Shown: one piece after another, positions 1-64,000 of the stretch
Position numbering within the stretch: position 1 is the first letter of the stretch
Layout of the letters: every line of letters starts with the position of its first letter
Assembly: GCA_036554285.1 (NCBI GenBank)
Contig: DATBNO010000109.1
Location: 248 to 64,247, forward strand
Direction of reading: 5' to 3'
Length of the DNA: 64,000 nucleotides
Source: Gemmatimonadaceae bacterium
GTDB taxonomy: Bacteria > Gemmatimonadota > Gemmatimonadetes > Gemmatimonadales > Gemmatimonadaceae
Notes under the pieces: generated by a model
What the model saw: only the letters and a program-made list of their open reading frames with translations
Told to the model about the DNA's origin: nothing
Database searches by the model: none
Made by a program: the position numbers and the translations under genes

Positions 1-401
1 TCACCGGCCGGCCGCTGTTCCCGTTCGGCTTTGGTCTCTCGTACACGTCGTTCGCGTATTCGGCGCTCGCCATCACGCCCGACACGATCGGCGCCGACGG
101 CGCGGCGCGCGTGACGTGCCGTGTCACGAACACCGGCGCGCGCGACGGCGACGAAGTCGTGCAGCTCTATCTCCACCACGAACTGTCCCCGATCGCGCGA
201 CCGGTCATCCAACTCGCCGGCTTTGCACGCGTGCATCTCGCGCCCGGTGCATCGCGCGACGTGTCCTTCACGCTCGACACGGCACAGCTCGCCGCACTCG
301 ACCAGAACATGCGGCGCACGGTCGAGCCCGGCGCCTATCGCATCATGATCGGAGCGTCATCCACGGACATTCGGCTGCGCGGGTTTCTCGAAGTCCGTTA
401 G
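1..401 (+). CDS. Glycoside hydrolase family 3 (beta-glucosidase-like), C-terminal fragment; 5' end lies outside the window
   Basis: Frame 3 is open to the window edge. Translation TGRPLFPFGFGLSYTSFAYS... then VTCRVTNTGARDGDEVVQLYLHH... matches the conserved GH3 C-terminal/Fn3-like region. The TAG stop (399-401) lies inside a CGTTAGGC motif copy. Confidence 0.85.
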   Translation, partial: TGRPLFPFGFGLSYTSFAYSALAITPDTIGADGAARVTCRVTNTGARDGDEVVQLYLHHELSPIARPVIQLAGFARVHLAPGASRDVSFTLDTAQLAALDQNMRRTVEPGAYRIMIGASSTDIRLRGFLEVR

Positions 402-657
402 GCATCGCGCGGGCTACCGCGCCGGCGAGGCGCCTCACCATCAGGCAGTCGAGCACGAGGCCGAGCACGACACCGCGGTGCACGCTCACGTAAGGGTACC
501 AACGTCGCGATTACGCGTCCACCCTGTATTCGCTGTCGGTGGCCCCAGGGTCGGGCACCGCGCGCCCAGATCACCCTTGTCCCGTTCGCCTGGACATGTC
601 AAGTTGATGATTGGCTGCATGTGCCCTGTGGAAGGGGCAAGCCAAGGAGAGCGGACC

Positions 658-1839
658 ATGCGGATTGTCTCGATCGCCGCGCATTCCGCCGTGATGCACG
701 GCCTGTGCACCATGGGATCGGTTGCGGCCTTTCTCACGCTTGCCCTCGGGCCGCCCCCTCTCGCCGCGCAAAGCGCGATGCCCCAAGGCACCGTCAACGC
801 ACTCGTTCGCGACACCAGCGGCGCGGAAATCACCGGCGCCGAGGTGGGCATCGCCGGTACCGACTTGCATGGCTACACCGACAGCGACGGCCGCCTCCGC
901 CTTGGCCCGGTCGCCGCCGGACCCGTCCGCCTAACGGTGCGGCGGTTGGGCTTCCGCGCGATGACGGTCGACCTCTCCGTCGCCGCCAATGGCGCAACGG
1001 CCGATACAGTGCAGTTGGTGGAGGTCGCGCACCGCCTCGACCCAATCCTCGTGCGTGGCTCGATCCATTCGTACAGCGGAACGATGTCCGGCTTCTACGA
1101 ACGCCGCGGCCAAGGCTTCGGCCACTTCTTCTCGCGCGCGGAAATCGAAAAGACGCACGTCACGCGTCTGAGTGACTTGTTTCGATACGTGCCCGGCATG
1201 CGCCTGGTGTCCACCAGCACAATCCAGAACGCGGTGCGCATGCGCGGCGCTACCACGTGCCCGCCGCTGGTGTGGCTGGACGGAACGCCCGCCGCCACGT
1301 CCGAATACGACCTCGACACGATGGACCCGCTTTCCATTGACGGCATCGAGATCTACAGCGGCCCGGCCGAAGTGCCCATGCAGTTCAAACCTCCTCTGGA
1401 CGTTGTGGCGTGCGGCGCGATCGTGATCTGGTCGCGGCGGGGCGAGCGGCACGACGAGTCGCCGTACGCGTCCGATCCCGACACATTGCAGAAGTTGGTG
1501 GCCGCGCTCACGATTTATACGGCCGACGAAGTGGACACGCCGGCGCATCAGGACACGGCGGTGCGCGTCCAGCCGGTCTATCCGGAAGCGCTCTTCATGT
1601 CGGGAACGAGCGGCAGGGTCGTCGCCGAATTCCTGGTCGACACGATGGGTCTCGTGTCGATGCCAACCTTTAGCGCCATCTCGTCCACCGACCCGGAATT
1701 CACGATTGCCGTTAGGCAGGCGTTGGAGAAAGCACAGTACGTGCCGGCCGTGCGCAAGGGCCAGAAGGTGCAGCAAGTGGTCGAACAGCCCTTCACGTTC
1801 GTCAGCGACAGCACCCTCGCCAAACGGCGCCGCGGCTGA
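658..1839 (+). CDS. Exported protein with carboxypeptidase-regulatory-like, TonB-receptor plug-like and TonB C-terminal-like domains
   Basis: ATG 658 is preceded by AAGGAGA (644-650) and followed by a hydrophobic signal-like N-terminus. Domain-like stretches: GTVNALVRDTSG...TDSDGRLRL (CarboxypepD_reg-like), FFSRAEIEK...VPGMRLV...VRMRG...LDG...IEIYSGPAEVP (plug-like), PVYPEALFMSGTSGRVVAEFLVD...PAVRKGQKV (TonB_C-like). The ORF-track start at 478 is judged too far upstream. Confidence 0.8.
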   Translation: MRIVSIAAHSAVMHGLCTMGSVAAFLTLALGPPPLAAQSAMPQGTVNALVRDTSGAEITGAEVGIAGTDLHGYTDSDGRLRLGPVAAGPVRLTVRRLGFRAMTVDLSVAANGATADTVQLVEVAHRLDPILVRGSIHSYSGTMSGFYERRGQGFGHFFSRAEIEKTHVTRLSDLFRYVPGMRLVSTSTIQNAVRMRGATTCPPLVWLDGTPAATSEYDLDTMDPLSIDGIEIYSGPAEVPMQFKPPLDVVACGAIVIWSRRGERHDESPYASDPDTLQKLVAALTIYTADEVDTPAHQDTAVRVQPVYPEALFMSGTSGRVVAEFLVDTMGLVSMPTFSAISSTDPEFTIAVRQALEKAQYVPAVRKGQKVQQVVEQPFTFVSDSTLAKRRRG

Positions 1840-1844
1840 CGATG

Positions 1845-1871
1845 AGGCCGGCCGGCCCACTCGGCCGGCCT
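1845..1871. terminator. GC-rich hairpin between convergent genes (AGGCCGGCC-loop-GGCCGGCCT), overlapping a GCCTAACG copy
   Basis: A 9-10 bp perfect stem read directly (1845-1853 pairs with 1863-1871). No U-tract on either side, so terminator function is uncertain. Confidence 0.35.
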
Positions 1872-1881
1872 AACGGAGAGG

Positions 1882-2628
1882 CTACAGGACCGTCAGCGAG
1901 TCGGACTCGCCCGAGAGCGCGTCCAGATATTGCTGCATCTCGAGCACCCGTTTCTGCCCCTCGCGCTTGGCGGCGTCGCTCTGCAGCAATTTCGGCATCT
2001 CGACCATCTGCTGCCTGATCGCCGCCACCGCGTGCGCGAGGTCGGGCGTGAATTTCTCGCGCGTCGTGAGCGAGATGATGCGCGCCACGTCGATGGCACC
2101 CAGGAAGTCGAGGATGTCCGCGTCGCGAAACAGCACCGCCACGCGGAGCGTGTCGGGCGGCCGGTAGTACTGGTGATGGTCGATGATCTCCTTCACCAGC
2201 GCCGATTTCTCCATCGGGAATCCCGCGTCGCGGAGCACGCTGTCGACGAGCTGGATCGACCGGTCGCCGTGGTCCACGTTGGGCAGCGCGTAGGGCGGAA
2301 TGCCGCCCATGTCGTGCAGGTAGGCCGCGGCGTAGAGCGCGTCGTCGTCCACCGTCAGGCCTTCGGCCTTGGCCAGTGCCAGCGTCGTCTCGTAATCGCG
2401 GCGGCCGTGCGCCGGGCCCCATGCGGTGTGCTGCAGGTGCGCCTCGGCGAATGCCAATACTTTGGCACGCCACGGCGCCTGGGCGCCCGTGTCGCCCGGG
2501 GGCACCCGCCTAACGGCGACGGCGTGCGGCGCCGGCTTCGCCACCGCCGCAGCGCCGCCCGCCAACAGCGCGACCGGAAGGAGCACGACCAACACGGTAC
2601 CGCCACGACGCCGTCCGGTGTCACGCAT
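1882..2628 (-). CDS. HD-domain phosphohydrolase with N-terminal signal/anchor
   Basis: Contains YLHDMGGIP...DHGDRS...IIDHHQYY HD-domain histidine/aspartate pattern. Internal Met start MRDTGRRRGGTVLVVLLPVALLAGGAA chosen at 2628. Confidence 0.8.
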   Translation of the reverse strand: MRDTGRRRGGTVLVVLLPVALLAGGAAAVAKPAPHAVAVRRVPPGDTGAQAPWRAKVLAFAEAHLQHTAWGPAHGRRDYETTLALAKAEGLTVDDDALYAAAYLHDMGGIPPYALPNVDHGDRSIQLVDSVLRDAGFPMEKSALVKEIIDHHQYYRPPDTLRVAVLFRDADILDFLGAIDVARIISLTTREKFTPDLAHAVAAIRQQMVEMPKLLQSDAAKREGQKRVLEMQQYLDALSGESDSLTVL

Positions 2629-3037
2629 GGGGAGCTCGCGAGTGAATGGAGGGTGACGAGGCGCGCTCGGCCACGTCCGGCGCCGGCAGCGCATCGAGCG
2701 GGGATTGGCCTAACGCATCGGGCGCCGGCCGCCACCGCCGCGACCGCGTCACCATCCAGAGGCAGTAGAGCGCCAACGGCGGTACGCCGATCCAGAGCGC
2801 GATCTCGAGCGCCGTCGCCGATGCGATGTGCGTTGCCTTGCCGAACTCCGACACGGTGATCGAGAGGAGCGAATTGTCGAACGAGGCGTTCACCGTCGAT
2901 GTGTCCTTGGGCATATGCGTCGCGTGAATCATCGCGAGAATCGTCGGCGTGAGCGTCACGCCGGCCAACCCGACCCAGTACACACACCACGCCGTGATCA
3001 CGTGCCACGGCCGCCATCGAGCCAGAAACGACTTCAT
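2621..3037 (-). CDS. Hypothetical small membrane protein
   Basis: This is the C-terminal 139 codons of ORF 2621..3796, starting MKSFLARWRPWHVITAWCVYWVGLAG, with 2-3 hydrophobic segments. The part upstream of 3037 is antisense to hlyD and looks non-coding. No family recognised. Confidence 0.5.
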   Translation of the reverse strand: MKSFLARWRPWHVITAWCVYWVGLAGVTLTPTILAMIHATHMPKDTSTVNASFDNSLLSITVSEFGKATHIASATALEIALWIGVPPLALYCLWMVTRSRRWRPAPDALGQSPLDALPAPDVAERASSPSIHSRAPHA

Positions 3038-3070
3038 GACCGCCTCCCGCCAGAAAGCAAGACCTTGACG

Positions 3071-3103
3071 ATTCAAACAGTCGTTTAATACAATTGTTTG
3101 AAT
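3071..3103. promoter_or_regulatory. Perfect 9-bp inverted repeat ATTCAAACA-N15-TGTTTGAAT in an AT-rich divergent promoter region; candidate operator for the operon-encoded TetR
   Basis: Read directly. It lies 46 nt upstream of the hlyD ATG and is flanked by TTGACG (3065-3070) and TTGACA (3103-3108) -35-like hexamers. Confidence 0.45.
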
Positions 3104-3148
3104 TGACACGCCGGCCCCAAAACGTCGCTGGTCCGGAGCCCGACACTC

Positions 3149-4210
3149 ATGACTCGAAAACAGCTGGCCGCGGGAGGAGGCGCTGCGCTCCTCGTCGCCG
3201 TCGTCATCGTCTACATCGTCACGCGCTCGCCTGCACCCCTCGAGCTCACCGGCGTCGTCACCACGAACGATGTCATCGTGAGTCCGCAGGTCGGCGGCCA
3301 ACTGAGCCGGCTCCTCGTCGCCGAAGGCGATTCGGTGACGCAGAACCAGCTGCTCGCCGTCCTCGAACCCGGTGAGCTCGCGGCCGATCAGTCGTACTAC
3401 GCTCAAAACGCGCAGGCGATGGCGTCGCAGGTTCACGAATCCGCCGCCGATTTGCATTACCAGGAAACGCAGGCGGATCAACAGGTCCGTCAGAGCGAGG
3501 CCACACTCGCCGCCGCGATTGCCCAAGCCGTAATGGACTCTGCCACCATGGCCAACGCCAAGCAAGTGTACGACCGCTACGGTCCCCTGCTCCACGCGGG
3601 CGCCGTGTCGTCCCAACAAGTCGACTCCGCTCGCACAGGATACACCGTCGCGCTCTCCCGGTTCGACGCCTCGTCCAAGCAGGTCGACGCGCAGCGCGCC
3701 GCCCTCGCGATGGCGCACGCCACCGAAGACCAGGTCCAGGCCAAACGAAGCGCCTTGGCGGGCGCCCGCCAGGCGCAGGCGGCGGCGCAGGCGCAAACGC
3801 GGAAGGCCGACGTGCGGCTCGCCTACACCGAGCTGCGCGCGCCGATCGCCGGCATCATCGACGTCCGCGCCGCCCGCGCGGGCGAGTACGTGGGCCCGGG
3901 CCAGCCCGTGGTCACGCTCATCAACCCCGACAGCCTCTGGGTGCGCGCCGACGTCGAGGAAACGTACATCGACCGCGTTCGGTTAGGCGAGCACCTCACC
4001 GTGCGGCTGCCATCCGGCGAGGAGCGCCAGGGCACCGTATTCTTCCGCGGCATCGACGCCGACTTCGCGACGCAGCGCGACGTGAGCCGCACCAAGCGCG
4101 ACATCAAGACGTTCGAGATCCGCCTGCGCATCGACAACCGCGACCGCCGGTTGGCCGACGGCATGACGGCCTACGTGCTGTTGCCCCTCGACGCACGGCA
4201 CGCCTCGTGA
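3149..4210 (+). CDS. HlyD-family membrane fusion / secretion protein
   Basis: N-terminal TM, then LTGVVTTNDVIVSPQVGGQLSRLLVAEGDSVTQNQLLAVLEP lipoyl-like hairpin, a long coiled-coil and a C-terminal beta-barrel (LRAPIAGIIDVRAARAGEYV). Confidence 0.9.
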   Translation: MTRKQLAAGGGAALLVAVVIVYIVTRSPAPLELTGVVTTNDVIVSPQVGGQLSRLLVAEGDSVTQNQLLAVLEPGELAADQSYYAQNAQAMASQVHESAADLHYQETQADQQVRQSEATLAAAIAQAVMDSATMANAKQVYDRYGPLLHAGAVSSQQVDSARTGYTVALSRFDASSKQVDAQRAALAMAHATEDQVQAKRSALAGARQAQAAAQAQTRKADVRLAYTELRAPIAGIIDVRAARAGEYVGPGQPVVTLINPDSLWVRADVEETYIDRVRLGEHLTVRLPSGEERQGTVFFRGIDADFATQRDVSRTKRDIKTFEIRLRIDNRDRRLADGMTAYVLLPLDARHAS

Positions 4211-5196
4211 CCGTCTCCATCGACGTCCGCGACATCGTCAAGCGGTTCGGCGATTTCACGGCCGTGGACGGCATCTCGTTCGCCGTCGACGACGGCGAGA
4301 CGTTCGGGCTCCTCGGGCCTAACGGCGCCGGCAAGTCCACGCTCATCCGCATGCTGACCACGCTGCTCCTGCCCACGTCGGGCACGGCAGTCGTGGGCGG
4401 ATACGACATCGTGAAGGACGCCGATCGCGTGCGCCGGGCGATCGGCGTGATTCCGCAGGCGCTCACGAGCGACCTCGATCTCACGGCCGAGGAGAACCTG
4501 TCGATCTTCGCCAAGCTCTACGGCGTGCCGCGCGAGCGCCGCAAGGCATTGATCGCCGATCTCCTGGCGTCGGTCGAGTTGAGCCAATGGGCGGACAAAC
4601 CGGTGAAGAATCTGTCGGGCGGCATGCGGCGCCGCGTCGAGATCGCGCGCGGGCTGGTGCACGAGCCGCGCATTCTGTTTCTCGACGAGCCGACCACGGG
4701 CCTCGATCCGGTGTCGCGGACGTCGGTGTGGGAGATGCTGCGCACCATCAAGAGCGAACGCCGCCTAACGGTGCTGCTCACGACGCACTACATGGACGAA
4801 GCCGACAAGCTCTGCGACCGCATCGCGATCGTGGATCATGGCAGCCTCAAGGCGCTCGACTCGCCGATGAAGCTCAAGGCGGCGATCCCCGGCGAGAACA
4901 CGCTCGAGGTGAGCTTCGCCCGCGAGCCCGCCGACTGGGCGGCGCGCCTGGCCGCGCTCCCCGCCGTGGTGCGCGTGGAAGGCGAGCCGCCGGTGTTCCG
5001 CATCGTGTCCACGAGCGGGCCGCAAACGACCAACGCACTCATGACGATGGCCGCCGCCGCCGGCGTCTCGATCAGCTCGCTCTCGGTGCAGAGCACATCG
5101 CTCGACGACGTGTTCGTGCACTACACGGGTCACCAGCTGCGCGACGCGCTCCAGGAGCCGGCGCCCACCGACAGCCGTTTCATGATGAGACGTTAG
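4207..5196 (+). CDS. ABC transporter ATP-binding protein (ABC-2/DrrA type)
   Basis: Walker A GPNGAGKST, signature LSGGMRRRVEIARGL, Walker B ILFLDEPTTGLD. The GTG start overlaps the hlyD stop (GTGA). The TAG stop is inside CGTTAGGC (5191-5198). Confidence 0.95.
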   Translation: MTVSIDVRDIVKRFGDFTAVDGISFAVDDGETFGLLGPNGAGKSTLIRMLTTLLLPTSGTAVVGGYDIVKDADRVRRAIGVIPQALTSDLDLTAEENLSIFAKLYGVPRERRKALIADLLASVELSQWADKPVKNLSGGMRRRVEIARGLVHEPRILFLDEPTTGLDPVSRTSVWEMLRTIKSERRLTVLLTTHYMDEADKLCDRIAIVDHGSLKALDSPMKLKAAIPGENTLEVSFAREPADWAARLAALPAVVRVEGEPPVFRIVSTSGPQTTNALMTMAAAAGVSISSLSVQSTSLDDVFVHYTGHQLRDALQEPAPTDSRFMMRR

Positions 5197-5198
5197 GC
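5191..5198 (-). repeat. Copy of the over-represented 8-mer (CGTTAGGC on + strand) acting as an intercistronic junction
   Basis: It contains the TAG stop of the ATPase gene and ends 2 nt before the ATG (5201) of the permease gene. The context is CGTTAGGCATATG. Confidence 0.9.
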
Positions 5199-5200
5199 AT

Positions 5201-6319
5201 ATGCAGCGGACCTGGGCCATCATCGAGCGCGACCTGCGCCGCTTCCGCCGCAGCCCGGCGCTCATCATCATGTCGCTGCTCATGCCGATCGTGCAGCTCG
5301 TGGTGTTGGGCTACGCGTTCGGCGGCAATGTGAAGCACCTCAAGGTGGCGCTGGTGGACGAGGACGGTGGCGTCCCCGCTGTGCGCCTCCACGCACTCGC
5401 CAACGCCGTCGCCGAGAACGCGCAGACGTTCGAGACGATTCCCTACGGCGATCGCGGCCAGGCACTCGCCGCCCTGCGCAACGGCGCCGTCAACGGCGTC
5501 CTCACCATTCCGCCGGGGTTCTCGCGCCGCGTACTGGAGAAGGACGACCCGCGCGTCGCCCTCATCGAGGACAACACCGACAACTTCGTCACGGCGGCGC
5601 TGGCCGGCACCTTCGGCAGTCTGTTAGGCGCCTACAACCGGCCCCCGCCCAGCACGCGCCGGCTTTCGTCCGACCCGACGCTCGAGACGGTCGAGCTCTA
5701 TCCGTACGTGCCCTACATCCAGTACCTGCTGCCCGGCTCCATCGTGATGTCGATCTTCATGATGGTGATGATCGGCGGCGGGATCATCTACATCGATGAC
5801 AAAGCCCGCGGCCTGCACGAGGGCTACCTCGTCACGCCCATCACCCGCCTCGAGCTGATCTTCGGGTTCAACGCGGCGGGCGCGATCAAAGCCATCATCG
5901 CCGGCGGCGTGCTCATGACAATCGGGTCGCTCATCGCGGGCATCCCGAATCCGTTCGATCCGGTCCGGTTGGTGCGGCTCTTCATCGTGATCGCGGTGTC
6001 GTCGGTGGCGCTGGTGAGCATGATGTTCTTGCTCATGGTGCGCATGAACGATCCGCTCTTGCCGCGCGCCTTGTTCGGGGTGCTGAACACGCTGCTCTGG
6101 TTCCCGAGCGGCGCCATCTATCCGCAACAGGCATTCCCGAAATGGATGCGCGCGCTCGCGACGGTCGACCCGTTCACGTACGCCGTGCACGCCCTCAAGA
6201 GCCTGCTGCTCAAGAACACGGGCTTCTCGGCCATCTGGTTCGACCTGCTGTACCTCGCCGTGTTCTCGGTGCTCACCATGATCGCGGCCACGCTGCTCTT
6301 CAAGCGCACGCTGTCATGA
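5201..6319 (+). CDS. ABC-2 type transporter permease
   Basis: N-terminal TM, large extracytoplasmic loop, and C-terminal 5-6 TM bundle typical of ABC-2 permeases. Follows the ATPase gene directly. Confidence 0.9.
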   Translation: MQRTWAIIERDLRRFRRSPALIIMSLLMPIVQLVVLGYAFGGNVKHLKVALVDEDGGVPAVRLHALANAVAENAQTFETIPYGDRGQALAALRNGAVNGVLTIPPGFSRRVLEKDDPRVALIEDNTDNFVTAALAGTFGSLLGAYNRPPPSTRRLSSDPTLETVELYPYVPYIQYLLPGSIVMSIFMMVMIGGGIIYIDDKARGLHEGYLVTPITRLELIFGFNAAGAIKAIIAGGVLMTIGSLIAGIPNPFDPVRLVRLFIVIAVSSVALVSMMFLLMVRMNDPLLPRALFGVLNTLLWFPSGAIYPQQAFPKWMRALATVDPFTYAVHALKSLLLKNTGFSAIWFDLLYLAVFSVLTMIAATLLFKRTLS

Positions 6320-6975
6320 CCGCCCGCCGCCACGCGCCTAACGGAACAGAGTCGGATACGGCCACGCACGGGCGCCTCCTCGCCGCGGCCACACGCCTGT
6401 TCGCCCAACACGGGTTTCACGCCGTGAGCGTGCGCGACATCGCGCGCGCGGCCCGGGCGAACGTGGCCGCCGTGAATTACCACTTCGACGGCAAGCTCGG
6501 CCTCTATCGCGCTGTGGTGCGCGCCGCCGTGCACGCCATGCGCGCCGGCGACGACGCCTATCTCACCGCCCAAACCGACGCGTCGCCCGAAGACCAGCTG
6601 CGCACGTACGTGTCAGGCTACCTGCCGCGCATCGCGTCGACCGACGATCGCACGGCGTGGATTCACGATCTCATGCGCCACGAGATGTCCGAACCCACGC
6701 CGCTCGCACCGTGGATCGCCGAGCACGGCATCATGCCGCGCATCGAGTTCCTGTCCGGTGTGGTCGCGAAGCTCCTCGGCTGCAAGCCGGCCGACAAGCG
6801 CGTCGCCCGCTGCGTCATCAGTATCCAAGCGCAGTGTTTGTTCTATCGACCCGATCGATTTCGCACCGCGGCGTTCAAGGAATGGGCGGTCACCGTCGCC
6901 GATCTCGCCGCGGTCGCCGATCACATCGTCGAGTTCTCGCTCGCCGGCATCAAGCGGATCGCGACGCGTGGTTAG
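6316..6975 (+). CDS. TetR/AcrR family transcriptional regulator
   Basis: HTH region LLAAATRLFAQHGFHAVSVRDIARAARANVAAVNYHF. The ATG overlaps the permease stop (ATGA). Confidence 0.9.
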   Translation: MTARRHAPNGTESDTATHGRLLAAATRLFAQHGFHAVSVRDIARAARANVAAVNYHFDGKLGLYRAVVRAAVHAMRAGDDAYLTAQTDASPEDQLRTYVSGYLPRIASTDDRTAWIHDLMRHEMSEPTPLAPWIAEHGIMPRIEFLSGVVAKLLGCKPADKRVARCVISIQAQCLFYRPDRFRTAAFKEWAVTVADLAAVADHIVEFSLAGIKRIATRG

Positions 6976-8453
6976 GGACTCTGCATCGCCACGCGCGGCG
7001 GCCGGCGCTTCATCAGCGCTTCGACTTCCGAGATCTCGCGCGGCGCGTCGCTCGACATCCGCTTCAGCCCGTTCGCCGTCATCACGTAGTCGTCCTCGAT
7101 GCGGACGCCCACGTTCTGGTAGCGCAGCACCACGGGCCGCACGCGCGCGATGAATGCGCGATTGCGTGGGGTGTCGGGCAGCGCATCGAGCGTGCGCGTA
7201 CTGATGTAAATCCCCGGCTCGATCGTGAACGCGTCGCCCGGTTTGTAGGCGTTCGTGCCATAGTAGAACTGCACGGGATCGTGCACGGCGAGACCGAGTC
7301 CATGGCCGAGGCCATGGATCATCCAGAGGAGCGCTTGCGTGCACGCTCTCGGGTTCTTGGCGCAGTCCGGACTCCCGGGTGGATCGATCTGCGCGTTGGC
7401 GCTGTCGATCAAGCCGAGCGCGGCCAATCCGCGCGCGCGAACCGCGAAGGCTGAGTCGCTGGCTGCCACCGCGCTTGCGCCGGGGGTGCTGGCCCTTTCC
7501 GCCGCCGCCTGTGCGTCGCGCACGAGTTGATAGATCTTCCGCTGCTCGGCTGTGAACACGCCGCTCACCGGCAGCGTGCGCGTGATGTCCGCGGCGTAGC
7601 CGTGATACTGCGTGGCCGCATCGATCACGACGAGATCGCCGGGCTTGGCGGCCGACGTGTCCAACATGTAGTGCAGCTGCGTGCTGTTGAGCCCCGCGCC
7701 CACGATGGACCCGTACGCCGGACGGTCGCCGCCTAACCGCTTGAAGGTGTACTCGGCCACCGCTTGCCATTCGTATTCGTGCTTGGGCTCGGGCGATTCC
7801 ATAATCGCGCGATGTCCGGCCGCGCTGATGGTTGCCGCCCGCTCGAGCAGCGCGATCTCGGCCGGCGACTTGCGCGCGCGCAGCTCGTCGACCACCGGCT
7901 CGGCGTCGTCGAGCTTGACCGATGCATGGGCGGCATGAAAGGCGTTCAGGAACATCCGCCCGCGCGTGAGCGAATCCTCGCGGGTGAAGTCGTCATCCTC
8001 GACGTCCGGGATCGCGTACACCGTTAGGCCGGACGATGCGAGCGAATCCATCAGGGGCGCCAGCGCCGAGAACGGACGCGCCGTTAGGCCGTTGTCGCGC
8101 GCGATCTGCGACGAGTCGGGCCGGAATCCGTAGTAGAACGCGAGATGCGGATCCACCGGCGTGGTGAAGAGCGTCGTGGTCTGGCGGCCGCCGCGCATCA
8201 CCATCACGAACGCCGCGTCGGGCTGTTGGTAGTCCGTGAGATAACGGAATGATGCCAGTTGGTAGAACGGGCCGAAGTCGGTGACCGGCGTGCGCGCCCC
8301 GAACGCGATGACGATGCCGCTGTCGAGCCGCGCCGCCAGCGAGTCGCGGCGCGCGGCGTACTCGGCCTGCGTGATCTGCGCCGCCGCGGAGGTGCCGGCG
8401 CACAGCGCGATAAGACCTGCGAGCACACATCGTCTGGCAACGGATGGAGACAT
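6972..8453 (-). CDS. Xaa-Pro aminopeptidase (peptidase M24B) with signal peptide
   Basis: Start MSPSVARRCVLAGLIALCAGTSAAAQ. Creatinase/prolidase N-domain, then the M24 metal-ligand region HGLGHGLGLAVHD...FTIEPGIY...VRIEDD. The ORF-track extension to 8978 is rejected. Confidence 0.9.
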   Translation of the reverse strand: MSPSVARRCVLAGLIALCAGTSAAAQITQAEYAARRDSLAARLDSGIVIAFGARTPVTDFGPFYQLASFRYLTDYQQPDAAFVMVMRGGRQTTTLFTTPVDPHLAFYYGFRPDSSQIARDNGLTARPFSALAPLMDSLASSGLTVYAIPDVEDDDFTREDSLTRGRMFLNAFHAAHASVKLDDAEPVVDELRARKSPAEIALLERAATISAAGHRAIMESPEPKHEYEWQAVAEYTFKRLGGDRPAYGSIVGAGLNSTQLHYMLDTSAAKPGDLVVIDAATQYHGYAADITRTLPVSGVFTAEQRKIYQLVRDAQAAAERASTPGASAVAASDSAFAVRARGLAALGLIDSANAQIDPPGSPDCAKNPRACTQALLWMIHGLGHGLGLAVHDPVQFYYGTNAYKPGDAFTIEPGIYISTRTLDALPDTPRNRAFIARVRPVVLRYQNVGVRIEDDYVMTANGLKRMSSDAPREISEVEALMKRRPPRVAMQSP

Positions 8454-8617
8454 GATGTTCACCGGAGCATTGTGAAAGTGAGGAGCGCAAACTGGTCGTG
8501 GCGCCGGCGCGAGTGTCCAGACTATAGCGATACCCGATAGCGTGCGGAAGCCGGGACGATGCTGCTTGAAGTCCGCGGGGTCGCGGGTTCCCGTGACCCC
8601 GGCGGAGCGCCGAGCGA

Positions 8618-9124
8618 TCAGCCGTAGCGATAGACCAACGCCGGCCCGTTGTAGAAGTCGATCTCCGTGTCGAACACGGCGCCTAACGATTGGGCCACGC
8701 GAATCGACCCGGCATTCGCCGGCCGAATCACGCTGATGATGTTGGTGCGACCGAGCACGGTATGCGCATAGGTGAGCGCCGCCGCCGCGCCTTCGCGCGC
8801 AAAGCCGCGTCTCCAGAATGGTTGGCCGAGTGTGTAGGCGATCTCGAAGCCCGGGAAGCCCTCGGGTTGCTGACATCCGATGCGTCCCATGAGTGCGCCC
8901 GTCGCTTTCTCCTCCACGGCCCACAGTCCGAAGCCGAGCAGCGTCCAGTGTCCGAGGATCATGGCCATTTGTCGCCATGCGTCCGTTCGCGACAGCGGTT
9001 TTCCATCGCCGAGGTATTTGGTGACTTCCGGGTCGCCAATGATGGCGGCGTATTCATCGATGTCGCGTTGCACGAAGGCGCGCAGCACGAGACGATCGGT
9101 GATGAGTGTGGGAATCGCAGTCAT
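8618..9124 (-). CDS. GNAT family N-acetyltransferase (RimJ/RimL-like)
   Basis: Start MTAIPTLITDRLVLRAF...; includes FWRRGFAREGAAAALTYA acetyl-CoA binding motif A. Confidence 0.9.
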   Translation of the reverse strand: MTAIPTLITDRLVLRAFVQRDIDEYAAIIGDPEVTKYLGDGKPLSRTDAWRQMAMILGHWTLLGFGLWAVEEKATGALMGRIGCQQPEGFPGFEIAYTLGQPFWRRGFAREGAAAALTYAHTVLGRTNIISVIRPANAGSIRVAQSLGAVFDTEIDFYNGPALVYRYG

Positions 9125-9214
9125 GTGCTTGCTCTTCGTCGTTCGCGATACGAGAATGGTGTCTGACGTCCGATTGTCCGCCCGCCCGCAACTGCCGCTT
9201 TCGGAGCCCTCATC

Positions 9215-10623
<1,409 letters not shown>

Positions 10624-10627
<4 letters not shown>

Positions 10628-11421
10628 CGGGAATTGCGCGTCGGATGGTCTTCATCGGTGCTGTCGCGCGACGCCGTCACCGCATCGTCGACGTCGAGGT
10701 ACGGCACATCGCGCGTCGGCAGCTTCCAGATCGCCGTTCCGTTAGGCAGCATCCAGTGCAGGCGCACCAGATGCCCGTCCGCCTTGGATACCCACGCCAC
10801 GGTCGTCGGCGACTCCTGGACCACCAGGCACGCCACGGTCCCGGTCGCCGTGCGCAGCGCCGTCGTCCCCGTCACATGGTAGGCCGCCATGCGGACCGCG
10901 ACCTCCGGCGTGTTCGACACCGGAAGCCGCAGCGTGCTGTCCGGCGTCAGCGGGAACGCGGCGAGGAACGACTCCGTCATCAAGCCGTGGAAGAACGGCG
11001 CGCCTAACGGAATGTCGACGGCCGTCCGGCCGGAGTCGGCCGACCACGCGGTGCCGGTGAGCCGCCCGTCGTGGAAGCGCAGGTCCTGGCCGCTCGTCGC
11101 ATTGATCTGGACGATCCGCATCGGCTCGAGCGTCGCCGCGACCACGTCGAGCGTGTCCACTTCGCTCCCGCCGGCGGCGGACGTGTAGTCCTGTGTCTCG
11201 CGAAACACCGCCACGCCGCTGTCGCGCGCCTCCTCCACGCGGCGTACGAGCGTCCCGGCAATCCGTTGGGCGCTGTCCTTCGGAATCAGCACCAGGCTGA
11301 TCGAGTCGGTGTACGGATGAATGCGTCCCGGGTGCAACAACGGGCTCCCGGGAACCACCGTCTGGGCCACTGCCGACGATGCCGCGACCACCACCGCGGC
11401 ACAGCACCACACGATCCGCAT
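10624..11421 (-). CDS. Hypothetical exported protein
   Basis: Start MRIVWCCAAVVVAASSAVAQT (signal peptide). Coding-like composition, no family recognised. Its 3' end overlaps dtpT by 4 nt. Confidence 0.65.
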
Positions 11422-11520
11422 GCGGAAACTCCGAACGTGAGGGGACGGGTGCGCGACTCTGCCATCAATCACCGCAGTCGTTTGCATGTTCCGCCCAACG
11501 CGATCAGGCCGACCGGCGCG

Positions 11521-11787
11521 CTACGCGAAGCGCCGCCGAGCGCGCTCCTTGGCCTTGCGGGCCTCCTCGTCGCGATTCCGTGGCGGCGTCCGGATCTCGA
11601 GCGAGTCGATGAGCCGCCGCGCCGACGCCGTCACTTCGTCCACGGCGCGGGTGAACGCCTCTTCGTTAGCCCGCGACGGGTGCGTGCTGCCGCTCAACTT
11701 CCGCACGAACTGCAACGCCGACGCGCGCACTTCGTCATCGCTTGCCGGCGGCGCGAAATTCGCCAGCGTCTTGATGTTTCGGCACAT
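11521..11787 (-). CDS. DUF2277 family protein
   Basis: MCRNIKTLANFAPPASDDEVRASALQFVRKLSG... is the characteristic DUF2277 N-terminus. Confidence 0.8.
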   Translation of the reverse strand: MCRNIKTLANFAPPASDDEVRASALQFVRKLSGSTHPSRANEEAFTRAVDEVTASARRLIDSLEIRTPPRNRDEEARKAKERARRRFA

Positions 11788-12019
11788 GAGCCTGTCTCCG
11801 GAAGACGTCCGCCGCCGGGTCTGGCCGCCGGCGGTCCACCCTCAACGATACACCCGCAATTCCGTAAATTTGGAGGGGTGAACTCGTCCTTGTCGAGGCC
11901 GGCTCAGGAGGGAACATCGGCCGGTCGAAACGACTATGATATGTGTTGGGGTGGGACACGCACGCGAGCCGGATGTGTTGAGCCCGGGTGTCGCGGATTC
12001 TTCAGCACCACGAGGACAC

Positions 12020-12646
12020 ATGCGCAGACACGTCGTTCGCACCGCTGGCCTTGCCGGCGCACTGGCGTTGGCTCTCACCGCCGCACCATCGGCCGGGGCG
12101 CAGGCGCCTAACGAGGCGGCCGCGTCACAGCCGGCCCAGCCGTCGTCCCCGGTGTACCAGGGAGATCACGCCATGGATCATTACAAGAAGCCGAGCGACG
12201 CCGACCTCCAGAAGACGCTCACGCCGCTCGAGTACCAGGTGACGCAGAAGGCGTTTACCGAGTCGCCGTTCCACAATGAGTACTGGGACAACCACCAGGC
12301 CGGCATCTACGTGGACGTCGTCTCGGGCGAGCCGCTGTTCAGCTCTCTCGACAAGTTCGATTCGGGCACGGGCTGGCCGAGCTTCACCAAGCCGCTCGAG
12401 TCCAAGAACATCAAGACGGACACGGACAATTCGGACTTCATGGTGCGGACCGAGGTTCGCTCGAAGCACGCGAACTCGCACCTGGGCCACGTGTTCGACG
12501 ACGGGCCGAAGCCGACCGGGCTGCGCTACTGCATGAATTCGGCGGCGATGCGGTTCGTGCCCGTCGATTCGCTCAAGGCCGAGGGCTACGGACAGTTCCT
12601 GCCGTTGTTCGACAAAGCGGCGGCCGACGCCAAGACCCACAAATAG
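12020..12646 (+). CDS. msrB: Peptide-methionine (R)-S-oxide reductase MsrB with signal peptide
   Basis: SelR domain: [28 protein letters not shown]...[10 protein letters not shown]...RYCMNS. Internal ATG start [29 protein letters not shown]. Confidence 0.92.
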
Positions 12647-12658
12647 CGTTAGGCACGG

Positions 12659-15310
12659 TCAGTCGCTGCGCAGCGCGGCCACGGGATCGAGCCGCGTTGC
12701 GCGCCGCGCCGGGATCCATGCCGACAGCGCGGCAATGGCGGCCAGCGCGACCGCCACCCACACGAACGTCACCGGATCATTGGGCTTCACGCCGAAGAGC
12801 AGCGTGCCCATGAGGTGTGTGAGGCTCAGCGCGCCGGCGACGCCGGCCACCAGTCCGATCGCCGCCAGCTCGAGCCCGCTCCGGATCGCCATCGACAGCA
12901 CCGAGGCCCGTTGCGCGCCTAACGCCATCCGGATGCCGAATTCGCGCCGGCGCTGCTGCACCGTGTAGGCGCCGAGACCGTAGATCCCGATCATGGCCAG
13001 CACGAGTCCGATGACGCCGAACGTCGCGAACAGCACGGTGTCGAGGCGCGTGTCACCCACCGCCGCCGCCGCCAAGTCGGACATCGGGGTGATGTCCGCG
13101 ACGGCCTGCGCCGGATCGATGTCGCGCAGCGCGGCGCGCAACGGCGCCGCCACCGCGAGCGGGTCGCCCGCCGTGCGGAGCACGAACGTCATGCCGCTGT
13201 AGGGAAACTGCTCGAGCGGCAAGTACATCTCCATGTACGGCTCGGTGCGCGGCCCGTCGTGATGGACGTCGCCGGCCACACCGACGATGCGCGCGGTGTG
13301 CCATCCGGTCCACTCGTACTTGAGCTCGTGGCCCACGGCCGATCCGTTAGGCCAGAACGTGCGCGCGAGCGTATGGCTCACCACCACGACCTCGGCGCTG
13401 CCACGGCGGTCGGTGGACTCGATACCGCGCCCCGACTCGATCGGGATGGTCATGGCCGCGAAGTAACCCGGCGTGATGGCGCGAAAGTCGCCCACCGGCT
13501 CCTCGCCCAACGGCGGAACGGGCAGCCCGACCACCGTAAAGGTGCTCGCGGACCGCAGACCGGTGAGCGGCAGCCAACTGATGGCTCCCACGGCACGCAC
13601 GCCCGGCAGGGACGCGAGCCGTTGCTCCGCCTGCTCGAAGAAGGTGACGGCCGTGGTGTCGTTGTTGTACGCGCGGCCGTGCAGGATGACTTGCGCCGCG
13701 AGCACGTCCCGCGTGTCGAAGCCTAACGGAACGCGGCGCAGGTCGGACAACGTCCGCACCATGAGCCCGGCGCCCGCGAGCAGCACCACCGCCAGCGCGA
13801 TCTCGACGACCACCAGCGCCGCCCGCAGCCTGCCGGCGCGCCGTGTCCCGCTCCCGCCGCGCCCACCCTCGCTCAGCGCGTCCTTGGGATCGTTGCGCGC
13901 GCTCTGCAGCGCCGGGGCCAGGCCGAACGCGATGCCGGTGGCCATCGCCACGCACACCGCGAACACCAGCACGCGTCCATCGATGCCGATCCCGCTCACG
14001 GCGGCGACGCCCAATTGCGCCGGCGCCATGGTGCCCAACACACGCGTCCCGATCCACGCGCCGGCAATGCCTAACGCAGTGCCGGCGAGCGCCAGCATCA
14101 GGCTCTCGGTGAGCATCTGGTGCACGATCCTTCGCGGCGCCGCGCCGAGCGCCACGCGTACGGCCATCTCGCGCCGCCGGTCGCCCGCGCGCGCCAGCAT
14201 CAGGTTCGCGACGTTGGCGCACGCGATCGCCAGGAGAAAACCCACCGCCCCGAGCAGCACCAGGAGGGGCGTCCGCGATCCCCCCACTAGGTCCACACGG
14301 AGGGGGCTCGCGAGCGCGGTCCAGTTGGCATTGAGCTCCGGCATTTCGACCGCTCGACGCCGCGCGATCGCCCGCATCTCGCGGTCTGCCTGTTGCCACG
14401 TCACGCCCGGCTTGAGCCGCGCCAGCACCCGCAAGTAGCGGCCACCCGACGTGCGATCGGTGTTGTCGAAGCGCATCGGCATCCAGACGGACGCCGGTTC
14501 GAAGAACGCGAAACCCTTGGGCAGCACGCCCACGATGGTCACGGCGTTCCCGTTGATTTGGACCGTGCTGCCGACGACGTCGCGCCGACCGCCGAAGCGC
14601 CGTTGCCACAATCCGTAGTCGATCACCGCGACCCGCGCGGCGGACGGCTGGTCCTCGGCCTCGGAGTACAACCGGCCGACGACCGGCTTGACGCCTAACA
14701 TTGGTAGGAGCGCCGCGTTCGCGTAGCGCGACTGCTCGGACGCCGGATCGCCGCCCGCCGTCACGACGGTCACCCGCGTGCCGACGAAGGCGGCCATGGC
14801 GGAGAACGACCGCGCTTCGTCGCGCCAGGCGAGGAAGTTGGCCGGTCCCGCCACGTTGTGCGCGTCCCCGAACGACACGTGGTGCTCCCAGAGCATCACC
14901 AGTCCGCCCGGGTCGGCGTACGGCAGCGGCTTGAGCAGCACCGCATCCACGACCGAGAAGATGGCCGTCGTGGCGCCGATGCCTAACGCGAGGGTCGCGA
15001 TCGCCGCCGCCGCGTAGACGCGCGCGTGGAGCAGCGACCGCGCGCCGAAGCGCACGTCCTGCGCGATGTGGTCGGCGAACGCGCTCCGGTACTCGTCGCG
15101 CGCCGCGTCGCGCCAGCGCTCGCGGCCGCCGAACGCGACCAGCGCCCGGCGCCGCGCATCGGCGGGATCGGCGCCGGCGCGGACGAGCGCCTCGGTCTGC
15201 ATGTCGACGTGGAAGCGCATCTCGTCCGTTAGGCGCGCCTCGCGCTGGCGGCGGCCCACGAGGCCGCCCACCCGGGCCATCGCCCCCGCGAGTGTGTCGA
15301 GCAACCGCAT
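12659..15310 (-). CDS. ADOP-family ABC transporter permease (MacB-like periplasmic core domains plus two FtsX modules)
   Basis: 883 aa. Cytoplasmic prefix helix ([21 protein letters not shown]), then two TM-periplasmic domain-3TM units. Sits immediately downstream of a PadR gene. Confidence 0.92.
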
Positions 15311-15326
15311 GCGATCTCCCCGGGCC

Positions 15327-15668
15327 TCAGGTAGACGAGAGTTGTAGGATCATCTCGATGGCGCGCGACATCCGCACCCAGTTCGCGCGCTCGTCGGCCA
15401 AGCGCGTGCGGCCGCGGGGCGTGAGCGCGTAGTACCGCGCCCGCCGGTTGTTCTCGGTGGTCTGCCACGAGGACTTGATGAAGCGCTGCCGCTCCAGCCG
15501 GTACAACGCCGGGTAGAGCGAGCCCTGCCCCACCTGGAGCACGTCGGCCGATCCCCGCTGCAGCAGCTCGGTAACGCCCCACCCGTGCATGGGGCCGAGC
15601 TGCAGCGTCTTGAGGACCAGCATGTCGAGGGTACCCTGCAGCAGGTCGTTGCGTGCGTCGTCGGACAC
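15327..15668 (-). CDS. PadR family transcriptional regulator
   Basis: [23 protein letters not shown]...[16 protein letters not shown]...[11 protein letters not shown] winged-helix PadR pattern. Confidence 0.93.
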
Positions 15669-15744
15669 GTGCGCTCCTATCGGCGGTCGAAAGGACGATG
15701 CACTGTCTTCTTTCGATCGTCAAGGGGAGGCGCCGCCGCGCCGG

Positions 15745-18261
15745 TCAGTCGGCGCGGATGGCGATGACGGGATCGATCCGTGCCGCCCGGCGCGCCGGAC
15801 CGTACACGGCCACTATCGCCACCGCCGCGAGCACGACCGCCGCGACCCCGAGCGCCGCCGGATCCGTGGTCGTCGTCTCGAACAACATCGCCCGCATCAC
15901 GCGCGCAAAGGCGGCCGCGAGCAGCGCGCCGCCGACGGCGCCCGCGGCGACGAGCCCGATCGCTTCGCGCACCACCAGCCACACCGCGCGAGCCTCGGTT
16001 GCTCCTAACGCCATGCGGACGCCGATCTCGCGTGTGCGTTGGGCGACACCGTACGCCGCGATGCCATAGAGACCGATCGCGGCGAGCAGCAACGCCAGTC
16101 CGGCGAATCCCGTCACGACGGTCGTCAGAAATCGCCGCTGCGGGCCGATCTGCGCCGCGCCGCCGCCCGTCACCGACGGTCTGGACATGAACCGGATCGC
16201 CGGCTCGACCTCGCGCACGGTCTTCTCGACCACGCGCTGCGCGCGCTCGGCGTCGGTGGCGCGCACGTCGAACGTCATCCACGGCCAGACTTCCAGCGTG
16301 TACGGCAGATAGACTTCGCCCCCCGTGTCCTGCGCCGGGCCGTACTCGTGCACGTCGCCAACGATGCCGATGACCGGCAGCGTGATCGGTTGCCCGAAGT
16401 CGGCACGCGCCTGCGACTGCCGCTGGATCGTGATACGGCGGCCGATCGGGCTTCCTCCTAACTGGCGGGCGAGGGTCTGGCTCACCACCAGGCCGCCATC
16501 CATCGGTGCGCGCATGTCGGCGTCGGTGAACCAACGGCCCGCGACCAACCGAATGCGCATGGCGCGACGGTAGTCGGCCGACACGGGGTGATAGAGCGCT
16601 TGCAGCAGCGGCTGACCGCTCGTCGGCGCGCCATCGAACGACACCGGCGTCGGCAGCAGCGCGCCGCCGGCAGCCGCCGCGGCCTCGACGCCGGGCACGG
16701 CGCGTTCGGCGTCGAGAATCCGGGCGTAGAGCGCCGCCGCGGCGGCCGGCGTGTCGTAGGCGTGCGTCGTGGGCGCGATGGCAAACGAGATGACGCCGTT
16801 CGGGTCATAGCCTAACGGAACGTCGACGAGCCGTCGAAAACTCTGCAGCAGGAGGCCCGCGCCTAACAGCAGCGACAGCGCGAGCGCGAATTGCAGCACC
16901 ACGAGCAGATCCCGGGCCCGGCGCTCGCGCCGGCCCCCCACCGCGCCGGTGGTCCCGCTCCGGATGAGGTGCATCGCCTGCACGGCCCTCACGTGCAGCG
17001 CCGGCGCCGAACCAACGATGAGCGCCGTCACCATCGACGCGGCGCCGGTGAACGCGACCGCCCGACCGTCGACGCCGAGCCGCGCCGCGAAAGGGAGGAG
17101 ATAGCCGAGCCTGTGCCGCGTGAAGGCGACGAGCGCGACGGCGAGCGCCAACCCGAGACCGCCGGCGGCAATCGCGACCAGCAGCGTCTCGCAGACCGGC
17201 TGCCGCACCAACCGCCATCGCGATGCGCCTAACGCACTGCGCACCGCGGTGTCCCGCGCGCGCCCGCCGGCCCGGATGAGGAACAGCGTCGCGACGTTCG
17301 CGCAGGCCAGGAGCATCACCAGCCCCACCGCGCCGGCCACGAGCGCCAGCGATCGCTGCACGCCGCCGAACAGCTCGTCGGCCATCGACTGCAGATCCAC
17401 CGACGTCCAGTGGGCCTGATCGACGGGATAGACGGCCCCGAGGCGGCGCTCGATGGTCTGCATCACGATGACGGCACGCGCCGAATCGATACCGGAATGC
17501 AGTCGCACGATGGTTCTGCTGTCGACGTGCAAGCCGCGCCGCTGCAGCACCTCCGGATGTGTCGCGGCAAACGCCGCGATCGGTTCCCACAAGGCCGGCG
17601 GGAACCAGCTGTCGCCGCCGAAGTTCGGGTAGGCGAAGTGCGGCGGCATGACGCCGATGATCGTCGTCGGGATGCTGTCCACATCGATCACGCGCCCGAC
17701 CACCGAACGCTGCGCACCGAAGCGGTCGACGAAGAGACCGTACGATAGCATTGCCACGCGCGCGCCTCGTGCTTCTTCCTCCGGCGAGAACGTGCGGCCT
17801 AACAGCGGCGCGGACCCCATGAGGCGGAAGAATCCGGGCGACACGTACGCGGCGATCTTTCTGTCCTCGTCTTCGTCGCCGGCCAGGGAGACGCCGTCGC
17901 CGCGCACGAACGCGAAACCGTCGATCGCGCCGGCGGTCGCGCCCTGCATCGTCTGCGCCTGCCAGTCCTGAAACGTCGGATACGATGGCGTGCGCGCCTT
18001 TCCGTCATCCGAATGTTCGTAAATCGTGCGCAACTGGTCGGCGTCCCGATACGGCATCCCCCGCAACACCACCGTGTCGAGCACGCTGAACGCCGCCGTC
18101 GCGCTTGCGATTCCGAGCGCGAGGACGGCAACCGCAATCGCCGTGAACGCCGGCGCGCGACGAAGCGCGCGCGCGGCGTGGCGAATGTCGCGTAGGAGGC
18201 CGCCGGACGATCGATTGAGGTTCACGGACGCTCGCATCACGAGGGTCGAGCGAATGGACAT
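15745..18261 (-). CDS. ADOP-family ABC transporter permease (second paralogue, without the N-terminal prefix helix)
   Basis: Same MacB_PCD/FtsX architecture. Start chosen at MSIRSTLVMRAS (18261); the ORF-track start is 18330. Confidence 0.88.
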   Translation of the reverse strand: MSIRSTLVMRASVNLNRSSGGLLRDIRHAARALRRAPAFTAIAVAVLALGIASATAAFSVLDTVVLRGMPYRDADQLRTIYEHSDDGKARTPSYPTFQDWQAQTMQGATAGAIDGFAFVRGDGVSLAGDEDEDRKIAAYVSPGFFRLMGSAPLLGRTFSPEEEARGARVAMLSYGLFVDRFGAQRSVVGRVIDVDSIPTTIIGVMPPHFAYPNFGGDSWFPPALWEPIAAFAATHPEVLQRRGLHVDSRTIVRLHSGIDSARAVIVMQTIERRLGAVYPVDQAHWTSVDLQSMADELFGGVQRSLALVAGAVGLVMLLACANVATLFLIRAGGRARDTAVRSALGASRWRLVRQPVCETLLVAIAAGGLGLALAVALVAFTRHRLGYLLPFAARLGVDGRAVAFTGAASMVTALIVGSAPALHVRAVQAMHLIRSGTTGAVGGRRERRARDLLVVLQFALALSLLLGAGLLLQSFRRLVDVPLGYDPNGVISFAIAPTTHAYDTPAAAAALYARILDAERAVPGVEAAAAAGGALLPTPVSFDGAPTSGQPLLQALYHPVSADYRRAMRIRLVAGRWFTDADMRAPMDGGLVVSQTLARQLGGSPIGRRITIQRQSQARADFGQPITLPVIGIVGDVHEYGPAQDTGGEVYLPYTLEVWPWMTFDVRATDAERAQRVVEKTVREVEPAIRFMSRPSVTGGGAAQIGPQRRFLTTVVTGFAGLALLLAAIGLYGIAAYGVAQRTREIGVRMALGATEARAVWLVVREAIGLVAAGAVGGALLAAAFARVMRAMLFETTTTDPAALGVAAVVLAAVAIVAVYGPARRAARIDPVIAIRAD

Positions 18262-18428
18262 TGGGAAGCGCTTCCCATCAACTCGATCGGCCGCGATCCG
18301 GTCACATCGCCGTCGGCGAGGCAGCGCCATTCACCGGGTGGCTATTTTGATGTACGGCCGCGCTCACTTGCCCGCCCACCGGCGCCACGGCACAATAGAT
18401 CCATTCCTCACACTCTCCGGAGCCCTCG

Positions 18429-18983
18429 ATGCGTCGCCTCGCACTCGCCACCGCCCTCGCGTTAGTCACCGCCCTTCCCGCCGGCGCGCACGCGCAGGTG
18501 ATGGCCAGCGAGCACGGCATGGTGCAGCAACGCGTCGATGGCACGACGATCACCATCGAGTACTATCGCCCGCAGCGCCGCGGCCGCAACAACCTGTTCG
18601 GCGGCGTCGTTCAATGGGGCAGCACGTGGACGCCAGGTGCCAACTGGGCGACCACGATCGACGTCGACCACGACGTGAAGATCGACGGCCACGCGCTCGC
18701 CAAGGGCAAGTACTCGATCTGGATGGTGCCGCAGTCCAACGCATGGACGGTGATCTTCAGCACCGCCTGGAAGCGGTTTCACGTCCAGGGCCCCGATGCC
18801 TCCGCGCCCCAAGTGAAATTCGACGTGAAATCCGACAGCGCGCCGATGGTCGACGTGCTCACCTTCTCGTTCCCCGACGTCGCGCCCGATTCCACGACCC
18901 TGGTAATGCAATGGGGCACGACGGCGGTGCCGCTCCACATCGAGGTGCCGGCGTCCAATCAAGCGCCCCCGCCGGGCGCATAA
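18429..18983 (+). CDS. DUF2911 domain-containing exported protein
   Basis: Signal peptide MRRLALATALALVTALPAGAHA, then ITIEYYRPQRRGRNNLFGGVVQWGSTWTPGAN...GKYSIWMVP, typical of DUF2911. Confidence 0.85.
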   Translation: MRRLALATALALVTALPAGAHAQVMASEHGMVQQRVDGTTITIEYYRPQRRGRNNLFGGVVQWGSTWTPGANWATTIDVDHDVKIDGHALAKGKYSIWMVPQSNAWTVIFSTAWKRFHVQGPDASAPQVKFDVKSDSAPMVDVLTFSFPDVAPDSTTLVMQWGTTAVPLHIEVPASNQAPPPGA

Positions 18984-18985
18984 CG

Positions 18986-20803
18986 TCAGAACCCGGGCGG
19001 CGTCTCGTGCACCACGCCTAACGAACGCTCGAGCGCCAGCCCCACGCGGGCCATCGTGCCCTCCTCGAACAACTTGCCGATGAGCGTCACGCCGTGCGGC
19101 ACGCGCCGCGGCGGATTGAATTTGGGCAGCGGATGCGCGGGATCGGGCGCCCAGTCGCTGCGCGCCTCCGAGACCTGTACGAAGCCCGCGCGCATCGTGA
19201 GCGACGGCTGCCCGGTGAAGTTGGTCGTCGTCAGAGTCTCGTCGCGCAGCGCCGGCACCAGCAGCACGTCGACCTGCGACATGATCCGCTCCATCTCTTG
19301 CGCCAGCTTCCGCCGCAGCCGGTCGGTCTGCACGAAATCGACCGCCGAGAGGAATCGCGCGCTCCGGAACAAGTTCGGCCACGCGTCCGGCGTCTGCATC
19401 TTGAGCATGTCGTCCTGGTGCGACAGCGTCATCTCCTCGAACGCCGCGGCCGCCTCGGCGAACAACACGACGTTGAGCGAGTCGACGGGCCAATCGGGGA
19501 ACGTGACCGCGACCGGCGTCATGCCTAACTTGCTAACGGTGTCGAGCACCGCACGATCGACGTCGGTGGCCGGCGCCTCCTTCATCCAACCCGGCACGTA
19601 GCCGACGCGCAGGCCCTTCACCCCCGCGTTCGCATCGAACTCCAACTTGCTCGGCACGCTCGCCACGTCGCCGGCGTCGGGACCCGTGATCGCCTGCAGC
19701 ACGAGCATCGTGTCCTCCACGCTGCGCGTCATCGGCCCGAGCTTGTCCAACGACCAACAGAGCGTCATGGCACCGGTGCGCGGCACGCGGCCGTACGTTG
19801 GGCGAAGGCCGGTGATGCCGCACCGCAAGCTCGGGCTCACAATGCTGCCCTCGGTCTCGCTGCCAATCGAGAACCCGACGAGCCCCGCCGCCGTTGCCGC
19901 ACCCGGCCCGGCGCTCGAACCCGACGCGCCCTCCTCGAGCAGCCACGGATTCATCGTCTGCCCGCCGAACCAGATGTCGTTGAGCGCCAGCGCGCCCATG
20001 CTGAGCTTCGCGACCAGTACCGCGCCGGCCTGATACAGCCGCGCAACCACCGCCGAGTCTGCTTGCGGCACGCGATGCTGGAACGGCTCGGCGCCGTAGG
20101 TGGTGAGGATGCCGGCGGTGTCGAGCAAGTCCTTCACGCCGAACGGAACGCCATGCAGCGGACCGCGGTAGTGTCCCGCGGCAATCTCGGCGTCGGCTTT
20201 CTTTGCCTGCGCGAGCGCCTGATCGCGCGTGAGCGTGATCACGCAGCGCAGCTTGGGATCGAACTGCTGCAATCGGCTCAGATAGATGTTCGTGAGACGC
20301 TCGGACGTGATCGCGCGTGACTGAATCCAGTGCGACAGGTGCGACACGGGCGAGAACGCGATTTGGGCGTCGGTCGACGGCAACGGACCCGGCGCGTCGC
20401 TGCTGCGCACGAACCGGTTCTGCGCCGGGCCGGCGGACGCGCCCATCGCCGGATTCCAGTGTGTGGCCGGCGCGAGGCTCGGCTCCAGCGCCAGCTTGCG
20501 CGGACCGGTGCGCCGTTCGTAGTAGGGCGCCATGGCCTTCGGCCAGTTGTCCGCCGCCATTTTCCGCTGCGCGTCGGTCATCGTCACCTGGGCGAGCTTC
20601 TCCGACTCGACGAACGTGCCGGGCGTGACCGCGGGACCGACAGCCGGCGCACTGGCAAAGGTGGGCGGCGCGCCCGGCGTGGCCGGCGCGGCCGCCTGTC
20701 CGTTTGCGTTAGGCGCAGGCGCGGCGCCATGGTCGCGGCAGGCCACGGCGACGCCGAGCAAGCCAATGGGCGCGCGAATCAGGAATCGGCGACGCGAATT
20801 CAC
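18986..20803 (-). CDS. Amidase (amidase-signature family) with twin-arginine signal
   Basis: Tat motif MNSRRRFLIRAP. The GGSSGGSA-type AS region appears here as GASGSSAGPGAATAAGLVGFSIGSETEGS. Confidence 0.9.
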   Translation of the reverse strand: MNSRRRFLIRAPIGLLGVAVACRDHGAAPAPNANGQAAAPATPGAPPTFASAPAVGPAVTPGTFVESEKLAQVTMTDAQRKMAADNWPKAMAPYYERRTGPRKLALEPSLAPATHWNPAMGASAGPAQNRFVRSSDAPGPLPSTDAQIAFSPVSHLSHWIQSRAITSERLTNIYLSRLQQFDPKLRCVITLTRDQALAQAKKADAEIAAGHYRGPLHGVPFGVKDLLDTAGILTTYGAEPFQHRVPQADSAVVARLYQAGAVLVAKLSMGALALNDIWFGGQTMNPWLLEEGASGSSAGPGAATAAGLVGFSIGSETEGSIVSPSLRCGITGLRPTYGRVPRTGAMTLCWSLDKLGPMTRSVEDTMLVLQAITGPDAGDVASVPSKLEFDANAGVKGLRVGYVPGWMKEAPATDVDRAVLDTVSKLGMTPVAVTFPDWPVDSLNVVLFAEAAAAFEEMTLSHQDDMLKMQTPDAWPNLFRSARFLSAVDFVQTDRLRRKLAQEMERIMSQVDVLLVPALRDETLTTTNFTGQPSLTMRAGFVQVSEARSDWAPDPAHPLPKFNPPRRVPHGVTLIGKLFEEGTMARVGLALERSLGVVHETPPGF

Positions 20804-21049
20804 GATGGTTCTCCGATGGACGTTCGGTCACGAATCACGACCGGTTGCCGGCGGGCGAGCCCGCGGCGAGGCCGGGATAGAATGGCCGGAGGCGCGCGCC
20901 GGCGCAAGCCGCGTCCCCGCCTAACGGACGCACGCCGCGCCGGCGGCCGGCACCGCGGGCTACCCATTGCGTCGCAAGGGGAGAGCACGTAGCATCCGAA
21001 GAGGGCAACTGCCCATCTGAATCCCCGCGTCTCGACCACGAGTCCGCCA

Positions 21050-21397
21050 ATGACCGACCTCGACATCAACCTCATGCGCGGCACCCTCGACCTGCTGATC
21101 CTCAAAGCCCTCACGTGGGGGCCGCGACACGGCTACGCCGTGGCCGAGTGGATCGGACAAGCGACCGACGCTACGCTGCTCGTTGGCGAAGGGACGCTGT
21201 ATCCGGCGCTGCACCGCCTCGAGCGACAGCGGTTCGTGGAGGCCGAGTGGGGCGTGTCGGAGAACAATCGCAGCGCGAAGTTCTACCGCTTGAGCCCGGC
21301 CGGGAAGCGGCGGCTGGCTGTGGGCAGCTCGTCCTGGCACCATTTCGTGGAGCTCGCCAGCCGCGCACTGCGCGCGACGTCGCCCGAGCCGGCATGA
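21050..21397 (+). CDS. PadR family transcriptional regulator
   Basis: MRGTLDLLILKALTWGPRHGYAV...GTLYPALHRLERQRFV...NNRSAKFYRLS. Confidence 0.93.
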   Translation: MTDLDINLMRGTLDLLILKALTWGPRHGYAVAEWIGQATDATLLVGEGTLYPALHRLERQRFVEAEWGVSENNRSAKFYRLSPAGKRRLAVGSSSWHHFVELASRALRATSPEPA

Positions 21398-21424
21398 GGC
21401 CTAACGCAACGGCCGCCGACGCCG

Positions 21425-21976
21425 TCAGAGCAGCAGGTCGCTCACGGCGCAGGTGAAGCCCGGCAGCACGTCCTCGCCGTCCAAGGTCGTCGCACCAACC
21501 GTAGCGGTGCCGGCGGCGCGATGCACCGCCGCCACGCCGTCCCGCGGATCGATGACCCATACGAGCTTCACGCCCGCGGCGAGCCAATCGGCTACCTTTG
21601 CGCGCACCTCAGCCGGCCGATCGCCCGACGATAGAATTTCCGCAACGAGATCGGGAGCGATGCGCGCATAGCCGCGATCCTGCATCGCACCCGCGCGCTC
21701 TCGAGCGAGGAAGGCAACGTCGGGCGCCCGCACCGTGTCGGGATTCGACTCGATGTGGAAGCCCGTGTCCTGCGCGTACAGCACGCCAAGCCGCCTTCGA
21801 TAGACGAAGTCGCCGAGGTAGTACGTGAGCCTCGACGCGATCGAGCCGTGTTGCGCACCTGGTGGCTCGCGCACGACGAGCTGGCCCCGAACGAGCTCAG
21901 TGACCTTGTTGGGCCACGACACGTGCACGAGCTCTTCGGCAGTCATGCCGCTCGAAGATGGACCTGTCCTGGACAT
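21425..21976 (-). CDS. Uma2 (DUF820) family endonuclease
   Basis: ELVRGQLVVREPPGAQHGSIASRL...RAPDVAFL...APDLVAEILSSGD...KVADWLAAGVKLVWVIDP is the PD-(D/E)xK Uma2 pattern. An alternative Met start lies at 21946. Confidence 0.88.
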   Translation of the reverse strand: MSRTGPSSSGMTAEELVHVSWPNKVTELVRGQLVVREPPGAQHGSIASRLTYYLGDFVYRRRLGVLYAQDTGFHIESNPDTVRAPDVAFLARERAGAMQDRGYARIAPDLVAEILSSGDRPAEVRAKVADWLAAGVKLVWVIDPRDGVAAVHRAAGTATVGATTLDGEDVLPGFTCAVSDLLL

Positions 21977-22144
21977 TGCGCACCATAGCCGAGCCCGCTT
22001 GCCGAGTCAAGCCCGGCCACCGGGCGGGCGAGACCGTGTCCGTGCCTAACGCATGACTCGCCGTTCGGCGCGATCACCGGTGCCGTTGACACCGACGGCG
22101 CGGCGCTGCACTTTCCCCGGAACGCTTCCGGGAAGGACGGTCCG

Positions 22145-24805
22145 ATGCCACGCGATCCCTCGAGCCGCATCGCCGGCGTGCGACGCCTGCTGCACCTCCC
22201 ATCCGTTCGCCACGACATCGACGACGAGCTCCGCTTCCACGTCGAGTCCCGCGTCGACGCGCTGCTCGCCCAGGGGCTCGACCGCCGAACCGCCGAACGC
22301 ACCGCCTGGCGCGAGTTCGGCGACCTCCCGTCCGCCCGCGCCGAGCTCGAGGCCATCGACCGACGCCGCGCGCGCGGCATCGCCCTCGGCGAATGGATCG
22401 AGTCCGTTAGGCAGGACGCGCGCGTCGCGCTGCGCGGCCTGGTGACGCGCCCCGTGTTTTCGCTCACTGTCGTGTTCACGATCGCCCTCGGCGTCGGTGC
22501 CAACGCCGCCATCTTCAGCGTGCTCGACGCGGTGCTGCTGCGCGCCCTGCCCTACGCGCATCCCGATCGGCTGGTCCACCTCTGGGAAACCTTCCACTCG
22601 AACGTCGCCAACCAATCCGAAGCGTCGTATCCCGACTATCTCGATTGGCGCGCACGCAATCGCGTGTTCGCCGACATGGGCGGCTACCGCGGCGCCGCCT
22701 ACGTACTCGGCTCCCAACAGCCGACGGTCGAGCGAGGGGCCCAGAGCACCGCGAACTTCTTCGACGTTCTCGGCGTGCATGCCGCCATCGGCCGGACGTT
22801 CTTGCCCGGCGAAGACGATGTGGGCGCCCCGCGCGTCGCGCTCTTGAGCGACGGACTGTGGAGACGAGCGTTCGCGAGCGACCGCTCGGTGATCGGGCGA
22901 ACGATCACGGTCGACGGGACGTCGGCCACGGTGGTTGGCGTGCTGCCCGCCGGCTTCACCTTCGCGCCGGTTCGCGACGCCGGCATCTGGATGCCCATCG
23001 ACGCGAGCGCCGAGTGGCGACGAGAACGCGGGAGTCACTGGTTGAACGTGGTCGCGCGGCTCGACCCGGGCGCGACGGTTGCGTCCGCGGCGCGCGAGAT
23101 GTCGTCCGTGATGACGCAAATGGGGCGCGAGTATCCCGGCGACGACGCGGCGCGTGACGCCCGCATCGCCCCGCTCCGGGACACGCTCGTCGGCTCCGTT
23201 AGGCCGCTGATCCTGCTGCTCTACGGCGCCGTGGCCGTGCTGCTGCTCGTCGCGTGCGTCAATTGCGCCAACCTGATGCTCATCCGCGGCGCCGACCGCC
23301 GCCGCGAAATGGCCGTGCGCATTGCGCTCGGCGCCGGCCGTGCGCGGCTTGTTAGGCAACTGATGACGGAGAGCGCGTTGCTCACGGCCGCCGGCGGCGC
23401 CCTGGGACTCGTCGTCGCGCGCCTCGGCCTTGCCGGGCTGCTCGGCTTGATTCCGCCGGGCGCGGTCACGCCGGTCCTCGCGGCCGCGACCATCAACGGC
23501 CCGGTGCTCATCTACAGTATCGGCATTTGCGTCGTGACGGCGATGCTCGTGGGTCTGGTGCCGGCGCTGCGCGAATCCGGCGCGGGGCCGGCCGACGGGC
23601 TCAAGCTCGGAGCGCGCGGGAACTCGCGTGCCGGCGCGCTGCGCGACACGCTGGTGGTCACGGAAGTGGCGCTGACGGTCGTGCTCGTTTCCGGCGCCGC
23701 CCTCTTCGGCCGCAGTCTCGTCAAGCTCATGTCGATCGAGCTCGGCTTCAACGCCGAGCATCTGACGACGGCGTCGATCGACCTGCCTAACGCAACGTAT
23801 CCGGACGCCGCCACTCGCGTACACGCGTTCGATCGGATCGTCAGCGCCGTCCGGGCGTTGCCCGGTGTGGACGGCGCCGGTCTGGTGACGCGGCTGCCGT
23901 TGGACTGGGGCACTTCCACCAGCTTCACGATCGTTGGGCAGCCGGCGCCCGCGCCCGATCAAGAACCGAGCGCCAGTTATCGCACGTCGTCGCCCGGGTA
24001 CTTCGCCGCGTTGGAAACGCCGTTGGTCGACGGCCGCGACTTCCGCACAGCGGACGATACGACCGCGCCGCTCGTCGCCATCGTGAATCGCGCGTTCGGG
24101 CGCGCGTACTTCGACGGGGCGACCGCGGTCGGGCAGCGGATTGTCCTCCATGGCACGGACTCGGTGCGGATCGTCGGCGAGGTCGGCGATGTCCCGATCG
24201 GCAACATCGACGACCGCGTCCCGCCAACGCTGTACATGGCATTCGCGCAGGACGCCGACAACGCGATGCACATCGCGATTCGGTCGCGCGGCGATGCCGG
24301 CGATCTCCCCCGCGACATTGCACGTATCGTCGACCAACAGGCACCGGGCGGAGCCGTCGTGCAGGCGATGCCAATGGATGAGCTGCTCGCGCAATCATCG
24401 TCGGTGTTCATGCGACGCTTTCCGCTGCTCCTCGTCGGCGCGTTCGCTCTCGTGACGATGGTCCTCGCGATGGTCGGCATTTACGGTATGGTGAGCTACT
24501 CGGTGTCGCAGCGCCGTCGAGAGCTGGGAATTCGCCTCGCACTCGGCGCCCAACCGCGGTCGCTGGTGTCGCTCGTCGTGCGGCACGGCGGCACGTTGGC
24601 CGGCGCCGGCATTCTCATCGGCCTAACGGTGGCGATCGTCCTGGCACGATTCATCGCGAGCATGTTGTACGGCGTGAGCCCGAACGACCCCGCTGCCTAC
24701 GCAGCGGCAGCGATCGTGCTCGCCGTCGTCGCGATCGCCGCCGGCGTTCTGCCTGCCCGCCGCGCGACCCGCGTGAACCCGGCCACCGTGCTTCGGAGCG
24801 ATTGA
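22145..24805 (+). CDS. ADOP-family ABC transporter permease (third paralogue)
   Basis: 886 aa. Prefix helix DIDDELRFHVESRVDALLAQG plus MacB_PCD/FtsX duplication. Confidence 0.92.
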   Translation: MPRDPSSRIAGVRRLLHLPSVRHDIDDELRFHVESRVDALLAQGLDRRTAERTAWREFGDLPSARAELEAIDRRRARGIALGEWIESVRQDARVALRGLVTRPVFSLTVVFTIALGVGANAAIFSVLDAVLLRALPYAHPDRLVHLWETFHSNVANQSEASYPDYLDWRARNRVFADMGGYRGAAYVLGSQQPTVERGAQSTANFFDVLGVHAAIGRTFLPGEDDVGAPRVALLSDGLWRRAFASDRSVIGRTITVDGTSATVVGVLPAGFTFAPVRDAGIWMPIDASAEWRRERGSHWLNVVARLDPGATVASAAREMSSVMTQMGREYPGDDAARDARIAPLRDTLVGSVRPLILLLYGAVAVLLLVACVNCANLMLIRGADRRREMAVRIALGAGRARLVRQLMTESALLTAAGGALGLVVARLGLAGLLGLIPPGAVTPVLAAATINGPVLIYSIGICVVTAMLVGLVPALRESGAGPADGLKLGARGNSRAGALRDTLVVTEVALTVVLVSGAALFGRSLVKLMSIELGFNAEHLTTASIDLPNATYPDAATRVHAFDRIVSAVRALPGVDGAGLVTRLPLDWGTSTSFTIVGQPAPAPDQEPSASYRTSSPGYFAALETPLVDGRDFRTADDTTAPLVAIVNRAFGRAYFDGATAVGQRIVLHGTDSVRIVGEVGDVPIGNIDDRVPPTLYMAFAQDADNAMHIAIRSRGDAGDLPRDIARIVDQQAPGGAVVQAMPMDELLAQSSSVFMRRFPLLLVGAFALVTMVLAMVGIYGMVSYSVSQRRRELGIRLALGAQPRSLVSLVVRHGGTLAGAGILIGLTVAIVLARFIASMLYGVSPNDPAAYAAAAIVLAVVAIAAGVLPARRATRVNPATVLRSD

Positions 24806-24806
24806 C

Positions 24807-25130
24807 ATGGCCGATTTGGATCTCTTGCAGGGCACGCTGGACACCTTGGTGCTCAAAGCGCTCACGTGGGGTCCGCGGCACGGCTACGCCGTGGCCCGGT
24901 GGCTCAAGGACACGAGCTCGGGCACGATCGAGGTGGAAGACCGCGCGCTTTACGTCGCGCTCCACCGTCTCGAGGAGCGCGGGTGGGTCGACTCGCAGTG
25001 GGGCCTGTCGGAGAACAACCGCAGGGCCAAGTACTATCAGCTCACGGCGGCGGGCCGCCGGCAGCTCCGGCAGAAGAGCGCGGACTTCACCACCTATGCC
25101 ACCGCGATGTTCAAGGTGCTTCGCGCCTAA
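24807..25130 (+). CDS. PadR family transcriptional regulator
   Basis: LQGTLDTLVLKALTWGPRHGYAV...RALYVALHRLEERGWV...NNRRAKYYQLT. Starts 1 nt after the permease stop. Its TAA stop is inside GCCTAACG. Confidence 0.93.
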   Translation: MADLDLLQGTLDTLVLKALTWGPRHGYAVARWLKDTSSGTIEVEDRALYVALHRLEERGWVDSQWGLSENNRRAKYYQLTAAGRRQLRQKSADFTTYATAMFKVLRA

Positions 25131-25132
25131 CG
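25125..25132 (+). repeat. GCCTAACG copy providing both stop codons of a convergent, 4-nt overlapping gene pair
   Basis: TAA (25128-25130) ends PadR on the + strand. TAG (complement of 25127-25129) ends DinB on the - strand. Confidence 0.95.
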
Positions 25133-25627
25133 CAACGACGCGCGGCGCTCCGCCACTTGGCGCAGGTGGTGTTTGAGATGGGCCACGTAGTCGCGCATGA
25201 AATACTCGAGTGTCGCCGGCTGGTCCGCCGGCACGGCCTGCCACGCGATCTGGTCGAGGTTGTGGCGGCGGTGCTCGCGCCGCGCGACGTCGGCCGGCAC
25301 CGTGGTCATCACGCGAGCGACGTGGCGGTTGTATGTGTGCCACAGCGTCACCAGATCATCCCACGACGCCGACTGGTAGTCCTCCGCCGCCACCCAATCA
25401 TCCTGTTGGTAGCCCTGAAACACGAGATCGTCCTGCCAGCGTGCGCGGACGAAGCGTTGGTGGTTGTGCGATGCCGAGTCGATGAGATGGCCGATGATCT
25501 CCTTGATCGACCACCTGCCCGGCGCCGGCCTAACGCCCGCCAGATCTTCGGAGATCGTGCGGAGGTCGGCGGCCGCGCGGGTTACCGTGTCGCGGAGATC
25601 GGTCGCGTACGCTGGTTCGGTGTGCAT
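25127..25627 (-). CDS. DinB-family (DinB_2) metal-dependent protein
   Basis: WSIKEIIGHLIDSASHNHQRF...YVAHLKHHLRQV shows the histidine triad spacing of the DinB superfamily. Confidence 0.88.
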   Translation of the reverse strand: MHTEPAYATDLRDTVTRAAADLRTISEDLAGVRPAPGRWSIKEIIGHLIDSASHNHQRFVRARWQDDLVFQGYQQDDWVAAEDYQSASWDDLVTLWHTYNRHVARVMTTVPADVARREHRRHNLDQIAWQAVPADQPATLEYFMRDYVAHLKHHLRQVAERRASLR

Positions 25628-25661
25628 GAGGCAGCCGGATGGAAGGATCGCGCGTGAAACG

Positions 25662-25697
25662 CCACGGGGCCCCGCGGACGTGTCCGCGGAGCCCCGT
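25662..25697 (-). terminator. Strong hairpin downstream of pilC (17-bp stem with one mismatch); candidate intrinsic terminator or 3' stabiliser
   Basis: CACGGGGCCCCGCGGAC-GT-GTCCGCGGAGCCCCGTG read directly. On the - strand it is followed by GCGTTTCAC, which is only a weak U-tract. Confidence 0.45.
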
Positions 25698-25723
25698 GAA
25701 ATATGCGTGCCTTCTGCTCGGCG

Positions 25724-26914
25724 CTACTGCACGGCGTTGATCATGTCGAAGATCGGCAGGTACATGGCGACCACCATGCCGCCGACGATGACGCCCAAGA
25801 ACACGATCATGATCGGCTCCATCAAGCTCAACAACCCGCTGACGGCCGTGTCGACTTCGGTGTCGTAGAAGTCGGCGATCTTGGTGAGCATCTCGTCCAG
25901 ACCACCGGTTTGTTCGCCGACGGCGATCATCGAGATCACCATGGGCGGGAACACGGCGCTTTTTTGCAGCGGCGCGCTGATCGTGTCGCCGCCGGCGATG
26001 GACGAACGCGACTCCATGATGGCGTTGTGGATGACCTGATTGCCGGCCGTCTTGGCCGTGATCTCGAGGCCGTCGAGGATGCTGACGCCCGAGCTGATGA
26101 GTGTGCCTAACGTACGGGTGAAGCGTGACACGGCGCTCTTGCGCAGCATGTCGCCCAGGACCGGCATGTGGAGCATGAAGTTGTCGATCAGGAGGCGGCC
26201 GGGTGGCGTTTTGTAATACTGGCGGAGCATGAAGACGCCACCCCAGATGCCGCCGCCGAGCAGCCACCAATAGTGCTTGAGGAACGACGACAGCCCGATC
26301 ACGACGCGTGTCGGCAGCGGGAGCGACAGGTTCACGCTGGCGAACATGGTCTGGAAGACCGGGATCACGAAGATGAGCAACACGACAATGGCAATGAACG
26401 CCACGCTCATGATGACGGTCGGATAAATCATGGCGCTCTTCACCTTGCCGACGAGGGCGTCGTTCTTCTCGAGGAAGGTGGCGAGTCGCAGCAGAATCGT
26501 GTCGAGAATACCGCCCGCTTCACCGGCGGCAACCATGTTCACGTACAGATCCGTGAACGCCTTGGGGTGGCGGCGCAGGGCGTCGGCCACGGTGTGTCCG
26601 GACTCGACGTCGTACACCACCTGATGCGTGACGGCCTGCAGCGCCTTGTTCTCGCTCTGGCGCGACAGAATGTCGAGGGCCTGGACTAACGGAAGGCCGG
26701 CGTTGATCATCGTCGCGAACTGCCGGGTGAAGATGACGATGTCGCGCGTCTTGATGCGGCCGAGCCGTTTCTTGGCCTTCTCTTCGTCGATCTTGACGAC
26801 GATCAGTTTTTGCCGGCGCAGCTGCGCGACCACCTCGTCGCGAGTGGCGGCATCCATCGTGGCGGTCTTGAGCTCACCGCCGAGCGTACGCGCGGTATAG
26901 GCGAATGTGGGCAT
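25724..26914 (-). CDS. pilC: Type IV pilus assembly platform protein PilC (GspF family)
   Basis: Duplicated T2SSF domains (FTRQFATMINAGLPLVQAL...; FTRTLGTLISSGVSILDGL...). 396 aa. Confidence 0.95.
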   Translation of the reverse strand: MPTFAYTARTLGGELKTATMDAATRDEVVAQLRRQKLIVVKIDEEKAKKRLGRIKTRDIVIFTRQFATMINAGLPLVQALDILSRQSENKALQAVTHQVVYDVESGHTVADALRRHPKAFTDLYVNMVAAGEAGGILDTILLRLATFLEKNDALVGKVKSAMIYPTVIMSVAFIAIVVLLIFVIPVFQTMFASVNLSLPLPTRVVIGLSSFLKHYWWLLGGGIWGGVFMLRQYYKTPPGRLLIDNFMLHMPVLGDMLRKSAVSRFTRTLGTLISSGVSILDGLEITAKTAGNQVIHNAIMESRSSIAGGDTISAPLQKSAVFPPMVISMIAVGEQTGGLDEMLTKIADFYDTEVDTAVSGLLSLMEPIMIVFLGVIVGGMVVAMYLPIFDMINAVQ

Positions 26915-26936
26915 GGATTAGTCTCTGTCTCGCGGC

Positions 26937-28115
26937 CTAACGCTTGCCCGCTATCGATGCGATCTTCATCGCGTCGCGGGAGCTCTTGCCGCTCTTCACC
27001 AGGTCGGCGGCATCGGCGGTGAGCGGTTGTTCGCCGATCATGCGCATGAATTCGTTCGGGTCCGAGGTAACGCGCAGGCACTCGTCCATCTCGACTTCGC
27101 GCCCGACGTACAGCTGGTAGAGCGAGTCGTTGAGCGTCTGCATGCCGTACTTTTTGCCGCCCTGCATGAGGCCGTAGATCTGGTGGACCTTGGCGTCGCG
27201 AATGAGCGCGCGAATGGCTGGTGTGACCACGAGGATCTCGACGGCCATCGCCCGGCCGCGGCCCTTGGCGCGTGGAAGCAGCGTTTGCGTGATGATGCCT
27301 TCGAGCGAGAACGCCAGCTGCGCGCGCACCTGTTCTTGCTGGTGCGAGGGGAACACGTCGATGACGCGGTTGATGGCTTCCGCCGCGGAATTGGTGTGCA
27401 GCGTGGCCAGACACAAGTGACCGGTCTCTGCGATTGTCAGTGCGGCCTGGATGGTTTCGAGGTCGCGCATTTCGCCGACGAGGATCGTGTCGGGGTCTTC
27501 GCGGAGGGCGTACTTGAGCGCGGTGGCGAAGCTCTTGGTGTCGGTGCCGACTTCGCGCTGGTTGACGATGCAGCTTTGATGGCGGTGGATGAACTCGATC
27601 GGGTCTTCCACCGTGATGATGTGGCCTTTGCGTTCGCGGTTGATCTTGTCGATCATGGCCGCGAGCGTGGTGCTCTTGCCCGATCCCGTTGGTCCCGTGA
27701 CGAGGACGAGTCCGCGCGGCTTTTCCGCCATGCGTGCAGTGGCGGCGGGGAGGCCAAGCTCCTCGAAGGTGCGGACGTTGAAGGGGATTTGGCGGATGAC
27801 GAGAGAGACGCAGCCGCGCTGCTTGAAGCAGTTGCCTCGGAAGCGCGCGAGGTTCTGGATGCCGAAGGAGAAGTCGAGCTCGTCTTCGGTCTCGAATCGC
27901 TTTTTCTGATTCTCGGTGAGGATCGAATACGCCAATTGCATCGTGTCTTTTGGGGAGAGCACGATGTCGACGTTGGCATTTTGGATGTCGCCGTCGATGC
28001 GCAGTTTCGGTTTGTCGCCCGCCGTGATGTGCAGGTCGGACGCATCGCGCTCGATCATCTCTTCGAGGAGCGAGCGGAGGTTGACCGACGAAGGAGCTGG
28101 AGCGGGAGACGTCAT
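26937..28115 (-). CDS. pilT: Type IV pilus retraction ATPase PilT family
   Basis: ASDLHITAG, Walker A GPTGSGKSTT, Asp/His boxes, AIRALIRDAKVHQIY PilT signature. Start MTSPAPAP at 28115. The TAG stop is inside the motif copy at 26935-26942. Confidence 0.95.
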   Translation of the reverse strand: MTSPAPAPSSVNLRSLLEEMIERDASDLHITAGDKPKLRIDGDIQNANVDIVLSPKDTMQLAYSILTENQKKRFETEDELDFSFGIQNLARFRGNCFKQRGCVSLVIRQIPFNVRTFEELGLPAATARMAEKPRGLVLVTGPTGSGKSTTLAAMIDKINRERKGHIITVEDPIEFIHRHQSCIVNQREVGTDTKSFATALKYALREDPDTILVGEMRDLETIQAALTIAETGHLCLATLHTNSAAEAINRVIDVFPSHQQEQVRAQLAFSLEGIITQTLLPRAKGRGRAMAVEILVVTPAIRALIRDAKVHQIYGLMQGGKKYGMQTLNDSLYQLYVGREVEMDECLRVTSDPNEFMRMIGEQPLTADAADLVKSGKSSRDAMKIASIAGKR

Positions 28116-28257
28116 GGCCTGTATCGGGAGGGAAGTCGGAACGGCGTTACACGATAGACTTGCGAGCGGCAACGGTGGTAAAACGGCGCTCGACCTTTCG
28201 GACGACCGATCGAATCACCCCGCGCACCGAGGCAGTCACCCTTCTCTCGCTCGTCGA

Positions 28258-30084
28258 TCAAGCCGCCGTTTCGCGGATTACCTGCTCGAGGGTCGTGATG
28301 CCCTTCATGATTTTGAGCATGCCGTCCATGCGGAGTGTGAGCATGCCATCGGAGATGGCTGCTTCGCGGATCTCGACGGCGCCGACGTTTTGGAGAATGA
28401 GTTTGCGGACGCGGGGCGTCATGGCCATGACTTCGTACAGGCCTTGGCGCCCTTTGAGTCCCGAGCCGGCGCACGCGTCGCATCCGCGGCCGCGCCACAG
28501 GGGCACTTGCTCGATGGTGGTATCGAGACTGAAGTCGGCGACGATCGCCTGTGCATCGGCGGTGGCGCCGCGCTTCATGTTCTGGACGGCTTCCTCGGTA
28601 TAGTGCAGCTCACGAAGACTCATTTTCGGGCCGACTTTCGCCGCGCGGTACTCATCATCTCCCCACTCGTACCGCTCTCGACAGCGATTACAGATGCGGC
28701 GGACGAGGCGTTGTGCGAGCACCAGGTTCAGCGCCGACGCGACGTTGAACGGCTCGAGACCCATGTCCAACAGTCGCGTGACCGTTTCGGGCGCCGAGTT
28801 GGTGTGGAGGGTGGACATGACGAGGTGACCGGTGAGGGCCGCCTTGATGGCGATACCACCGGTCTCGAGGTCTCGGATCTCACCGATCATGATGATGTTC
28901 GGGTCTTGCCGCAGGAATGCTTTGAGGGCTGCGGCGAACGAGAGCCCGATATCGGTGCGCACCAGAACCTGATTGATCCCGTACAGATTGTATTCGACGG
29001 GATCTTCGGCGGTCATGATGTTGACGTCGATGTTGTTGACCTTGGACAGCGCCGAATAGAGCGTGGTGGTTTTGCCGGATCCCGTTGGGCCGGTGACGAG
29101 CACCATGCCGTACGGGTTGGACACGGCTTCCATGAGGTCTTGTTCGGCGCGCGGCTCGATGCCGAATTTCTCGAGGTCGAGGGTGAGGTTTCCCTTGTCG
29201 AGAATTCGGAGCACGACCTTTTCACCGAACAGCGTTGGCAACGTGGAGACGCGGTAGTCGATGACTTTCTTGCCGATCTTGAGCTTGATGCGGCCGTCTT
29301 GGGGAACGCGCCGTTCGGCAATGTTGAGGTTCGCCATGATCTTGAAGCGTGAGATCAGGGCGGCCTTGAGTTTCATGGGCGGCCTCATGACTTCCTGCAG
29401 AGCACCGTCGACGCGGTAGCGGACACGCATCTCGTGTTCGTAGCACTCGAAGTGGATGTCTGAAGCGCCGCGTTTCACGGCGTCGGTGAGGAGGCCGTTG
29501 ATCAGCTTGACGACGGGTGCGTCATCGATGGCCGCGGCGAGGGCCGTGGCGTTGATCTCTTCTTCGCGGTCTTCGACGACTTCGACATCGCCATCGTCGC
29601 CGATATCGGCGAGAAGGTTTTGGAGCGCATCGTCCGGCGTTTCGCCGTAGTGGCGCTCGATGGCGTTGCGGAGCGTGTACTCGCCGGCGATGACCGGAAA
29701 GATGTCGTACCGCGTGATGAACTTGAGGTCGTCGATGACGCCGAGGTCAGAGGGGTCGGCCATCGCGACGGTGAGGGTGCGTCCTTCGCGCTTGAGGGGG
29801 AGCACGAGGTGACGCTGAGCCAGCTCGGAGGGGATGAGCTTGGCGATGCGTGCATCGACCTCGAAATTGCTGAGGTCGACAGCAGGCATCCGGTATTGGC
29901 GCGCGAGCATCCTGGTGAGGTCGACTTCGTCGATGAAGCCGAGCTTGACCAGGTTGTAGCCCACGCGCATGCCCGTGTTTTTCTGCTCCTGGAGGGCTTT
30001 ATCGAGTGCTTCGCGTGTGATGAGCCCTTCACGAATGAGGAGCTCGCCGATGCGCTCGCCAGATGCAGCTACGGGTGCAGCCAT
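28258..30084 (-). CDS. pilB: Type IV pilus assembly ATPase PilB (GspE family) with N-terminal T2SSE_N/MshEN domain
   Basis: GELLIREGLITREALDKAL N-domain, Walker A GPTGSGKTTT, and tetracysteine C-terminal motif (CNRC...CDAC). Confidence 0.95.
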   Translation of the reverse strand: MAAPVAASGERIGELLIREGLITREALDKALQEQKNTGMRVGYNLVKLGFIDEVDLTRMLARQYRMPAVDLSNFEVDARIAKLIPSELAQRHLVLPLKREGRTLTVAMADPSDLGVIDDLKFITRYDIFPVIAGEYTLRNAIERHYGETPDDALQNLLADIGDDGDVEVVEDREEEINATALAAAIDDAPVVKLINGLLTDAVKRGASDIHFECYEHEMRVRYRVDGALQEVMRPPMKLKAALISRFKIMANLNIAERRVPQDGRIKLKIGKKVIDYRVSTLPTLFGEKVVLRILDKGNLTLDLEKFGIEPRAEQDLMEAVSNPYGMVLVTGPTGSGKTTTLYSALSKVNNIDVNIMTAEDPVEYNLYGINQVLVRTDIGLSFAAALKAFLRQDPNIIMIGEIRDLETGGIAIKAALTGHLVMSTLHTNSAPETVTRLLDMGLEPFNVASALNLVLAQRLVRRICNRCRERYEWGDDEYRAAKVGPKMSLRELHYTEEAVQNMKRGATADAQAIVADFSLDTTIEQVPLWRGRGCDACAGSGLKGRQGLYEVMAMTPRVRKLILQNVGAVEIREAAISDGMLTLRMDGMLKIMKGITTLEQVIRETAA

Positions 30085-30183
30085 GTTCGCCCGGATGGGG
30101 TTATTGCGTGTAGTTGCGCCGAATGAATTTTGGGGGGCGTCGGCGTGCGACGAGGTCGAAGGCCGAGCAGCGGAGCGACGAGC

Positions 30184-30819
30184 CTAGGGAGGATCGGACA
30201 CGCGGACGCGGCTGCGGCGTGGCTTTCGGACGGCCCCTCGCCCGCCCGGTTGATCCACACGGTGAGGACGCGGTTGTAGGGAGAACGTCACATGTGGCGC
30301 GAGGATGCGTGCGAGTGCGGGACCGATGCCGCGCACGCGTTGGAGCTCTTGCATGGAGCCGAATGGACCGAGCGAATCGCGGTCGGCGACGATGCGTGTG
30401 GCGAGCGCTGGACCGATGCGCGGGAGTCGTTCGATTTCGCCGGCGGACGCAACGTCGACATCCACTTGCAGACTCGCGGAAGCCGAGTCGCGCGGTTTGC
30501 GCGAGCGTCGCGGGAGTTGGACGAGCTCGGGCGTATTTGGATTCGTTGGTGGAGTCTGGGCGGTGGCGGCGCCCGGTGGAACGTTGACGGCTGTGGCCGT
30601 GTCGGCACCCTTCGACCGGCGGCTCCGAGTTTTGCGCGCCGGTTTCTTCTCGCGGCTGCGCGCCGTGTCGACATTTTGGATTTGGCGATCGAGATCGGCC
30701 GATTCTTGGGAGGATGGTGTAGTGTGAGTGGCGAGCGCGGCGTAGGCGCGGACCGAGCCGCCCAGTACAAGGAGAGAGGCCAGGAAAAAGAGCGCGCGGC
30801 GTTCAGCGGGTGTTGGCAT
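30184..30819 (-). CDS. comEA: ComEA-like helix-hairpin-helix DNA-binding protein (N-terminal anchor, low-complexity linker, C-terminal tandem HhH)
   Basis: VDVASAGEIERLPRIGPALATRIVADRDSLGPFGSMQELQRVRGIGPALARILAPHVTF matches the ComEA HhH module. Lies directly upstream of pilB. Confidence 0.82.
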   Translation of the reverse strand: MPTPAERRALFFLASLLVLGGSVRAYAALATHTTPSSQESADLDRQIQNVDTARSREKKPARKTRSRRSKGADTATAVNVPPGAATAQTPPTNPNTPELVQLPRRSRKPRDSASASLQVDVDVASAGEIERLPRIGPALATRIVADRDSLGPFGSMQELQRVRGIGPALARILAPHVTFSLQPRPHRVDQPGGRGAVRKPRRSRVRVSDPP

Positions 30820-30909
30820 CGTGGCCGCACCATAGGCAGGGTGGGTGCGGCCATCATCATCGAAACATTTTGGCCGGCGCGAATTCGTGCGCCGAGTTGG
30901 GCGGGCGGA

Positions 30910-31881
30910 CTACTGCGACGTTAGGAGCCTGGTCGCGACGTCACCGACCACTTGAAGGCTCTGCGCCGACACTTTATCGAAGGTATCCTGGGGCGTATGA
31001 TGCCACGGGTAGTCGATGTCGATGACGTCGATGACGTGGAGCCCGACATTGAGGAGTGGGACGTGGTCGTCGGTGATAACTTGGCCGGGGGCGGGGATGA
31101 AGTACCGTGAGTAGCCCAGGTCGGCGGCGGTGTTCCAGACGAGGGAGACGACTTCGGGCGCTTGCTGCAGCGAGTGTCCTTCCTGGTAGATGTCGAGGTC
31201 GCGATCGCCGATCATGTCCCAGAGGATGCCGTACAAGGGTTTATAGTTAGGCGACGGCAGGTGTTGGGCGAAGTACGTGGAGCCGAGGAGGACGTCGACC
31301 AACTGGGACGGGTCGCCGTTGCCGAACTCGCCGTAGTCCTCGCCGTCGACGAACACGAGGTCGACGCCGACGGTGGGCGGCGTCTTGCGGAGGGCATCGC
31401 CTAACGCAACAAACAAGGCCACGCCGGACGCGCCGTCGTTGGCGCCGGGCATGGGGAGCGCGCGTTGGGCGGGATCGGTGGCGCCGTCGGAGATGGGGCG
31501 CGTGTCCCAATGCGTCAGGTAGAGCACACGTTGGGCGGCATCCGGGCGGAATCGCGCGATGATGTTCCGCAGCGGCAGGGTGTCGCCGTGCGCGGTGATG
31601 TGGGTCCACCGTTGTTCGAAAACGGTGTCGGCGCGCTGTTTCATTTGGGCGACGATCCAGTCGCCGGTCTTTTCGTGGGCGGGCGAGCCCGGGATGCGGG
31701 GGCCGAAGTCGAGCTGCGTCTTGACGAATCCGAGCGCCTCTTGTCCGTTGAACGAGGTCTTGGGACCGGTTTCGCGCGAGCACGCGGCGAGAGCGAAAGC
31801 GAGGGGCAGCATCCAGCATCGGGCGCGCAAAGACCGCTCCGGGATCGAAGTAATGAGTGGTGGGAAAGGTAGCATCGGCAC
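30910..31881 (-). CDS. M28 family metallopeptidase (glutaminyl-cyclase-like), probable lipoprotein
   Basis: LYLTHWDTRP...GANDGASGVALFVALG...VFVDGEDYG...WHHTPQDT metal-ligand pattern. Lipobox LAFALAAC suggests the true start may be 31812. Confidence 0.88.
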   Translation of the reverse strand: MPMLPFPPLITSIPERSLRARCWMLPLAFALAACSRETGPKTSFNGQEALGFVKTQLDFGPRIPGSPAHEKTGDWIVAQMKQRADTVFEQRWTHITAHGDTLPLRNIIARFRPDAAQRVLYLTHWDTRPISDGATDPAQRALPMPGANDGASGVALFVALGDALRKTPPTVGVDLVFVDGEDYGEFGNGDPSQLVDVLLGSTYFAQHLPSPNYKPLYGILWDMIGDRDLDIYQEGHSLQQAPEVVSLVWNTAADLGYSRYFIPAPGQVITDDHVPLLNVGLHVIDVIDIDYPWHHTPQDTFDKVSAQSLQVVGDVATRLLTSQ

Positions 31882-31984
31882 TGGAACGCGGGGACCGACC
31901 GGGTCGGCGCCTTCGCGGGGGCGCCGCGCGTCTTAGATTTGGGCAGATTACCTCGTCGCGCAGAGCGAACGCGAGTCCATATCG

Positions 31985-33622
31985 GTGAAGATTCTTCCGC
32001 GGTACGTGATCCGCGAGCACGTTGGGCCGCTCATCTTCTCGCTGTCGGCCCTGACGATCCTGCTCCTGCTCAATCAGGTGGCGAAGCAATTCGGCCAACT
32101 GGTTGGCAAGGGCTTATCGTGGGGCGTGATCGGCGAGTTCTTTTTGTTGTCGATTCCGTTCATCGTGGCGATGACGCTGCCGATGGCGGTATTGGTGGCG
32201 GTGCTGTACAGTTTCAGCCGGTTGGTGGCGGAGAACGAGGTGACGGCGCTGCGCGCCTCGGGCGTGAGCGTGCACCGCATCGTCGCTCCCGTGATGGCGG
32301 GTGGTGTGGTGTTGGCCCTGCTGATGCTGCTGTTCAACGATCAGGTGTTGCCGAGGGCGAATCATCGCCTTCGCACGCTGCAGACGGACATCGCGCGCAA
32401 GAAACCGACGTTCGCGTTGCGCGAGCAGGTGATCAACGAGGTGATCCCGGGCCGGATCTATCTCAAGGCGGGGCACATCGACAACGCGACGAACCGGTTG
32501 CGCGAGGTGTTCATCTACAACTTCGAGGATCCGGCGCACCGCAAGACGATCTACGCCGACAGCGGCCTCATGGGGCTCACGAGCGATGAAAGTACGCTCG
32601 AGATGACGCTGCAGCACGGCTTCGTGCTCCAGACGCCTAACGATGACCCGTCGTCGCTGCAGCGACTCTACTTCACCACCGACGTGGTGCGCGTGCGCGG
32701 CGTGACGAACAAGTTCGAGAAGACGGAGAAGGACGACTACCGGGGCGAGCGCGAGATGACCGTCTGTCAGATGAACCAGGAGTATCAGACGGGCGTCTAC
32801 CAGCTGGACCTGGCGCGGAGCGAGCTCGCGTCCACGTTGGGCAACACCGCACACTACGCGGCGACGGGCGAGCGAGCGCCGGTGAGCGCGCTGCCGACGC
32901 GACGCGAGCGCCAGACGTCGGGCGAACTCTACTGCGACATGATTCGCGGCGCACTGGGCGCCGTGGGGGTGCCGTCGGCGGAAGCGGCCGAGGTCCCGCG
33001 GGCGCAACACGGCACGGCGGCGCAACAGCCTAACGGAAAGGCGAAAGCCAAGCACCCGCCGCCCCACCCCGCTCCGACGACGCTCGGCGGCCTGCATCCG
33101 TTGACGACGACGCCCGGCCGGCCGGCGACGGTGCCCGTGTCGCCGCAGTTAGGCATGACGCCGATTCCGTACGTGACGCCGGCGCAGATCGAAGTGGTCA
33201 AGTCGCGCATCATCGACGCGCGCATCACCATGGCCCGGTATCAGGTCGAGATCCAGAAGAAGTTCGCCCTCGCGGCGGCGTGCATCATCTTCGTGATGTT
33301 CGGCGCGCCCATCGCGCTCAAGTTTCCGCGCGGGGGCGTGGGCGTGGTCATCGTCGTCAGCGTCATCGCGTTCGGCATCTACTATGTGTGCCTGATCGGC
33401 GGGGAGGCGCTCGCCGACAAGTTGATCCTGAGTCCCTTCTGGGCGATGTGGGCGGCGAACGCGATATTCGGCGTGATCGGCGGCGTGCTGCTGGTGCGGT
33501 CACAGAAAGTCGGCGCCACCGCGGTCGGACGCGATTCGTCGGAGCTCGTCGACCGCGCGCGACTGTGGTTAGGCCGACAGGCGGCGCGCATCGGTTTTGG
33601 CAAGATGCGGAGGACCGCGTGA
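31985..33622 (+). CDS. lptF: LptF/LptG-family LPS export permease (LptF-like) with an enlarged Pro/Ala-rich periplasmic insert
   Basis: GTG start. (M)KILPRYVIREHVGPLIFSLSALTILLLLNQ YjgP/YjgQ N-terminus. C-terminal 3 TM. Confidence 0.85.
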   Translation: MKILPRYVIREHVGPLIFSLSALTILLLLNQVAKQFGQLVGKGLSWGVIGEFFLLSIPFIVAMTLPMAVLVAVLYSFSRLVAENEVTALRASGVSVHRIVAPVMAGGVVLALLMLLFNDQVLPRANHRLRTLQTDIARKKPTFALREQVINEVIPGRIYLKAGHIDNATNRLREVFIYNFEDPAHRKTIYADSGLMGLTSDESTLEMTLQHGFVLQTPNDDPSSLQRLYFTTDVVRVRGVTNKFEKTEKDDYRGEREMTVCQMNQEYQTGVYQLDLARSELASTLGNTAHYAATGERAPVSALPTRRERQTSGELYCDMIRGALGAVGVPSAEAAEVPRAQHGTAAQQPNGKAKAKHPPPHPAPTTLGGLHPLTTTPGRPATVPVSPQLGMTPIPYVTPAQIEVVKSRIIDARITMARYQVEIQKKFALAAACIIFVMFGAPIALKFPRGGVGVVIVVSVIAFGIYYVCLIGGEALADKLILSPFWAMWAANAIFGVIGGVLLVRSQKVGATAVGRDSSELVDRARLWLGRQAARIGFGKMRRTA

Positions 33623-34707
33623 AGCGGCTGATGCATCCGCTCGACCGCTACGTCCTCGCCGAGTTCACCAAGATTCTCGTCGCCGCGTCACTCGGCTTCC
33701 CGCTCTTGGCGATCGTGATCGACGCCACCGATCACTTGCAGAAGTACTTGAGTCGCAACTTGAGTTGGGGACAAATCGGTCTCAGTTATCTGTACTGGGT
33801 CCCCGACTCGATGTTCATGGTGCTGCCGGCCGCCGTGCTGTTCGCGGCCGTGTTCTCGATCGGCGCGTTCACGCGGCACTCGGAAGTGACGGCCGCCAAG
33901 GCATCGGGCATCAGCTTTCATCGGCTCATCGCGCCGATTCTGGTCGCCTCCGTTTTCACGGCGCTGTTCACGGTGTTTTTAGGCGAGCTCGTGCCGGTGA
34001 CGGATCGCAAGCGGAACGACATCCTCGAGGAGCGCAAGTTCTCCGGCGTCAGCGACCGGTTCAACTTCGCATACGAGGCGCAGCACGGACGCGTCTACCA
34101 GATCTCGGCGCTCAACGTCGACCGGCGCGCGATCGATCACGTCACCATCGAGCGCAAAGGCAACGGCCCGGCGTATCCCACGTTCCTCGTCGCCGCGCAA
34201 ACGGCGAATTGGGACACGACGCGGCACGTGTGGATGTTGCGGCACGGCGAGCTGCACGTGATCCCCGACTCGCTGCAGACCATGTCGATTCACTTCGACT
34301 CGCTCCGGGACAACACGTTCACCGAAGGGCCGACGGACCTCACGGCGACACCGCCCAGCCCCGACGAGATGCGCTACGTGGAGCTGCGCCGGTTCATCTC
34401 GGCGCTCGAGCGATCGGGCGCGGACACGAACGAGCTCAAGGTGGAGCTGGCGCTCAAGATCGCGATTCCCGTCACGTGCATCATCATCGCCGTGTTCGGG
34501 GCGCCGCTGGCGACGAGCTCCCAACGAGGCGGCGCGGCATTCGGCATCGGGATCAGCCTCGCGACGACGATGATTTTCCTGATGCTCATCCAACTCACCA
34601 AGGCCGTCGGTCAGGGAGGCGTGGTGCCGCCGGCCTTGGCCGCGTGGTTGCCTAACATTCTGTTCGCCGCGATCGGCCTGGTGCTCATCGTGCGGGTCCG
34701 GACGTGA
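33619..34707 (+). CDS. lptG: LptF/LptG-family LPS export permease (LptG-like)
   Basis: HPLDRYVLAEFTKILVAASLGFPLLAIVID... YjgP/YjgQ pattern. GTG at 33619 overlaps the lptF stop (GTGA); an alternative ATG lies at 33631. Confidence 0.88.
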   Translation: MKRLMHPLDRYVLAEFTKILVAASLGFPLLAIVIDATDHLQKYLSRNLSWGQIGLSYLYWVPDSMFMVLPAAVLFAAVFSIGAFTRHSEVTAAKASGISFHRLIAPILVASVFTALFTVFLGELVPVTDRKRNDILEERKFSGVSDRFNFAYEAQHGRVYQISALNVDRRAIDHVTIERKGNGPAYPTFLVAAQTANWDTTRHVWMLRHGELHVIPDSLQTMSIHFDSLRDNTFTEGPTDLTATPPSPDEMRYVELRRFISALERSGADTNELKVELALKIAIPVTCIIIAVFGAPLATSSQRGGAAFGIGISLATTMIFLMLIQLTKAVGQGGVVPPALAAWLPNILFAAIGLVLIVRVRT

Positions 34708-34729
34708 GGCGCGGGGCGCGGAGGATCGC

Positions 34730-35587
34730 GTGAGCGCCAGCGTCTATCCGAGGCACAGCGGCCAGCGACCGACCAGCTCGTTTCCGGTGCCGCAGCGCGC
34801 CGCGATCCTGTTCTTCCGTCGCGTCGCGCGGATCACCATCGCCATCTTCAGCGAAGTCGGGTGGCGCGTGCACTTCCTCAGCGAGATCATGCGCGCGGTG
34901 ACCGAGCCGCGCACGTGGCTGCCGCTCACCATCACGCAGATGAAAAACATCGGCGTGGACTCGCTGCCGTTAGCCGGCATCGTCGCCGCGTTCATCGGTG
35001 CGGTGACCGCGTACCAGACCGTCTACCAGCTCTTCCCCGGCGTGCAGCTGTCGGCGGTCGGGTGGATCGTGCGCCAGAGCGTGGTGCTCGAGCTCGGGCC
35101 GTTGCTCACGGCGCTCGTGTTGGCCGGGCGCGTCGGCGCGCGCATGACGGCGGAGATCGGGACGATGCGGGTGACGGAGCAGATCGACGCGCTCGAGACG
35201 CTGGCCTACGATCCGATCGCGTATCTCGTGGTGCCGCGGACGGTCGCGGGCCTAACGATGGTGCCCATGTTGACAATCCTGTCGATCGCGATCGGGATCG
35301 TGTTCGGCGGGTTGACGGTGATCGTGGCCACGAAGGTTCGGCTCACGGACTACACTACTGGCCTGCACCTCACCTTCATTCCGTTTCAGGTATACTACGC
35401 GTTGATCAAAGCCACGCTGTTCGGCACGTCCATCGCGCTGATTTGCTCGTACGAAGGCTACGTGACGGAGACCGGCGCTGAGGGTGTGGGCCGGGCAACG
35501 GCGCGCGCCGTCGTGATCTCGTCGGTGGTCATCCTGCTGTTGGACGCGCTGACCGCGCTCTACCTCGCCCCTGCCCTCGCGCCATGA
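34730..35587 (+). CDS. mlaE: MlaE-family ABC transporter permease
   Basis: LGPLLTALVLAGRVGARMTAEIGTMRVTEQIDALETLAYDP conserved MlaE core. GTG start with GAGGA 4 nt upstream. Confidence 0.92.
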   Translation: MSASVYPRHSGQRPTSSFPVPQRAAILFFRRVARITIAIFSEVGWRVHFLSEIMRAVTEPRTWLPLTITQMKNIGVDSLPLAGIVAAFIGAVTAYQTVYQLFPGVQLSAVGWIVRQSVVLELGPLLTALVLAGRVGARMTAEIGTMRVTEQIDALETLAYDPIAYLVVPRTVAGLTMVPMLTILSIAIGIVFGGLTVIVATKVRLTDYTTGLHLTFIPFQVYYALIKATLFGTSIALICSYEGYVTETGAEGVGRATARAVVISSVVILLLDALTALYLAPALAP

Positions 35588-36537
35588 AGCGACGTGACGA
35601 AGTAATCGTTGGTGTGTTCGTGACCGTGGCGGTCGTGATCGGCGTCGTCGGGACGCTCTGGCTCGCGCGCCGCGGATTCAGCAAGTCGTATCCCATGTAC
35701 GCCCAGTTCGAGTGGGGCAACAACCTGAAGACGGGTCAGCCCGTGGAGCTGGCGGGCGTGCAAATCGGCTCGGTCGATCAGGTGACGCTGAATCCGGCCG
35801 GGTATCTGGACGTGACGATGGAGATCGACAAGCAGTGGAAGATCCCCGAGGGCACGTCGGCGACGGTGCAGAACGAGGGATTCTTCGGCGACAAGTCGAT
35901 CGCGCTGCACCCATGCCGGCGTCCGCAGGCGACGGTGGGAGCCGAAGGCGCGGCGCCGATCCCGGCGGCCAAGGATTCGACGCCGGTGTGTCGGCCTAAC
36001 GCATTCCTGCCACAGGGCGACACGATTCCGACGGGGAAGCCGGCGCCGAGCATGGACGAGCTACTCGGCCGCGTGGATTCGATGAGCACACAGATGTCGC
36101 TCATCGTGCACGCCTTGCAGGTGGAGTTGGTGCAGAAGAACGGCGTGCAGGACATCCACCAGACGATTCAGTCGACGAACGCACTGTTGGTCGAGCTGCA
36201 CAAGGTGGCGGCGCAACAATCGGAGGCGTTGTCGATGACGTTGGCGTCGATCCGGCGCAGCGCGGCGGCGTTGGACAGCGCGGCGCTCGACACGACGGTG
36301 CACAACGTGGCGGCGACGACGCGCAATCTGCAGGCGATGACGGCGGATCTGCAACGGACGTCGTCGCGGCTGGATTCGGTGATCACACAGGTCCAGCACG
36401 GGGACGGCACGGTGAGCAAGTTCTTGAACGATCCGGGCGTGTACAATCAGCTGCGGACGTTGTTGGCGCGAATGGATTCGTTGACGGCGGACGTGAAGGC
36501 GAATCCGAAGAAGTATTTCAACGTGAAGGTGTTCTAG
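35584..36537 (+). CDS. mlaD: MlaD/MCE-family substrate-binding protein
   Basis: N-terminal TM, then MCE fold LKTGQPVELAGVQIGSVDQVTL..., followed by a long helical C-terminus. ATGA overlap with mlaE. Confidence 0.9.
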   Translation: MKRRDEVIVGVFVTVAVVIGVVGTLWLARRGFSKSYPMYAQFEWGNNLKTGQPVELAGVQIGSVDQVTLNPAGYLDVTMEIDKQWKIPEGTSATVQNEGFFGDKSIALHPCRRPQATVGAEGAAPIPAAKDSTPVCRPNAFLPQGDTIPTGKPAPSMDELLGRVDSMSTQMSLIVHALQVELVQKNGVQDIHQTIQSTNALLVELHKVAAQQSEALSMTLASIRRSAAALDSAALDTTVHNVAATTRNLQAMTADLQRTSSRLDSVITQVQHGDGTVSKFLNDPGVYNQLRTLLARMDSLTADVKANPKKYFNVKVF

Positions 36538-36645
36538 AAAACGGGGAAGCGCGCGCTGGGGGAGGCGCTGCGCTGGGGGAAGCGGCGGCTCGCGCCGCCC
36601 TCGGAAACGGAGAACGGCGGAGCGTGGGAAGTGAGGCGTGGGCCG

Positions 36646-37212
36646 TTAGGCCGTCGAAAGGCGGCGGGCGTAGTCGGCGAGGCGGATCAGCAGGCGTTGG
36701 ACGAAGCCGCGGGTCGTGGCGTCCGTTAGGCGGAGGTTGGCATCGAACTTGGTCGCGGCGGCGCCGACGAGCACCTCGGGACCGGGTAGCACGTACGACT
36801 GCGTGAACACGAACGACTGACGGAGCGCCAGTTGTGCGCGCGTCGTGCCCGACGTGCCCGTGGTGGCGCCCATCAGCGCGATGGGTTTGCGGTGCAACGA
36901 CGAGTCCGACGGAGGGCGAGACGCCCAGTCGATGGCATTCTTGAGCGCGGCCGTCGGCCCGAAATTGTACTCGGGACTCGCGATGAGGAGTCCATCGGCC
37001 GCACGAACGGCGTTGCGCCACGCGACCGCCTGCGGTGGGCCACCGTTCGTATCGATGTCGGGATTGTAGAGCGGCAGGTCGCCGATCCCGACGTATTCCT
37101 CGATCACCATGTCAGGCGGCGCGAGCTCGATCGCGGCGTGGAGCAACGCGCGATTGTAGGACTTGGCGCGCAGGCTGCCGGACACGCCGAGGATGCGAAG
37201 TGGTGTCGTCAT
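36646..37212 (-). CDS. NADPH-dependent FMN reductase
   Basis: Start MTTPLRILGVSGSLRAKSYNRALL...LLIASPEYNFGPTAALKNAIDW. The TAA stop is inside motif copy 36644-36651. Confidence 0.9.
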   Translation of the reverse strand: MTTPLRILGVSGSLRAKSYNRALLHAAIELAPPDMVIEEYVGIGDLPLYNPDIDTNGGPPQAVAWRNAVRAADGLLIASPEYNFGPTAALKNAIDWASRPPSDSSLHRKPIALMGATTGTSGTTRAQLALRQSFVFTQSYVLPGPEVLVGAAATKFDANLRLTDATTRGFVQRLLIRLADYARRLSTA

Positions 37213-37246
37213 AGTCGCACGATCGTTCGAATGCGTCGACGAGAAT

Positions 37247-38791
37247 CTACACGGAATCCATGCCGGCGGCTGACGCGGCGCGTTTGGCACGGCGGCGCGC
37301 GGCCACACTGTAAAGCGCCGCACCGATCGCGTTCGCCACGCCGATCGTGAGCACGATCCGCACCCCGAACGCCCACCGACTCACCACGCCCACGATCGGG
37401 ACCACCGACAGCACGATGTAGAGCAGCGTCATGAGAAAGCCCGACACCGCGGCGACCACGAGCAGGCGCGGCGGGCGGCTGCCTAACCGGCGAGCGGCCA
37501 GTACCGGCAGCGCGAACATCGCGAGATACGTGAGCGCGTACAGCACACCCGACGCGGTGTCGAGCATCTGAAACGCCTCCTGGAGCCCGACGCCCGTGAT
37601 GCCGAACAGTAGAATCGCGAACGTGATCGCGGCCACGAATGCGATCGAATTGACGGGCGTCCGCCACCGCGGGTGCAGCGTGGTGAACCACGAGGGCAAG
37701 AGACCGTCCCAACCCGCGACCATGGGCAGCCGCGTATTGCCGGTGAAGAGCAGATTCGCGTTGGCAACGGCGCGCACGAACAGCAGCATCACCAGGAACG
37801 GCGCGACGGCGCCGAGCACTCCGGACGATCCGTACGCGAGGCGAAGGGCTTGCGGAATCGGCGCGACGAGATCGATGCCGGTGCCCTGCACCAGCGAAAA
37901 CACCGCGCTCGTGCCGAGGATGAACATCACGGCGATGATGGGCGTGGCCACGAAGACGGACCGCGAGATGCTGCGACTTGGATCGCGCGATTCGCCGGCC
38001 ATGATCGCCACCCACTCGAATCCGCTCAGCGCACCCATGCCTAACTTGCCCAATACGTTGGCGCTGAAGAGCGAGATGGTGGGAACGCCGCCGCCGAGCG
38101 GATGGTAGGTCACGTGCACGCCGCGCGCGGCAGCGACGAGCGGCGCCACGATCAGCGCGGCGAACGCGAGCAGTTGGGCGAGACCGCCGAAATTGTGGAC
38201 CCATTTGCCAATGCGCAGGCCGAAAATCGCCACCGTGACCATCAAGGCGATGAGCGCCACGCCGACGAGCAACTGGAATCGTTCCGTCCCTGCCAGTGCC
38301 GCCGCGCGCGGGCCGACGGCATACGCGAGCGTGCTCGATACCGCGAGACTGGTCGCGGCGAGCAACACCAGGGTGTAGACCCAGAGATTCCACGCCGTGA
38401 GAAATCCCCAGAACTCACCGAACCCGACTTTGGTCCATTGATACAGTCCGCCCTCGAGGGGCAGGCGCCGGGTGAGGTAGATCACCACCGCCGCCTGCGG
38501 CAAATAGAACAAGACGATGGCGAGGAGCCAAAACGCGCTTTGCGATTCGCCTAACCGCGCGGCGACGCCGACCCACGAGGAGCCGACGACGTAGAGAAGC
38601 TGCGTGAGGACGAGGTCGCGGAGCGCGAGCGGCCGCTTGAGCGCGGCACTCTGCTCCTCGACCTTGGCGAGAGATTGGCTCAGACGCGAAACGGCGGGCA
38701 GAGCCCGCCGATGGAAGCGGCAGTCGTCGGGACCGCCTGGAAACCGCCAGCAACCGTACGGTCGCGTGGACGGCCCGCGTCGCGAAGACAC
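37247..38791 (-). CDS. APC superfamily amino-acid permease
   Basis: 12-TM profile with LTRRLPLEGGLYQWTKVGFGEFWGFLTAW. The only canonical in-frame start is GTG 38791, which gives an odd 50-aa N-terminal extension, so the start is uncertain. Confidence 0.85.
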   Translation of the reverse strand: MSSRRGPSTRPYGCWRFPGGPDDCRFHRRALPAVSRLSQSLAKVEEQSAALKRPLALRDLVLTQLLYVVGSSWVGVAARLGESQSAFWLLAIVLFYLPQAAVVIYLTRRLPLEGGLYQWTKVGFGEFWGFLTAWNLWVYTLVLLAATSLAVSSTLAYAVGPRAAALAGTERFQLLVGVALIALMVTVAIFGLRIGKWVHNFGGLAQLLAFAALIVAPLVAAARGVHVTYHPLGGGVPTISLFSANVLGKLGMGALSGFEWVAIMAGESRDPSRSISRSVFVATPIIAVMFILGTSAVFSLVQGTGIDLVAPIPQALRLAYGSSGVLGAVAPFLVMLLFVRAVANANLLFTGNTRLPMVAGWDGLLPSWFTTLHPRWRTPVNSIAFVAAITFAILLFGITGVGLQEAFQMLDTASGVLYALTYLAMFALPVLAARRLGSRPPRLLVVAAVSGFLMTLLYIVLSVVPIVGVVSRWAFGVRIVLTIGVANAIGAALYSVAARRRAKRAASAAGMDSV

Positions 38792-38809
38792 GGGCCTCCC
38801 ATCACGCCG

Positions 38810-39317
38810 TTAGAAACTCAACCGCGCCGACAGCTGCAACTGATAGTAGTTCGTCGGGTTGTTCGAGATCAAGAATTTCTGGAATGCCGGATTGAAGGTA
38901 AAGGTCGGCTGGCCGGTCACCGGGCCCGTACCGGTGTGCGAGGACACGTTCATGAGGTTCTGGCAGGGATTCCGCCAGGTGTCGCGGACGAGGATCTGTC
39001 CGCGCGCATCGTGCAAGCAGAGCGTGCTCTTGATGAAGTTCTCGAACGCGGCCGCCTGCGTGGCCGGGAGACTCGGCGGTTTGCCGCCGCTCTGCGTGAT
39101 GTGGCGAACTCGATCTACGACGCGTCGAATACACTCGTCGGATATAGATGAGGTCGTTGCCGGCGATGCCACACGCATTCAAGTCGCCGCGGCCGCCGCT
39201 GCCCGCGTAGACGTCGTCGTACGGGCCGCCCGACTGTCCGATGTACTGCAGCGAGAGATCGGTACGCCACGTCTTCCACGGCATCTGAACTTGGTGCGCG
39301 TCCGACGAACGCGTCAA
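38810..39317 (-). pseudogene. C-terminal remnant of a TonB-dependent/carboxypeptidase-regulatory-like outer-membrane receptor; 5'-truncated and frameshifted
   Basis: Two overlapping frames together read ...GDLNACGIAGNDLIYI / SDECIRRV...QAAAFENFIKS...RDTWRNPCQNLMNVS...YYQLQLSARLSF*, ending with the terminal aromatic residue of an OMP beta-signal. The frame changes near 39140. No N-terminal plug or barrel is present. G+C is lower than in the flanks. Confidence 0.7.
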
Positions 39318-39349
39318 GCAAGCCGCTGTGAGCGTTTACAACGCGTCGG

Positions 39350-40702
39350 TCACGGTTCCACCGGCGCGCGCGTGACGCTGCCGCGGCGTCCAACGGTGGC
39401 GTAGTAGACGGGTATTCCGAGCGCGATACCACCCAGCACGGCGACCGTCGCCCAACGACTGGCCGGCGCGGCCACGGAGTTCACGAGCAGGTACACCGTC
39501 GCCAGAATGAACAGCGCGGGAACGACCGGGTAGCCGGGCACGCGGAACGGCGGATCGTACGAGGGGCGGCGACGCATGACGAATACCGCGCCCACGCCTA
39601 ACGCCAGGAACGGCACGATGGCGATCACGAACGCGTCGGCCAATTGCTGGAAATCGCGGACGAGCACGAAGATGATGCCAAGCATCGCACACAGCGCGAT
39701 GGATACGTAAGGCGTGCCGAAGCGCGGGTGCACGCTCGCCACCTTGCGCACGAAGAGGCCGTCGTCGGCCATCGCGAAAAAGATACGCGGCGCGGTGAGG
39801 ATCGAACCGTTGAGCGTGCCGAACGCCGACAGCATCACCGTAACTGCGACGAACACGACGCCGACCGGACCGACGACGCGCTCCGCCACGTCGGCGGCGA
39901 CGAGGGGCGAGCTCGCGATCTGGTCGACGGGTAGTACGGCGAGATACGCGAGGTTCGCCAGCGCGTAGATGAAAATCACGGCGAGCGTCCCAATGATGAT
40001 GCCGCGCGGCAAGTTGCGTCGCGGATTGTCGACTTCGCCGGCGACGAACGTCACGTCCTCCCAACCGTCGTACGCCCACAGAATGGACACGAGCGCGAGG
40101 CCGAACGCGGAGACGCTGATGCTGCCCGGCGGGAAAGCGGGCGAGAAATGACCGCCGGTATGCGGAAGCCCGAGCGCCAGCGCGAGCAGCACGATGAACA
40201 ACAGGCCGCCGTACTTGGCGACCGTCGTCACGTTCTGCACCAACGAACCCCACTTGAGACCCACGTAGTTGAAGGTTGCCGTGAGCGCGATGGCGACCGC
40301 GGCGATGTAGTGGACGTAGGCGTCGTATGGCGCCACGGCCGGGTTGTGGCCGAGCACGCGCAGCAAATACTCGGCGAATGTGGTAGAGATGGCGCCGAGC
40401 GCGGCCGCGCGGATGATCGCCAGCTCCGCCCAACCGAAGAGGAAGGCAGGTAGACGGCCCCACGCCTCTCGAAGAAACACGTAAATGCCGCCCGTGTCGG
40501 GCATCGCTCCGGCGATCTCCGCCAACGTGAGTGCGCCACAGAGCGCGAGGCAGCCACCGGTCACCCAGACCAGAATGAGAGGCAACGGTCCCGGGAGTTT
40601 CTGCGCGATGCCGGCCGGCGAGCGAAAGATTCCCGACCCGATCGTGGAGCCCACGAGGACGGCGACGGTGCTGAGCAAACCGAGCTGGCGGCGCAGAGGC
40701 AT
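39350..40702 (-). CDS. APC superfamily amino-acid permease
   Basis: Start MPLRRQLGLLSTVAVLVGSTIGSGIFRSPAG, the classic APC TM1 motif. 12 TM. Confidence 0.92.
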   Translation of the reverse strand: MPLRRQLGLLSTVAVLVGSTIGSGIFRSPAGIAQKLPGPLPLILVWVTGGCLALCGALTLAEIAGAMPDTGGIYVFLREAWGRLPAFLFGWAELAIIRAAALGAISTTFAEYLLRVLGHNPAVAPYDAYVHYIAAVAIALTATFNYVGLKWGSLVQNVTTVAKYGGLLFIVLLALALGLPHTGGHFSPAFPPGSISVSAFGLALVSILWAYDGWEDVTFVAGEVDNPRRNLPRGIIIGTLAVIFIYALANLAYLAVLPVDQIASSPLVAADVAERVVGPVGVVFVAVTVMLSAFGTLNGSILTAPRIFFAMADDGLFVRKVASVHPRFGTPYVSIALCAMLGIIFVLVRDFQQLADAFVIAIVPFLALGVGAVFVMRRRPSYDPPFRVPGYPVVPALFILATVYLLVNSVAAPASRWATVAVLGGIALGIPVYYATVGRRGSVTRAPVEP

Positions 40703-40745
40703 GAATGAATAAAGGGAAGAGGGAAGCGTCCGCTGGCGCGGGCTT

Positions 40746-40767
40746 GGGGAAACGGGGAACGGGGAAC
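40746..40767. repeat. Three tandem GGGGAA(A)C units in the divergent promoter region upstream of the ctaA operon
   Basis: GGGGAAAC GGGGAAC GGGGAAC read directly. Confidence 0.6.
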
Positions 40768-40794
40768 CGCCAATGCGGACGTAGGGGCGTGGTG

Positions 40795-41163
40795 ATGGGC
40801 GTGAATCGTTCAACTACGCGCGCACATGGTCCGCGGGTTGCTTCCGCACTTCGCTACGGCGATTTTACGGTGTTTCGACTCCAAAAAACAATCCCGTTGC
40901 GTCTCAACTTATTCTGGCTTGCCGTCGTGTGCTGCGTGGTCGCGCAGATCGAGATCGTGCGCTCCGCGTTCAAGGCGCCTGCGGCGAGTGATGGAACCGT
41001 GCCCGCGCCCTCGCGCTGGACCGAGGTTTTGTGGACGGTCGTGCCGGCGATCGGCCTGGCGCTGGTTCTCGCGTTCACGTGGCGCGCCATTCACGCGCGA
41101 CAGCAAGCCGATGCGATGCGGCCCGCGACATCGAGCGCGGTGATCGTCGAGCAGCCATCGTGA
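40795..41163 (+). CDS. Hypothetical two-TM membrane protein upstream of ctaA
   Basis: Hydrophobic segments LNLFWLAVVCCVVAQI and VLWTVVPAIGLALVLAFTW. Start uncertain, no family recognised. Confidence 0.5.
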   Translation: MGVNRSTTRAHGPRVASALRYGDFTVFRLQKTIPLRLNLFWLAVVCCVVAQIEIVRSAFKAPAASDGTVPAPSRWTEVLWTVVPAIGLALVLAFTWRAIHARQQADAMRPATSSAVIVEQPS

Positions 41164-41173
41164 GGCCCATCCG

Positions 41174-42166
41174 ATGAAGGCGCTCAGACGTCTGTCGTAC
41201 GTGGCGCTGGTTGTTGCCGTCACGCAAATCGTGTTCGGCGCCATCGTTCGCATCAGCGGGTCGGGAATGGGATGCGGCAATCACTGGCCCAAGTGCTATG
41301 GGCGTTGGTTCCCGCCGCTCGACCAACCCAATCTGGTCATCGAGTGGACGCACCGGATGATCGCCGCCGCCCTGTTCGTGGCGCTGGCGACGCTGGTCGC
41401 CGCGGCGTATGTGAACCGCCGCGAGCCGATGGTGGGCGGACGCGGCGGCGTGTTGCGCGCGGCGCTGCTCGCCCTCGCGATGTGGCCGGCGCAGGCGCTC
41501 CTCGGCGCGATCACGGTGTGGTTAGGCAATGTGTGGTACGCGACCGCCGCGCATTGGCTCCTCGCGGCAACGTTGTTGGCGGCGCTGGCGGCGGCGGTGA
41601 TGCGGGCCGGTGGGTTAGGCGGCGCGTGCGCGCGCCGCGAGCGGACCTCGGCGCGGACGGCGCGCGGCGCCATCGCGGGCGCCGGGATTGCGTTGGTCAC
41701 GATCTGCCTGGGCGGCGTGACCGCCACGTTTCCGGGCGCCAACGTGGCCTGCTCGGCGTTTCCGCTCTGCGGCGTGGGGCTCGCGTCGGCCGTGGTGCCC
41801 GATGGACGCGTCATCCAGATGACGCACCGCGTGCTCGCGCTGCTGCTCACGCTGCACGTGTTCGGATTGCTGTGGGGCGTGTGGCGACGGCGCGAAGGCG
41901 TGGTGGTGCTGCGCGCAGTGGCGATTGCCGCGGCGCTCGTGGTTGCACAGATCGGCATTGCCGCCTCGATGATTGCGCTCGAGTTGCCGCCGGTCCTGCG
42001 GTCGCTGCATCAGGGCACGGGCGCGCTCATCTGGCTCACGCTGTTCTCCGCCGCCTACCTGGCGCGGATGGCATCGCGCGCCACAAACGAGGCGGCCGCG
42101 CGCGCGACGGCAGGCGACGCACCGGCGGCACGCGCGCTGTCGCCGGCTCCGGGAGCAGTGCGATGA
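41174..42166 (+). CDS. ctaA: Heme A synthase (COX15/CtaA)
   Basis: VTQIVFGAIVRISGSGMGCGNHWPKCYG...EWTHRMIAA shows the conserved Cys pair and His ligands. 8 TM. Confidence 0.9.
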   Translation: MKALRRLSYVALVVAVTQIVFGAIVRISGSGMGCGNHWPKCYGRWFPPLDQPNLVIEWTHRMIAAALFVALATLVAAAYVNRREPMVGGRGGVLRAALLALAMWPAQALLGAITVWLGNVWYATAAHWLLAATLLAALAAAVMRAGGLGGACARRERTSARTARGAIAGAGIALVTICLGGVTATFPGANVACSAFPLCGVGLASAVVPDGRVIQMTHRVLALLLTLHVFGLLWGVWRRREGVVVLRAVAIAAALVVAQIGIAASMIALELPPVLRSLHQGTGALIWLTLFSAAYLARMASRATNEAAARATAGDAPAARALSPAPGAVR

Positions 42167-43056
42167 CGGGCGCGGTGGTGGCCAAGGAGGGGACGACGTC
42201 CCTGGCGCACGACCTGGTGATGCTCACCAAGCCGCGCATCATCTCGCTCCTCCTGGTGACGACGATCGCCCCGATGTACGTGGCCGGATCGCCGAGCCTG
42301 CTGCTCGTGGCGGCGGTTGCGTTAGGCGGATACTTGATGGCCGGCGGCGCGAACGCGGTCAACATGTACCTCGACCGCGACATCGACGACCGCATGGCGC
42401 GCACGCGGCTGCGTCCCCTGCCCAGCGGGCGCATGGACCCGCGCGCCGTGTTGGCCTACGGACTGGCGTTGGCCACGGCGGCCACCGCGCTGTTCGCCTT
42501 CACGGTGAACGTGTTGAGTGCCGCGCTCGCGCTGGCTGGGTTCTACTTCTACGTGTTCGTCTACACGCGGTGGCTCAAGCGTCGCACGCCGCAGAACATC
42601 GTGATCGGCGGCGCGGCGGGCGCCTTCCCTCCTCTGGTGGGTTGGGCGGCCGTCACCGGACGCGTGGATCTCGTCGCCGTGTATCTGTTCCTCATTGTGT
42701 TCTATTGGACGCCGCCGCATTTCTGGGCGTTGGCGCTTCTCAAGCAGCACGACTACGGGCGCGCCGGCGTGCCGATGGCGCCGCTTGTGTGGGGCGAGCG
42801 CGAGACCATGCGGCAGATGTTCTGGTACACGCTCATTCTCCTCCCGATCACGCTGCTGCCGGCGGCGTTCGGCGCATTCGGGATCATCTACGCCGTGTCG
42901 GCCAGTGCGTTAGGCGCGCTCCTGCTCGCGGGCGTGGTGCGCGTGATGCGCGCCAAGCCCTGGGCGAAGGCGGCATGGAGCGTCTACAAGTATTCGCTGC
43001 TGTATCTCGCGCTGCTGTTCGTCGCGATGGCGGTGGATCGCGCCGTGGCGCGGTGA
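42163..43056 (+). CDS. ctaB: Protoheme IX farnesyltransferase (heme O synthase)
   Basis: UbiA motif NAVNMYLDRDIDDRMARTRLRPLPSG. ATGA overlap with ctaA. Confidence 0.93.
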   Translation: MTGAVVAKEGTTSLAHDLVMLTKPRIISLLLVTTIAPMYVAGSPSLLLVAAVALGGYLMAGGANAVNMYLDRDIDDRMARTRLRPLPSGRMDPRAVLAYGLALATAATALFAFTVNVLSAALALAGFYFYVFVYTRWLKRRTPQNIVIGGAAGAFPPLVGWAAVTGRVDLVAVYLFLIVFYWTPPHFWALALLKQHDYGRAGVPMAPLVWGERETMRQMFWYTLILLPITLLPAAFGAFGIIYAVSASALGALLLAGVVRVMRAKPWAKAAWSVYKYSLLYLALLFVAMAVDRAVAR

Positions 43057-43340
43057 TGGCCGGCACTGAACTCCCCGATGCGCCCGGTCCCGACGAACTC
43101 GGTGTCCTCGTGGCCGCGGGCGACGGCGAGTCGGAGCGTCTGGTGATGCTCGGCAAGCCGGTGCGGGGTCGCGTCCACCTCCGCGAGTGGTCGGCGCACA
43201 ATTGGTCCGGGCCGCCCGAGGAACGCGACGCGCCCGTGGCCGACGTGCTGGCGCTGTTTCAGCGCGCCTACGACGCCCGGCGCCGGATGAGCGCGGGACT
43301 GGCGCAGATCCGCGCATGGCTCGACGGCCGTCCGGTTTGA
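43056..43340 (+). CDS. Hypothetical small protein
   Basis: 94-codon ORF whose ATG shares 1 nt with the ctaB stop (TGATG). Codon pattern is plausible, no family recognised. Confidence 0.45.
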   Translation: MAGTELPDAPGPDELGVLVAAGDGESERLVMLGKPVRGRVHLREWSAHNWSGPPEERDAPVADVLALFQRAYDARRRMSAGLAQIRAWLDGRPV

Positions 43341-45139
43341 CTAACGCGGGCGCCGCGGGCGCGACCGCGGAGCCGGTCACACGCAAGATTCCATCGCCGA
43401 GCGCCCTGCGTCCGCTGCTCTCGCGCATGCGGCCCTACCGCGTGCAGATCGCACTGGCGGCGGTCGCGCTCTTGGTGAGCGCGGGCATCACGCTCGCCTT
43501 TCCGCTCGTCGTGCGATATCTGCTCGACGCGGCATTCGTGCGCGCGAACGCGCCGGCGCTCAATCGCATCGCGCTCATCCTCGCCGGATTGTTCGCGGCG
43601 CAAGGACTGCTCAACTTCGGCCAGGTGTGGGTGCTCACCGCCGCGGCCGAGCGCATCGTGGCCAAGCTGCGCGACGATTTGTTCGCGCACCTGATCCGGC
43701 TCTCGCCGGGCTTTTTCACCGAGCGCCGGTCGGGCGAGCTGACGAGCCGCCTCGCGACCGACGTCACGCTGCTGCAATCGGTGATGACGTATCAGGCCAC
43801 CGAGCTGTCGCGCCAGGTGCTGTTTCTGTTAGGCGGCGTGGTCATGCTGACGCTCACGCACCCGCAGCTCACGATCACGACGCTGGCCGTGGTGCCGGTG
43901 ATCGTCGGCACGGCGTGGCTCTTCGGCCGCGCGCTCAAGAAGGCGAGCACCGGCGTGCAGGATCGCGTCGCCGACGCGATGGGCAGCGCCGACGAAGCGT
44001 TCGCGCAGATCCGCACGGTGCAGAGCTTCACGCGCGAGGTGGTCGAAGCGCGCCGATTCAGCACGCAGCTCCGCGATGTGGTGATCGCCGCCGTGCGGCG
44101 GGCCAAAATTCGCGGGGCGTTCTTCGGCGTGATCACGTTCTGCGCGTTCGGCGGCGTCGTGATCGTGCTGTGGCAAGGCGGCCGCCTCGTCCTGGCGCGC
44201 GAGCTCACGCCTGGCGCGTTAGTCGAGTTCCTGTTCTACGCGTTCTTCGTCGCGGCCGCCGTGGGCTCGCTCGCATCGCTGTTCGGCAACTACCAAGAAG
44301 CGGTTGGCGCCGCGCATCGCGTGTTCGAGCTCCTGGCCACGACGCCGACGGTGGTGGATCCCGTCACGCCCGTGGCGCTGCCGCGACCGGTGCGCGGCGA
44401 CGTGCGATTCGAGCACGTCACGTTCGCCTACGGCCCGGAGCTGCCCACCGTACTCCACGACGTGACCTTCCACATCGCACCCGGCGAGGTAGTGGCGCTG
44501 GTGGGCCCATCGGGCGCGGGCAAGACGACGGTGGCCTCGCTCATCACGCGCTTCTGGGACGTGCCTAACGGAACGGTGACGCTCGACGGCATCGACGTCC
44601 GGCGCCTGTCGCTGCTCGACCTGCGCGGCGCGGTCGGCCTCGTCCCGCAGGATCCGGCGCTCTTCAGCGGCACCGTGCGCGACAACATCGCGTACGCGCG
44701 CCCCGATGCATCGGATGACGATGTAATCGCCGCCGCACGCGCCGCGCACGCGTGGGAGTTCATCGAGCGCCTCCCCGACCGCCTCGAGACGCGCGTCGGC
44801 GAGCGCGGCGTGAAGCTCTCGGGCGGCCAACGCCAACGCATCGCGATCGCGCGCGTGTTTCTCAAGGATCCGGCGGTGGTCGTGCTCGACGAAGCAACAT
44901 CGAGCCTCGACAGCGAGAGCGAGCGCCTCGTGAACAGCGCCATGGAGCACCTGTTGACGGGCCGCTCGACGCTCATCATCGCGCACCGTCTGTCCACGGT
45001 GCGCCGGGCCGACCGTCTGCTGGTGCTCGACGGGGGCCGGATCGTGGAGGAGGGCTCGCACGCCGAGCTGCTGGCGGGACAGGGCGTGTACGCGCGGCTC
45101 TACCGCGTGCAGTACCCCGAAGAGGCGGCGGCCACCTGA
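43316..45139 (+). CDS. ABC exporter, fused permease/ATPase (MsbA/ABCB-like)
   Basis: Six-TM domain, Walker A GPSGAGKTT, signature LSGGQRQRIAIAR, Walker B VVVLDEATS. Start is ATG 43316, or TTG 43337 overlapping the upstream stop. Confidence 0.92.
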   Translation: MARRPSGLTNAGAAGATAEPVTRKIPSPSALRPLLSRMRPYRVQIALAAVALLVSAGITLAFPLVVRYLLDAAFVRANAPALNRIALILAGLFAAQGLLNFGQVWVLTAAAERIVAKLRDDLFAHLIRLSPGFFTERRSGELTSRLATDVTLLQSVMTYQATELSRQVLFLLGGVVMLTLTHPQLTITTLAVVPVIVGTAWLFGRALKKASTGVQDRVADAMGSADEAFAQIRTVQSFTREVVEARRFSTQLRDVVIAAVRRAKIRGAFFGVITFCAFGGVVIVLWQGGRLVLARELTPGALVEFLFYAFFVAAAVGSLASLFGNYQEAVGAAHRVFELLATTPTVVDPVTPVALPRPVRGDVRFEHVTFAYGPELPTVLHDVTFHIAPGEVVALVGPSGAGKTTVASLITRFWDVPNGTVTLDGIDVRRLSLLDLRGAVGLVPQDPALFSGTVRDNIAYARPDASDDDVIAAARAAHAWEFIERLPDRLETRVGERGVKLSGGQRQRIAIARVFLKDPAVVVLDEATSSLDSESERLVNSAMEHLLTGRSTLIIAHRLSTVRRADRLLVLDGGRIVEEGSHAELLAGQGVYARLYRVQYPEEAAAT

Positions 45140-45166
45140 CCGCCCGGTCCGCCTAACGGACTCGGA

Positions 45167-45952
45167 TCAGGGCGCCGGCGTGAACACCACGCTCGCCGAC
45201 GCGGCGCGTTTTGCCGCCACGTGGATGGTGGTGTCCCTTTCGCCTAACGCAGGCTGCCACACGGCCAGCCGGTAGTCGCCCGGCGGCACCGAATCGATCC
45301 GGAAGCTGCCGTCGCGGCCCGTCACGGTGAAATACGGATGGTCGAACACCCGGATCCACGCGCGCGTGACCGGGTGCACGTCGCATCGCACGGTCACGAG
45401 TCCGGGGTGCGCGAGCACCGCCGCCGTCGGAACCACCTGGCCCGCGTCGCTCTGGTCGACGACGTCGACGGTCGCGCCGCCGGCGACGAACCGCGTCTTG
45501 TGCGTGATCGGATCCAGGCTCTGGACGTCGAGCATCCCGCCGGCAATCGCCGCCTGCGTCATCGGCCGCGCTGCGCAATGTCGCGTGGTGAGCTCGTAGC
45601 GTCGCAGCAACGGCAGCGGCTTCCCGGCGCGAATCCCCTCGAGCCACACCACGGCGCCGGCGATGCGATCGCCGCTGCCCTCGACCAACGTCACGCGGCG
45701 CGACGACCGGCACCACCCGGTGTCTGCGACGTCGGTCATCACCGAGTCCCGTCGGACGTGCCCATGCACGGTCACGCGACCGGTGACCTGGCCGCCATCC
45801 GTGACCGACACCACGCGGTACGCCGAATCATCGCGCGACGACGGCGTGACGGCGGCTTGCGCCTCTCGCGGAGAGTCCGACGCGCGCTGGCCAGCGGCGT
45901 CGCACCCCGCGATCGCGCACGCGCCGAGGAGCAGCGCCAGCACCCGCATCAC
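45167..45952 (-). CDS. Hypothetical lipoprotein (beta-rich, carboxypeptidase-regulatory/cupredoxin-like C-terminus)
   Basis: Lipobox MMRVLALLLGACAIAGC. The C-terminal FTVTGRDGSFRIDSVPPGDYRLAVW motif is typical of CarboxypepD_reg-like folds. Confidence 0.7.
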   Translation of the reverse strand: MMRVLALLLGACAIAGCDAAGQRASDSPREAQAAVTPSSRDDSAYRVVSVTDGGQVTGRVTVHGHVRRDSVMTDVADTGWCRSSRRVTLVEGSGDRIAGAVVWLEGIRAGKPLPLLRRYELTTRHCAARPMTQAAIAGGMLDVQSLDPITHKTRFVAGGATVDVVDQSDAGQVVPTAAVLAHPGLVTVRCDVHPVTRAWIRVFDHPYFTVTGRDGSFRIDSVPPGDYRLAVWQPALGERDTTIHVAAKRAASASVVFTPAP

Positions 45953-47298
45953 TTTCGCCTCCGCACGACGAGAAACACCACGACGCCCACGGCCAGGATC
46001 GCGGTGCCGAGCAGCGACATTCGCAGCGACTTGTAGAACGAGCTGACGATGCCGGCGATCGCGGCGAGCACGAAAAACGCGGGGACGACAGGATACCCCA
46101 ACGCGCGATACGGCCGCGTTGCGTTAGGCATGGAGCGGCGCAGCGCGAACACGCTGGCGGCGCCGAGTCCGAAGAAGATCCAGTCGGCGAACACCACGCC
46201 GCTCAAGAGCGTGCCGAGGTTGCCGCCGCTCAGCACGAGCAGCGCGATCGACCAGACGGCCATCACGATGATCGCCACGTGCGGCGAGCCGAATCTCGGA
46301 TGCACACGCGCCGCCGCGTCGATGAACAACCCATCACGAGCCATGGCGTACACGATGCGGGAATTGGCGAGAATGGTGACGTTCACGAAGCCAAAAATCG
46401 AGACCATCGCGGCCAGCGCGATGAAGGTCGCACCGGAGGCGCCGAACATGCGCGTCGCGGTGTCGGCGGCGACGGCGGTCGATGCGGCGAGGCCATCGCG
46501 GCCGAGCGCCCGCAAGTACGCGGCGTTGGCACCCAGATAACAGACGACGACGATGGCGATCCCGATAGCGAGCGCGCGCGGGATGTTGCGACCCGGGTCG
46601 CGAATCTCGCCGGCCACCATGTTCATCTGCTGCCAGCCGCCGATCGTGAACAACACGGGCACGAACGCCGCGCCGAGGCCGGCCACGATCGTGGCGCGCG
46701 GCACCGGCGGGTGCGCGACGGGCGGCGGCGATCCCAGCCGCCCCCACAAAATCGCGCCGCCGAGAATGAGGATGCCCAACGCGATGATCTTGGCGACGGT
46801 CATGACGTTCTGCACCACGGCGCCGGGTTTGACGCCGAGGTAATTCACCACGGCGAGGGCAGCGATCGTGATGCCGGCCACGCCTAACTCACCGCCCACG
46901 GGGGCGAGCGACACGAAATGCGCAACGTAGCCGGCGAATCCCACGGCAACGGCGGCGATCGCGCCCGACGCGATGAGCAAGAGCGACATCCACCCGTAGA
47001 GAAACGCCGGCAGGGCGCCGAACGCTTCGCGGATGTACACGTACGCGCCGCCGGCGTCCGGCATCAGCGCGCCCAACTCGGCGTACGTGAGCGCGCCGGC
47101 AAACGCCACCACTCCGCCTAACGCCCACACCAGCAGCACCCATCCCGCCGTGGGCAGCTCCTTGGCCGTCTCCGACGGCGTGAAGAAGATGCCGCTGCCG
47201 ATGATCCCGCCCACCACGAGCATCGCCGCCGAGAAGATGCCGAGCTCCCGGCGCAGCCCCGATGGGGCGCTCTCTCGGAGCTCGGGGACCGCGCTCAG
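45949..47298 (-). CDS. APC superfamily amino-acid permease (third paralogue); start probably non-canonical
   Basis: LRRELGIFSAAMLVVGGIIGSGIFFTP is the APC TM1 motif. The nearest canonical start downstream (ATG 47223) would delete half of TM1. The nearest upstream one (47673) overlaps about 380 nt of the M24 gene. A CTG at 47298 overlaps the M24 stop as CTGA. Confidence 0.8.
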   Translation of the reverse strand: MSAVPELRESAPSGLRRELGIFSAAMLVVGGIIGSGIFFTPSETAKELPTAGWVLLVWALGGVVAFAGALTYAELGALMPDAGGAYVYIREAFGALPAFLYGWMSLLLIASGAIAAVAVGFAGYVAHFVSLAPVGGELGVAGITIAALAVVNYLGVKPGAVVQNVMTVAKIIALGILILGGAILWGRLGSPPPVAHPPVPRATIVAGLGAAFVPVLFTIGGWQQMNMVAGEIRDPGRNIPRALAIGIAIVVVCYLGANAAYLRALGRDGLAASTAVAADTATRMFGASGATFIALAAMVSIFGFVNVTILANSRIVYAMARDGLFIDAAARVHPRFGSPHVAIIVMAVWSIALLVLSGGNLGTLLSGVVFADWIFFGLGAASVFALRRSMPNATRPYRALGYPVVPAFFVLAAIAGIVSSFYKSLRMSLLGTAILAVGVVVFLVVRRRK

Positions 47299-48473
47299 AC
47301 GACGATCAGGTCGCGCTGATACTCGCGCGGCGTGATGGTGACCGCGGTCTCGCCCACGTGCGCGTTCACTTCGCTGCGCACGCCGATCTCCCCTGCGATG
47401 TAGATGCCCGGCTCGATCGAAAACGCCACACCCGGAATGAGCCGCCGCTCTTCGCGCGTCTCGAAGTTGTCGATGTGCGGTCCCGATCCGTGCAGCTGGA
47501 TCGAGTCGATCGAATGGCCCGTGCGGTGCGTGAAGTATTGGCCGAAGCCGCGCGACACGATCACGGCGCGCGCCGCATCGTCGACGTCGGCGCCGCGGAT
47601 CGGCGCGCCGCCCAACGCGCGCTCGCGAACCACGGTGATCGCGGCGTCGCGGGCGTCGCGCACCGCTTCCCACACCGTCACGGCCCGCGGACTCGGCGCC
47701 CCGATCGACCCCATCCAGGTTTGGTCGGCGAAGATGCCGCCCTTCTCTTTCGCCCAGAGATCGACGAGCAGCAGCGCGCCGGACACGATCTTGCGCGGCC
47801 GGCTGGCCGACGGCGCGTAATGCGGATCAGCTGCGTTAGGCCCGGCGGCGACGATGGCCGGATGGTCGAAGTCGAGGTTCGCGCGCTCGAACCGCTCGAC
47901 GATCCACCGCTGAAGCTCGTGCTCCATGATCGGCGTCCCGGCGGCCGCGCGCGCGCCGGCTTCGGCAATCGCCTCGCGCCCAACGGCGGCGACGATCTCC
48001 GCCGCGCGCAGGTGCGACGCCAACTGGTCGGCCGTCCATAACGCGTAGAATTGCGTGACCAGCTCCGCCGATGGAACCACGTCGGCGCCTGCCGCGCGCA
48101 CCAGCTCGAGGACTCCGGCCGGCACGCGGTCCACGTAGGGCACCGCGTCGCCCGGCGAATACTCCATCGCGATGCGCTTGCCGCGCACGAGCGACGCCAC
48201 CGCATCCTCGAGCGACCGCCACGTGCTGTACTTCTCGCGTCCCCACTCGGCGGGCCAATCGCGCCACGGGCCCTGCTCGATCGCATGTGTGATCGCCACC
48301 GGCTTCCCCTGCCGCGGGATGAACGCGAACACGCGGCGCGTCACCATCCCCTTGAGTCCGAGCACACCGCCTGCGACCGGGTTCGTTCCCTGGAAGTCGA
48401 ACAGGAGCCAGCCGTCGATCCCGGCTTCAGTCAATGCGCGCTGCACGCTGGGCAGCGTCTCCTTCGTCAACAT
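47295..48473 (-). CDS. M24 family Xaa-Pro dipeptidase/aminopeptidase
   Basis: FTHRTGHSID...AFSIEPGIYI...VRSEVN metal-ligand pattern with an N-terminal creatinase-like domain. Confidence 0.92.
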   Translation of the reverse strand: MLTKETLPSVQRALTEAGIDGWLLFDFQGTNPVAGGVLGLKGMVTRRVFAFIPRQGKPVAITHAIEQGPWRDWPAEWGREKYSTWRSLEDAVASLVRGKRIAMEYSPGDAVPYVDRVPAGVLELVRAAGADVVPSAELVTQFYALWTADQLASHLRAAEIVAAVGREAIAEAGARAAAGTPIMEHELQRWIVERFERANLDFDHPAIVAAGPNAADPHYAPSASRPRKIVSGALLLVDLWAKEKGGIFADQTWMGSIGAPSPRAVTVWEAVRDARDAAITVVRERALGGAPIRGADVDDAARAVIVSRGFGQYFTHRTGHSIDSIQLHGSGPHIDNFETREERRLIPGVAFSIEPGIYIAGEIGVRSEVNAHVGETAVTITPREYQRDLIVV

Positions 48474-48504
48474 GGTCGCGCCGGTTGAAAGTTAGGCGAA
48501 GGCG

Positions 48505-49158
48505 TCACGCCGCTCCCGCGTTGTCCGCTGTTTCGTCCCGATGGATGGACCGCCACTCGGCGCGCCATTCGCACGTGCCCTCCCCGCGAGCGGCGCACCG
48601 CACGTGATCGACCGATCCGCCGCTCGCACCGAGCAACCGGAGCAGCTCCCGAAAGAACGACTCGTAGTACGCGCACCCGACACCGCGCGGCGACACGTCG
48701 ACCGTGGCCGACCGCGGCACCTCGAGAATCAGGAACGACCCGTGGCGCCGCACCGAGCCGTTGAGATACTTGCCGGCGATGCGCTGGGTTTGACGGAGCG
48801 CGATCGGACGCGCGAGCAACGATGGCAGCGATGCGATCAGTCCGCGCGACGCCGATGGAATCGACTGATAGGTCTGTGCCGCGAGATACCGGCCCGCGGC
48901 ACGGAACACCGCTTCGGCGTCGGGCCGTCGGCCGAGCAGCTTCGCGATGCCGACAGTTTCTTCGTACTCGGTTCGTTGATGCTTCTTCGCCGCGTCCGTG
49001 AAGCGCTGAATCTGCGCATAGACGGTATCGCTCAACCCGAGGCGTTTGTTCCGCAATTCGGGGACGAGCTCCGCGTCGAGGTCGTCGTCGGGGCTGTCCA
49101 CGCTGCGAACCGCCTCGAGAAAACTCAGCGGGAGAAGCGCGTCGACCGTTGTATGCAT
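48505..49158 (-). CDS. Hypothetical protein, possible V4R-like (Cys-containing small-molecule-binding) C-terminal domain
   Basis: Start MHTTVDALLPLSF at 49158. The C-terminus GCAYYESFFRELLRLL...VRCAARGEGTCEW resembles V4R domains; this assignment is tentative. Confidence 0.6.
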   Translation of the reverse strand: MHTTVDALLPLSFLEAVRSVDSPDDDLDAELVPELRNKRLGLSDTVYAQIQRFTDAAKKHQRTEYEETVGIAKLLGRRPDAEAVFRAAGRYLAAQTYQSIPSASRGLIASLPSLLARPIALRQTQRIAGKYLNGSVRRHGSFLILEVPRSATVDVSPRGVGCAYYESFFRELLRLLGASGGSVDHVRCAARGEGTCEWRAEWRSIHRDETADNAGAA

Positions 49159-49323
49159 TGAATGAGGCAGGAACGCTGAATGGCAGCACCCAAGGTAACG
49201 GGCGTGAGAGGGGGGTTCAAGATTTTTGGGAACCGATCGCACCACCCAATGCTTCAACATCGGAACGATCGCCGAGCCGTGAGGGCTCACTAACCGGGGC
49301 CTGGGTCTACAATCGAGAGCGGA

Positions 49324-49605
49324 ATGAACACCACTCCACACCCGGACGACAGGTCCTCAATGACGTGCACCGAGGTACTCCAACGAATCTACGAGTATCT
49401 CGACGGCGAGCTCACTCCGGAAATCGAGCTCAAAATTCGCGATCACTTGGCGTGTTGCCAACGGTGCTTTCCGCACTTCCGCCATGAGCAAGTTTTCTTG
49501 CGATTCCTGGAACGGCGAGCCACGATCGTCAATGCCCCTCCGGCACTGCGCCGCCGCATCATGCAAATGTTGATCGACGAGGAAGCCTCGCGCCCGTTGG
49601 AGTGA
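49324..49605 (+). CDS. Zinc-binding anti-sigma factor (ZAS / RsrA-like)
   Basis: CTEVLQRIYEYLDGEL...DHLACCQRC contains the HxxxCxxC ZAS motif. An alternative Met start lies at 49360. No sigma-factor gene is adjacent. Confidence 0.8.
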   Translation: MNTTPHPDDRSSMTCTEVLQRIYEYLDGELTPEIELKIRDHLACCQRCFPHFRHEQVFLRFLERRATIVNAPPALRRRIMQMLIDEEASRPLE

Positions 49606-50390
49606 TCGCGCGCACGGCTGTCGGGTTCGCGTTGGCGTGCGCGATCTCGTTGGTCGCGTGGCGCGCACGCGCGCTGTCGCGCAGTGGCGCACTGACGGCA
49701 ATAATCGTCGGTACGGCAGCGCTCGCCGCGGGCTGGTCGTGGGGCGCTCTTCTTTTTGCTTTCTTTGTGACCGGCACCGCGCTTTCGCGCGCCCAACGCG
49801 AAAACAAGTTGCGCCGCACGGAATCCGTCGTCGCCAAAGGCGGAACACGAGACGCGGTGCAAGTGCTGGCCAACGGCGGCCTGTTTGCCCTGGCGGCACT
49901 AGCGTCTCTCGTGGCTCCGGCCATTGCCTGTATGGCGATCGGTGGTGGGGCACTTGCAGCCGCTTCGGCGGATACATGGGGTACGGAGGTGGGAACACTT
50001 TCGTCCCGGTCCCCTCGATTGATCACTACGTGGCGACGGGTCGCTACCGGAACGTCCGGTGGCGTCACGATCGTCGGCCTCCTCGCAAGCGTCGCCGGGG
50101 GGGTGTTCGTCGGGGTAATGGCGTGGCTCGTGCACTGGCCACCACACGTTGCGGTCGCCGCGGCCGCAGGCGGAATAGCAGGCGCGTTGGCGGATTCGTT
50201 CGCCGGCGCAGTCCTGCAGTCTCGACGGCGATGCGCCCGATGCGGGGCGCTAACCGAACGAGCCGTGCACACCTGCGGCGACGTCACGCAACGGATCGGA
50301 GGCATTCCATGGTTGGACAACGACGGGGTGAATCTGCTGGCGGGGCTCACGGGAGCGGCGGTCGCGCTCATGCTAGCCGGACACCGATAA
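49602..50390 (+). CDS. DUF92 (TMEM19/VTE6-like) integral membrane protein
   Basis: SRSGALTAIIVGT...KGGTRDAVQVLANGG...ADTWGTEVG...TSGGVTIVGLLAS are the conserved DUF92 blocks. The GTG start overlaps the anti-sigma stop (GTGA). Confidence 0.88.
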   Translation: MIARTAVGFALACAISLVAWRARALSRSGALTAIIVGTAALAAGWSWGALLFAFFVTGTALSRAQRENKLRRTESVVAKGGTRDAVQVLANGGLFALAALASLVAPAIACMAIGGGALAAASADTWGTEVGTLSSRSPRLITTWRRVATGTSGGVTIVGLLASVAGGVFVGVMAWLVHWPPHVAVAAAAGGIAGALADSFAGAVLQSRRRCARCGALTERAVHTCGDVTQRIGGIPWLDNDGVNLLAGLTGAAVALMLAGHR

Positions 50391-50416
50391 GGGCGGCGCT
50401 CGCGCGCGCGGCATGC

Positions 50417-50833
50417 GTGGCGCTGGCGGTCGTGGCGGTGGCCTGCATCGACACGACGCCGACGCAATACTTCAATCAGGGCGGCTTCAATTCGAACGGC
50501 TCGAGCGGCGGCGGCGGTTCGGGCGGCGCAATCGACAGCAATCTCGTCGGGACGTGGACGGAGACGATCGTCGACACGGTGAACGGCGATCCGACGAACC
50601 AGCAAACGATTTGGGCGTTCAACGCCAACGGCACAGCGTCGCTGACGGTGATAACGTTCGACATCACCACGAGCGCCGCGGACACGACGATCAAGAACGG
50701 CACGTGGACGGCCGACGGCAGCACGGTGACGATCACGTTCCAGGCGCCGAACACGGGGACTGAGGAGTTTACGTACGTCATCAATGGCAGCACACTCTTG
50801 CTCGGACAAACAGAGTTCGTGCGAACAGGGTGA
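50417..50833 (+). CDS. Hypothetical small lipoprotein (Gly/Thr-rich beta protein)
   Basis: The frame of ORF 49637..50833 becomes protein-like only from ALAVVAVAC (lipobox) onward (GTWTETIVDT...GTWTADGSTVTITF). The only nearby start is GTG 50417, so the start is uncertain. Confidence 0.5.
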   Translation: MALAVVAVACIDTTPTQYFNQGGFNSNGSSGGGGSGGAIDSNLVGTWTETIVDTVNGDPTNQQTIWAFNANGTASLTVITFDITTSAADTTIKNGTWTADGSTVTITFQAPNTGTEEFTYVINGSTLLLGQTEFVRTG

Positions 50834-50903
50834 CGACGCGCCCCGGTCCGCTCCGTTAGGGCGCGGCCGACCGGCGGCGTCTTCGCCGCCGTCGCGCCCG
50901 CGG

Positions 50904-52334
50904 GTGCTCCTCGTGAGCACCAATCGAGAGCGGCAGCCGATGCCCGTCGTGCCTAACGGCGTGGCGTGTGTGGCATCGGCGTTGGACCAAGCCGGATACA
51001 CGGTGCGGGTGGCGGATCTGTGTTTCGCCTCCGATCCTCATGCCGCCGCCCGCGCCGCGGCCCGCTCCTTCCAGCCGGACGTCATCGGCGTCTCGGTCCG
51101 CAACATCGACAACAGCGACCTCATCGCGCTCGAGCACTACACGCCCGAGGCGAGCGCCGTGTTGCGCACGCTGCGCGACGCGGCGCCCGACGCGCGCGTG
51201 ATCGCCGGCGGCGCGGCGTTCGGCGTCGCACCGGCGTCGTTGTTCGACGAGTTAGGCGTGGAGTTCGCCGTGGCCGGCGACGGCGAGCGGGCGACCACGG
51301 CGCTTCTCGATGCGCTCTCCGCGGGACGCGACCCGGCCGGCATTCCCGGCGTGGTGTCCCGCGGCCAGACGGCCACCGTCGTGACGCCGCCCGGCGGCGA
51401 TCCGGACGTGGATGCCTTCCCCTCGGCGCGCATGCATCGCTGGCTCGATCTCGCCAGGTACGAGCGGCGCGGCGGCACGGTGCCGATACAGACCAAGCGC
51501 GGCTGCGTGTTCAAGTGCATTTACTGCACGTATCTCAACGTCGAGGGTTGGGGGTATCGCCTGCGCGATCCCGAGCACGTCGTCGACGAAATGGAAGAGT
51601 TGGTGCACGACGCGGGTGTGCGGCACTTCGAGTTCGTGGACTCGACGTTCAATGCTCCGCCCCGCCATGCGGCCGCGATCTGTGAAGCGATCACGCGTCG
51701 CCCGCTGCGCGTCAAGCTGGACACGACCAACTTCACACCGGCTGCCGTGCCGCCCTACTTGCTCGACCCGATGCGCGCCGCGGGGTTCCGCTGGTTAGGC
51801 ATCACCGCCGAGAGCGCGAGCGACCCGGTGCTCGAGCGGCTCGAGAAGGGATTCGACGCGGCGCGCGTGAGGCAAGTGGCGGGCGAGGTCGAACGCGCCG
51901 GCATCGGCGTCCTCTGGATTTTTCTCGTCGGCGGTCCGGGCGAAACGATGCGGACGCTGAACGAAACGCTCGCCTTCGCGGTCGAGCGACTCGAGCGCGG
52001 CGACGCGGTGTACCTCACCGTTGGGCTGCGAGTGTATCCGGGCACGACGCTCCACCGGGTCGCGCTCGACGAGGGCGTCGTCGAACACGGTGATCCGCTC
52101 CTCGTGCCGCGATTCTATTTCTCGAGCGCGCTCTCGTTCGAGGCGGCGGTCGCGCGGCTGCGCCAAGTTGCGGCCCGCCATCCGCGGTTCATGTTCTCGG
52201 CCGACTCGCGGTCGGCGATTCTGCCGTACTTGACGCGGCTCGCATCGGTGTTGCACTTGCCGCGTCCGCATTGGCGGTACATGGGACTGTTCCAGCGAGT
52301 GGCCCGGTTGGGCGACCGCGTGCGCGCCGGCTAA
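50904..52334 (+). CDS. B12-binding-domain radical SAM protein (class B)
   Basis: N-terminal Rossmann-like B12 domain (VLLVSTNRE...VIGVSVRN), then CVFKCIYC (CxxxCxxC) radical-SAM cluster motif. GTG 50904 is preferred over ORF-track ATG 50784, which overlaps the lipoprotein gene. Confidence 0.9.
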   Translation: MLLVSTNRERQPMPVVPNGVACVASALDQAGYTVRVADLCFASDPHAAARAAARSFQPDVIGVSVRNIDNSDLIALEHYTPEASAVLRTLRDAAPDARVIAGGAAFGVAPASLFDELGVEFAVAGDGERATTALLDALSAGRDPAGIPGVVSRGQTATVVTPPGGDPDVDAFPSARMHRWLDLARYERRGGTVPIQTKRGCVFKCIYCTYLNVEGWGYRLRDPEHVVDEMEELVHDAGVRHFEFVDSTFNAPPRHAAAICEAITRRPLRVKLDTTNFTPAAVPPYLLDPMRAAGFRWLGITAESASDPVLERLEKGFDAARVRQVAGEVERAGIGVLWIFLVGGPGETMRTLNETLAFAVERLERGDAVYLTVGLRVYPGTTLHRVALDEGVVEHGDPLLVPRFYFSSALSFEAAVARLRQVAARHPRFMFSADSRSAILPYLTRLASVLHLPRPHWRYMGLFQRVARLGDRVRAG

Positions 52335-53561
52335 GTGACGCGCGCGCAGGTGATCGTGGTTGGCGCCGGGCCGGCGGGCAGCTCCACGGCGTGGCATCTG
52401 GCACGACTCGGCATCGACGTGCTGGTGCTGGACCGCGCGCGGTTTCCGCGCGACAAACCCTGCGCCGAGTACTTGAGTCCCGAGGCATCGCGGCTGCTGG
52501 ACGCGATGGGCGCGCTTGCGGCGTGCGAAGCGGCGGGCGCGGCGCAGCTCGCGGGCATGGTGGTGCGCGCGCCTAACGGAACGCTGTTGCGCGGCGATTT
52601 CGCGGCCGCGCACGGCTTTCGCGGATTCCGGGACCGCGGATTGGCGCTCCGCCGGTCGGTGCTCGACGCGCTGCTGCTCGAGCGCGCGCGCGCCGCAGGC
52701 GCGCGCGTGGTCGAGGAGCAGCGCGTGACAGGCCTCGTGCGGGACGCACGAGGCGCCGTGACGGGCATCGAAACGCTCGATGCAAGCGGACACACGGCCG
52801 AGCGGCAGGCGGCGATCATCGTGGGCGCCGACGGATTGCGATCGGTGGTGGCGCGCCGGCTCGGTCTCTCGCGCGCGCGACGGCGCCCCAAGCGGGTGGC
52901 GATGATCGCGCATTATCACGGCGTGGCGGGCATGGGAGCGTACGGCGAGATGCACGTGGAGCGGGATGGGTATGCGGGGTTTGCGGACGTGGGGAGTGGT
53001 GTGACCAACGTCGCCGTCGTCGCCCCGGCGACGCGCGTCAAGCGCGCCGCCATGGCGCCGGCGGCCTTCTTCGACGCATGGCTCGCAGCGCATCCACACT
53101 TGGGCGCCCGCCTGGCGGGCGCCCAGCGTGTGGATGCGGTGCGAGCGACGGGGCCGTTCGCCCACCACGCGCGCCGCGCGTGGGCGCGCGGCGCGGCGCT
53201 GGTGGGCGACGCGGCTGATTTCTTCGATCCGTTCACCGGCGAAGGCATCTACGCGGCGCTCCGCGGCGGCGAGATGCTCGCGCCGCACATCGTCGCCGCG
53301 CTCGACGCGCGGTCGCCGCGCGATGCCGATGCCGCCCTCGCGGCGTACGACGCCGAGCGACGTCGCACGTTCGCCGGCAAGTGGAGGGTCGAGCGACTCG
53401 TCGCCCTCGCGGTCGCGGTCCCCGCCCTCATGAATCGCGCAGCGGCCACACTCGGCCAGCGAAAAGACATGGCCGATTTGTTCGTCGGCGTCGCCGGCGA
53501 CTTCGTGCCGCCGAGCGAAATTCTGTCGGTGCGCTATCTTCTCCGCCTGCTTGCCACCTGA
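52335..53561 (+). CDS. FAD-dependent oxidoreductase of the geranylgeranyl-reductase family
   Basis: VIVVGAGPAGSSTAWHLARLG dinucleotide fold, GADGLRSVV, GDAADFFDPFTGEGI. The GTG start abuts the rSAM stop with a 0-nt gap. Confidence 0.9.
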   Translation: MTRAQVIVVGAGPAGSSTAWHLARLGIDVLVLDRARFPRDKPCAEYLSPEASRLLDAMGALAACEAAGAAQLAGMVVRAPNGTLLRGDFAAAHGFRGFRDRGLALRRSVLDALLLERARAAGARVVEEQRVTGLVRDARGAVTGIETLDASGHTAERQAAIIVGADGLRSVVARRLGLSRARRRPKRVAMIAHYHGVAGMGAYGEMHVERDGYAGFADVGSGVTNVAVVAPATRVKRAAMAPAAFFDAWLAAHPHLGARLAGAQRVDAVRATGPFAHHARRAWARGAALVGDAADFFDPFTGEGIYAALRGGEMLAPHIVAALDARSPRDADAALAAYDAERRRTFAGKWRVERLVALAVAVPALMNRAAATLGQRKDMADLFVGVAGDFVPPSEILSVRYLLRLLAT

Positions 53562-53577
53562 CGGAGCTCCCGCCGAC

Positions 53578-54051
53578 ATGATCGATGCCCCGACGTTTCG
53601 CAGCACGCTCGGCCGCTTTGCCACCGGCGTGACGGTGCTCACGGCGCGCGACGCGAGCGGCCGCGATCACGGCATGACCGTGAGCGCGTTCTGCTCGGTG
53701 AGTCTCGATCCGCCGCGCGTGTTGTGCTGTGTCGAGCGCAGCGCCGACATGTATCCCATCATCCAGGCCGCGTCGCACTTCGCGATCAATATTCTGACGA
53801 CGGCGCAGGAGCCGATTTCGCGGCGGTTCGCCGAGGAGCGCGACGACCGGTTCGACGGGTTGGGCTACACCCGCGGCCTAACGGGATTGGTGCTGCTCGA
53901 GGACACGCTCGCCTACCTCGAGTGCGCGGTGGCGGCGCGGTACGACGGCGGCGACCATCTCGTCGTGTTGGGCGACGTGATCGCCGGCGCGGCGTCGGAC
54001 GGCCGCCCGCTGCTGTACTACCGCGGCGGCTACGCGCAGATGGAGCGGTGA
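53578..54051 (+). CDS. Flavin reductase-like (FMN-binding split-barrel) protein
   Basis: FRSTLGRFATGVTVLTA...GMTVSAFCSVSLDPP...HFAINIL. An alternative TTG start at 53551 overlaps the upstream gene. Confidence 0.88.
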   Translation: MIDAPTFRSTLGRFATGVTVLTARDASGRDHGMTVSAFCSVSLDPPRVLCCVERSADMYPIIQAASHFAINILTTAQEPISRRFAEERDDRFDGLGYTRGLTGLVLLEDTLAYLECAVAARYDGGDHLVVLGDVIAGAASDGRPLLYYRGGYAQMER

Positions 54052-54761
54052 TCGCCGTCACGCCGCGTCCGCGCCGCGGGCGCGAATATCTGGATGACGC
54101 CGAGCAGATGGACACGCTCGTCGTCCGCCAATCGTTAGGCGATGTGGCGCGCGCCAACGCGCTCTTCGGCGGCACGCGGGCGGTGCTGGCGGAGCTCGCC
54201 CGTGCGGTGCGACACGCAGGGGATGGACGGCGGCCGGTCACGCTGCTCGACGTGGGCACGGGCCGCGGCGACATCCCGGCGGCGGCGGCGGCCTGGTGCA
54301 CCCGCCACGGCGTGGTCCTCGAAACGGTGGGCATCGAGAAATCCGAGTCGCTGGCGCGCATCGCGGCCGATCACACCACGGTCCTCTCCGCCGACGCGCT
54401 GCACCTGCCCTTCGCGAATCGGAGTGTCGACATCGTGATGTGCTCGCAGGTCCTCCACCACTTCGAGCGCGCCGATGCGATGACGGTGTTGCGTGAGATG
54501 CACCGCGTGGCGCGCCGTCGCGTGGTCGTGAGCGATCTGCATCGCAGCTGGCTCGCCGCCGCCGGCATCTGGCTCGCCTCGTATCCGCTCCTATTCCATC
54601 CGGTGAGCCGGCACGACGGTGTGCTGTCGGTGTTGCGCGGCTTCACCCGCGGCGAGTTGGGCGAGTTGGTGCGCCAGTCCGTTGGGCAGGACGCTCACGT
54701 CCGCTACCGGTTGGGCTTTCGCGTGACGGCCTCGTGGACGCCCGCGGAGCGCGACCAGTGA
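54048..54761 (+). CDS. Class I SAM-dependent methyltransferase
   Basis: Motif I LLDVGTGRGDIP and post-I/II region LPFANRSVDIVMCSQVLHHF. GTGA overlap with the upstream stop. Confidence 0.85.
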   Translation: MIAVTPRPRRGREYLDDAEQMDTLVVRQSLGDVARANALFGGTRAVLAELARAVRHAGDGRRPVTLLDVGTGRGDIPAAAAAWCTRHGVVLETVGIEKSESLARIAADHTTVLSADALHLPFANRSVDIVMCSQVLHHFERADAMTVLREMHRVARRRVVVSDLHRSWLAAAGIWLASYPLLFHPVSRHDGVLSVLRGFTRGELGELVRQSVGQDAHVRYRLGFRVTASWTPAERDQ

Positions 54762-55282
54762 CGGACCCCCGCATCGCGTTGCGTGATCCGGTTCGACTGC
54801 CGGCCATGCCCGACGGATGGTCGATGCGCGTGATCGACGAGCGCGTGGTCAAGGCGAGCGTCCGCACGATGTTTGCGCTGGCACGCGAGGTGGATCGGTG
54901 GCCGGAACATCTCGCGCACTATCGGTGGGTGCGATTCGACCAGCGCGACACGGAGGGAGGCGGTCTCGTCGCGATGTCAGCGTCTCGTCCGTTTGGGCGA
55001 ATGGTGTGGCCAACGTGGTGGACGTCGGAGATGGGCATCGACGATGCGCGTCCGGCGATTCGTTTTCGTCACGTGCACGGCGTCACGCGAGGCATGGAAG
55101 TGGAGTGGACGTTCACGGAGCGGAATGACGGCGTGCTCGTTCGCATCGTACATTGCTGGAACGGGCCGGGGTGGCCGTTGATTGGTGTCGCAGCGGCCCG
55201 ACACGTCATCGGGCCCGTGTTCATTCATGGCATCGCGAGTCGAACGCTGGCTGGGTTGGCCGCGGTCGCGGAGCGCCGGTGA
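54758..55282 (+). CDS. SRPBCC (polyketide cyclase/dehydrase-like) family protein
   Basis: VKASVRTMFALAREVDRWPEHLAHY...EVEWTFTERNDGVLVRIVH is typical of the Polyketide_cyc2/START-like fold. GTG 54758 overlaps the upstream stop; an alternative ATG lies at 54734. Confidence 0.8.
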   Translation: MTDPRIALRDPVRLPAMPDGWSMRVIDERVVKASVRTMFALAREVDRWPEHLAHYRWVRFDQRDTEGGGLVAMSASRPFGRMVWPTWWTSEMGIDDARPAIRFRHVHGVTRGMEVEWTFTERNDGVLVRIVHCWNGPGWPLIGVAAARHVIGPVFIHGIASRTLAGLAAVAERR

Positions 55283-55324
55283 CGGCGCGCGCAACTTCAT
55301 CTCGAGCACACGGCACATAACGAC

Positions 55325-56563
55325 ATGTCACGTCGCGTAGTGATTACCGGCATCGGCTGCATCACTCCCATTGGCAGCACCGTCGATGGTTTGTGGTGCG
55401 GACTGCAGGCGCAGCGGTCCGCGGTCACCGAACTGTCGCGGTTCGATCCGTCGCCGTTCCGGAGTCACCTGGCGGCGGAAGTGCGCGACTTCGAGCCTAA
55501 CGACTTCCTGGATCGCAAGCGGGCGCGCCGGTTGGACCGGTTCGGGCAATTTTCCGTGGTGGCGGCGCGGATGGCGATCGAGGACGCGCACCTGGACCTC
55601 GCCGTCGAGGACAAGGAGCGCATCGGCACCATGATGGGCACTGCGTTAGGCGGCGTGGGCTACGCCGAGGAGCAGTGCGGCGTGTACTATCGCGGCGGTC
55701 TCCGGGACGTGGATCCGGCGCTGGCACTCATGGTGTTCGGCGGCTCGTCCAGCTGCAACATCGCGATCGAGTTCGGCGTGCAGGGGCCGAACAGCACCAA
55801 CGCGATGAGCTGTGCGTCGGGCACGATCGCGATCGGCGATGGCTTCCGGCAGATCCGCGACGACTACGCGGACGTGATGATCTGCGGCGCGGCGGAAACG
55901 CCGCTGTGGCCGTTGTGCTTCGGCGCGTTCGCGATCATTCGCGCCATGTCGACCCGCAACGCCGATCCGGCGAGCGCCAGCCGTCCGTTCGACCGCGATC
56001 GCGATGGATTCGTGATGGCCGAAGCGGCGGCGGTGCTGGTGATGGAAGAGCGCGACCGCGCGATCGCGCGCGGGGCGCCGATCTACGGCGAGGTGTTGGG
56101 CTTCGGCATGTCCAACGACGCCTACCACATGACGGCGCCGCGCCCCGATGGCTCACAGGCGGCGAAGTCGATGCGCCGCGCGCTCGACGACGCGCACGTG
56201 CGTCCCGAGGAAATCGACTACGTGAACGCGCACGGCAGCTCGACGCCGCTCAACGACACCACGGAAACGCTGGCGATCAAGCGGGTGTTCGGCGAGCGCG
56301 CGTACCGGATCCCGGTGAGCGGCACCAAGGGCTACTACGGCCATGCGTTAGGCGCGAGCGGCGCGATCGAGGCGGCCATTTGCGCGCTGGCGATGACGCG
56401 CGACTGGCTGCCGCCCACGGTGAATCTGGCCACGCCCGACGAGGGCTGCGACCTGGACTACATCCCGCGCATCGGCCGCGCCGCCCAGCCCGAGCTGCTG
56501 TTGTCGAACTCGTTCGGCTTCGGCGGGATCAACGCCGCGCTCGTGCTGCGGAAGGCGAGCTGA
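55325..56563 (+). CDS. Beta-ketoacyl synthase (KAS I/II, FabF-like), stand-alone
   Basis: RVVITGIGCITPIG, active-site Cys MSCASG, His contexts DAYHMTAP and NAHGSSTP, and C-terminal GFGGINAALVL. Confidence 0.95.
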   Translation: MSRRVVITGIGCITPIGSTVDGLWCGLQAQRSAVTELSRFDPSPFRSHLAAEVRDFEPNDFLDRKRARRLDRFGQFSVVAARMAIEDAHLDLAVEDKERIGTMMGTALGGVGYAEEQCGVYYRGGLRDVDPALALMVFGGSSSCNIAIEFGVQGPNSTNAMSCASGTIAIGDGFRQIRDDYADVMICGAAETPLWPLCFGAFAIIRAMSTRNADPASASRPFDRDRDGFVMAEAAAVLVMEERDRAIARGAPIYGEVLGFGMSNDAYHMTAPRPDGSQAAKSMRRALDDAHVRPEEIDYVNAHGSSTPLNDTTETLAIKRVFGERAYRIPVSGTKGYYGHALGASGAIEAAICALAMTRDWLPPTVNLATPDEGCDLDYIPRIGRAAQPELLLSNSFGFGGINAALVLRKAS

Positions 56564-57998
56564 CGGGATTCGTTCCGTTAGGCGACCCGCCAAGCGCCTT
56601 GCGCAGCGCGCGCTGCACGGTGCGCTCGAGCGAGCGGGAGTCGGTGAACGGGTGGACGCGCCGCCAGGCCTCGAGATCCATCACGGCCTTGGCCATCACC
56701 GGATGGCCGCCGGCGCTGCCGTAGCGCTTGAACTCGGCCCGCAGGCGCTCGCCTAACCGGGCAGCCGGCGACAACGCGCGCGTGCTCATCACGAGGTTCG
56801 TCCCGAACACGCCCGACACGGCCGACACCGACGCGCCCGCCATCCCCAGGCAGAACTCGGCCAGCTGGGCCACGATGTGCTCCTGGTCTTCCGGCAACCG
56901 GCCCAAGTGCACGTAGGCCAGTCCCTCGTGCACGCGCGGGCGCTGCAGCGCATCGCCGAACCGCTTGAGCGCGAGCGTGCCGTACGACGGATGCTGAATG
57001 CGCCGCAGCATCGCCTGATCGGCCCGCGGGAACAGATACGCGAACATCTGCAGGTCGTCGTCGCTCGCCGAGCGCGAGAGCGACTTGGTGTCGGTCACGA
57101 TGCCGTAGAGCAGCGCCGTCGCCAACGGCGTCGCGATCTCCTGCTCGTCGGACGCCAACAGATACTCGGCCGCCATTGTGGCGCTCGCGCCGAACCACGT
57201 GCGCACGTCGCGGAAGCCCGAGCGATACGCCCCGGTGGTGGGGTGGTGGTCGACCACCGCCGCGACCTCGGGCAACGGGACCGTGAAGTAGGGCGGCTGC
57301 ACGTCGACGAGCACGAGCGGCGCCGATGCGGCGAGCTCCCGGCGCGTGACGTGCGCGACGACGACGCCCAACTCCTCGATCAGCCGGCGATTCTCGGGCC
57401 GCGTGACGTAGCCTAACGTAATGATCGGCGAGCGCTCGGGACGCATGCCTAACGCTCGGCGCAGCGCGAGGGCCGAGGCGATCGCGTCGGGGTCGGGGTC
57501 GTTCTGGACGAGGAACGCGCAGGTGCGCCGGCCGCGCAGCGCGCGCCGGAGACCGCGCAGGCGCTTGTGCGAGGCGACGCGCCGCAGCACCAGCTCGATC
57601 GCATCGGCCAGCAGCTCGCCCTCGTCAAGCCAGCGCAGTCCATCGCGGGCCGGTCCGTGGTGCGCCTTCCGCCAGTGGTCGATGACGAGGATCGACGCCG
57701 GCGGGAACGCGCCGCGCACCGCGCGCGCGACGCGCCGGGCGCGCGTCTCATCGGCGAGATCGATGACGGCGATCGCATCGCGCCCCTCGAGCGGCGCGAA
57801 CGTTTCCGACTTCGCCGGATCGCCGCGCAACGGCACCGACCAGTTAGGCACACGATGGTGGTCGCCGGTCCACAGGAACACCTCGCGGCCGGCGAGCGCG
57901 GATTGGCGCAACGCCTGCAAACGACCCGGCTGGTCGGACACGAACAGCACGCCGACCTTCGATCCGGACGATGGCACCGCTTTCGTACGATCGGTCAC
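56529..57998 (-). CDS. DHH/DHHA1 family phosphoesterase (NrnA-like) with N-terminal Rossmann/TrkA-N-like domain
   Basis: DHH motif AAVVDHHPT and DHHA1 GGH motif GSAGGHPVMAKA. GTG 57998 overlaps the ppa stop (GTGA). The 3' end overlaps the convergent KAS gene by 35 nt. Confidence 0.85.
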   Translation of the reverse strand: MTDRTKAVPSSGSKVGVLFVSDQPGRLQALRQSALAGREVFLWTGDHHRVPNWSVPLRGDPAKSETFAPLEGRDAIAVIDLADETRARRVARAVRGAFPPASILVIDHWRKAHHGPARDGLRWLDEGELLADAIELVLRRVASHKRLRGLRRALRGRRTCAFLVQNDPDPDAIASALALRRALGMRPERSPIITLGYVTRPENRRLIEELGVVVAHVTRRELAASAPLVLVDVQPPYFTVPLPEVAAVVDHHPTTGAYRSGFRDVRTWFGASATMAAEYLLASDEQEIATPLATALLYGIVTDTKSLSRSASDDDLQMFAYLFPRADQAMLRRIQHPSYGTLALKRFGDALQRPRVHEGLAYVHLGRLPEDQEHIVAQLAEFCLGMAGASVSAVSGVFGTNLVMSTRALSPAARLGERLRAEFKRYGSAGGHPVMAKAVMDLEAWRRVHPFTDSRSLERTVQRALRKALGGSPNGTNPVSSPSAARARR

Positions 57999-58540
57999 GG
58001 GCCGGACACGACCACGAACTGTTCGTCGTACCGGCGGATCGCGTCGTCGATGACGCGCACGGCGACGTCGCTCTTCTCCCATCCGACCACTTGAACGCGT
58101 TTGCCTTCGAGATCCTTGTAGATGTGGAAGAAGTGCTCGACTTCTTTCAGATAGTGCTGCGGAATGTCGGCGATGTCGAAGTACTCGTCGTAGAACGGAT
58201 CGTGGCTCGGGACGCCCAAGATCTTGTAGTCGAGCTCGCCGCGATCGAGCATCCGTAGCACGCCAATGGGGCGCGTATCGACGAGGCAGCCGGGAAACGT
58301 GGGCTCATTGAGCAGCACCAACACGTCGCACGGGTCGTGATCCTCGGCCAACGTGCGCGGGATGAAGCCGTAGTCGCCCGGATAGTGGACGGCGGAGAAC
58401 AGCACCCGATCGAGGCGAAAGAGTCCTGATTTCTTGTCCAACTCGTACTTGTTCTTGCTGCCGCTCGGGATCTCGACCACGGTCGTGACCTCATCCGGCA
58501 CGTGGGGCCCGGGCGGCAGGTCGTGCCATGGGTGGATCAC
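57995..58540 (-). CDS. ppa: Inorganic pyrophosphatase (family I)
   Basis: VVEIPSGSKNKYELD...HYPGDYGFIPRT...DHDPCDVLVL...DYKILGV. GTG 58540 overlaps the AKR stop (GTGA). The ORF-track extension to 58771 is rejected. Confidence 0.93.
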   Translation of the reverse strand: MIHPWHDLPPGPHVPDEVTTVVEIPSGSKNKYELDKKSGLFRLDRVLFSAVHYPGDYGFIPRTLAEDHDPCDVLVLLNEPTFPGCLVDTRPIGVLRMLDRGELDYKILGVPSHDPFYDEYFDIADIPQHYLKEVEHFFHIYKDLEGKRVQVVGWEKSDVAVRVIDDAIRRYDEQFVVVSGP

Positions 58541-59604
58541 GACGCGGCGCGCGCCGGCTCGGACGCGGCGCCCGGCTCGCGGTGCATCGTGCCCTTGTAG
58601 GCCATCGGCTCTTCGGCCACGCCGAAGTTGCGTTGGGCGAGCTCGGCGACGCGGCGCATCTGGTCGCCGGTGAGCGGCGGCGCATCCGAGGCGCCGGCGA
58701 ATTCGGCGAGCTGCTCGCGATCGTAGATGTTGGGCAGCGTGGTGACCACGCGCGGCTCGGCGAGGAGCCACTGGAGCGCCGCTTGGCCTAACGTAACGCC
58801 CCGGCTGGCGAGGAAGTCGAGCGTTTGCATTTTCCGCACGCCGTTGACGAGCCAGGACCGCGGGCGGTGGCGGCGGTGATCGTTCTCGGGGAACACCGTG
58901 TCTTCGGTGTACTTGCCCTCGAGCATGCCCGACGCGTGCGTGACGCGGATGTTGAACACACAGTTAGGCGCGTGGGTCTTGGCCGCGTCGAGCATGGCCG
59001 TGCCCGGATGCTGCTCGAGGATGTTCCAGATCATCTGGATGGTGTTGATGTCGCGCTCGCGCTCCACCAACTCCACCGCTTCGTACAACCAGCCGATGGC
59101 GGGACCGAAGGCGGCGCCCCACGCGCGGATTTTCCCTTCCCGGGTGAGCGCGCGCAGCGTGTCCCACACGAGCGGATCGCGGACGTGCGCCATCTTCACG
59201 TTGTGCAGCTGCAGCACGTCGATGTAGTCGGTGTTCAAGCGGCGCAGGCATTCGTCCACGGCGCGGCGCATGAACGCGGGCTCGAAGCGCTGCGGCAGCT
59301 CGCTCTGTCCGCGGCGGGCGGATTGGGCGGCCGTATCGTAGATGTCGTAGCCGATCTTGGTGCCGTAGACGACGCGGTCGCGCATCGTGCCGAAGGCGGC
59401 GGCGAGCTGCCGCTCGCTGCGTCCGTTGCCGTAGGCATCGGCGGCGTCGAAGAACGTGATGCCGTGCGCGTCGTACGCGTCGCGCAGCATCGCGACCGCT
59501 TGGTCGTCCGTCTTGTCGCCCCACCAGCCCGTCGAGAGGGTCCAGAGGCCGAATCCAACTTCGCTCACCGAGACGCCGGTGCCGGGGAACTCCCGATGGT
59601 GCAT
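58537..59604 (-). CDS. Aldo/keto reductase
   Basis: GTGVSVSEVGFGLW...GITFFDAADAYGNGRSERQL...IDVLQLHN. ATG at 59604; an alternative TTG at 59619. Confidence 0.92.
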   Translation of the reverse strand: MHHREFPGTGVSVSEVGFGLWTLSTGWWGDKTDDQAVAMLRDAYDAHGITFFDAADAYGNGRSERQLAAAFGTMRDRVVYGTKIGYDIYDTAAQSARRGQSELPQRFEPAFMRRAVDECLRRLNTDYIDVLQLHNVKMAHVRDPLVWDTLRALTREGKIRAWGAAFGPAIGWLYEAVELVERERDINTIQMIWNILEQHPGTAMLDAAKTHAPNCVFNIRVTHASGMLEGKYTEDTVFPENDHRRHRPRSWLVNGVRKMQTLDFLASRGVTLGQAALQWLLAEPRVVTTLPNIYDREQLAEFAGASDAPPLTGDQMRRVAELAQRNFGVAEEPMAYKGTMHREPGAASEPARAAS

Positions 59605-59629
59605 CGTGCCACTCTCCAACGCGTCCGCA

Positions 59630-59649
59630 GCCTAACGTCCCGCCTAACG
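59630..59649 (+). repeat. Two direct GCCTAACG copies 12 nt apart (GCCTAACGTCCCGCCTAACG) in the hemB-AKR intergenic gap
   Basis: Read directly. The second copy contains the hemB TAG stop (complement of 59644-59646). Confidence 0.95.
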
Positions 59650-60615
59650 GAGCCGAGTGGCCGCGTCGATCGCGAAATACGAGATGATGATGTCCGCGCC
59701 GGCGCGGCGAATGGCGGTGAGCGACTCCATCATCGCGCGCTCGCCGTCGAGCCACCCGCGCTCGGCAGCCGCTTTAATCATAGCAAATTCGCCGCTCACC
59801 TGATAGGCGGCGAGGGGGACCAACGTCGTGCGCCGAACGCGCGCGATCACGTCGAGATACGGGCCCGCGGGCTTTACCATCACGGCATCGGCGCCTTCGT
59901 CCAGATCGAGCCGCACCTCGCGCACCGCTTCGCGCGCGTTGGACGGGTCCATCTGATAGCCGCGCCGATCGCCCGAGCGCGGCGTCGATTCCGCTGCCTC
60001 ACGAAACGGCCCGTAAAATACCGACGCAAACTTGGCCGCGTACGAGAGAATCGGCGTGTGCGCGAAGTGCGCGTGGTCGAGCGCGCGGCGAATGGCCGCG
60101 ACGCGCCCGTCCATCATGTCGCTCGGGGCGACGATGTCCGCGCCCGCGTGCGCATGCGACACCGCTTCGCGCGCGAGCAGCTCGAGTGTCGCATCGTTGT
60201 CGACGTCGCCGTTCGCGAGCACGCCGCAGTGTCCGTGGTCCGTGTACTCGCAGAGGCAGACGTCGGTGATGACGACCAGCTCCGGGAGCTCGCGCTTGAG
60301 CGCGCGCACCGCGTGTTGCACCGGTCCATTGTCGTCCCATGCATGTGAGCCGGTGGCGTCTTTCTCGTCGGGAATTCCGAACAGCAGCACGCCGCCCACG
60401 CCGTGCGTGGCCGCGCGCTCGGCGTCGCGCAGCATCTCGTCGACCGACGTTTGGCTGACGCCGGGCATGGCGTCGATGGGACGGCGCACGTTGGCGCCGC
60501 CGCGCACGAACAGCGGGAGGACGAGCTGCTCCGGCGCCAGGTGCGTCTCGCGCACGAGGCGGCGCAACGATTCGGTGCGCCGGAGCCGGCGCGGGCGGTT
60601 GACGGGGAATGCCAT
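59644..60615 (-). CDS. hemB: Porphobilinogen synthase (delta-aminolevulinate dehydratase)
   Basis: RPRRLR...LVLPLFV..., [15 protein letters not shown], and Schiff-base lysine region [13 protein letters not shown]. Confidence 0.95.
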
Positions 60616-60678
60616 ATGCCTAACGCAACGAAATTGAATGAACCGGCCGGCGCGCGCGCGCCGGATCGAGTGGCGACG

Positions 60679-61704
60679 TCATTCGGGCTGCGGCACCGGC
60701 ACGGCGGCGAGACCGCGGAGCACCGCGAGAATCTCGCCCGCGCCCTTCTGTAACAACTCGGATGCGAGGCGCATCCCGGCGTCCGCCGGATGCGCCGCAT
60801 CCACGGACGTGCTGCCGCGCAGAACGCGGCGTCCCTCCACGTCGGCGATGAGACCGTGGAGCACCAGCCCGGCCGACGTCTCCATCACGAGCGCGCCGAT
60901 CGGCACCTGGCATCCCCCTTCGAGCGCGGCGAGAAACGCACGCTCGGCCGTCGTGGCCACGCCGGTGGGGGCGTGGTGCAGCGTGGAGAGGATGCCTAAC
61001 GCAGAGGCATCGTCCGCGCGCGCCTGGACCGCGATGGCGCCCTGCCCCGGCGCCGGCAGCCATTCCGGCGCATCGAGCCAGGCCGAGATGCGGCCCTGCG
61101 CATCGAGACGCCGCAGTCCCGCCGCGGCGAGAATCGCCGCGTGCACCTGCCCCTCATCCACTTTTCGCACGCGCGTCGGCACGTTGCCGCGCAGATCGAC
61201 GACATCGAGATCGGGACGCGCCGCGCGCAATTGGGCACGGCGCCTCAGACTTGACGTGCCGACCCGGCTGCCGCGTGGGAGGTCGGCCAACGATTCGGCA
61301 TCGATGTTCTCGTTCACGACGAGTACGTCGCGCGGGTCTTCGCGCTCGAGCTGCGCGGCGATCGTTAGACCGGGCGGCGAATCGGTGGGCAGGTCCTTGA
61401 GCGAATGCACGCAGCAGTCGACTCGTCCGGCGATGAGCGCGGCCTCGAGCTCGTGGGTGAACAGGCCCTTGGCGCCGATCTCGCGCAGCGGTTGGTCGGC
61501 CTTCTTATCGCCCGCGGTCTTGAACGGGACCAGCTCGGCCTCGACACCGCGCGCCGCGAGCAGGGATGCCACCTGTCGCGCTTGCCGCATGGCGAGCTCG
61601 GACGCTCTCGTGGCTATGCGAAGCGAAGTGGTCGGCACCGAAAGGGGCGTCGGCATTGCGTCGTAATCTATACCCCGCGAATGCGACCGGCGGCGCGGGG
61701 CCAC
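60679..61704 (-). CDS. hemC: Hydroxymethylbilane synthase (porphobilinogen deaminase)
   Basis: LRIATRASELAMRQA...TAGDK...GLFTHELE...VHSLKDLPT...RGNVPTR. An alternative Met start lies at 61656. Confidence 0.93.
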   Translation of the reverse strand: MAPRRRSHSRGIDYDAMPTPLSVPTTSLRIATRASELAMRQARQVASLLAARGVEAELVPFKTAGDKKADQPLREIGAKGLFTHELEAALIAGRVDCCVHSLKDLPTDSPPGLTIAAQLEREDPRDVLVVNENIDAESLADLPRGSRVGTSSLRRRAQLRAARPDLDVVDLRGNVPTRVRKVDEGQVHAAILAAAGLRRLDAQGRISAWLDAPEWLPAPGQGAIAVQARADDASALGILSTLHHAPTGVATTAERAFLAALEGGCQVPIGALVMETSAGLVLHGLIADVEGRRVLRGSTSVDAAHPADAGMRLASELLQKGAGEILAVLRGLAAVPVPQPE

Positions 61705-61708
61705 GCCT

Positions 61709-63256
61709 CTAACGCAGACCGACTACCACCGCGTCGACGAGCGCGTCGATCGTCGCCGTGGCCGCCTCGGCGTGCACGGCGAAGCCAAGCGACCGCGCGG
61801 CGGCGCTGGTCACCGGCCCCATGGTGATCACACGCGCCTCGCCCACCACATCCGCGCTGCCGCCGGCATCGACGAAGAATCGCACGGTGGACGCCGAGGT
61901 GAACGTGATCGCATCCACGGAGCCGGCCTCGAGCGCCTCACGCGCCGCCCTCGCACCCGACGCGTCGGCCACTGTCCGATAGGCGACGACCTGGTCGACG
62001 GCAGCGCCGACGCGCCCGAGCGTGTCGGGCAGCGTGTCACCCGCGCCCTCGGCTTTCACGAACAACACGCGCGCACCTCGCACATCGGGGCGATCGCGCA
62101 GGGCGTCGGCCAAGCCTTCGGCCGTGGAACGCGCCGGGATGACGTCGGCCGCGATGCCCCGCGCGAGGAGCGCGCGTGCGGTTGCCTGCCCAACCGCGCC
62201 CACGCGCACACCGGCGAACTGCCGCGCGTCGCCGCCCGCGGCGCGGAGGATGTCCCACGCGATCTCGACCGCGTTCTGCGACGTGAACAGCACCCACTGG
62301 CACTCGGTCAGACGCTCGAGCGCGGCGCGGATGGGCGCCGGGTTGGCCGCCTCGATCACGATGGCCGGCGCCTCGATCACATCTGCGCCTAACTCAGTTA
62401 GTCGAGCGGCCAGATCCGATGCCTGCGCGCGCGCGCGCGTCACGATGATGCGGCGGCCGGAGAGCGGCCGCCGGTCGAACCACGCGATCTCGTCGCGCAG
62501 CCGCGCCACTTGGCCCACGATCGTGATCGACGGCGCCGTCACCTTGGCGTCGCGCGCGGCGTCGACGATTCCCGCGAGCGTCGCGCACACGGTGCGCTGC
62601 CGCGGCCACGTGCCCCATTCCACCACCGCGGCCGGTGTGTCACCCGACAACCCCGCCTTCGACAGTGCAGCCACGATCCCCGGCAGCCGCTTGACGCCCA
62701 TGTAGAGCACGAGAGTCCCGCCGGCGCGCGCCAACGACCCCCAATCGACGTCGCTTTCGGACTTCGCCGGATCCTCGTGTCCCGTCACGAACGTCACGGC
62801 CGATGCGAGACCCCGATGCGTCACCGGAATCCCTGCGTAGGCGGGTGCGGCAACGCCCGCGGTCACGCCGGGCACGATCTCGAACGTGACACCAGCCGTC
62901 GCCAGCGCCTGCGCTTCCTCGCTGCCGCGCCCGAACACGAACGGATCGCCGCCCTTGAGGCGCACCACGCGCTTGCCCTCCCGCGCCAGCCGCACGAGGA
63001 GCGCGGTGATTTCGTCCTGCGGCGTCGACCGCGAGCCGCCGCGTTTGCCCACATCGTGGAGCTCTGCACCGGCGCGCACCCCACCGTCATGCAGGATGCG
63101 CGGATTCACGAGGGCGTCGTACACCACCGCGTCGGCGGCGCCGAGCAGCGCGTGCGCTTTCATCGTTAGCAGGCCCGGATCACCGGGGCCTGCCCCAACG
63201 AGCGAGACGAATCCGCTTGGCTTGGGGGGCGACGAGTCCCCGGAGGAAACGTGCAT
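61709..63256 (-). CDS. Fused uroporphyrinogen-III C-methyltransferase / uroporphyrinogen-III synthase (CobA-HemD)
   Basis: VSLVGAGPGDPGLLT...VVRLKGGDPFVFGRG...VPGVTAG (SUMT domain), followed by a HemD-like domain (RIIVTRA...VLFTSQNAV). Start MHVSSGD at 63256. Confidence 0.9.
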   Translation of the reverse strand: MHVSSGDSSPPKPSGFVSLVGAGPGDPGLLTMKAHALLGAADAVVYDALVNPRILHDGGVRAGAELHDVGKRGGSRSTPQDEITALLVRLAREGKRVVRLKGGDPFVFGRGSEEAQALATAGVTFEIVPGVTAGVAAPAYAGIPVTHRGLASAVTFVTGHEDPAKSESDVDWGSLARAGGTLVLYMGVKRLPGIVAALSKAGLSGDTPAAVVEWGTWPRQRTVCATLAGIVDAARDAKVTAPSITIVGQVARLRDEIAWFDRRPLSGRRIIVTRARAQASDLAARLTELGADVIEAPAIVIEAANPAPIRAALERLTECQWVLFTSQNAVEIAWDILRAAGGDARQFAGVRVGAVGQATARALLARGIAADVIPARSTAEGLADALRDRPDVRGARVLFVKAEGAGDTLPDTLGRVGAAVDQVVAYRTVADASGARAAREALEAGSVDAITFTSASTVRFFVDAGGSADVVGEARVITMGPVTSAAARSLGFAVHAEAATATIDALVDAVVVGLR

Positions 63257-63503
63257 CACAGGAAAATTTGCTTCGCCATGTTCGGTCAATTCGCAGTCCT
63301 TATGCCGAGGCGCCGCCTGGTGAGCTCCTCTGAAGTTGTTGAAAATGATAACTAAAGGGATGCGAGTGATGGGGAAGATCGCTCGGCCGCACATCCAAAG
63401 TCACCGGTGCACCCGCCTGGATGCGTTCACGCGCGTTTGCGATGCACACGCCGTCGCGCCGGGGGCGTGCATCGAGCGCCCCGGACACGTATGATCAAGG
63501 GAC

Positions 63504-64000
63504 ATGACCACGTCAGCGGGCACGTCCGCCGCGACTCACACCGTCCTCGCGGGTTGTTCGTTCGCGGGACTCGAGTACCTCTATCGCACCGTGCGGCGTC
63601 GCGGTCGGTTCCCGCATGGGGCGATGACGGTCATCGATCCGCGTCCCATTCATTCGTACATCCCCCTGGCGCACGAAGTGACCGGCGGCGTGCGCGAGGC
63701 GGATGACCTGCGCTTCGATGCGGCGGCCTTCTGCCGTGCGATCGGCGCCGAATGGATCCAGGGCGCCGTCGCCACCCTGGACCGCGAGCGCCGAGTGGTG
63801 GGGCTGGCCGACGGCAAATCGGTGCCCTACGATAGGCTGGTGATCGCGATCGGCAGCGTGCCTAACCTGCCGGAGGCGTTCGCGCGATCGCCGGCGGTGA
63901 TTCCCGCCAAATTCGTGGATGACGCGGCGGCGCTGCGCCGTCGGCTACACGTGCTGAGGGTGTCGGGCGCGAGCGTGTTGCGCGTCGCGGTGATCGGCGG
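63504..64000 (+). CDS. FAD-dependent pyridine-nucleotide-disulfide oxidoreductase (NDH-2-like), N-terminal fragment running off the window
   Basis: Not in the ORF track because there is no stop in the window. My reading from ATG 63504 gives MTTSAGTSAATHTVLAGCSFAGLEYL...IDPRPIHSYIPLAHEV...YDRLVIAIGSVPN...LRVAVIG, which fits NDH-2-type Rossmann spacing. Confidence 0.7.
   Translation, partial: MTTSAGTSAATHTVLAGCSFAGLEYLYRTVRRRGRFPHGAMTVIDPRPIHSYIPLAHEVTGGVREADDLRFDAAAFCRAIGAEWIQGAVATLDRERRVVGLADGKSVPYDRLVIAIGSVPNLPEAFARSPAVIPAKFVDDAAALRRRLHVLRVSGASVLRVAVIG

Follow-up and report, generated by a model that had tools for sequence, protein, structure and literature searches.

Operons that encode a methyltransferase (MT), an oxidoreductase together with a type III polyketide synthase (T3PKS) are of the hierridin and Srs/Pkq type (PMC8086630, PMC9927152), and this operon type yields alkylresorcinols on heterologous expression (PMC10896814). 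In hidABC and the planctomycete mtr–fdo–t3pks operons, the gene for a PRK06202-family MT comes first, with a gene for a GGR-like FAD oxidoreductase directly after it (PMC8086630, PMC10896814); co-expression in C. glutamicum left the role of the HidB-like oxidoreductase open (PMC10896814). In the srsABC (Streptomyces griseus) and pkqABC (Mycobacterium smegmatis) pathways, an alkylresorcinol core is methylated and then hydroxylated by a flavoprotein to an alkyl benzoquinone, the ring C-methyl group being derived from methylmalonyl-CoA (PMC9927152). B12-binding radical SAM enzymes (rSAMs) have been described in the TIGR04072 anammox "ladderane" clusters, in which an enzyme of the Kuste2803 type sits among FabF/FabB-type ketosynthase paralogues (PMC2649909, PMC13459092). 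No publication that we came across reports a B12-rSAM from phenolic-lipid clusters of the kind considered here.

The cluster described here lies in a Gemmatimonadaceae genome, within an analyzed stretch of 64 kb (the window), where six ORFs on the + strand span positions 50904–56563 (Table 1).

Table 1. Genes of the cluster and its upstream flank (window coordinates).
Feature	Position	Strand	Basis
DUF92 integral membrane protein; membership uncertain	49602..50390	+	Pfam DUF92, 211 bits
Small lipoprotein, lipocalin-like domain, lipobox AVAC; possible accessory	~50417..50833	+	Lipocalin_4, 5e-8
Class B (cobalamin-binding) radical SAM enzyme, 476 aa	50904..52334	+	Pfam B12-binding + Radical_SAM
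HidB-like FAD flavoprotein, 408 aa	52335..53561	+	FAD_binding_3; sub-threshold GG-red-SF
HpaC/HsaB-type NAD(P)H:flavin reductase	53578..54051 (possibly from TTG 53551)	+	Pfam Flavin_Reduct, 145 bits
PRK06202-family class I SAM methyltransferase (HidA/Mtr-like), 237 aa	54048..54761	+	NF004851, 133 bits
SRPBCC protein, type II PKS aromatase/cyclase-like, 174 aa	54758..55282	+	Pfam Polyketide_cyc
FabF-type beta-ketoacyl-ACP synthase II (KAS), 412 aa	55325..56563	+	TIGR03150, 513 bits

A preliminary description of this DNA had presented the six genes as a co-directional, coupled cluster, and the ORFs, their Pfam and NCBIfam domains and the junctions all bear this out. The TAA stop codon of the rSAM gene (52332–52334) abuts the GTG of the flavoprotein gene; GTGA overlaps join the flavin reductase and MT genes (54048–54051) and the MT and SRPBCC genes (54758–54761); and 42 nt (55283–55324) separate the SRPBCC gene from the ATG of the KAS gene. 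For the rSAM, GTG 50904 is the sensible start, as ATG 50784 further upstream falls within another gene. For the flavin reductase, ATG 53578, with a GGAG at 53563–53566, 11 nt before it, is a more likely start than TTG 53551. As previously noted, the window lacks ACP, KR, DH, ER and T3PKS genes; none were found by tblastn within the 64 kb.

A gene-neighborhood comparison confirmed that the six genes are co-conserved, with identical order and strand at 60 of the 80 Gemmatimonadota genome loci compared. The remaining 20 loci are interrupted by contig ends, except for one, in which the flavin reductase went undetected; in total, the reductase was found in 69 of the 80 and in none of the other (non-Gemmatimonadota) cluster types compared. 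The arrangement is thus not due to chance, and the genes form a conserved, uncharacterized biosynthetic operon. None of the Gemmatimonadota loci, the window included, contains a T3PKS or ACP gene. The lipocalin-like lipoprotein gene between the DUF92 and rSAM genes, overlooked previously, was detectable in 24 of the 80 loci; a lipoprotein of ~140 aa also ends other cluster types, its sequence similarity to the one in the window being undetectable.

The DUF92 gene lies directly upstream at 74 of the 80 loci. This proximity, haem and respiratory genes close by, weak matches to MenJ (75 bits) and UbiE/MenG (33 bits) and the reach of the SRPBCC profile to Coq10-like 1t17 (3e-4) could be taken to indicate tailoring of an isoprenoid or menaquinone, with a MenJ/GGR-like reductase saturating a prenyl unit, a UbiE-like MT and the rSAM methylating the quinone, DUF92 acting as a polyprenyl-phosphate kinase-like protein and the SRPBCC protein as a Coq10-like quinone chaperone. 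We consider such a function very improbable. The MenJ score compares with a cut-off of 700, and the NCBIfam models for DGGGPL reductases, HpnR, HpnJ, BchP and BzaD likewise remain far under their cut-offs, so that the preliminary description's leads towards isoprenoids, hopanoids, GDGTs or a GGR saturase are not upheld. Its suggestion of an isoprenoid link through DUF92 is not supported either, since the linkage is confined to Gemmatimonadaceae, in which other, unrelated genes upstream are likewise syntenic, and the non-Gemmatimonadota clusters compared all lack DUF92. Moreover, matches of the SRPBCC protein to aromatase/cyclases (ARO/CYCs) surpass the Coq10-like match by 5–9 orders of magnitude, and the conserved KAS would be left unexplained.

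The MT and the flavoprotein instead connect the operon to phenolic lipids. Annotated same-strand MT–oxidoreductase–T3PKS operons were found in Paludisphaera and Deinococcus, while in Sphingobium the MT gene is opposite in strand to the monooxygenase and PKS genes; the MT and the flavoprotein of the window are homologous to their counterparts in all three. The MT is 32% identical to that of the Paludisphaera operon (E 1e-24); NF004851/PRK06202 is the sole model matched by the MTs of T3PKS operons and of loci combining an rSAM with a T3PKS, and the best among five models matched by the MT of locus L089. SrsB-type MTs are members of another family, which is ICMT-like. The flavoprotein shares 29% identity over 374 aa with the Paludisphaera oxidoreductase (E 2e-15) and 38–39% with the flavoprotein adjoining an rSAM in L083/L085. 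Its NCBIfam scores (GG-red-SF, 150 bits, cut-off 158.8; QhpG, 105; MenJ, 75) follow the same pattern as those of the Paludisphaera protein, with GG-red-SF ahead of MenJ/QhpG. It retains an FPRDKPC motif and the GGR-type Cys, and it lacks the halogenase Lys and WxWxIP motif as well as the GGR motif YxWxFP. The flavoprotein is probably the ring hydroxylase. Elsewhere, U32 proteins or aromatic-ring FAD monooxygenases of the classical kind fill the oxygenase role; the U32 family includes UbiU/UbiV, which are O2-independent ring hydroxylases (PMC6747719, PMC10990095). The flavin reductase matches HsaB/HpaC-type models with 148 bits, all under cut-off.

With hid-type operons the window thus shares, besides these two families, the oxidoreductase motifs FPRxKxC and GDAxxxxxPFTGEG, translational coupling and, in our reading, a lipidic polyketide pathway. 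Unlike these operons, it lacks a T3PKS, has a FabF-type KAS and an ARO/CYC-like SRPBCC protein in the place of the PKS, and adds a B12-rSAM and a flavin reductase. The preliminary view that the gene combination matches no nameable pathway therefore does not hold for the MT and the flavoprotein, homologs of the products of the first two hidABC/mtr–fdo–t3pks genes. It does hold for what is really unmatched, namely the absence of a T3PKS, its apparent replacement by KAS and SRPBCC protein and the added rSAM and flavin reductase, none of these four proteins being described for hid-type operons in PMC8086630 or PMC10896814. We suggest, with a probability of roughly 0.55, that the operon directs synthesis of a tailored phenolic lipid of the alkylresorcinol type, converted to a methylated, methoxylated hydroquinone or quinone, along a route related to Hid/Srs/Pkq that dispenses with a T3PKS.

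The rSAM carries the CxxxCxxC motif as CVFKCIYC. Its best NCBIfam match and best-scoring named family is TIGR04072, "lipid biosynthesis B12-binding/radical SAM protein" (300 bits, cut-off 360), followed by BzaD (211, cut-off 450) and TsrM-type enzymes (142, cut-off 500); TsrM is also the best PDB match (E 4e-33). By assigned function, its closest relatives are the Csp2 C-methyltransferases BzaD (predicted) and TsrM (shown) (PMC12931638), although the rSAM of the window is far under both family cut-offs and the genomic contexts are unrelated. Across the 80 Gemmatimonadota loci the rSAM is 68–96% identical, and identity drops to 38–47% for the next relatives. Relatives at 40–47% identity always have a condensing enzyme as neighbor, a KAS in L083, L085/86/91, L087 and L084/89 and a T3PKS in L088, and a T3PKS adjoins an rSAM relative in 34 of the 38 metagenome loci that are informative. 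That rSAM relatives in unrelated genomic contexts are also joined to a KAS supports the earlier inclusion of the KAS in the cluster. Fuller loci read MT(PRK06202)–U32–ACP–KAS–rSAM–T3PKS or FAD-monooxygenase–MT–rSAM–T3PKS and share gene families with the window; the gene families of the window therefore recur around T3PKSs. A neighbor-joining tree places the rSAM clade of Gemmatimonadaceae together with the KAS-linked types and outside the T3PKS-linked clade.

The rSAM may act on a chain rather than a ring, because TIGR04072 is a fatty-acid-cluster family and because, in the ACP–KAS–rSAM–T3PKS loci, the KAS occurs alongside the PKS and does not substitute for it. Taken further, the cluster could be a "ladderane-like" FAS II accessory set producing an unusual branched, non-aromatic membrane fatty acid: the KAS would elongate acyl-ACP, the B12-rSAM would methylate or alter an unactivated chain carbon, the flavoprotein, with the flavin reductase, would serve as an enoyl or exomethylene reductase and reduce a double bond, and the MT and SRPBCC protein would handle the acyl intermediate. 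The TIGR04072 match, the Kuste2803 precedent, a KAS whose score and catalytic triad mark it as a genuine FabF, the GGR (reductase) superfamily as best model of a flavoprotein that keeps the GGR-type Cys, and the ACP–KAS–rSAM order in several loci, which suggests an ACP-bound substrate, all speak for this possibility. We regard it as rather unlikely, given that the rSAM is 60 bits short of TIGR04072 and all close relatives are sub-threshold as well, that the flavoprotein is devoid of YxWxFP and its slot is elsewhere taken by U32 proteins or aromatic-ring monooxygenases, that the MT and the flavoprotein come from the families of T3PKS operons, that a T3PKS lies beside the rSAM relative at 34 of the 38 informative loci and that the SRPBCC protein is ARO/CYC-like. 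The window also differs from the anammox clusters in lacking amxACP, FabZ and phytoene-desaturase-like genes, and its accessory genes are of the phenolic-lipid type.

In sequence profile and in its predicted helix-grip fold, the SRPBCC protein is similar to type II PKS ARO/CYCs (TcmN, WhiE-ORFVI, ZhuI, BexL). Profile searches matched BexL (7e-13) and TcmN ARO/CYC (2e-8), and the top 10 Foldseek PDB matches of an AF2 model (pLDDT 88) are all ARO/CYCs. The six TcmN pocket residues W28, Y35, W65, S67, M91 and W95 are kept, whereas the catalytic R69 is replaced by Met and R82 by His. Unlike type II PKS systems, the cluster lacks a KS-beta/CLF, a dedicated ACP and a KR, and the partner KS is FabF-like rather than KS-alpha-like. 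Only cluster types devoid of a T3PKS (window, L084/L089) have an SRPBCC protein, and the 80 T3PKS-type loci yielded none; the two are complementary in distribution across cluster types.

The KAS exceeds the cut-off of the FabF equivalog TIGR03150 (493.75 bits), matches FabF 1e5m in the PDB (E 8e-125) and contains a Cys-His-His triad, with the active-site motifs SCASG, NAHGSST and GHALGASG. Its gene comes after the SRPBCC gene throughout Gemmatimonadaceae and also in the unrelated L084/L089 lineage, where the KAS is 61% identical. The equivalog score would also fit the organism's own FabF, with its gene merely placed last in the operon, the first five genes being a tailoring cassette for a phenolic-lipid or quinone core made elsewhere in the genome, with no ring synthesis by KAS and SRPBCC protein. 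Consistent with this, the KAS gene is the sole one behind a real intergenic gap, its product is among the most conserved of the set (median identity 76%, housekeeping-like), and a T3PKS or fab operon could lie elsewhere in the genome, since only 64 kb are visible. We find this explanation unlikely: the KAS gene is not accompanied by acpP, fabD or fabG; adjacency of KAS and SRPBCC genes, with overlap, recurs alongside an MT and rSAMs in L084/L089; and in four further lineages a KAS gene stands directly against the rSAM gene. To our knowledge, the building of an aromatic ring by a lone FabF-type KS with an ARO/CYC is without precedent. This speaks against the phenolic-lipid reading, as do the FabF-equivalog score of the KAS, the absence of T3PKS and ACP genes, the Met in place of the catalytic R69, the grouping of the rSAM clade in the tree, the C. 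glutamicum result for the HidB-like oxidoreductase and the loci in which a KAS occurs alongside the PKS.

For the phenolic-lipid pathway that we favor, we infer the following substrate and order of steps. The FabF-type KAS would extend an acyl-ACP borrowed from fatty-acid synthesis and, together with the ARO/CYC-like SRPBCC protein, give an alkyl-aromatic core; alternatively, the KAS might only make the acyl chain for another enzyme, encoded elsewhere, that forms the ring. The HidB-like flavoprotein, receiving reduced flavin from the dedicated flavin reductase, would oxygenate the ring, and the PRK06202-family MT would methylate a ring oxygen or ring carbon. The B12-rSAM may methylate a carbon beyond the reach of ordinary SAM chemistry, either a ring sp2 carbon, as for BzaD and TsrM, or a position on the ACP-bound alkyl chain; use of a radical SAM enzyme would set the pathway apart from Srs/Pkq, with their methylmalonyl-derived methyl group. 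The earlier suggestion of an alkyl-polyketide or quinone points to the right neighborhood, the proposed comparison with SrsB/C was apt in spirit, and, by comparison of pathway logic with the Srs/Pkq alkylquinones, the product may serve as a membrane or respiratory lipid.

Six open reading frames lie on the plus strand at 50904-56563, encoding a B12-binding radical SAM enzyme (rSAM), a flavoprotein, a flavin reductase, a PRK06202-family SAM methyltransferase (MT), an SRPBCC protein and a FabF-type ketosynthase (KAS). Coordinates and domain content (Pfam, NCBIfam) are as claimed in the preliminary description, and its account of the junctions is equally borne out: the rSAM stop codon (TAA, 52332-52334) abuts the GTG codon at 52335, GTGA overlaps are found at 54048 and 54758, and a 42-nt spacer precedes the KAS gene. 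The cluster is flanked by unrelated housekeeping genes, upstream for an ABC transporter, an amino-acid permease and an M24 peptidase, and downstream, on the opposite strand, for a DHH protein, an aldo-keto reductase, HemB, HemC and CobA-HemD. Promoter and terminator scans yielded nothing exceeding shuffled expectation. No match to a type III PKS (T3PKS) was obtained by tblastn in the 64-kb window at E 1e-3, and no ACP was found in the window either.

Features of the window and of homologous loci (handles beginning with L)
Source	Feature	Position	Strand	Remarks
Window	rSAM (B12-binding and radical SAM domains)	50904-52334	+	PF02310, 53 bits; PF04055, 73 bits
Window	Flavoprotein (FAD_binding_3)	52335-53561	+	best model, geranylgeranyl-reductase superfamily
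Window	Flavin reductase (Flavin_Reduct)	53578-54051	+	Pfam; start probably ATG 53578, GGAG ahead of codon
Window	MT (class I methyltransferase)	54048-54761	+	NF004851, 133 bits
Window	SRPBCC (Polyketide_cyc)	54758-55282	+	Pfam
Window	KAS (FabF-type)	55325-56563	+	above FabF equivalog cut-off
Window	Lipocalin-like small lipoprotein	~50417-50833		lipobox AVAC; between DUF92 and rSAM genes
Window	278-aa hypothetical protein	48505-49341	-	divergent from DUF92 gene
Window	CtaA	41144-42166		upstream of cluster
Window	hemB, hemC, cobA-hemD	59644-63400	-	downstream of cluster
L083, L085, L086, L091, one JGI contig	Type B: KAS–rSAM–flavoprotein–SDR–YceI–small lipoprotein	8736-16174 (L083)		PigE-like aminotransferase adjoining
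L087	Type C: KAS–rSAM–peptidase-U32–YceI–DedA/VTT
L084/L089	Type D: rSAM facing KAS–SRPBCC–second rSAM–PRK06202-type MT
L088	Type E: rSAM–T3PKS
L084/L089	Second rSAM paralogue	15264-16682		split by stop codon
L124, L127, L130, L132	Second rSAM paralogue		-	just 3' of T3PKS gene
L121	MT(PRK06202)–U32–ACP–KAS–rSAM–T3PKS	4782-11031		complete order
L134, L140, L142	Parts of L121 order			as far as contig ends
L128	L121-like content			U32 and T3PKS genes on opposite strand
L127	FAD-monooxygenase–MT–rSAM–T3PKS
L131, L141	FAD-monooxygenase–MT–rSAM			then contig end
L143, L146	KAS–rSAM–T3PKS
L107	rSAM–T3PKS			KAS on opposite strand
L126	COX1 and SCO1	7243-9813
L127	Cytochrome c	5576-6952
L140	Molybdopterin oxidoreductase	6392-7030
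L039	Cluster with insert between MT and SRPBCC genes	3923-6157
L042	Cluster with insert between MT and SRPBCC genes	11201-13432
L018	Flavoprotein–flavin reductase read-through	9422-11200		583 aa

Relatives of the rSAM protein with 70-96% identity number in the hundreds, and the named ones all come from Gemmatimonadaceae MAGs except for two otherwise-named MAGs. A genome scan with an rSAM alignment confirmed 277 relatives, and the best 80 of these 277 loci, used for comparison, belong to Gemmatimonadota only. Searched by tblastn with the window proteins, 60 of the 80 loci showed the full set of six genes, ordered and oriented as in the window; the other 20 are interrupted by contig ends, bar one in which the flavin reductase went undetected. 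The examined gene calls of Gemmatimonadaceae loci include no T3PKS domain, and in the remaining genome loci the six-gene order leaves no space for one. DUF92 lies upstream of the cluster in 74 of the 80 loci. As the M24 peptidase and the 278-aa hypothetical protein, which are encoded upstream and are unrelated to the cluster, are equally syntenic, conservation within the family alone is no proof of functional linkage, and evidence was therefore sought outside Gemmatimonadaceae. The 278-aa protein is syntenic in 53 Gemmatimonadota loci, and its only Pfam match is a sub-threshold C-terminal V4R domain (E 0.012, 16 bits). Since small hydrophobic molecules are the ligands of V4R domains, the protein could serve the six-gene operon as a sensor or regulator.

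Some loci in this set show irregularities. The cluster occurs on two contigs (L039, L042) of one MAG (MFD09206.bin.1.40), and on both of them ~1.5 kb of additional sequence separates the MT gene from the SRPBCC gene; either the cluster has been duplicated or the bin combines two strains. In the complete-chromosome MAG represented by L018 (OY970320.1, 3.29 Mb), the extracted reading frame runs from the flavoprotein through the flavin reductase; a frameshift or misassembly is a likelier cause than a genuine fusion. A 90.9-kb Gemmatimonadaceae contig (ENA contig_75862, L092) has the same synteny with genes fragmented by frameshifts; its 589-aa "rSAM" forms a separate cluster among the 50% representatives and is misleading. 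P0136, apparently the closest relative from outside the family, was rejected, since it comes from a frameshift-ridden Gemmatimonadaceae contig. Typical Gemmatimonadaceae versions of the cluster also reside on contigs deposited as "Burkholderiales bacterium" (L022, JADGRS010000289.1; L002/L046, JACMME010000266.1), and one protein is named "Anaerolineae bacterium"; these names are probably binning or labelling errors.

With an N-terminal B12-binding domain and a radical SAM core bearing CxxxCxxC, the rSAM is a class B radical SAM enzyme, and the motif CVFKCIYC is invariant across its family. The best-scoring named family is TIGR04072 (lipid-biosynthesis B12/radical SAM, ladderane-cluster type; 300 bits, below the 360 cut-off), and the ten nearest non-Gemmatimonadota relatives are likewise sub-threshold (287-343 bits). 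After TIGR04072, the closest relatives with an assigned function are two Csp2 C-methyltransferases, BzaD and TsrM (PMC12931638). Identity with BzaD (B12 lower ligand; 211 bits vs a cut-off of 450) was rejected, as were the hopanoid enzymes HpnR (65 vs 650 bits) and HpnJ (98 vs 578 bits) and, for the flavoprotein, MenJ (75 vs 700 bits) and the archaeal DGGGPL reductase (54 vs 580 bits). The preliminary description had pointed to hopanoid- or GDGT-type chemistry and to MenJ or geranylgeranyl reductase (GGR); these leads were not upheld, every model scored falling short of its NCBIfam cut-off, and GrsA/B, Tes, Mss and HpnP had no match among the NCBIfam matches listed. In an exhaustive search, the Gemmatimonadaceae rSAMs made up one full-length cluster and a few fragments among the 50%-identity representatives, and the next relatives beyond the family were 38-47% identical over the full length. 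A second profile search with distant representatives again returned mostly Gemmatimonadaceae, plus a handful of usable distant proteins. The rSAM and flavoprotein had no tblastn match among plasmids at strict thresholds, and a loose threshold gave only a partial GGR match.

In the neighbourhoods of the distant relatives (types B to E), the rSAM is always paired with a condensing enzyme. Because these loci have mutually unrelated flanks and differing G+C contents (56% to 68%; ~68% in the window), yet all show the pairing, it has been kept across distant lineages, and the window KAS is therefore a true member of the cluster. The type B flavoprotein is 38-39% identical to that of the window, and type D shares with the window a KAS (61% identity) and an SRPBCC protein (39%). 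The KAS of type B (L083, L085, L086, L091) is KS-alpha-like, with the motif STGCTSS, and the adjoining class III aminotransferase best fits the model of the PigE aminotransferase of prodigiosin synthesis (396 bits, under its cut-off), which suggests an amino-lipid as the type B product. Homology of the window lipoprotein to the small lipoproteins of L083 and L085 was unsupported (E 0.35). Many clusters encode a second, divergent B12-radical SAM paralogue, which forms its own deep branch in a neighbour-joining tree.

A metagenome scan seeded with the L088-type rSAM yielded 80 loci, and a T3PKS gene directly adjoins the rSAM gene in 34 of the 38 having at least 1.3 kb of downstream sequence. The MTs of three such loci (L121, L127, L140) have NF004851/PRK06202, which is also matched by the window MT, as their sole match. 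The U32-containing loci stem from sediment and wetland metagenomes, and UbiU/UbiV, which hydroxylate rings independently of O2, are members of the U32 family (PMC6747719, PMC10990095). Judged by its gene content, the MT–U32–ACP–KAS–rSAM–T3PKS cluster looks like an oxygen-independent counterpart of the Srs, Pkq and Hid pathways; literature searches retrieved no published description of it. Respiratory genes adjoin several clusters (L126, L127, L140), and haem or respiratory genes lie on either side of the window cluster. Such neighbours would fit a quinone-like product or a cobalamin need of the rSAM, but may be a coincidence.

The MT and flavoprotein provide a second link to polyketide lipids. 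Searching annotated plasmids by tblastn with the window MT, we found homologues (29-35% identity) in three phyla, encoded next to an FAD enzyme and a T3PKS. In Paludisphaera borealis (Planctomycetota) and Deinococcus psychrotolerans, the genes form same-strand operons ordered MT–NAD(P)/FAD-dependent oxidoreductase–T3PKS or with the PKS first; in Sphingobium indicum (Alphaproteobacteria), the MT gene is on the strand opposite to those for an FAD-dependent monooxygenase and the T3PKS. The three MTs score 160-309 bits against NF004851 and match no other model. The window MT is 32% identical to that of Paludisphaera (E 1e-24), and the window flavoprotein is 29% identical to the Paludisphaera oxidoreductase over 374 aa (E 2e-15), with the motifs FPRxKxC (Cys) and GDAxxxxxPFTGEG and the NCBIfam score pattern in common. 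The Paludisphaera and Deinococcus operons are of the hidABC (hierridin) type of cyanobacteria and functionally parallel to srsABC and pkqABC, through which alkylresorcinols are converted to alkyl benzoquinones, alternative electron carriers (PMC9927152, PMC5916927). The same three-gene operon is conserved in 58 planctomycete strains; when expressed heterologously, its PKSs yielded pentadecyl- and heptadecyl-resorcinol, and a single C-methyl group is added by the MT of G. maris (PMC10896814, PMC8086630). In one planctomycete-related strain, the operon additionally contains genes for a lipoprotein and a lipid/isoprenoid-binding protein (PMC10896814), reminiscent of the YceI and small-lipoprotein genes in types B and C as well as of the window's lipocalin-like lipoprotein gene. 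In hid-type operons the oxidoreductase gene adjoins the MT gene, whereas in the window the flavin reductase gene lies between them, and hid-type operons carry a T3PKS gene, which the window cluster lacks.

The flavoprotein scores just under the cut-off of the GGR family (TIGR02032; 150.3 vs 158.8 bits). It keeps the GGR-type Cys (KPCAEY), but in place of YxWxFP, the lipid-tunnel motif of GGR, it has the stretch GYAGFADV, from which both W and FP are absent. Its best PDB matches are FADH2-dependent halogenases (8zop, CmlS). A halogenase function was rejected for lack of both the catalytic Lys and the WxWxIP motif; in HMMER alignments, Leu occupies the position of CmlS K71 and WxWxIP aligns to GYAGFAD. 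We tentatively favour ring oxygenation over reduction as the predicted chemistry, since a dedicated HpaC-type flavin reductase adjoins the flavoprotein, since the latter resembles users of free reduced flavin (halogenases, PqsL), and since U32 proteins or classical aromatic hydroxylases fill the oxygenase role elsewhere.

The family profile of the SRPBCC protein retrieved the type II PKS aromatase/cyclases (ARO/CYCs) BexL (7e-13), TcmN (2e-8) and WhiE, the Coq10-like 1t17 being far weaker (3e-4). Structure prediction was done on database homologues, and the ten best Foldseek matches of the AF2 model (pLDDT 88) are all ARO/CYCs. The helix-grip fold is kept, as are six TcmN pocket residues (W28, Y35, W65, S67, M91 and W95), of which Y35 is catalytic; the catalytic R69 is replaced by Met, and R82 by His. 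SRPBCC and T3PKS are complementary in their distribution, the former being seen only where the latter is missing and in none of the 80 T3PKS-type loci. The KAS is FabF-like by score (TIGR03150, 513 bits, above the 493.75 cut-off; FabF structures at E 1e-125), by its Cys-His-His triad motifs (SCASG, NAHGSST, GHALGASG) and by its C-terminal GFGG loop.

The window operon has its MT and oxidoreductase in common with hid-type operons and its KAS–SRPBCC pair in common with type D, while its MT, KAS and rSAM recur in the metagenome clusters that contain a T3PKS. The most economical reading of this gene content is a phenolic-lipid pathway, in which KAS and the ARO/CYC-like SRPBCC protein may replace a T3PKS or feed one encoded elsewhere, the flavoprotein and flavin reductase would oxygenate the product, the MT would methylate it, and the rSAM would C-methylate an unreactive carbon. 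Its weak points are that the window holds neither ACP nor T3PKS; that a lone FabF-type KS has, to our knowledge, no precedent for building an aromatic ring; that the ARO/CYC catalytic Arg is missing in SRPBCC; that a KAS accompanies the PKS in ACP–KAS–rSAM–T3PKS loci; and that the neighbour-joining tree groups the Gemmatimonadaceae rSAMs with the KAS-linked types, outside the T3PKS-linked clade. By analogy to the Azotobacter ars cluster, in which a dedicated FAS makes the starter chain, the KAS of the ACP–KAS–rSAM–T3PKS loci probably builds such a chain beside the PKS, in which case the rSAM could act on the ACP-bound chain. Carried further, the phenolic-lipid reading would have Gemmatimonadaceae universally encode a T3PKS-independent route, with the core built by the FabF-type KAS and the ARO/CYC-like protein, to a ring-methylated alkyl(hydro)quinone, whose role would be that of an additional quinone for respiration or stress. 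This route would be one branch of a much larger, undescribed B12-radical SAM "polyketide quinone" cluster family, whose sediment MT–U32–ACP–KAS–rSAM–T3PKS versions would be O2-independent, analogous to UbiU/V-dependent ubiquinone synthesis. We regard this joint proposal as rather unlikely in its entirety, with odds of roughly one in five.

Full-text searches found no paper combining polyketide quinones or T3PKS/alkylresorcinol clusters with a B12-radical SAM or U32 protein in this way, and literature searches found no description of a B12-radical SAM and GGR cluster either. Reviews covering radical SAM enzymes that modify lipids or depend on B12 name no enzyme of this sequence neighbourhood other than the unsolved "ladderane" one (PMC13459092, PMC12931638). 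The cluster relates to known alkylresorcinol and alkylquinone clusters and possibly belongs to a so far undescribed family of polyketide-lipid clusters with an rSAM. Lipids derived from alkylresorcinols have known roles in the envelopes of cysts and spores, in antibiotic tolerance and, for mycobacteria and Streptomyces under hypoxia, in respiration as alternative quinones (PMC9927152, PMC5916927). The comparison brings to light a large cluster family that couples a B12-radical SAM enzyme with a condensing enzyme, KAS or T3PKS, and makes the function of TIGR04072-like enzymes, for years discussed only for ladderane biosynthesis, tractable by genetics; the U32-containing variants of this family suggest an oxygen-independent route to polyketide quinones. 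In Gemmatimonadaceae, one version of the pathway appears to be fixed: the 277 genome matches and a six-gene order that is nearly always intact where the locus is long enough point to an undescribed core lipid in one of the commonest families of soil bacteria, abundant and poorly cultured.
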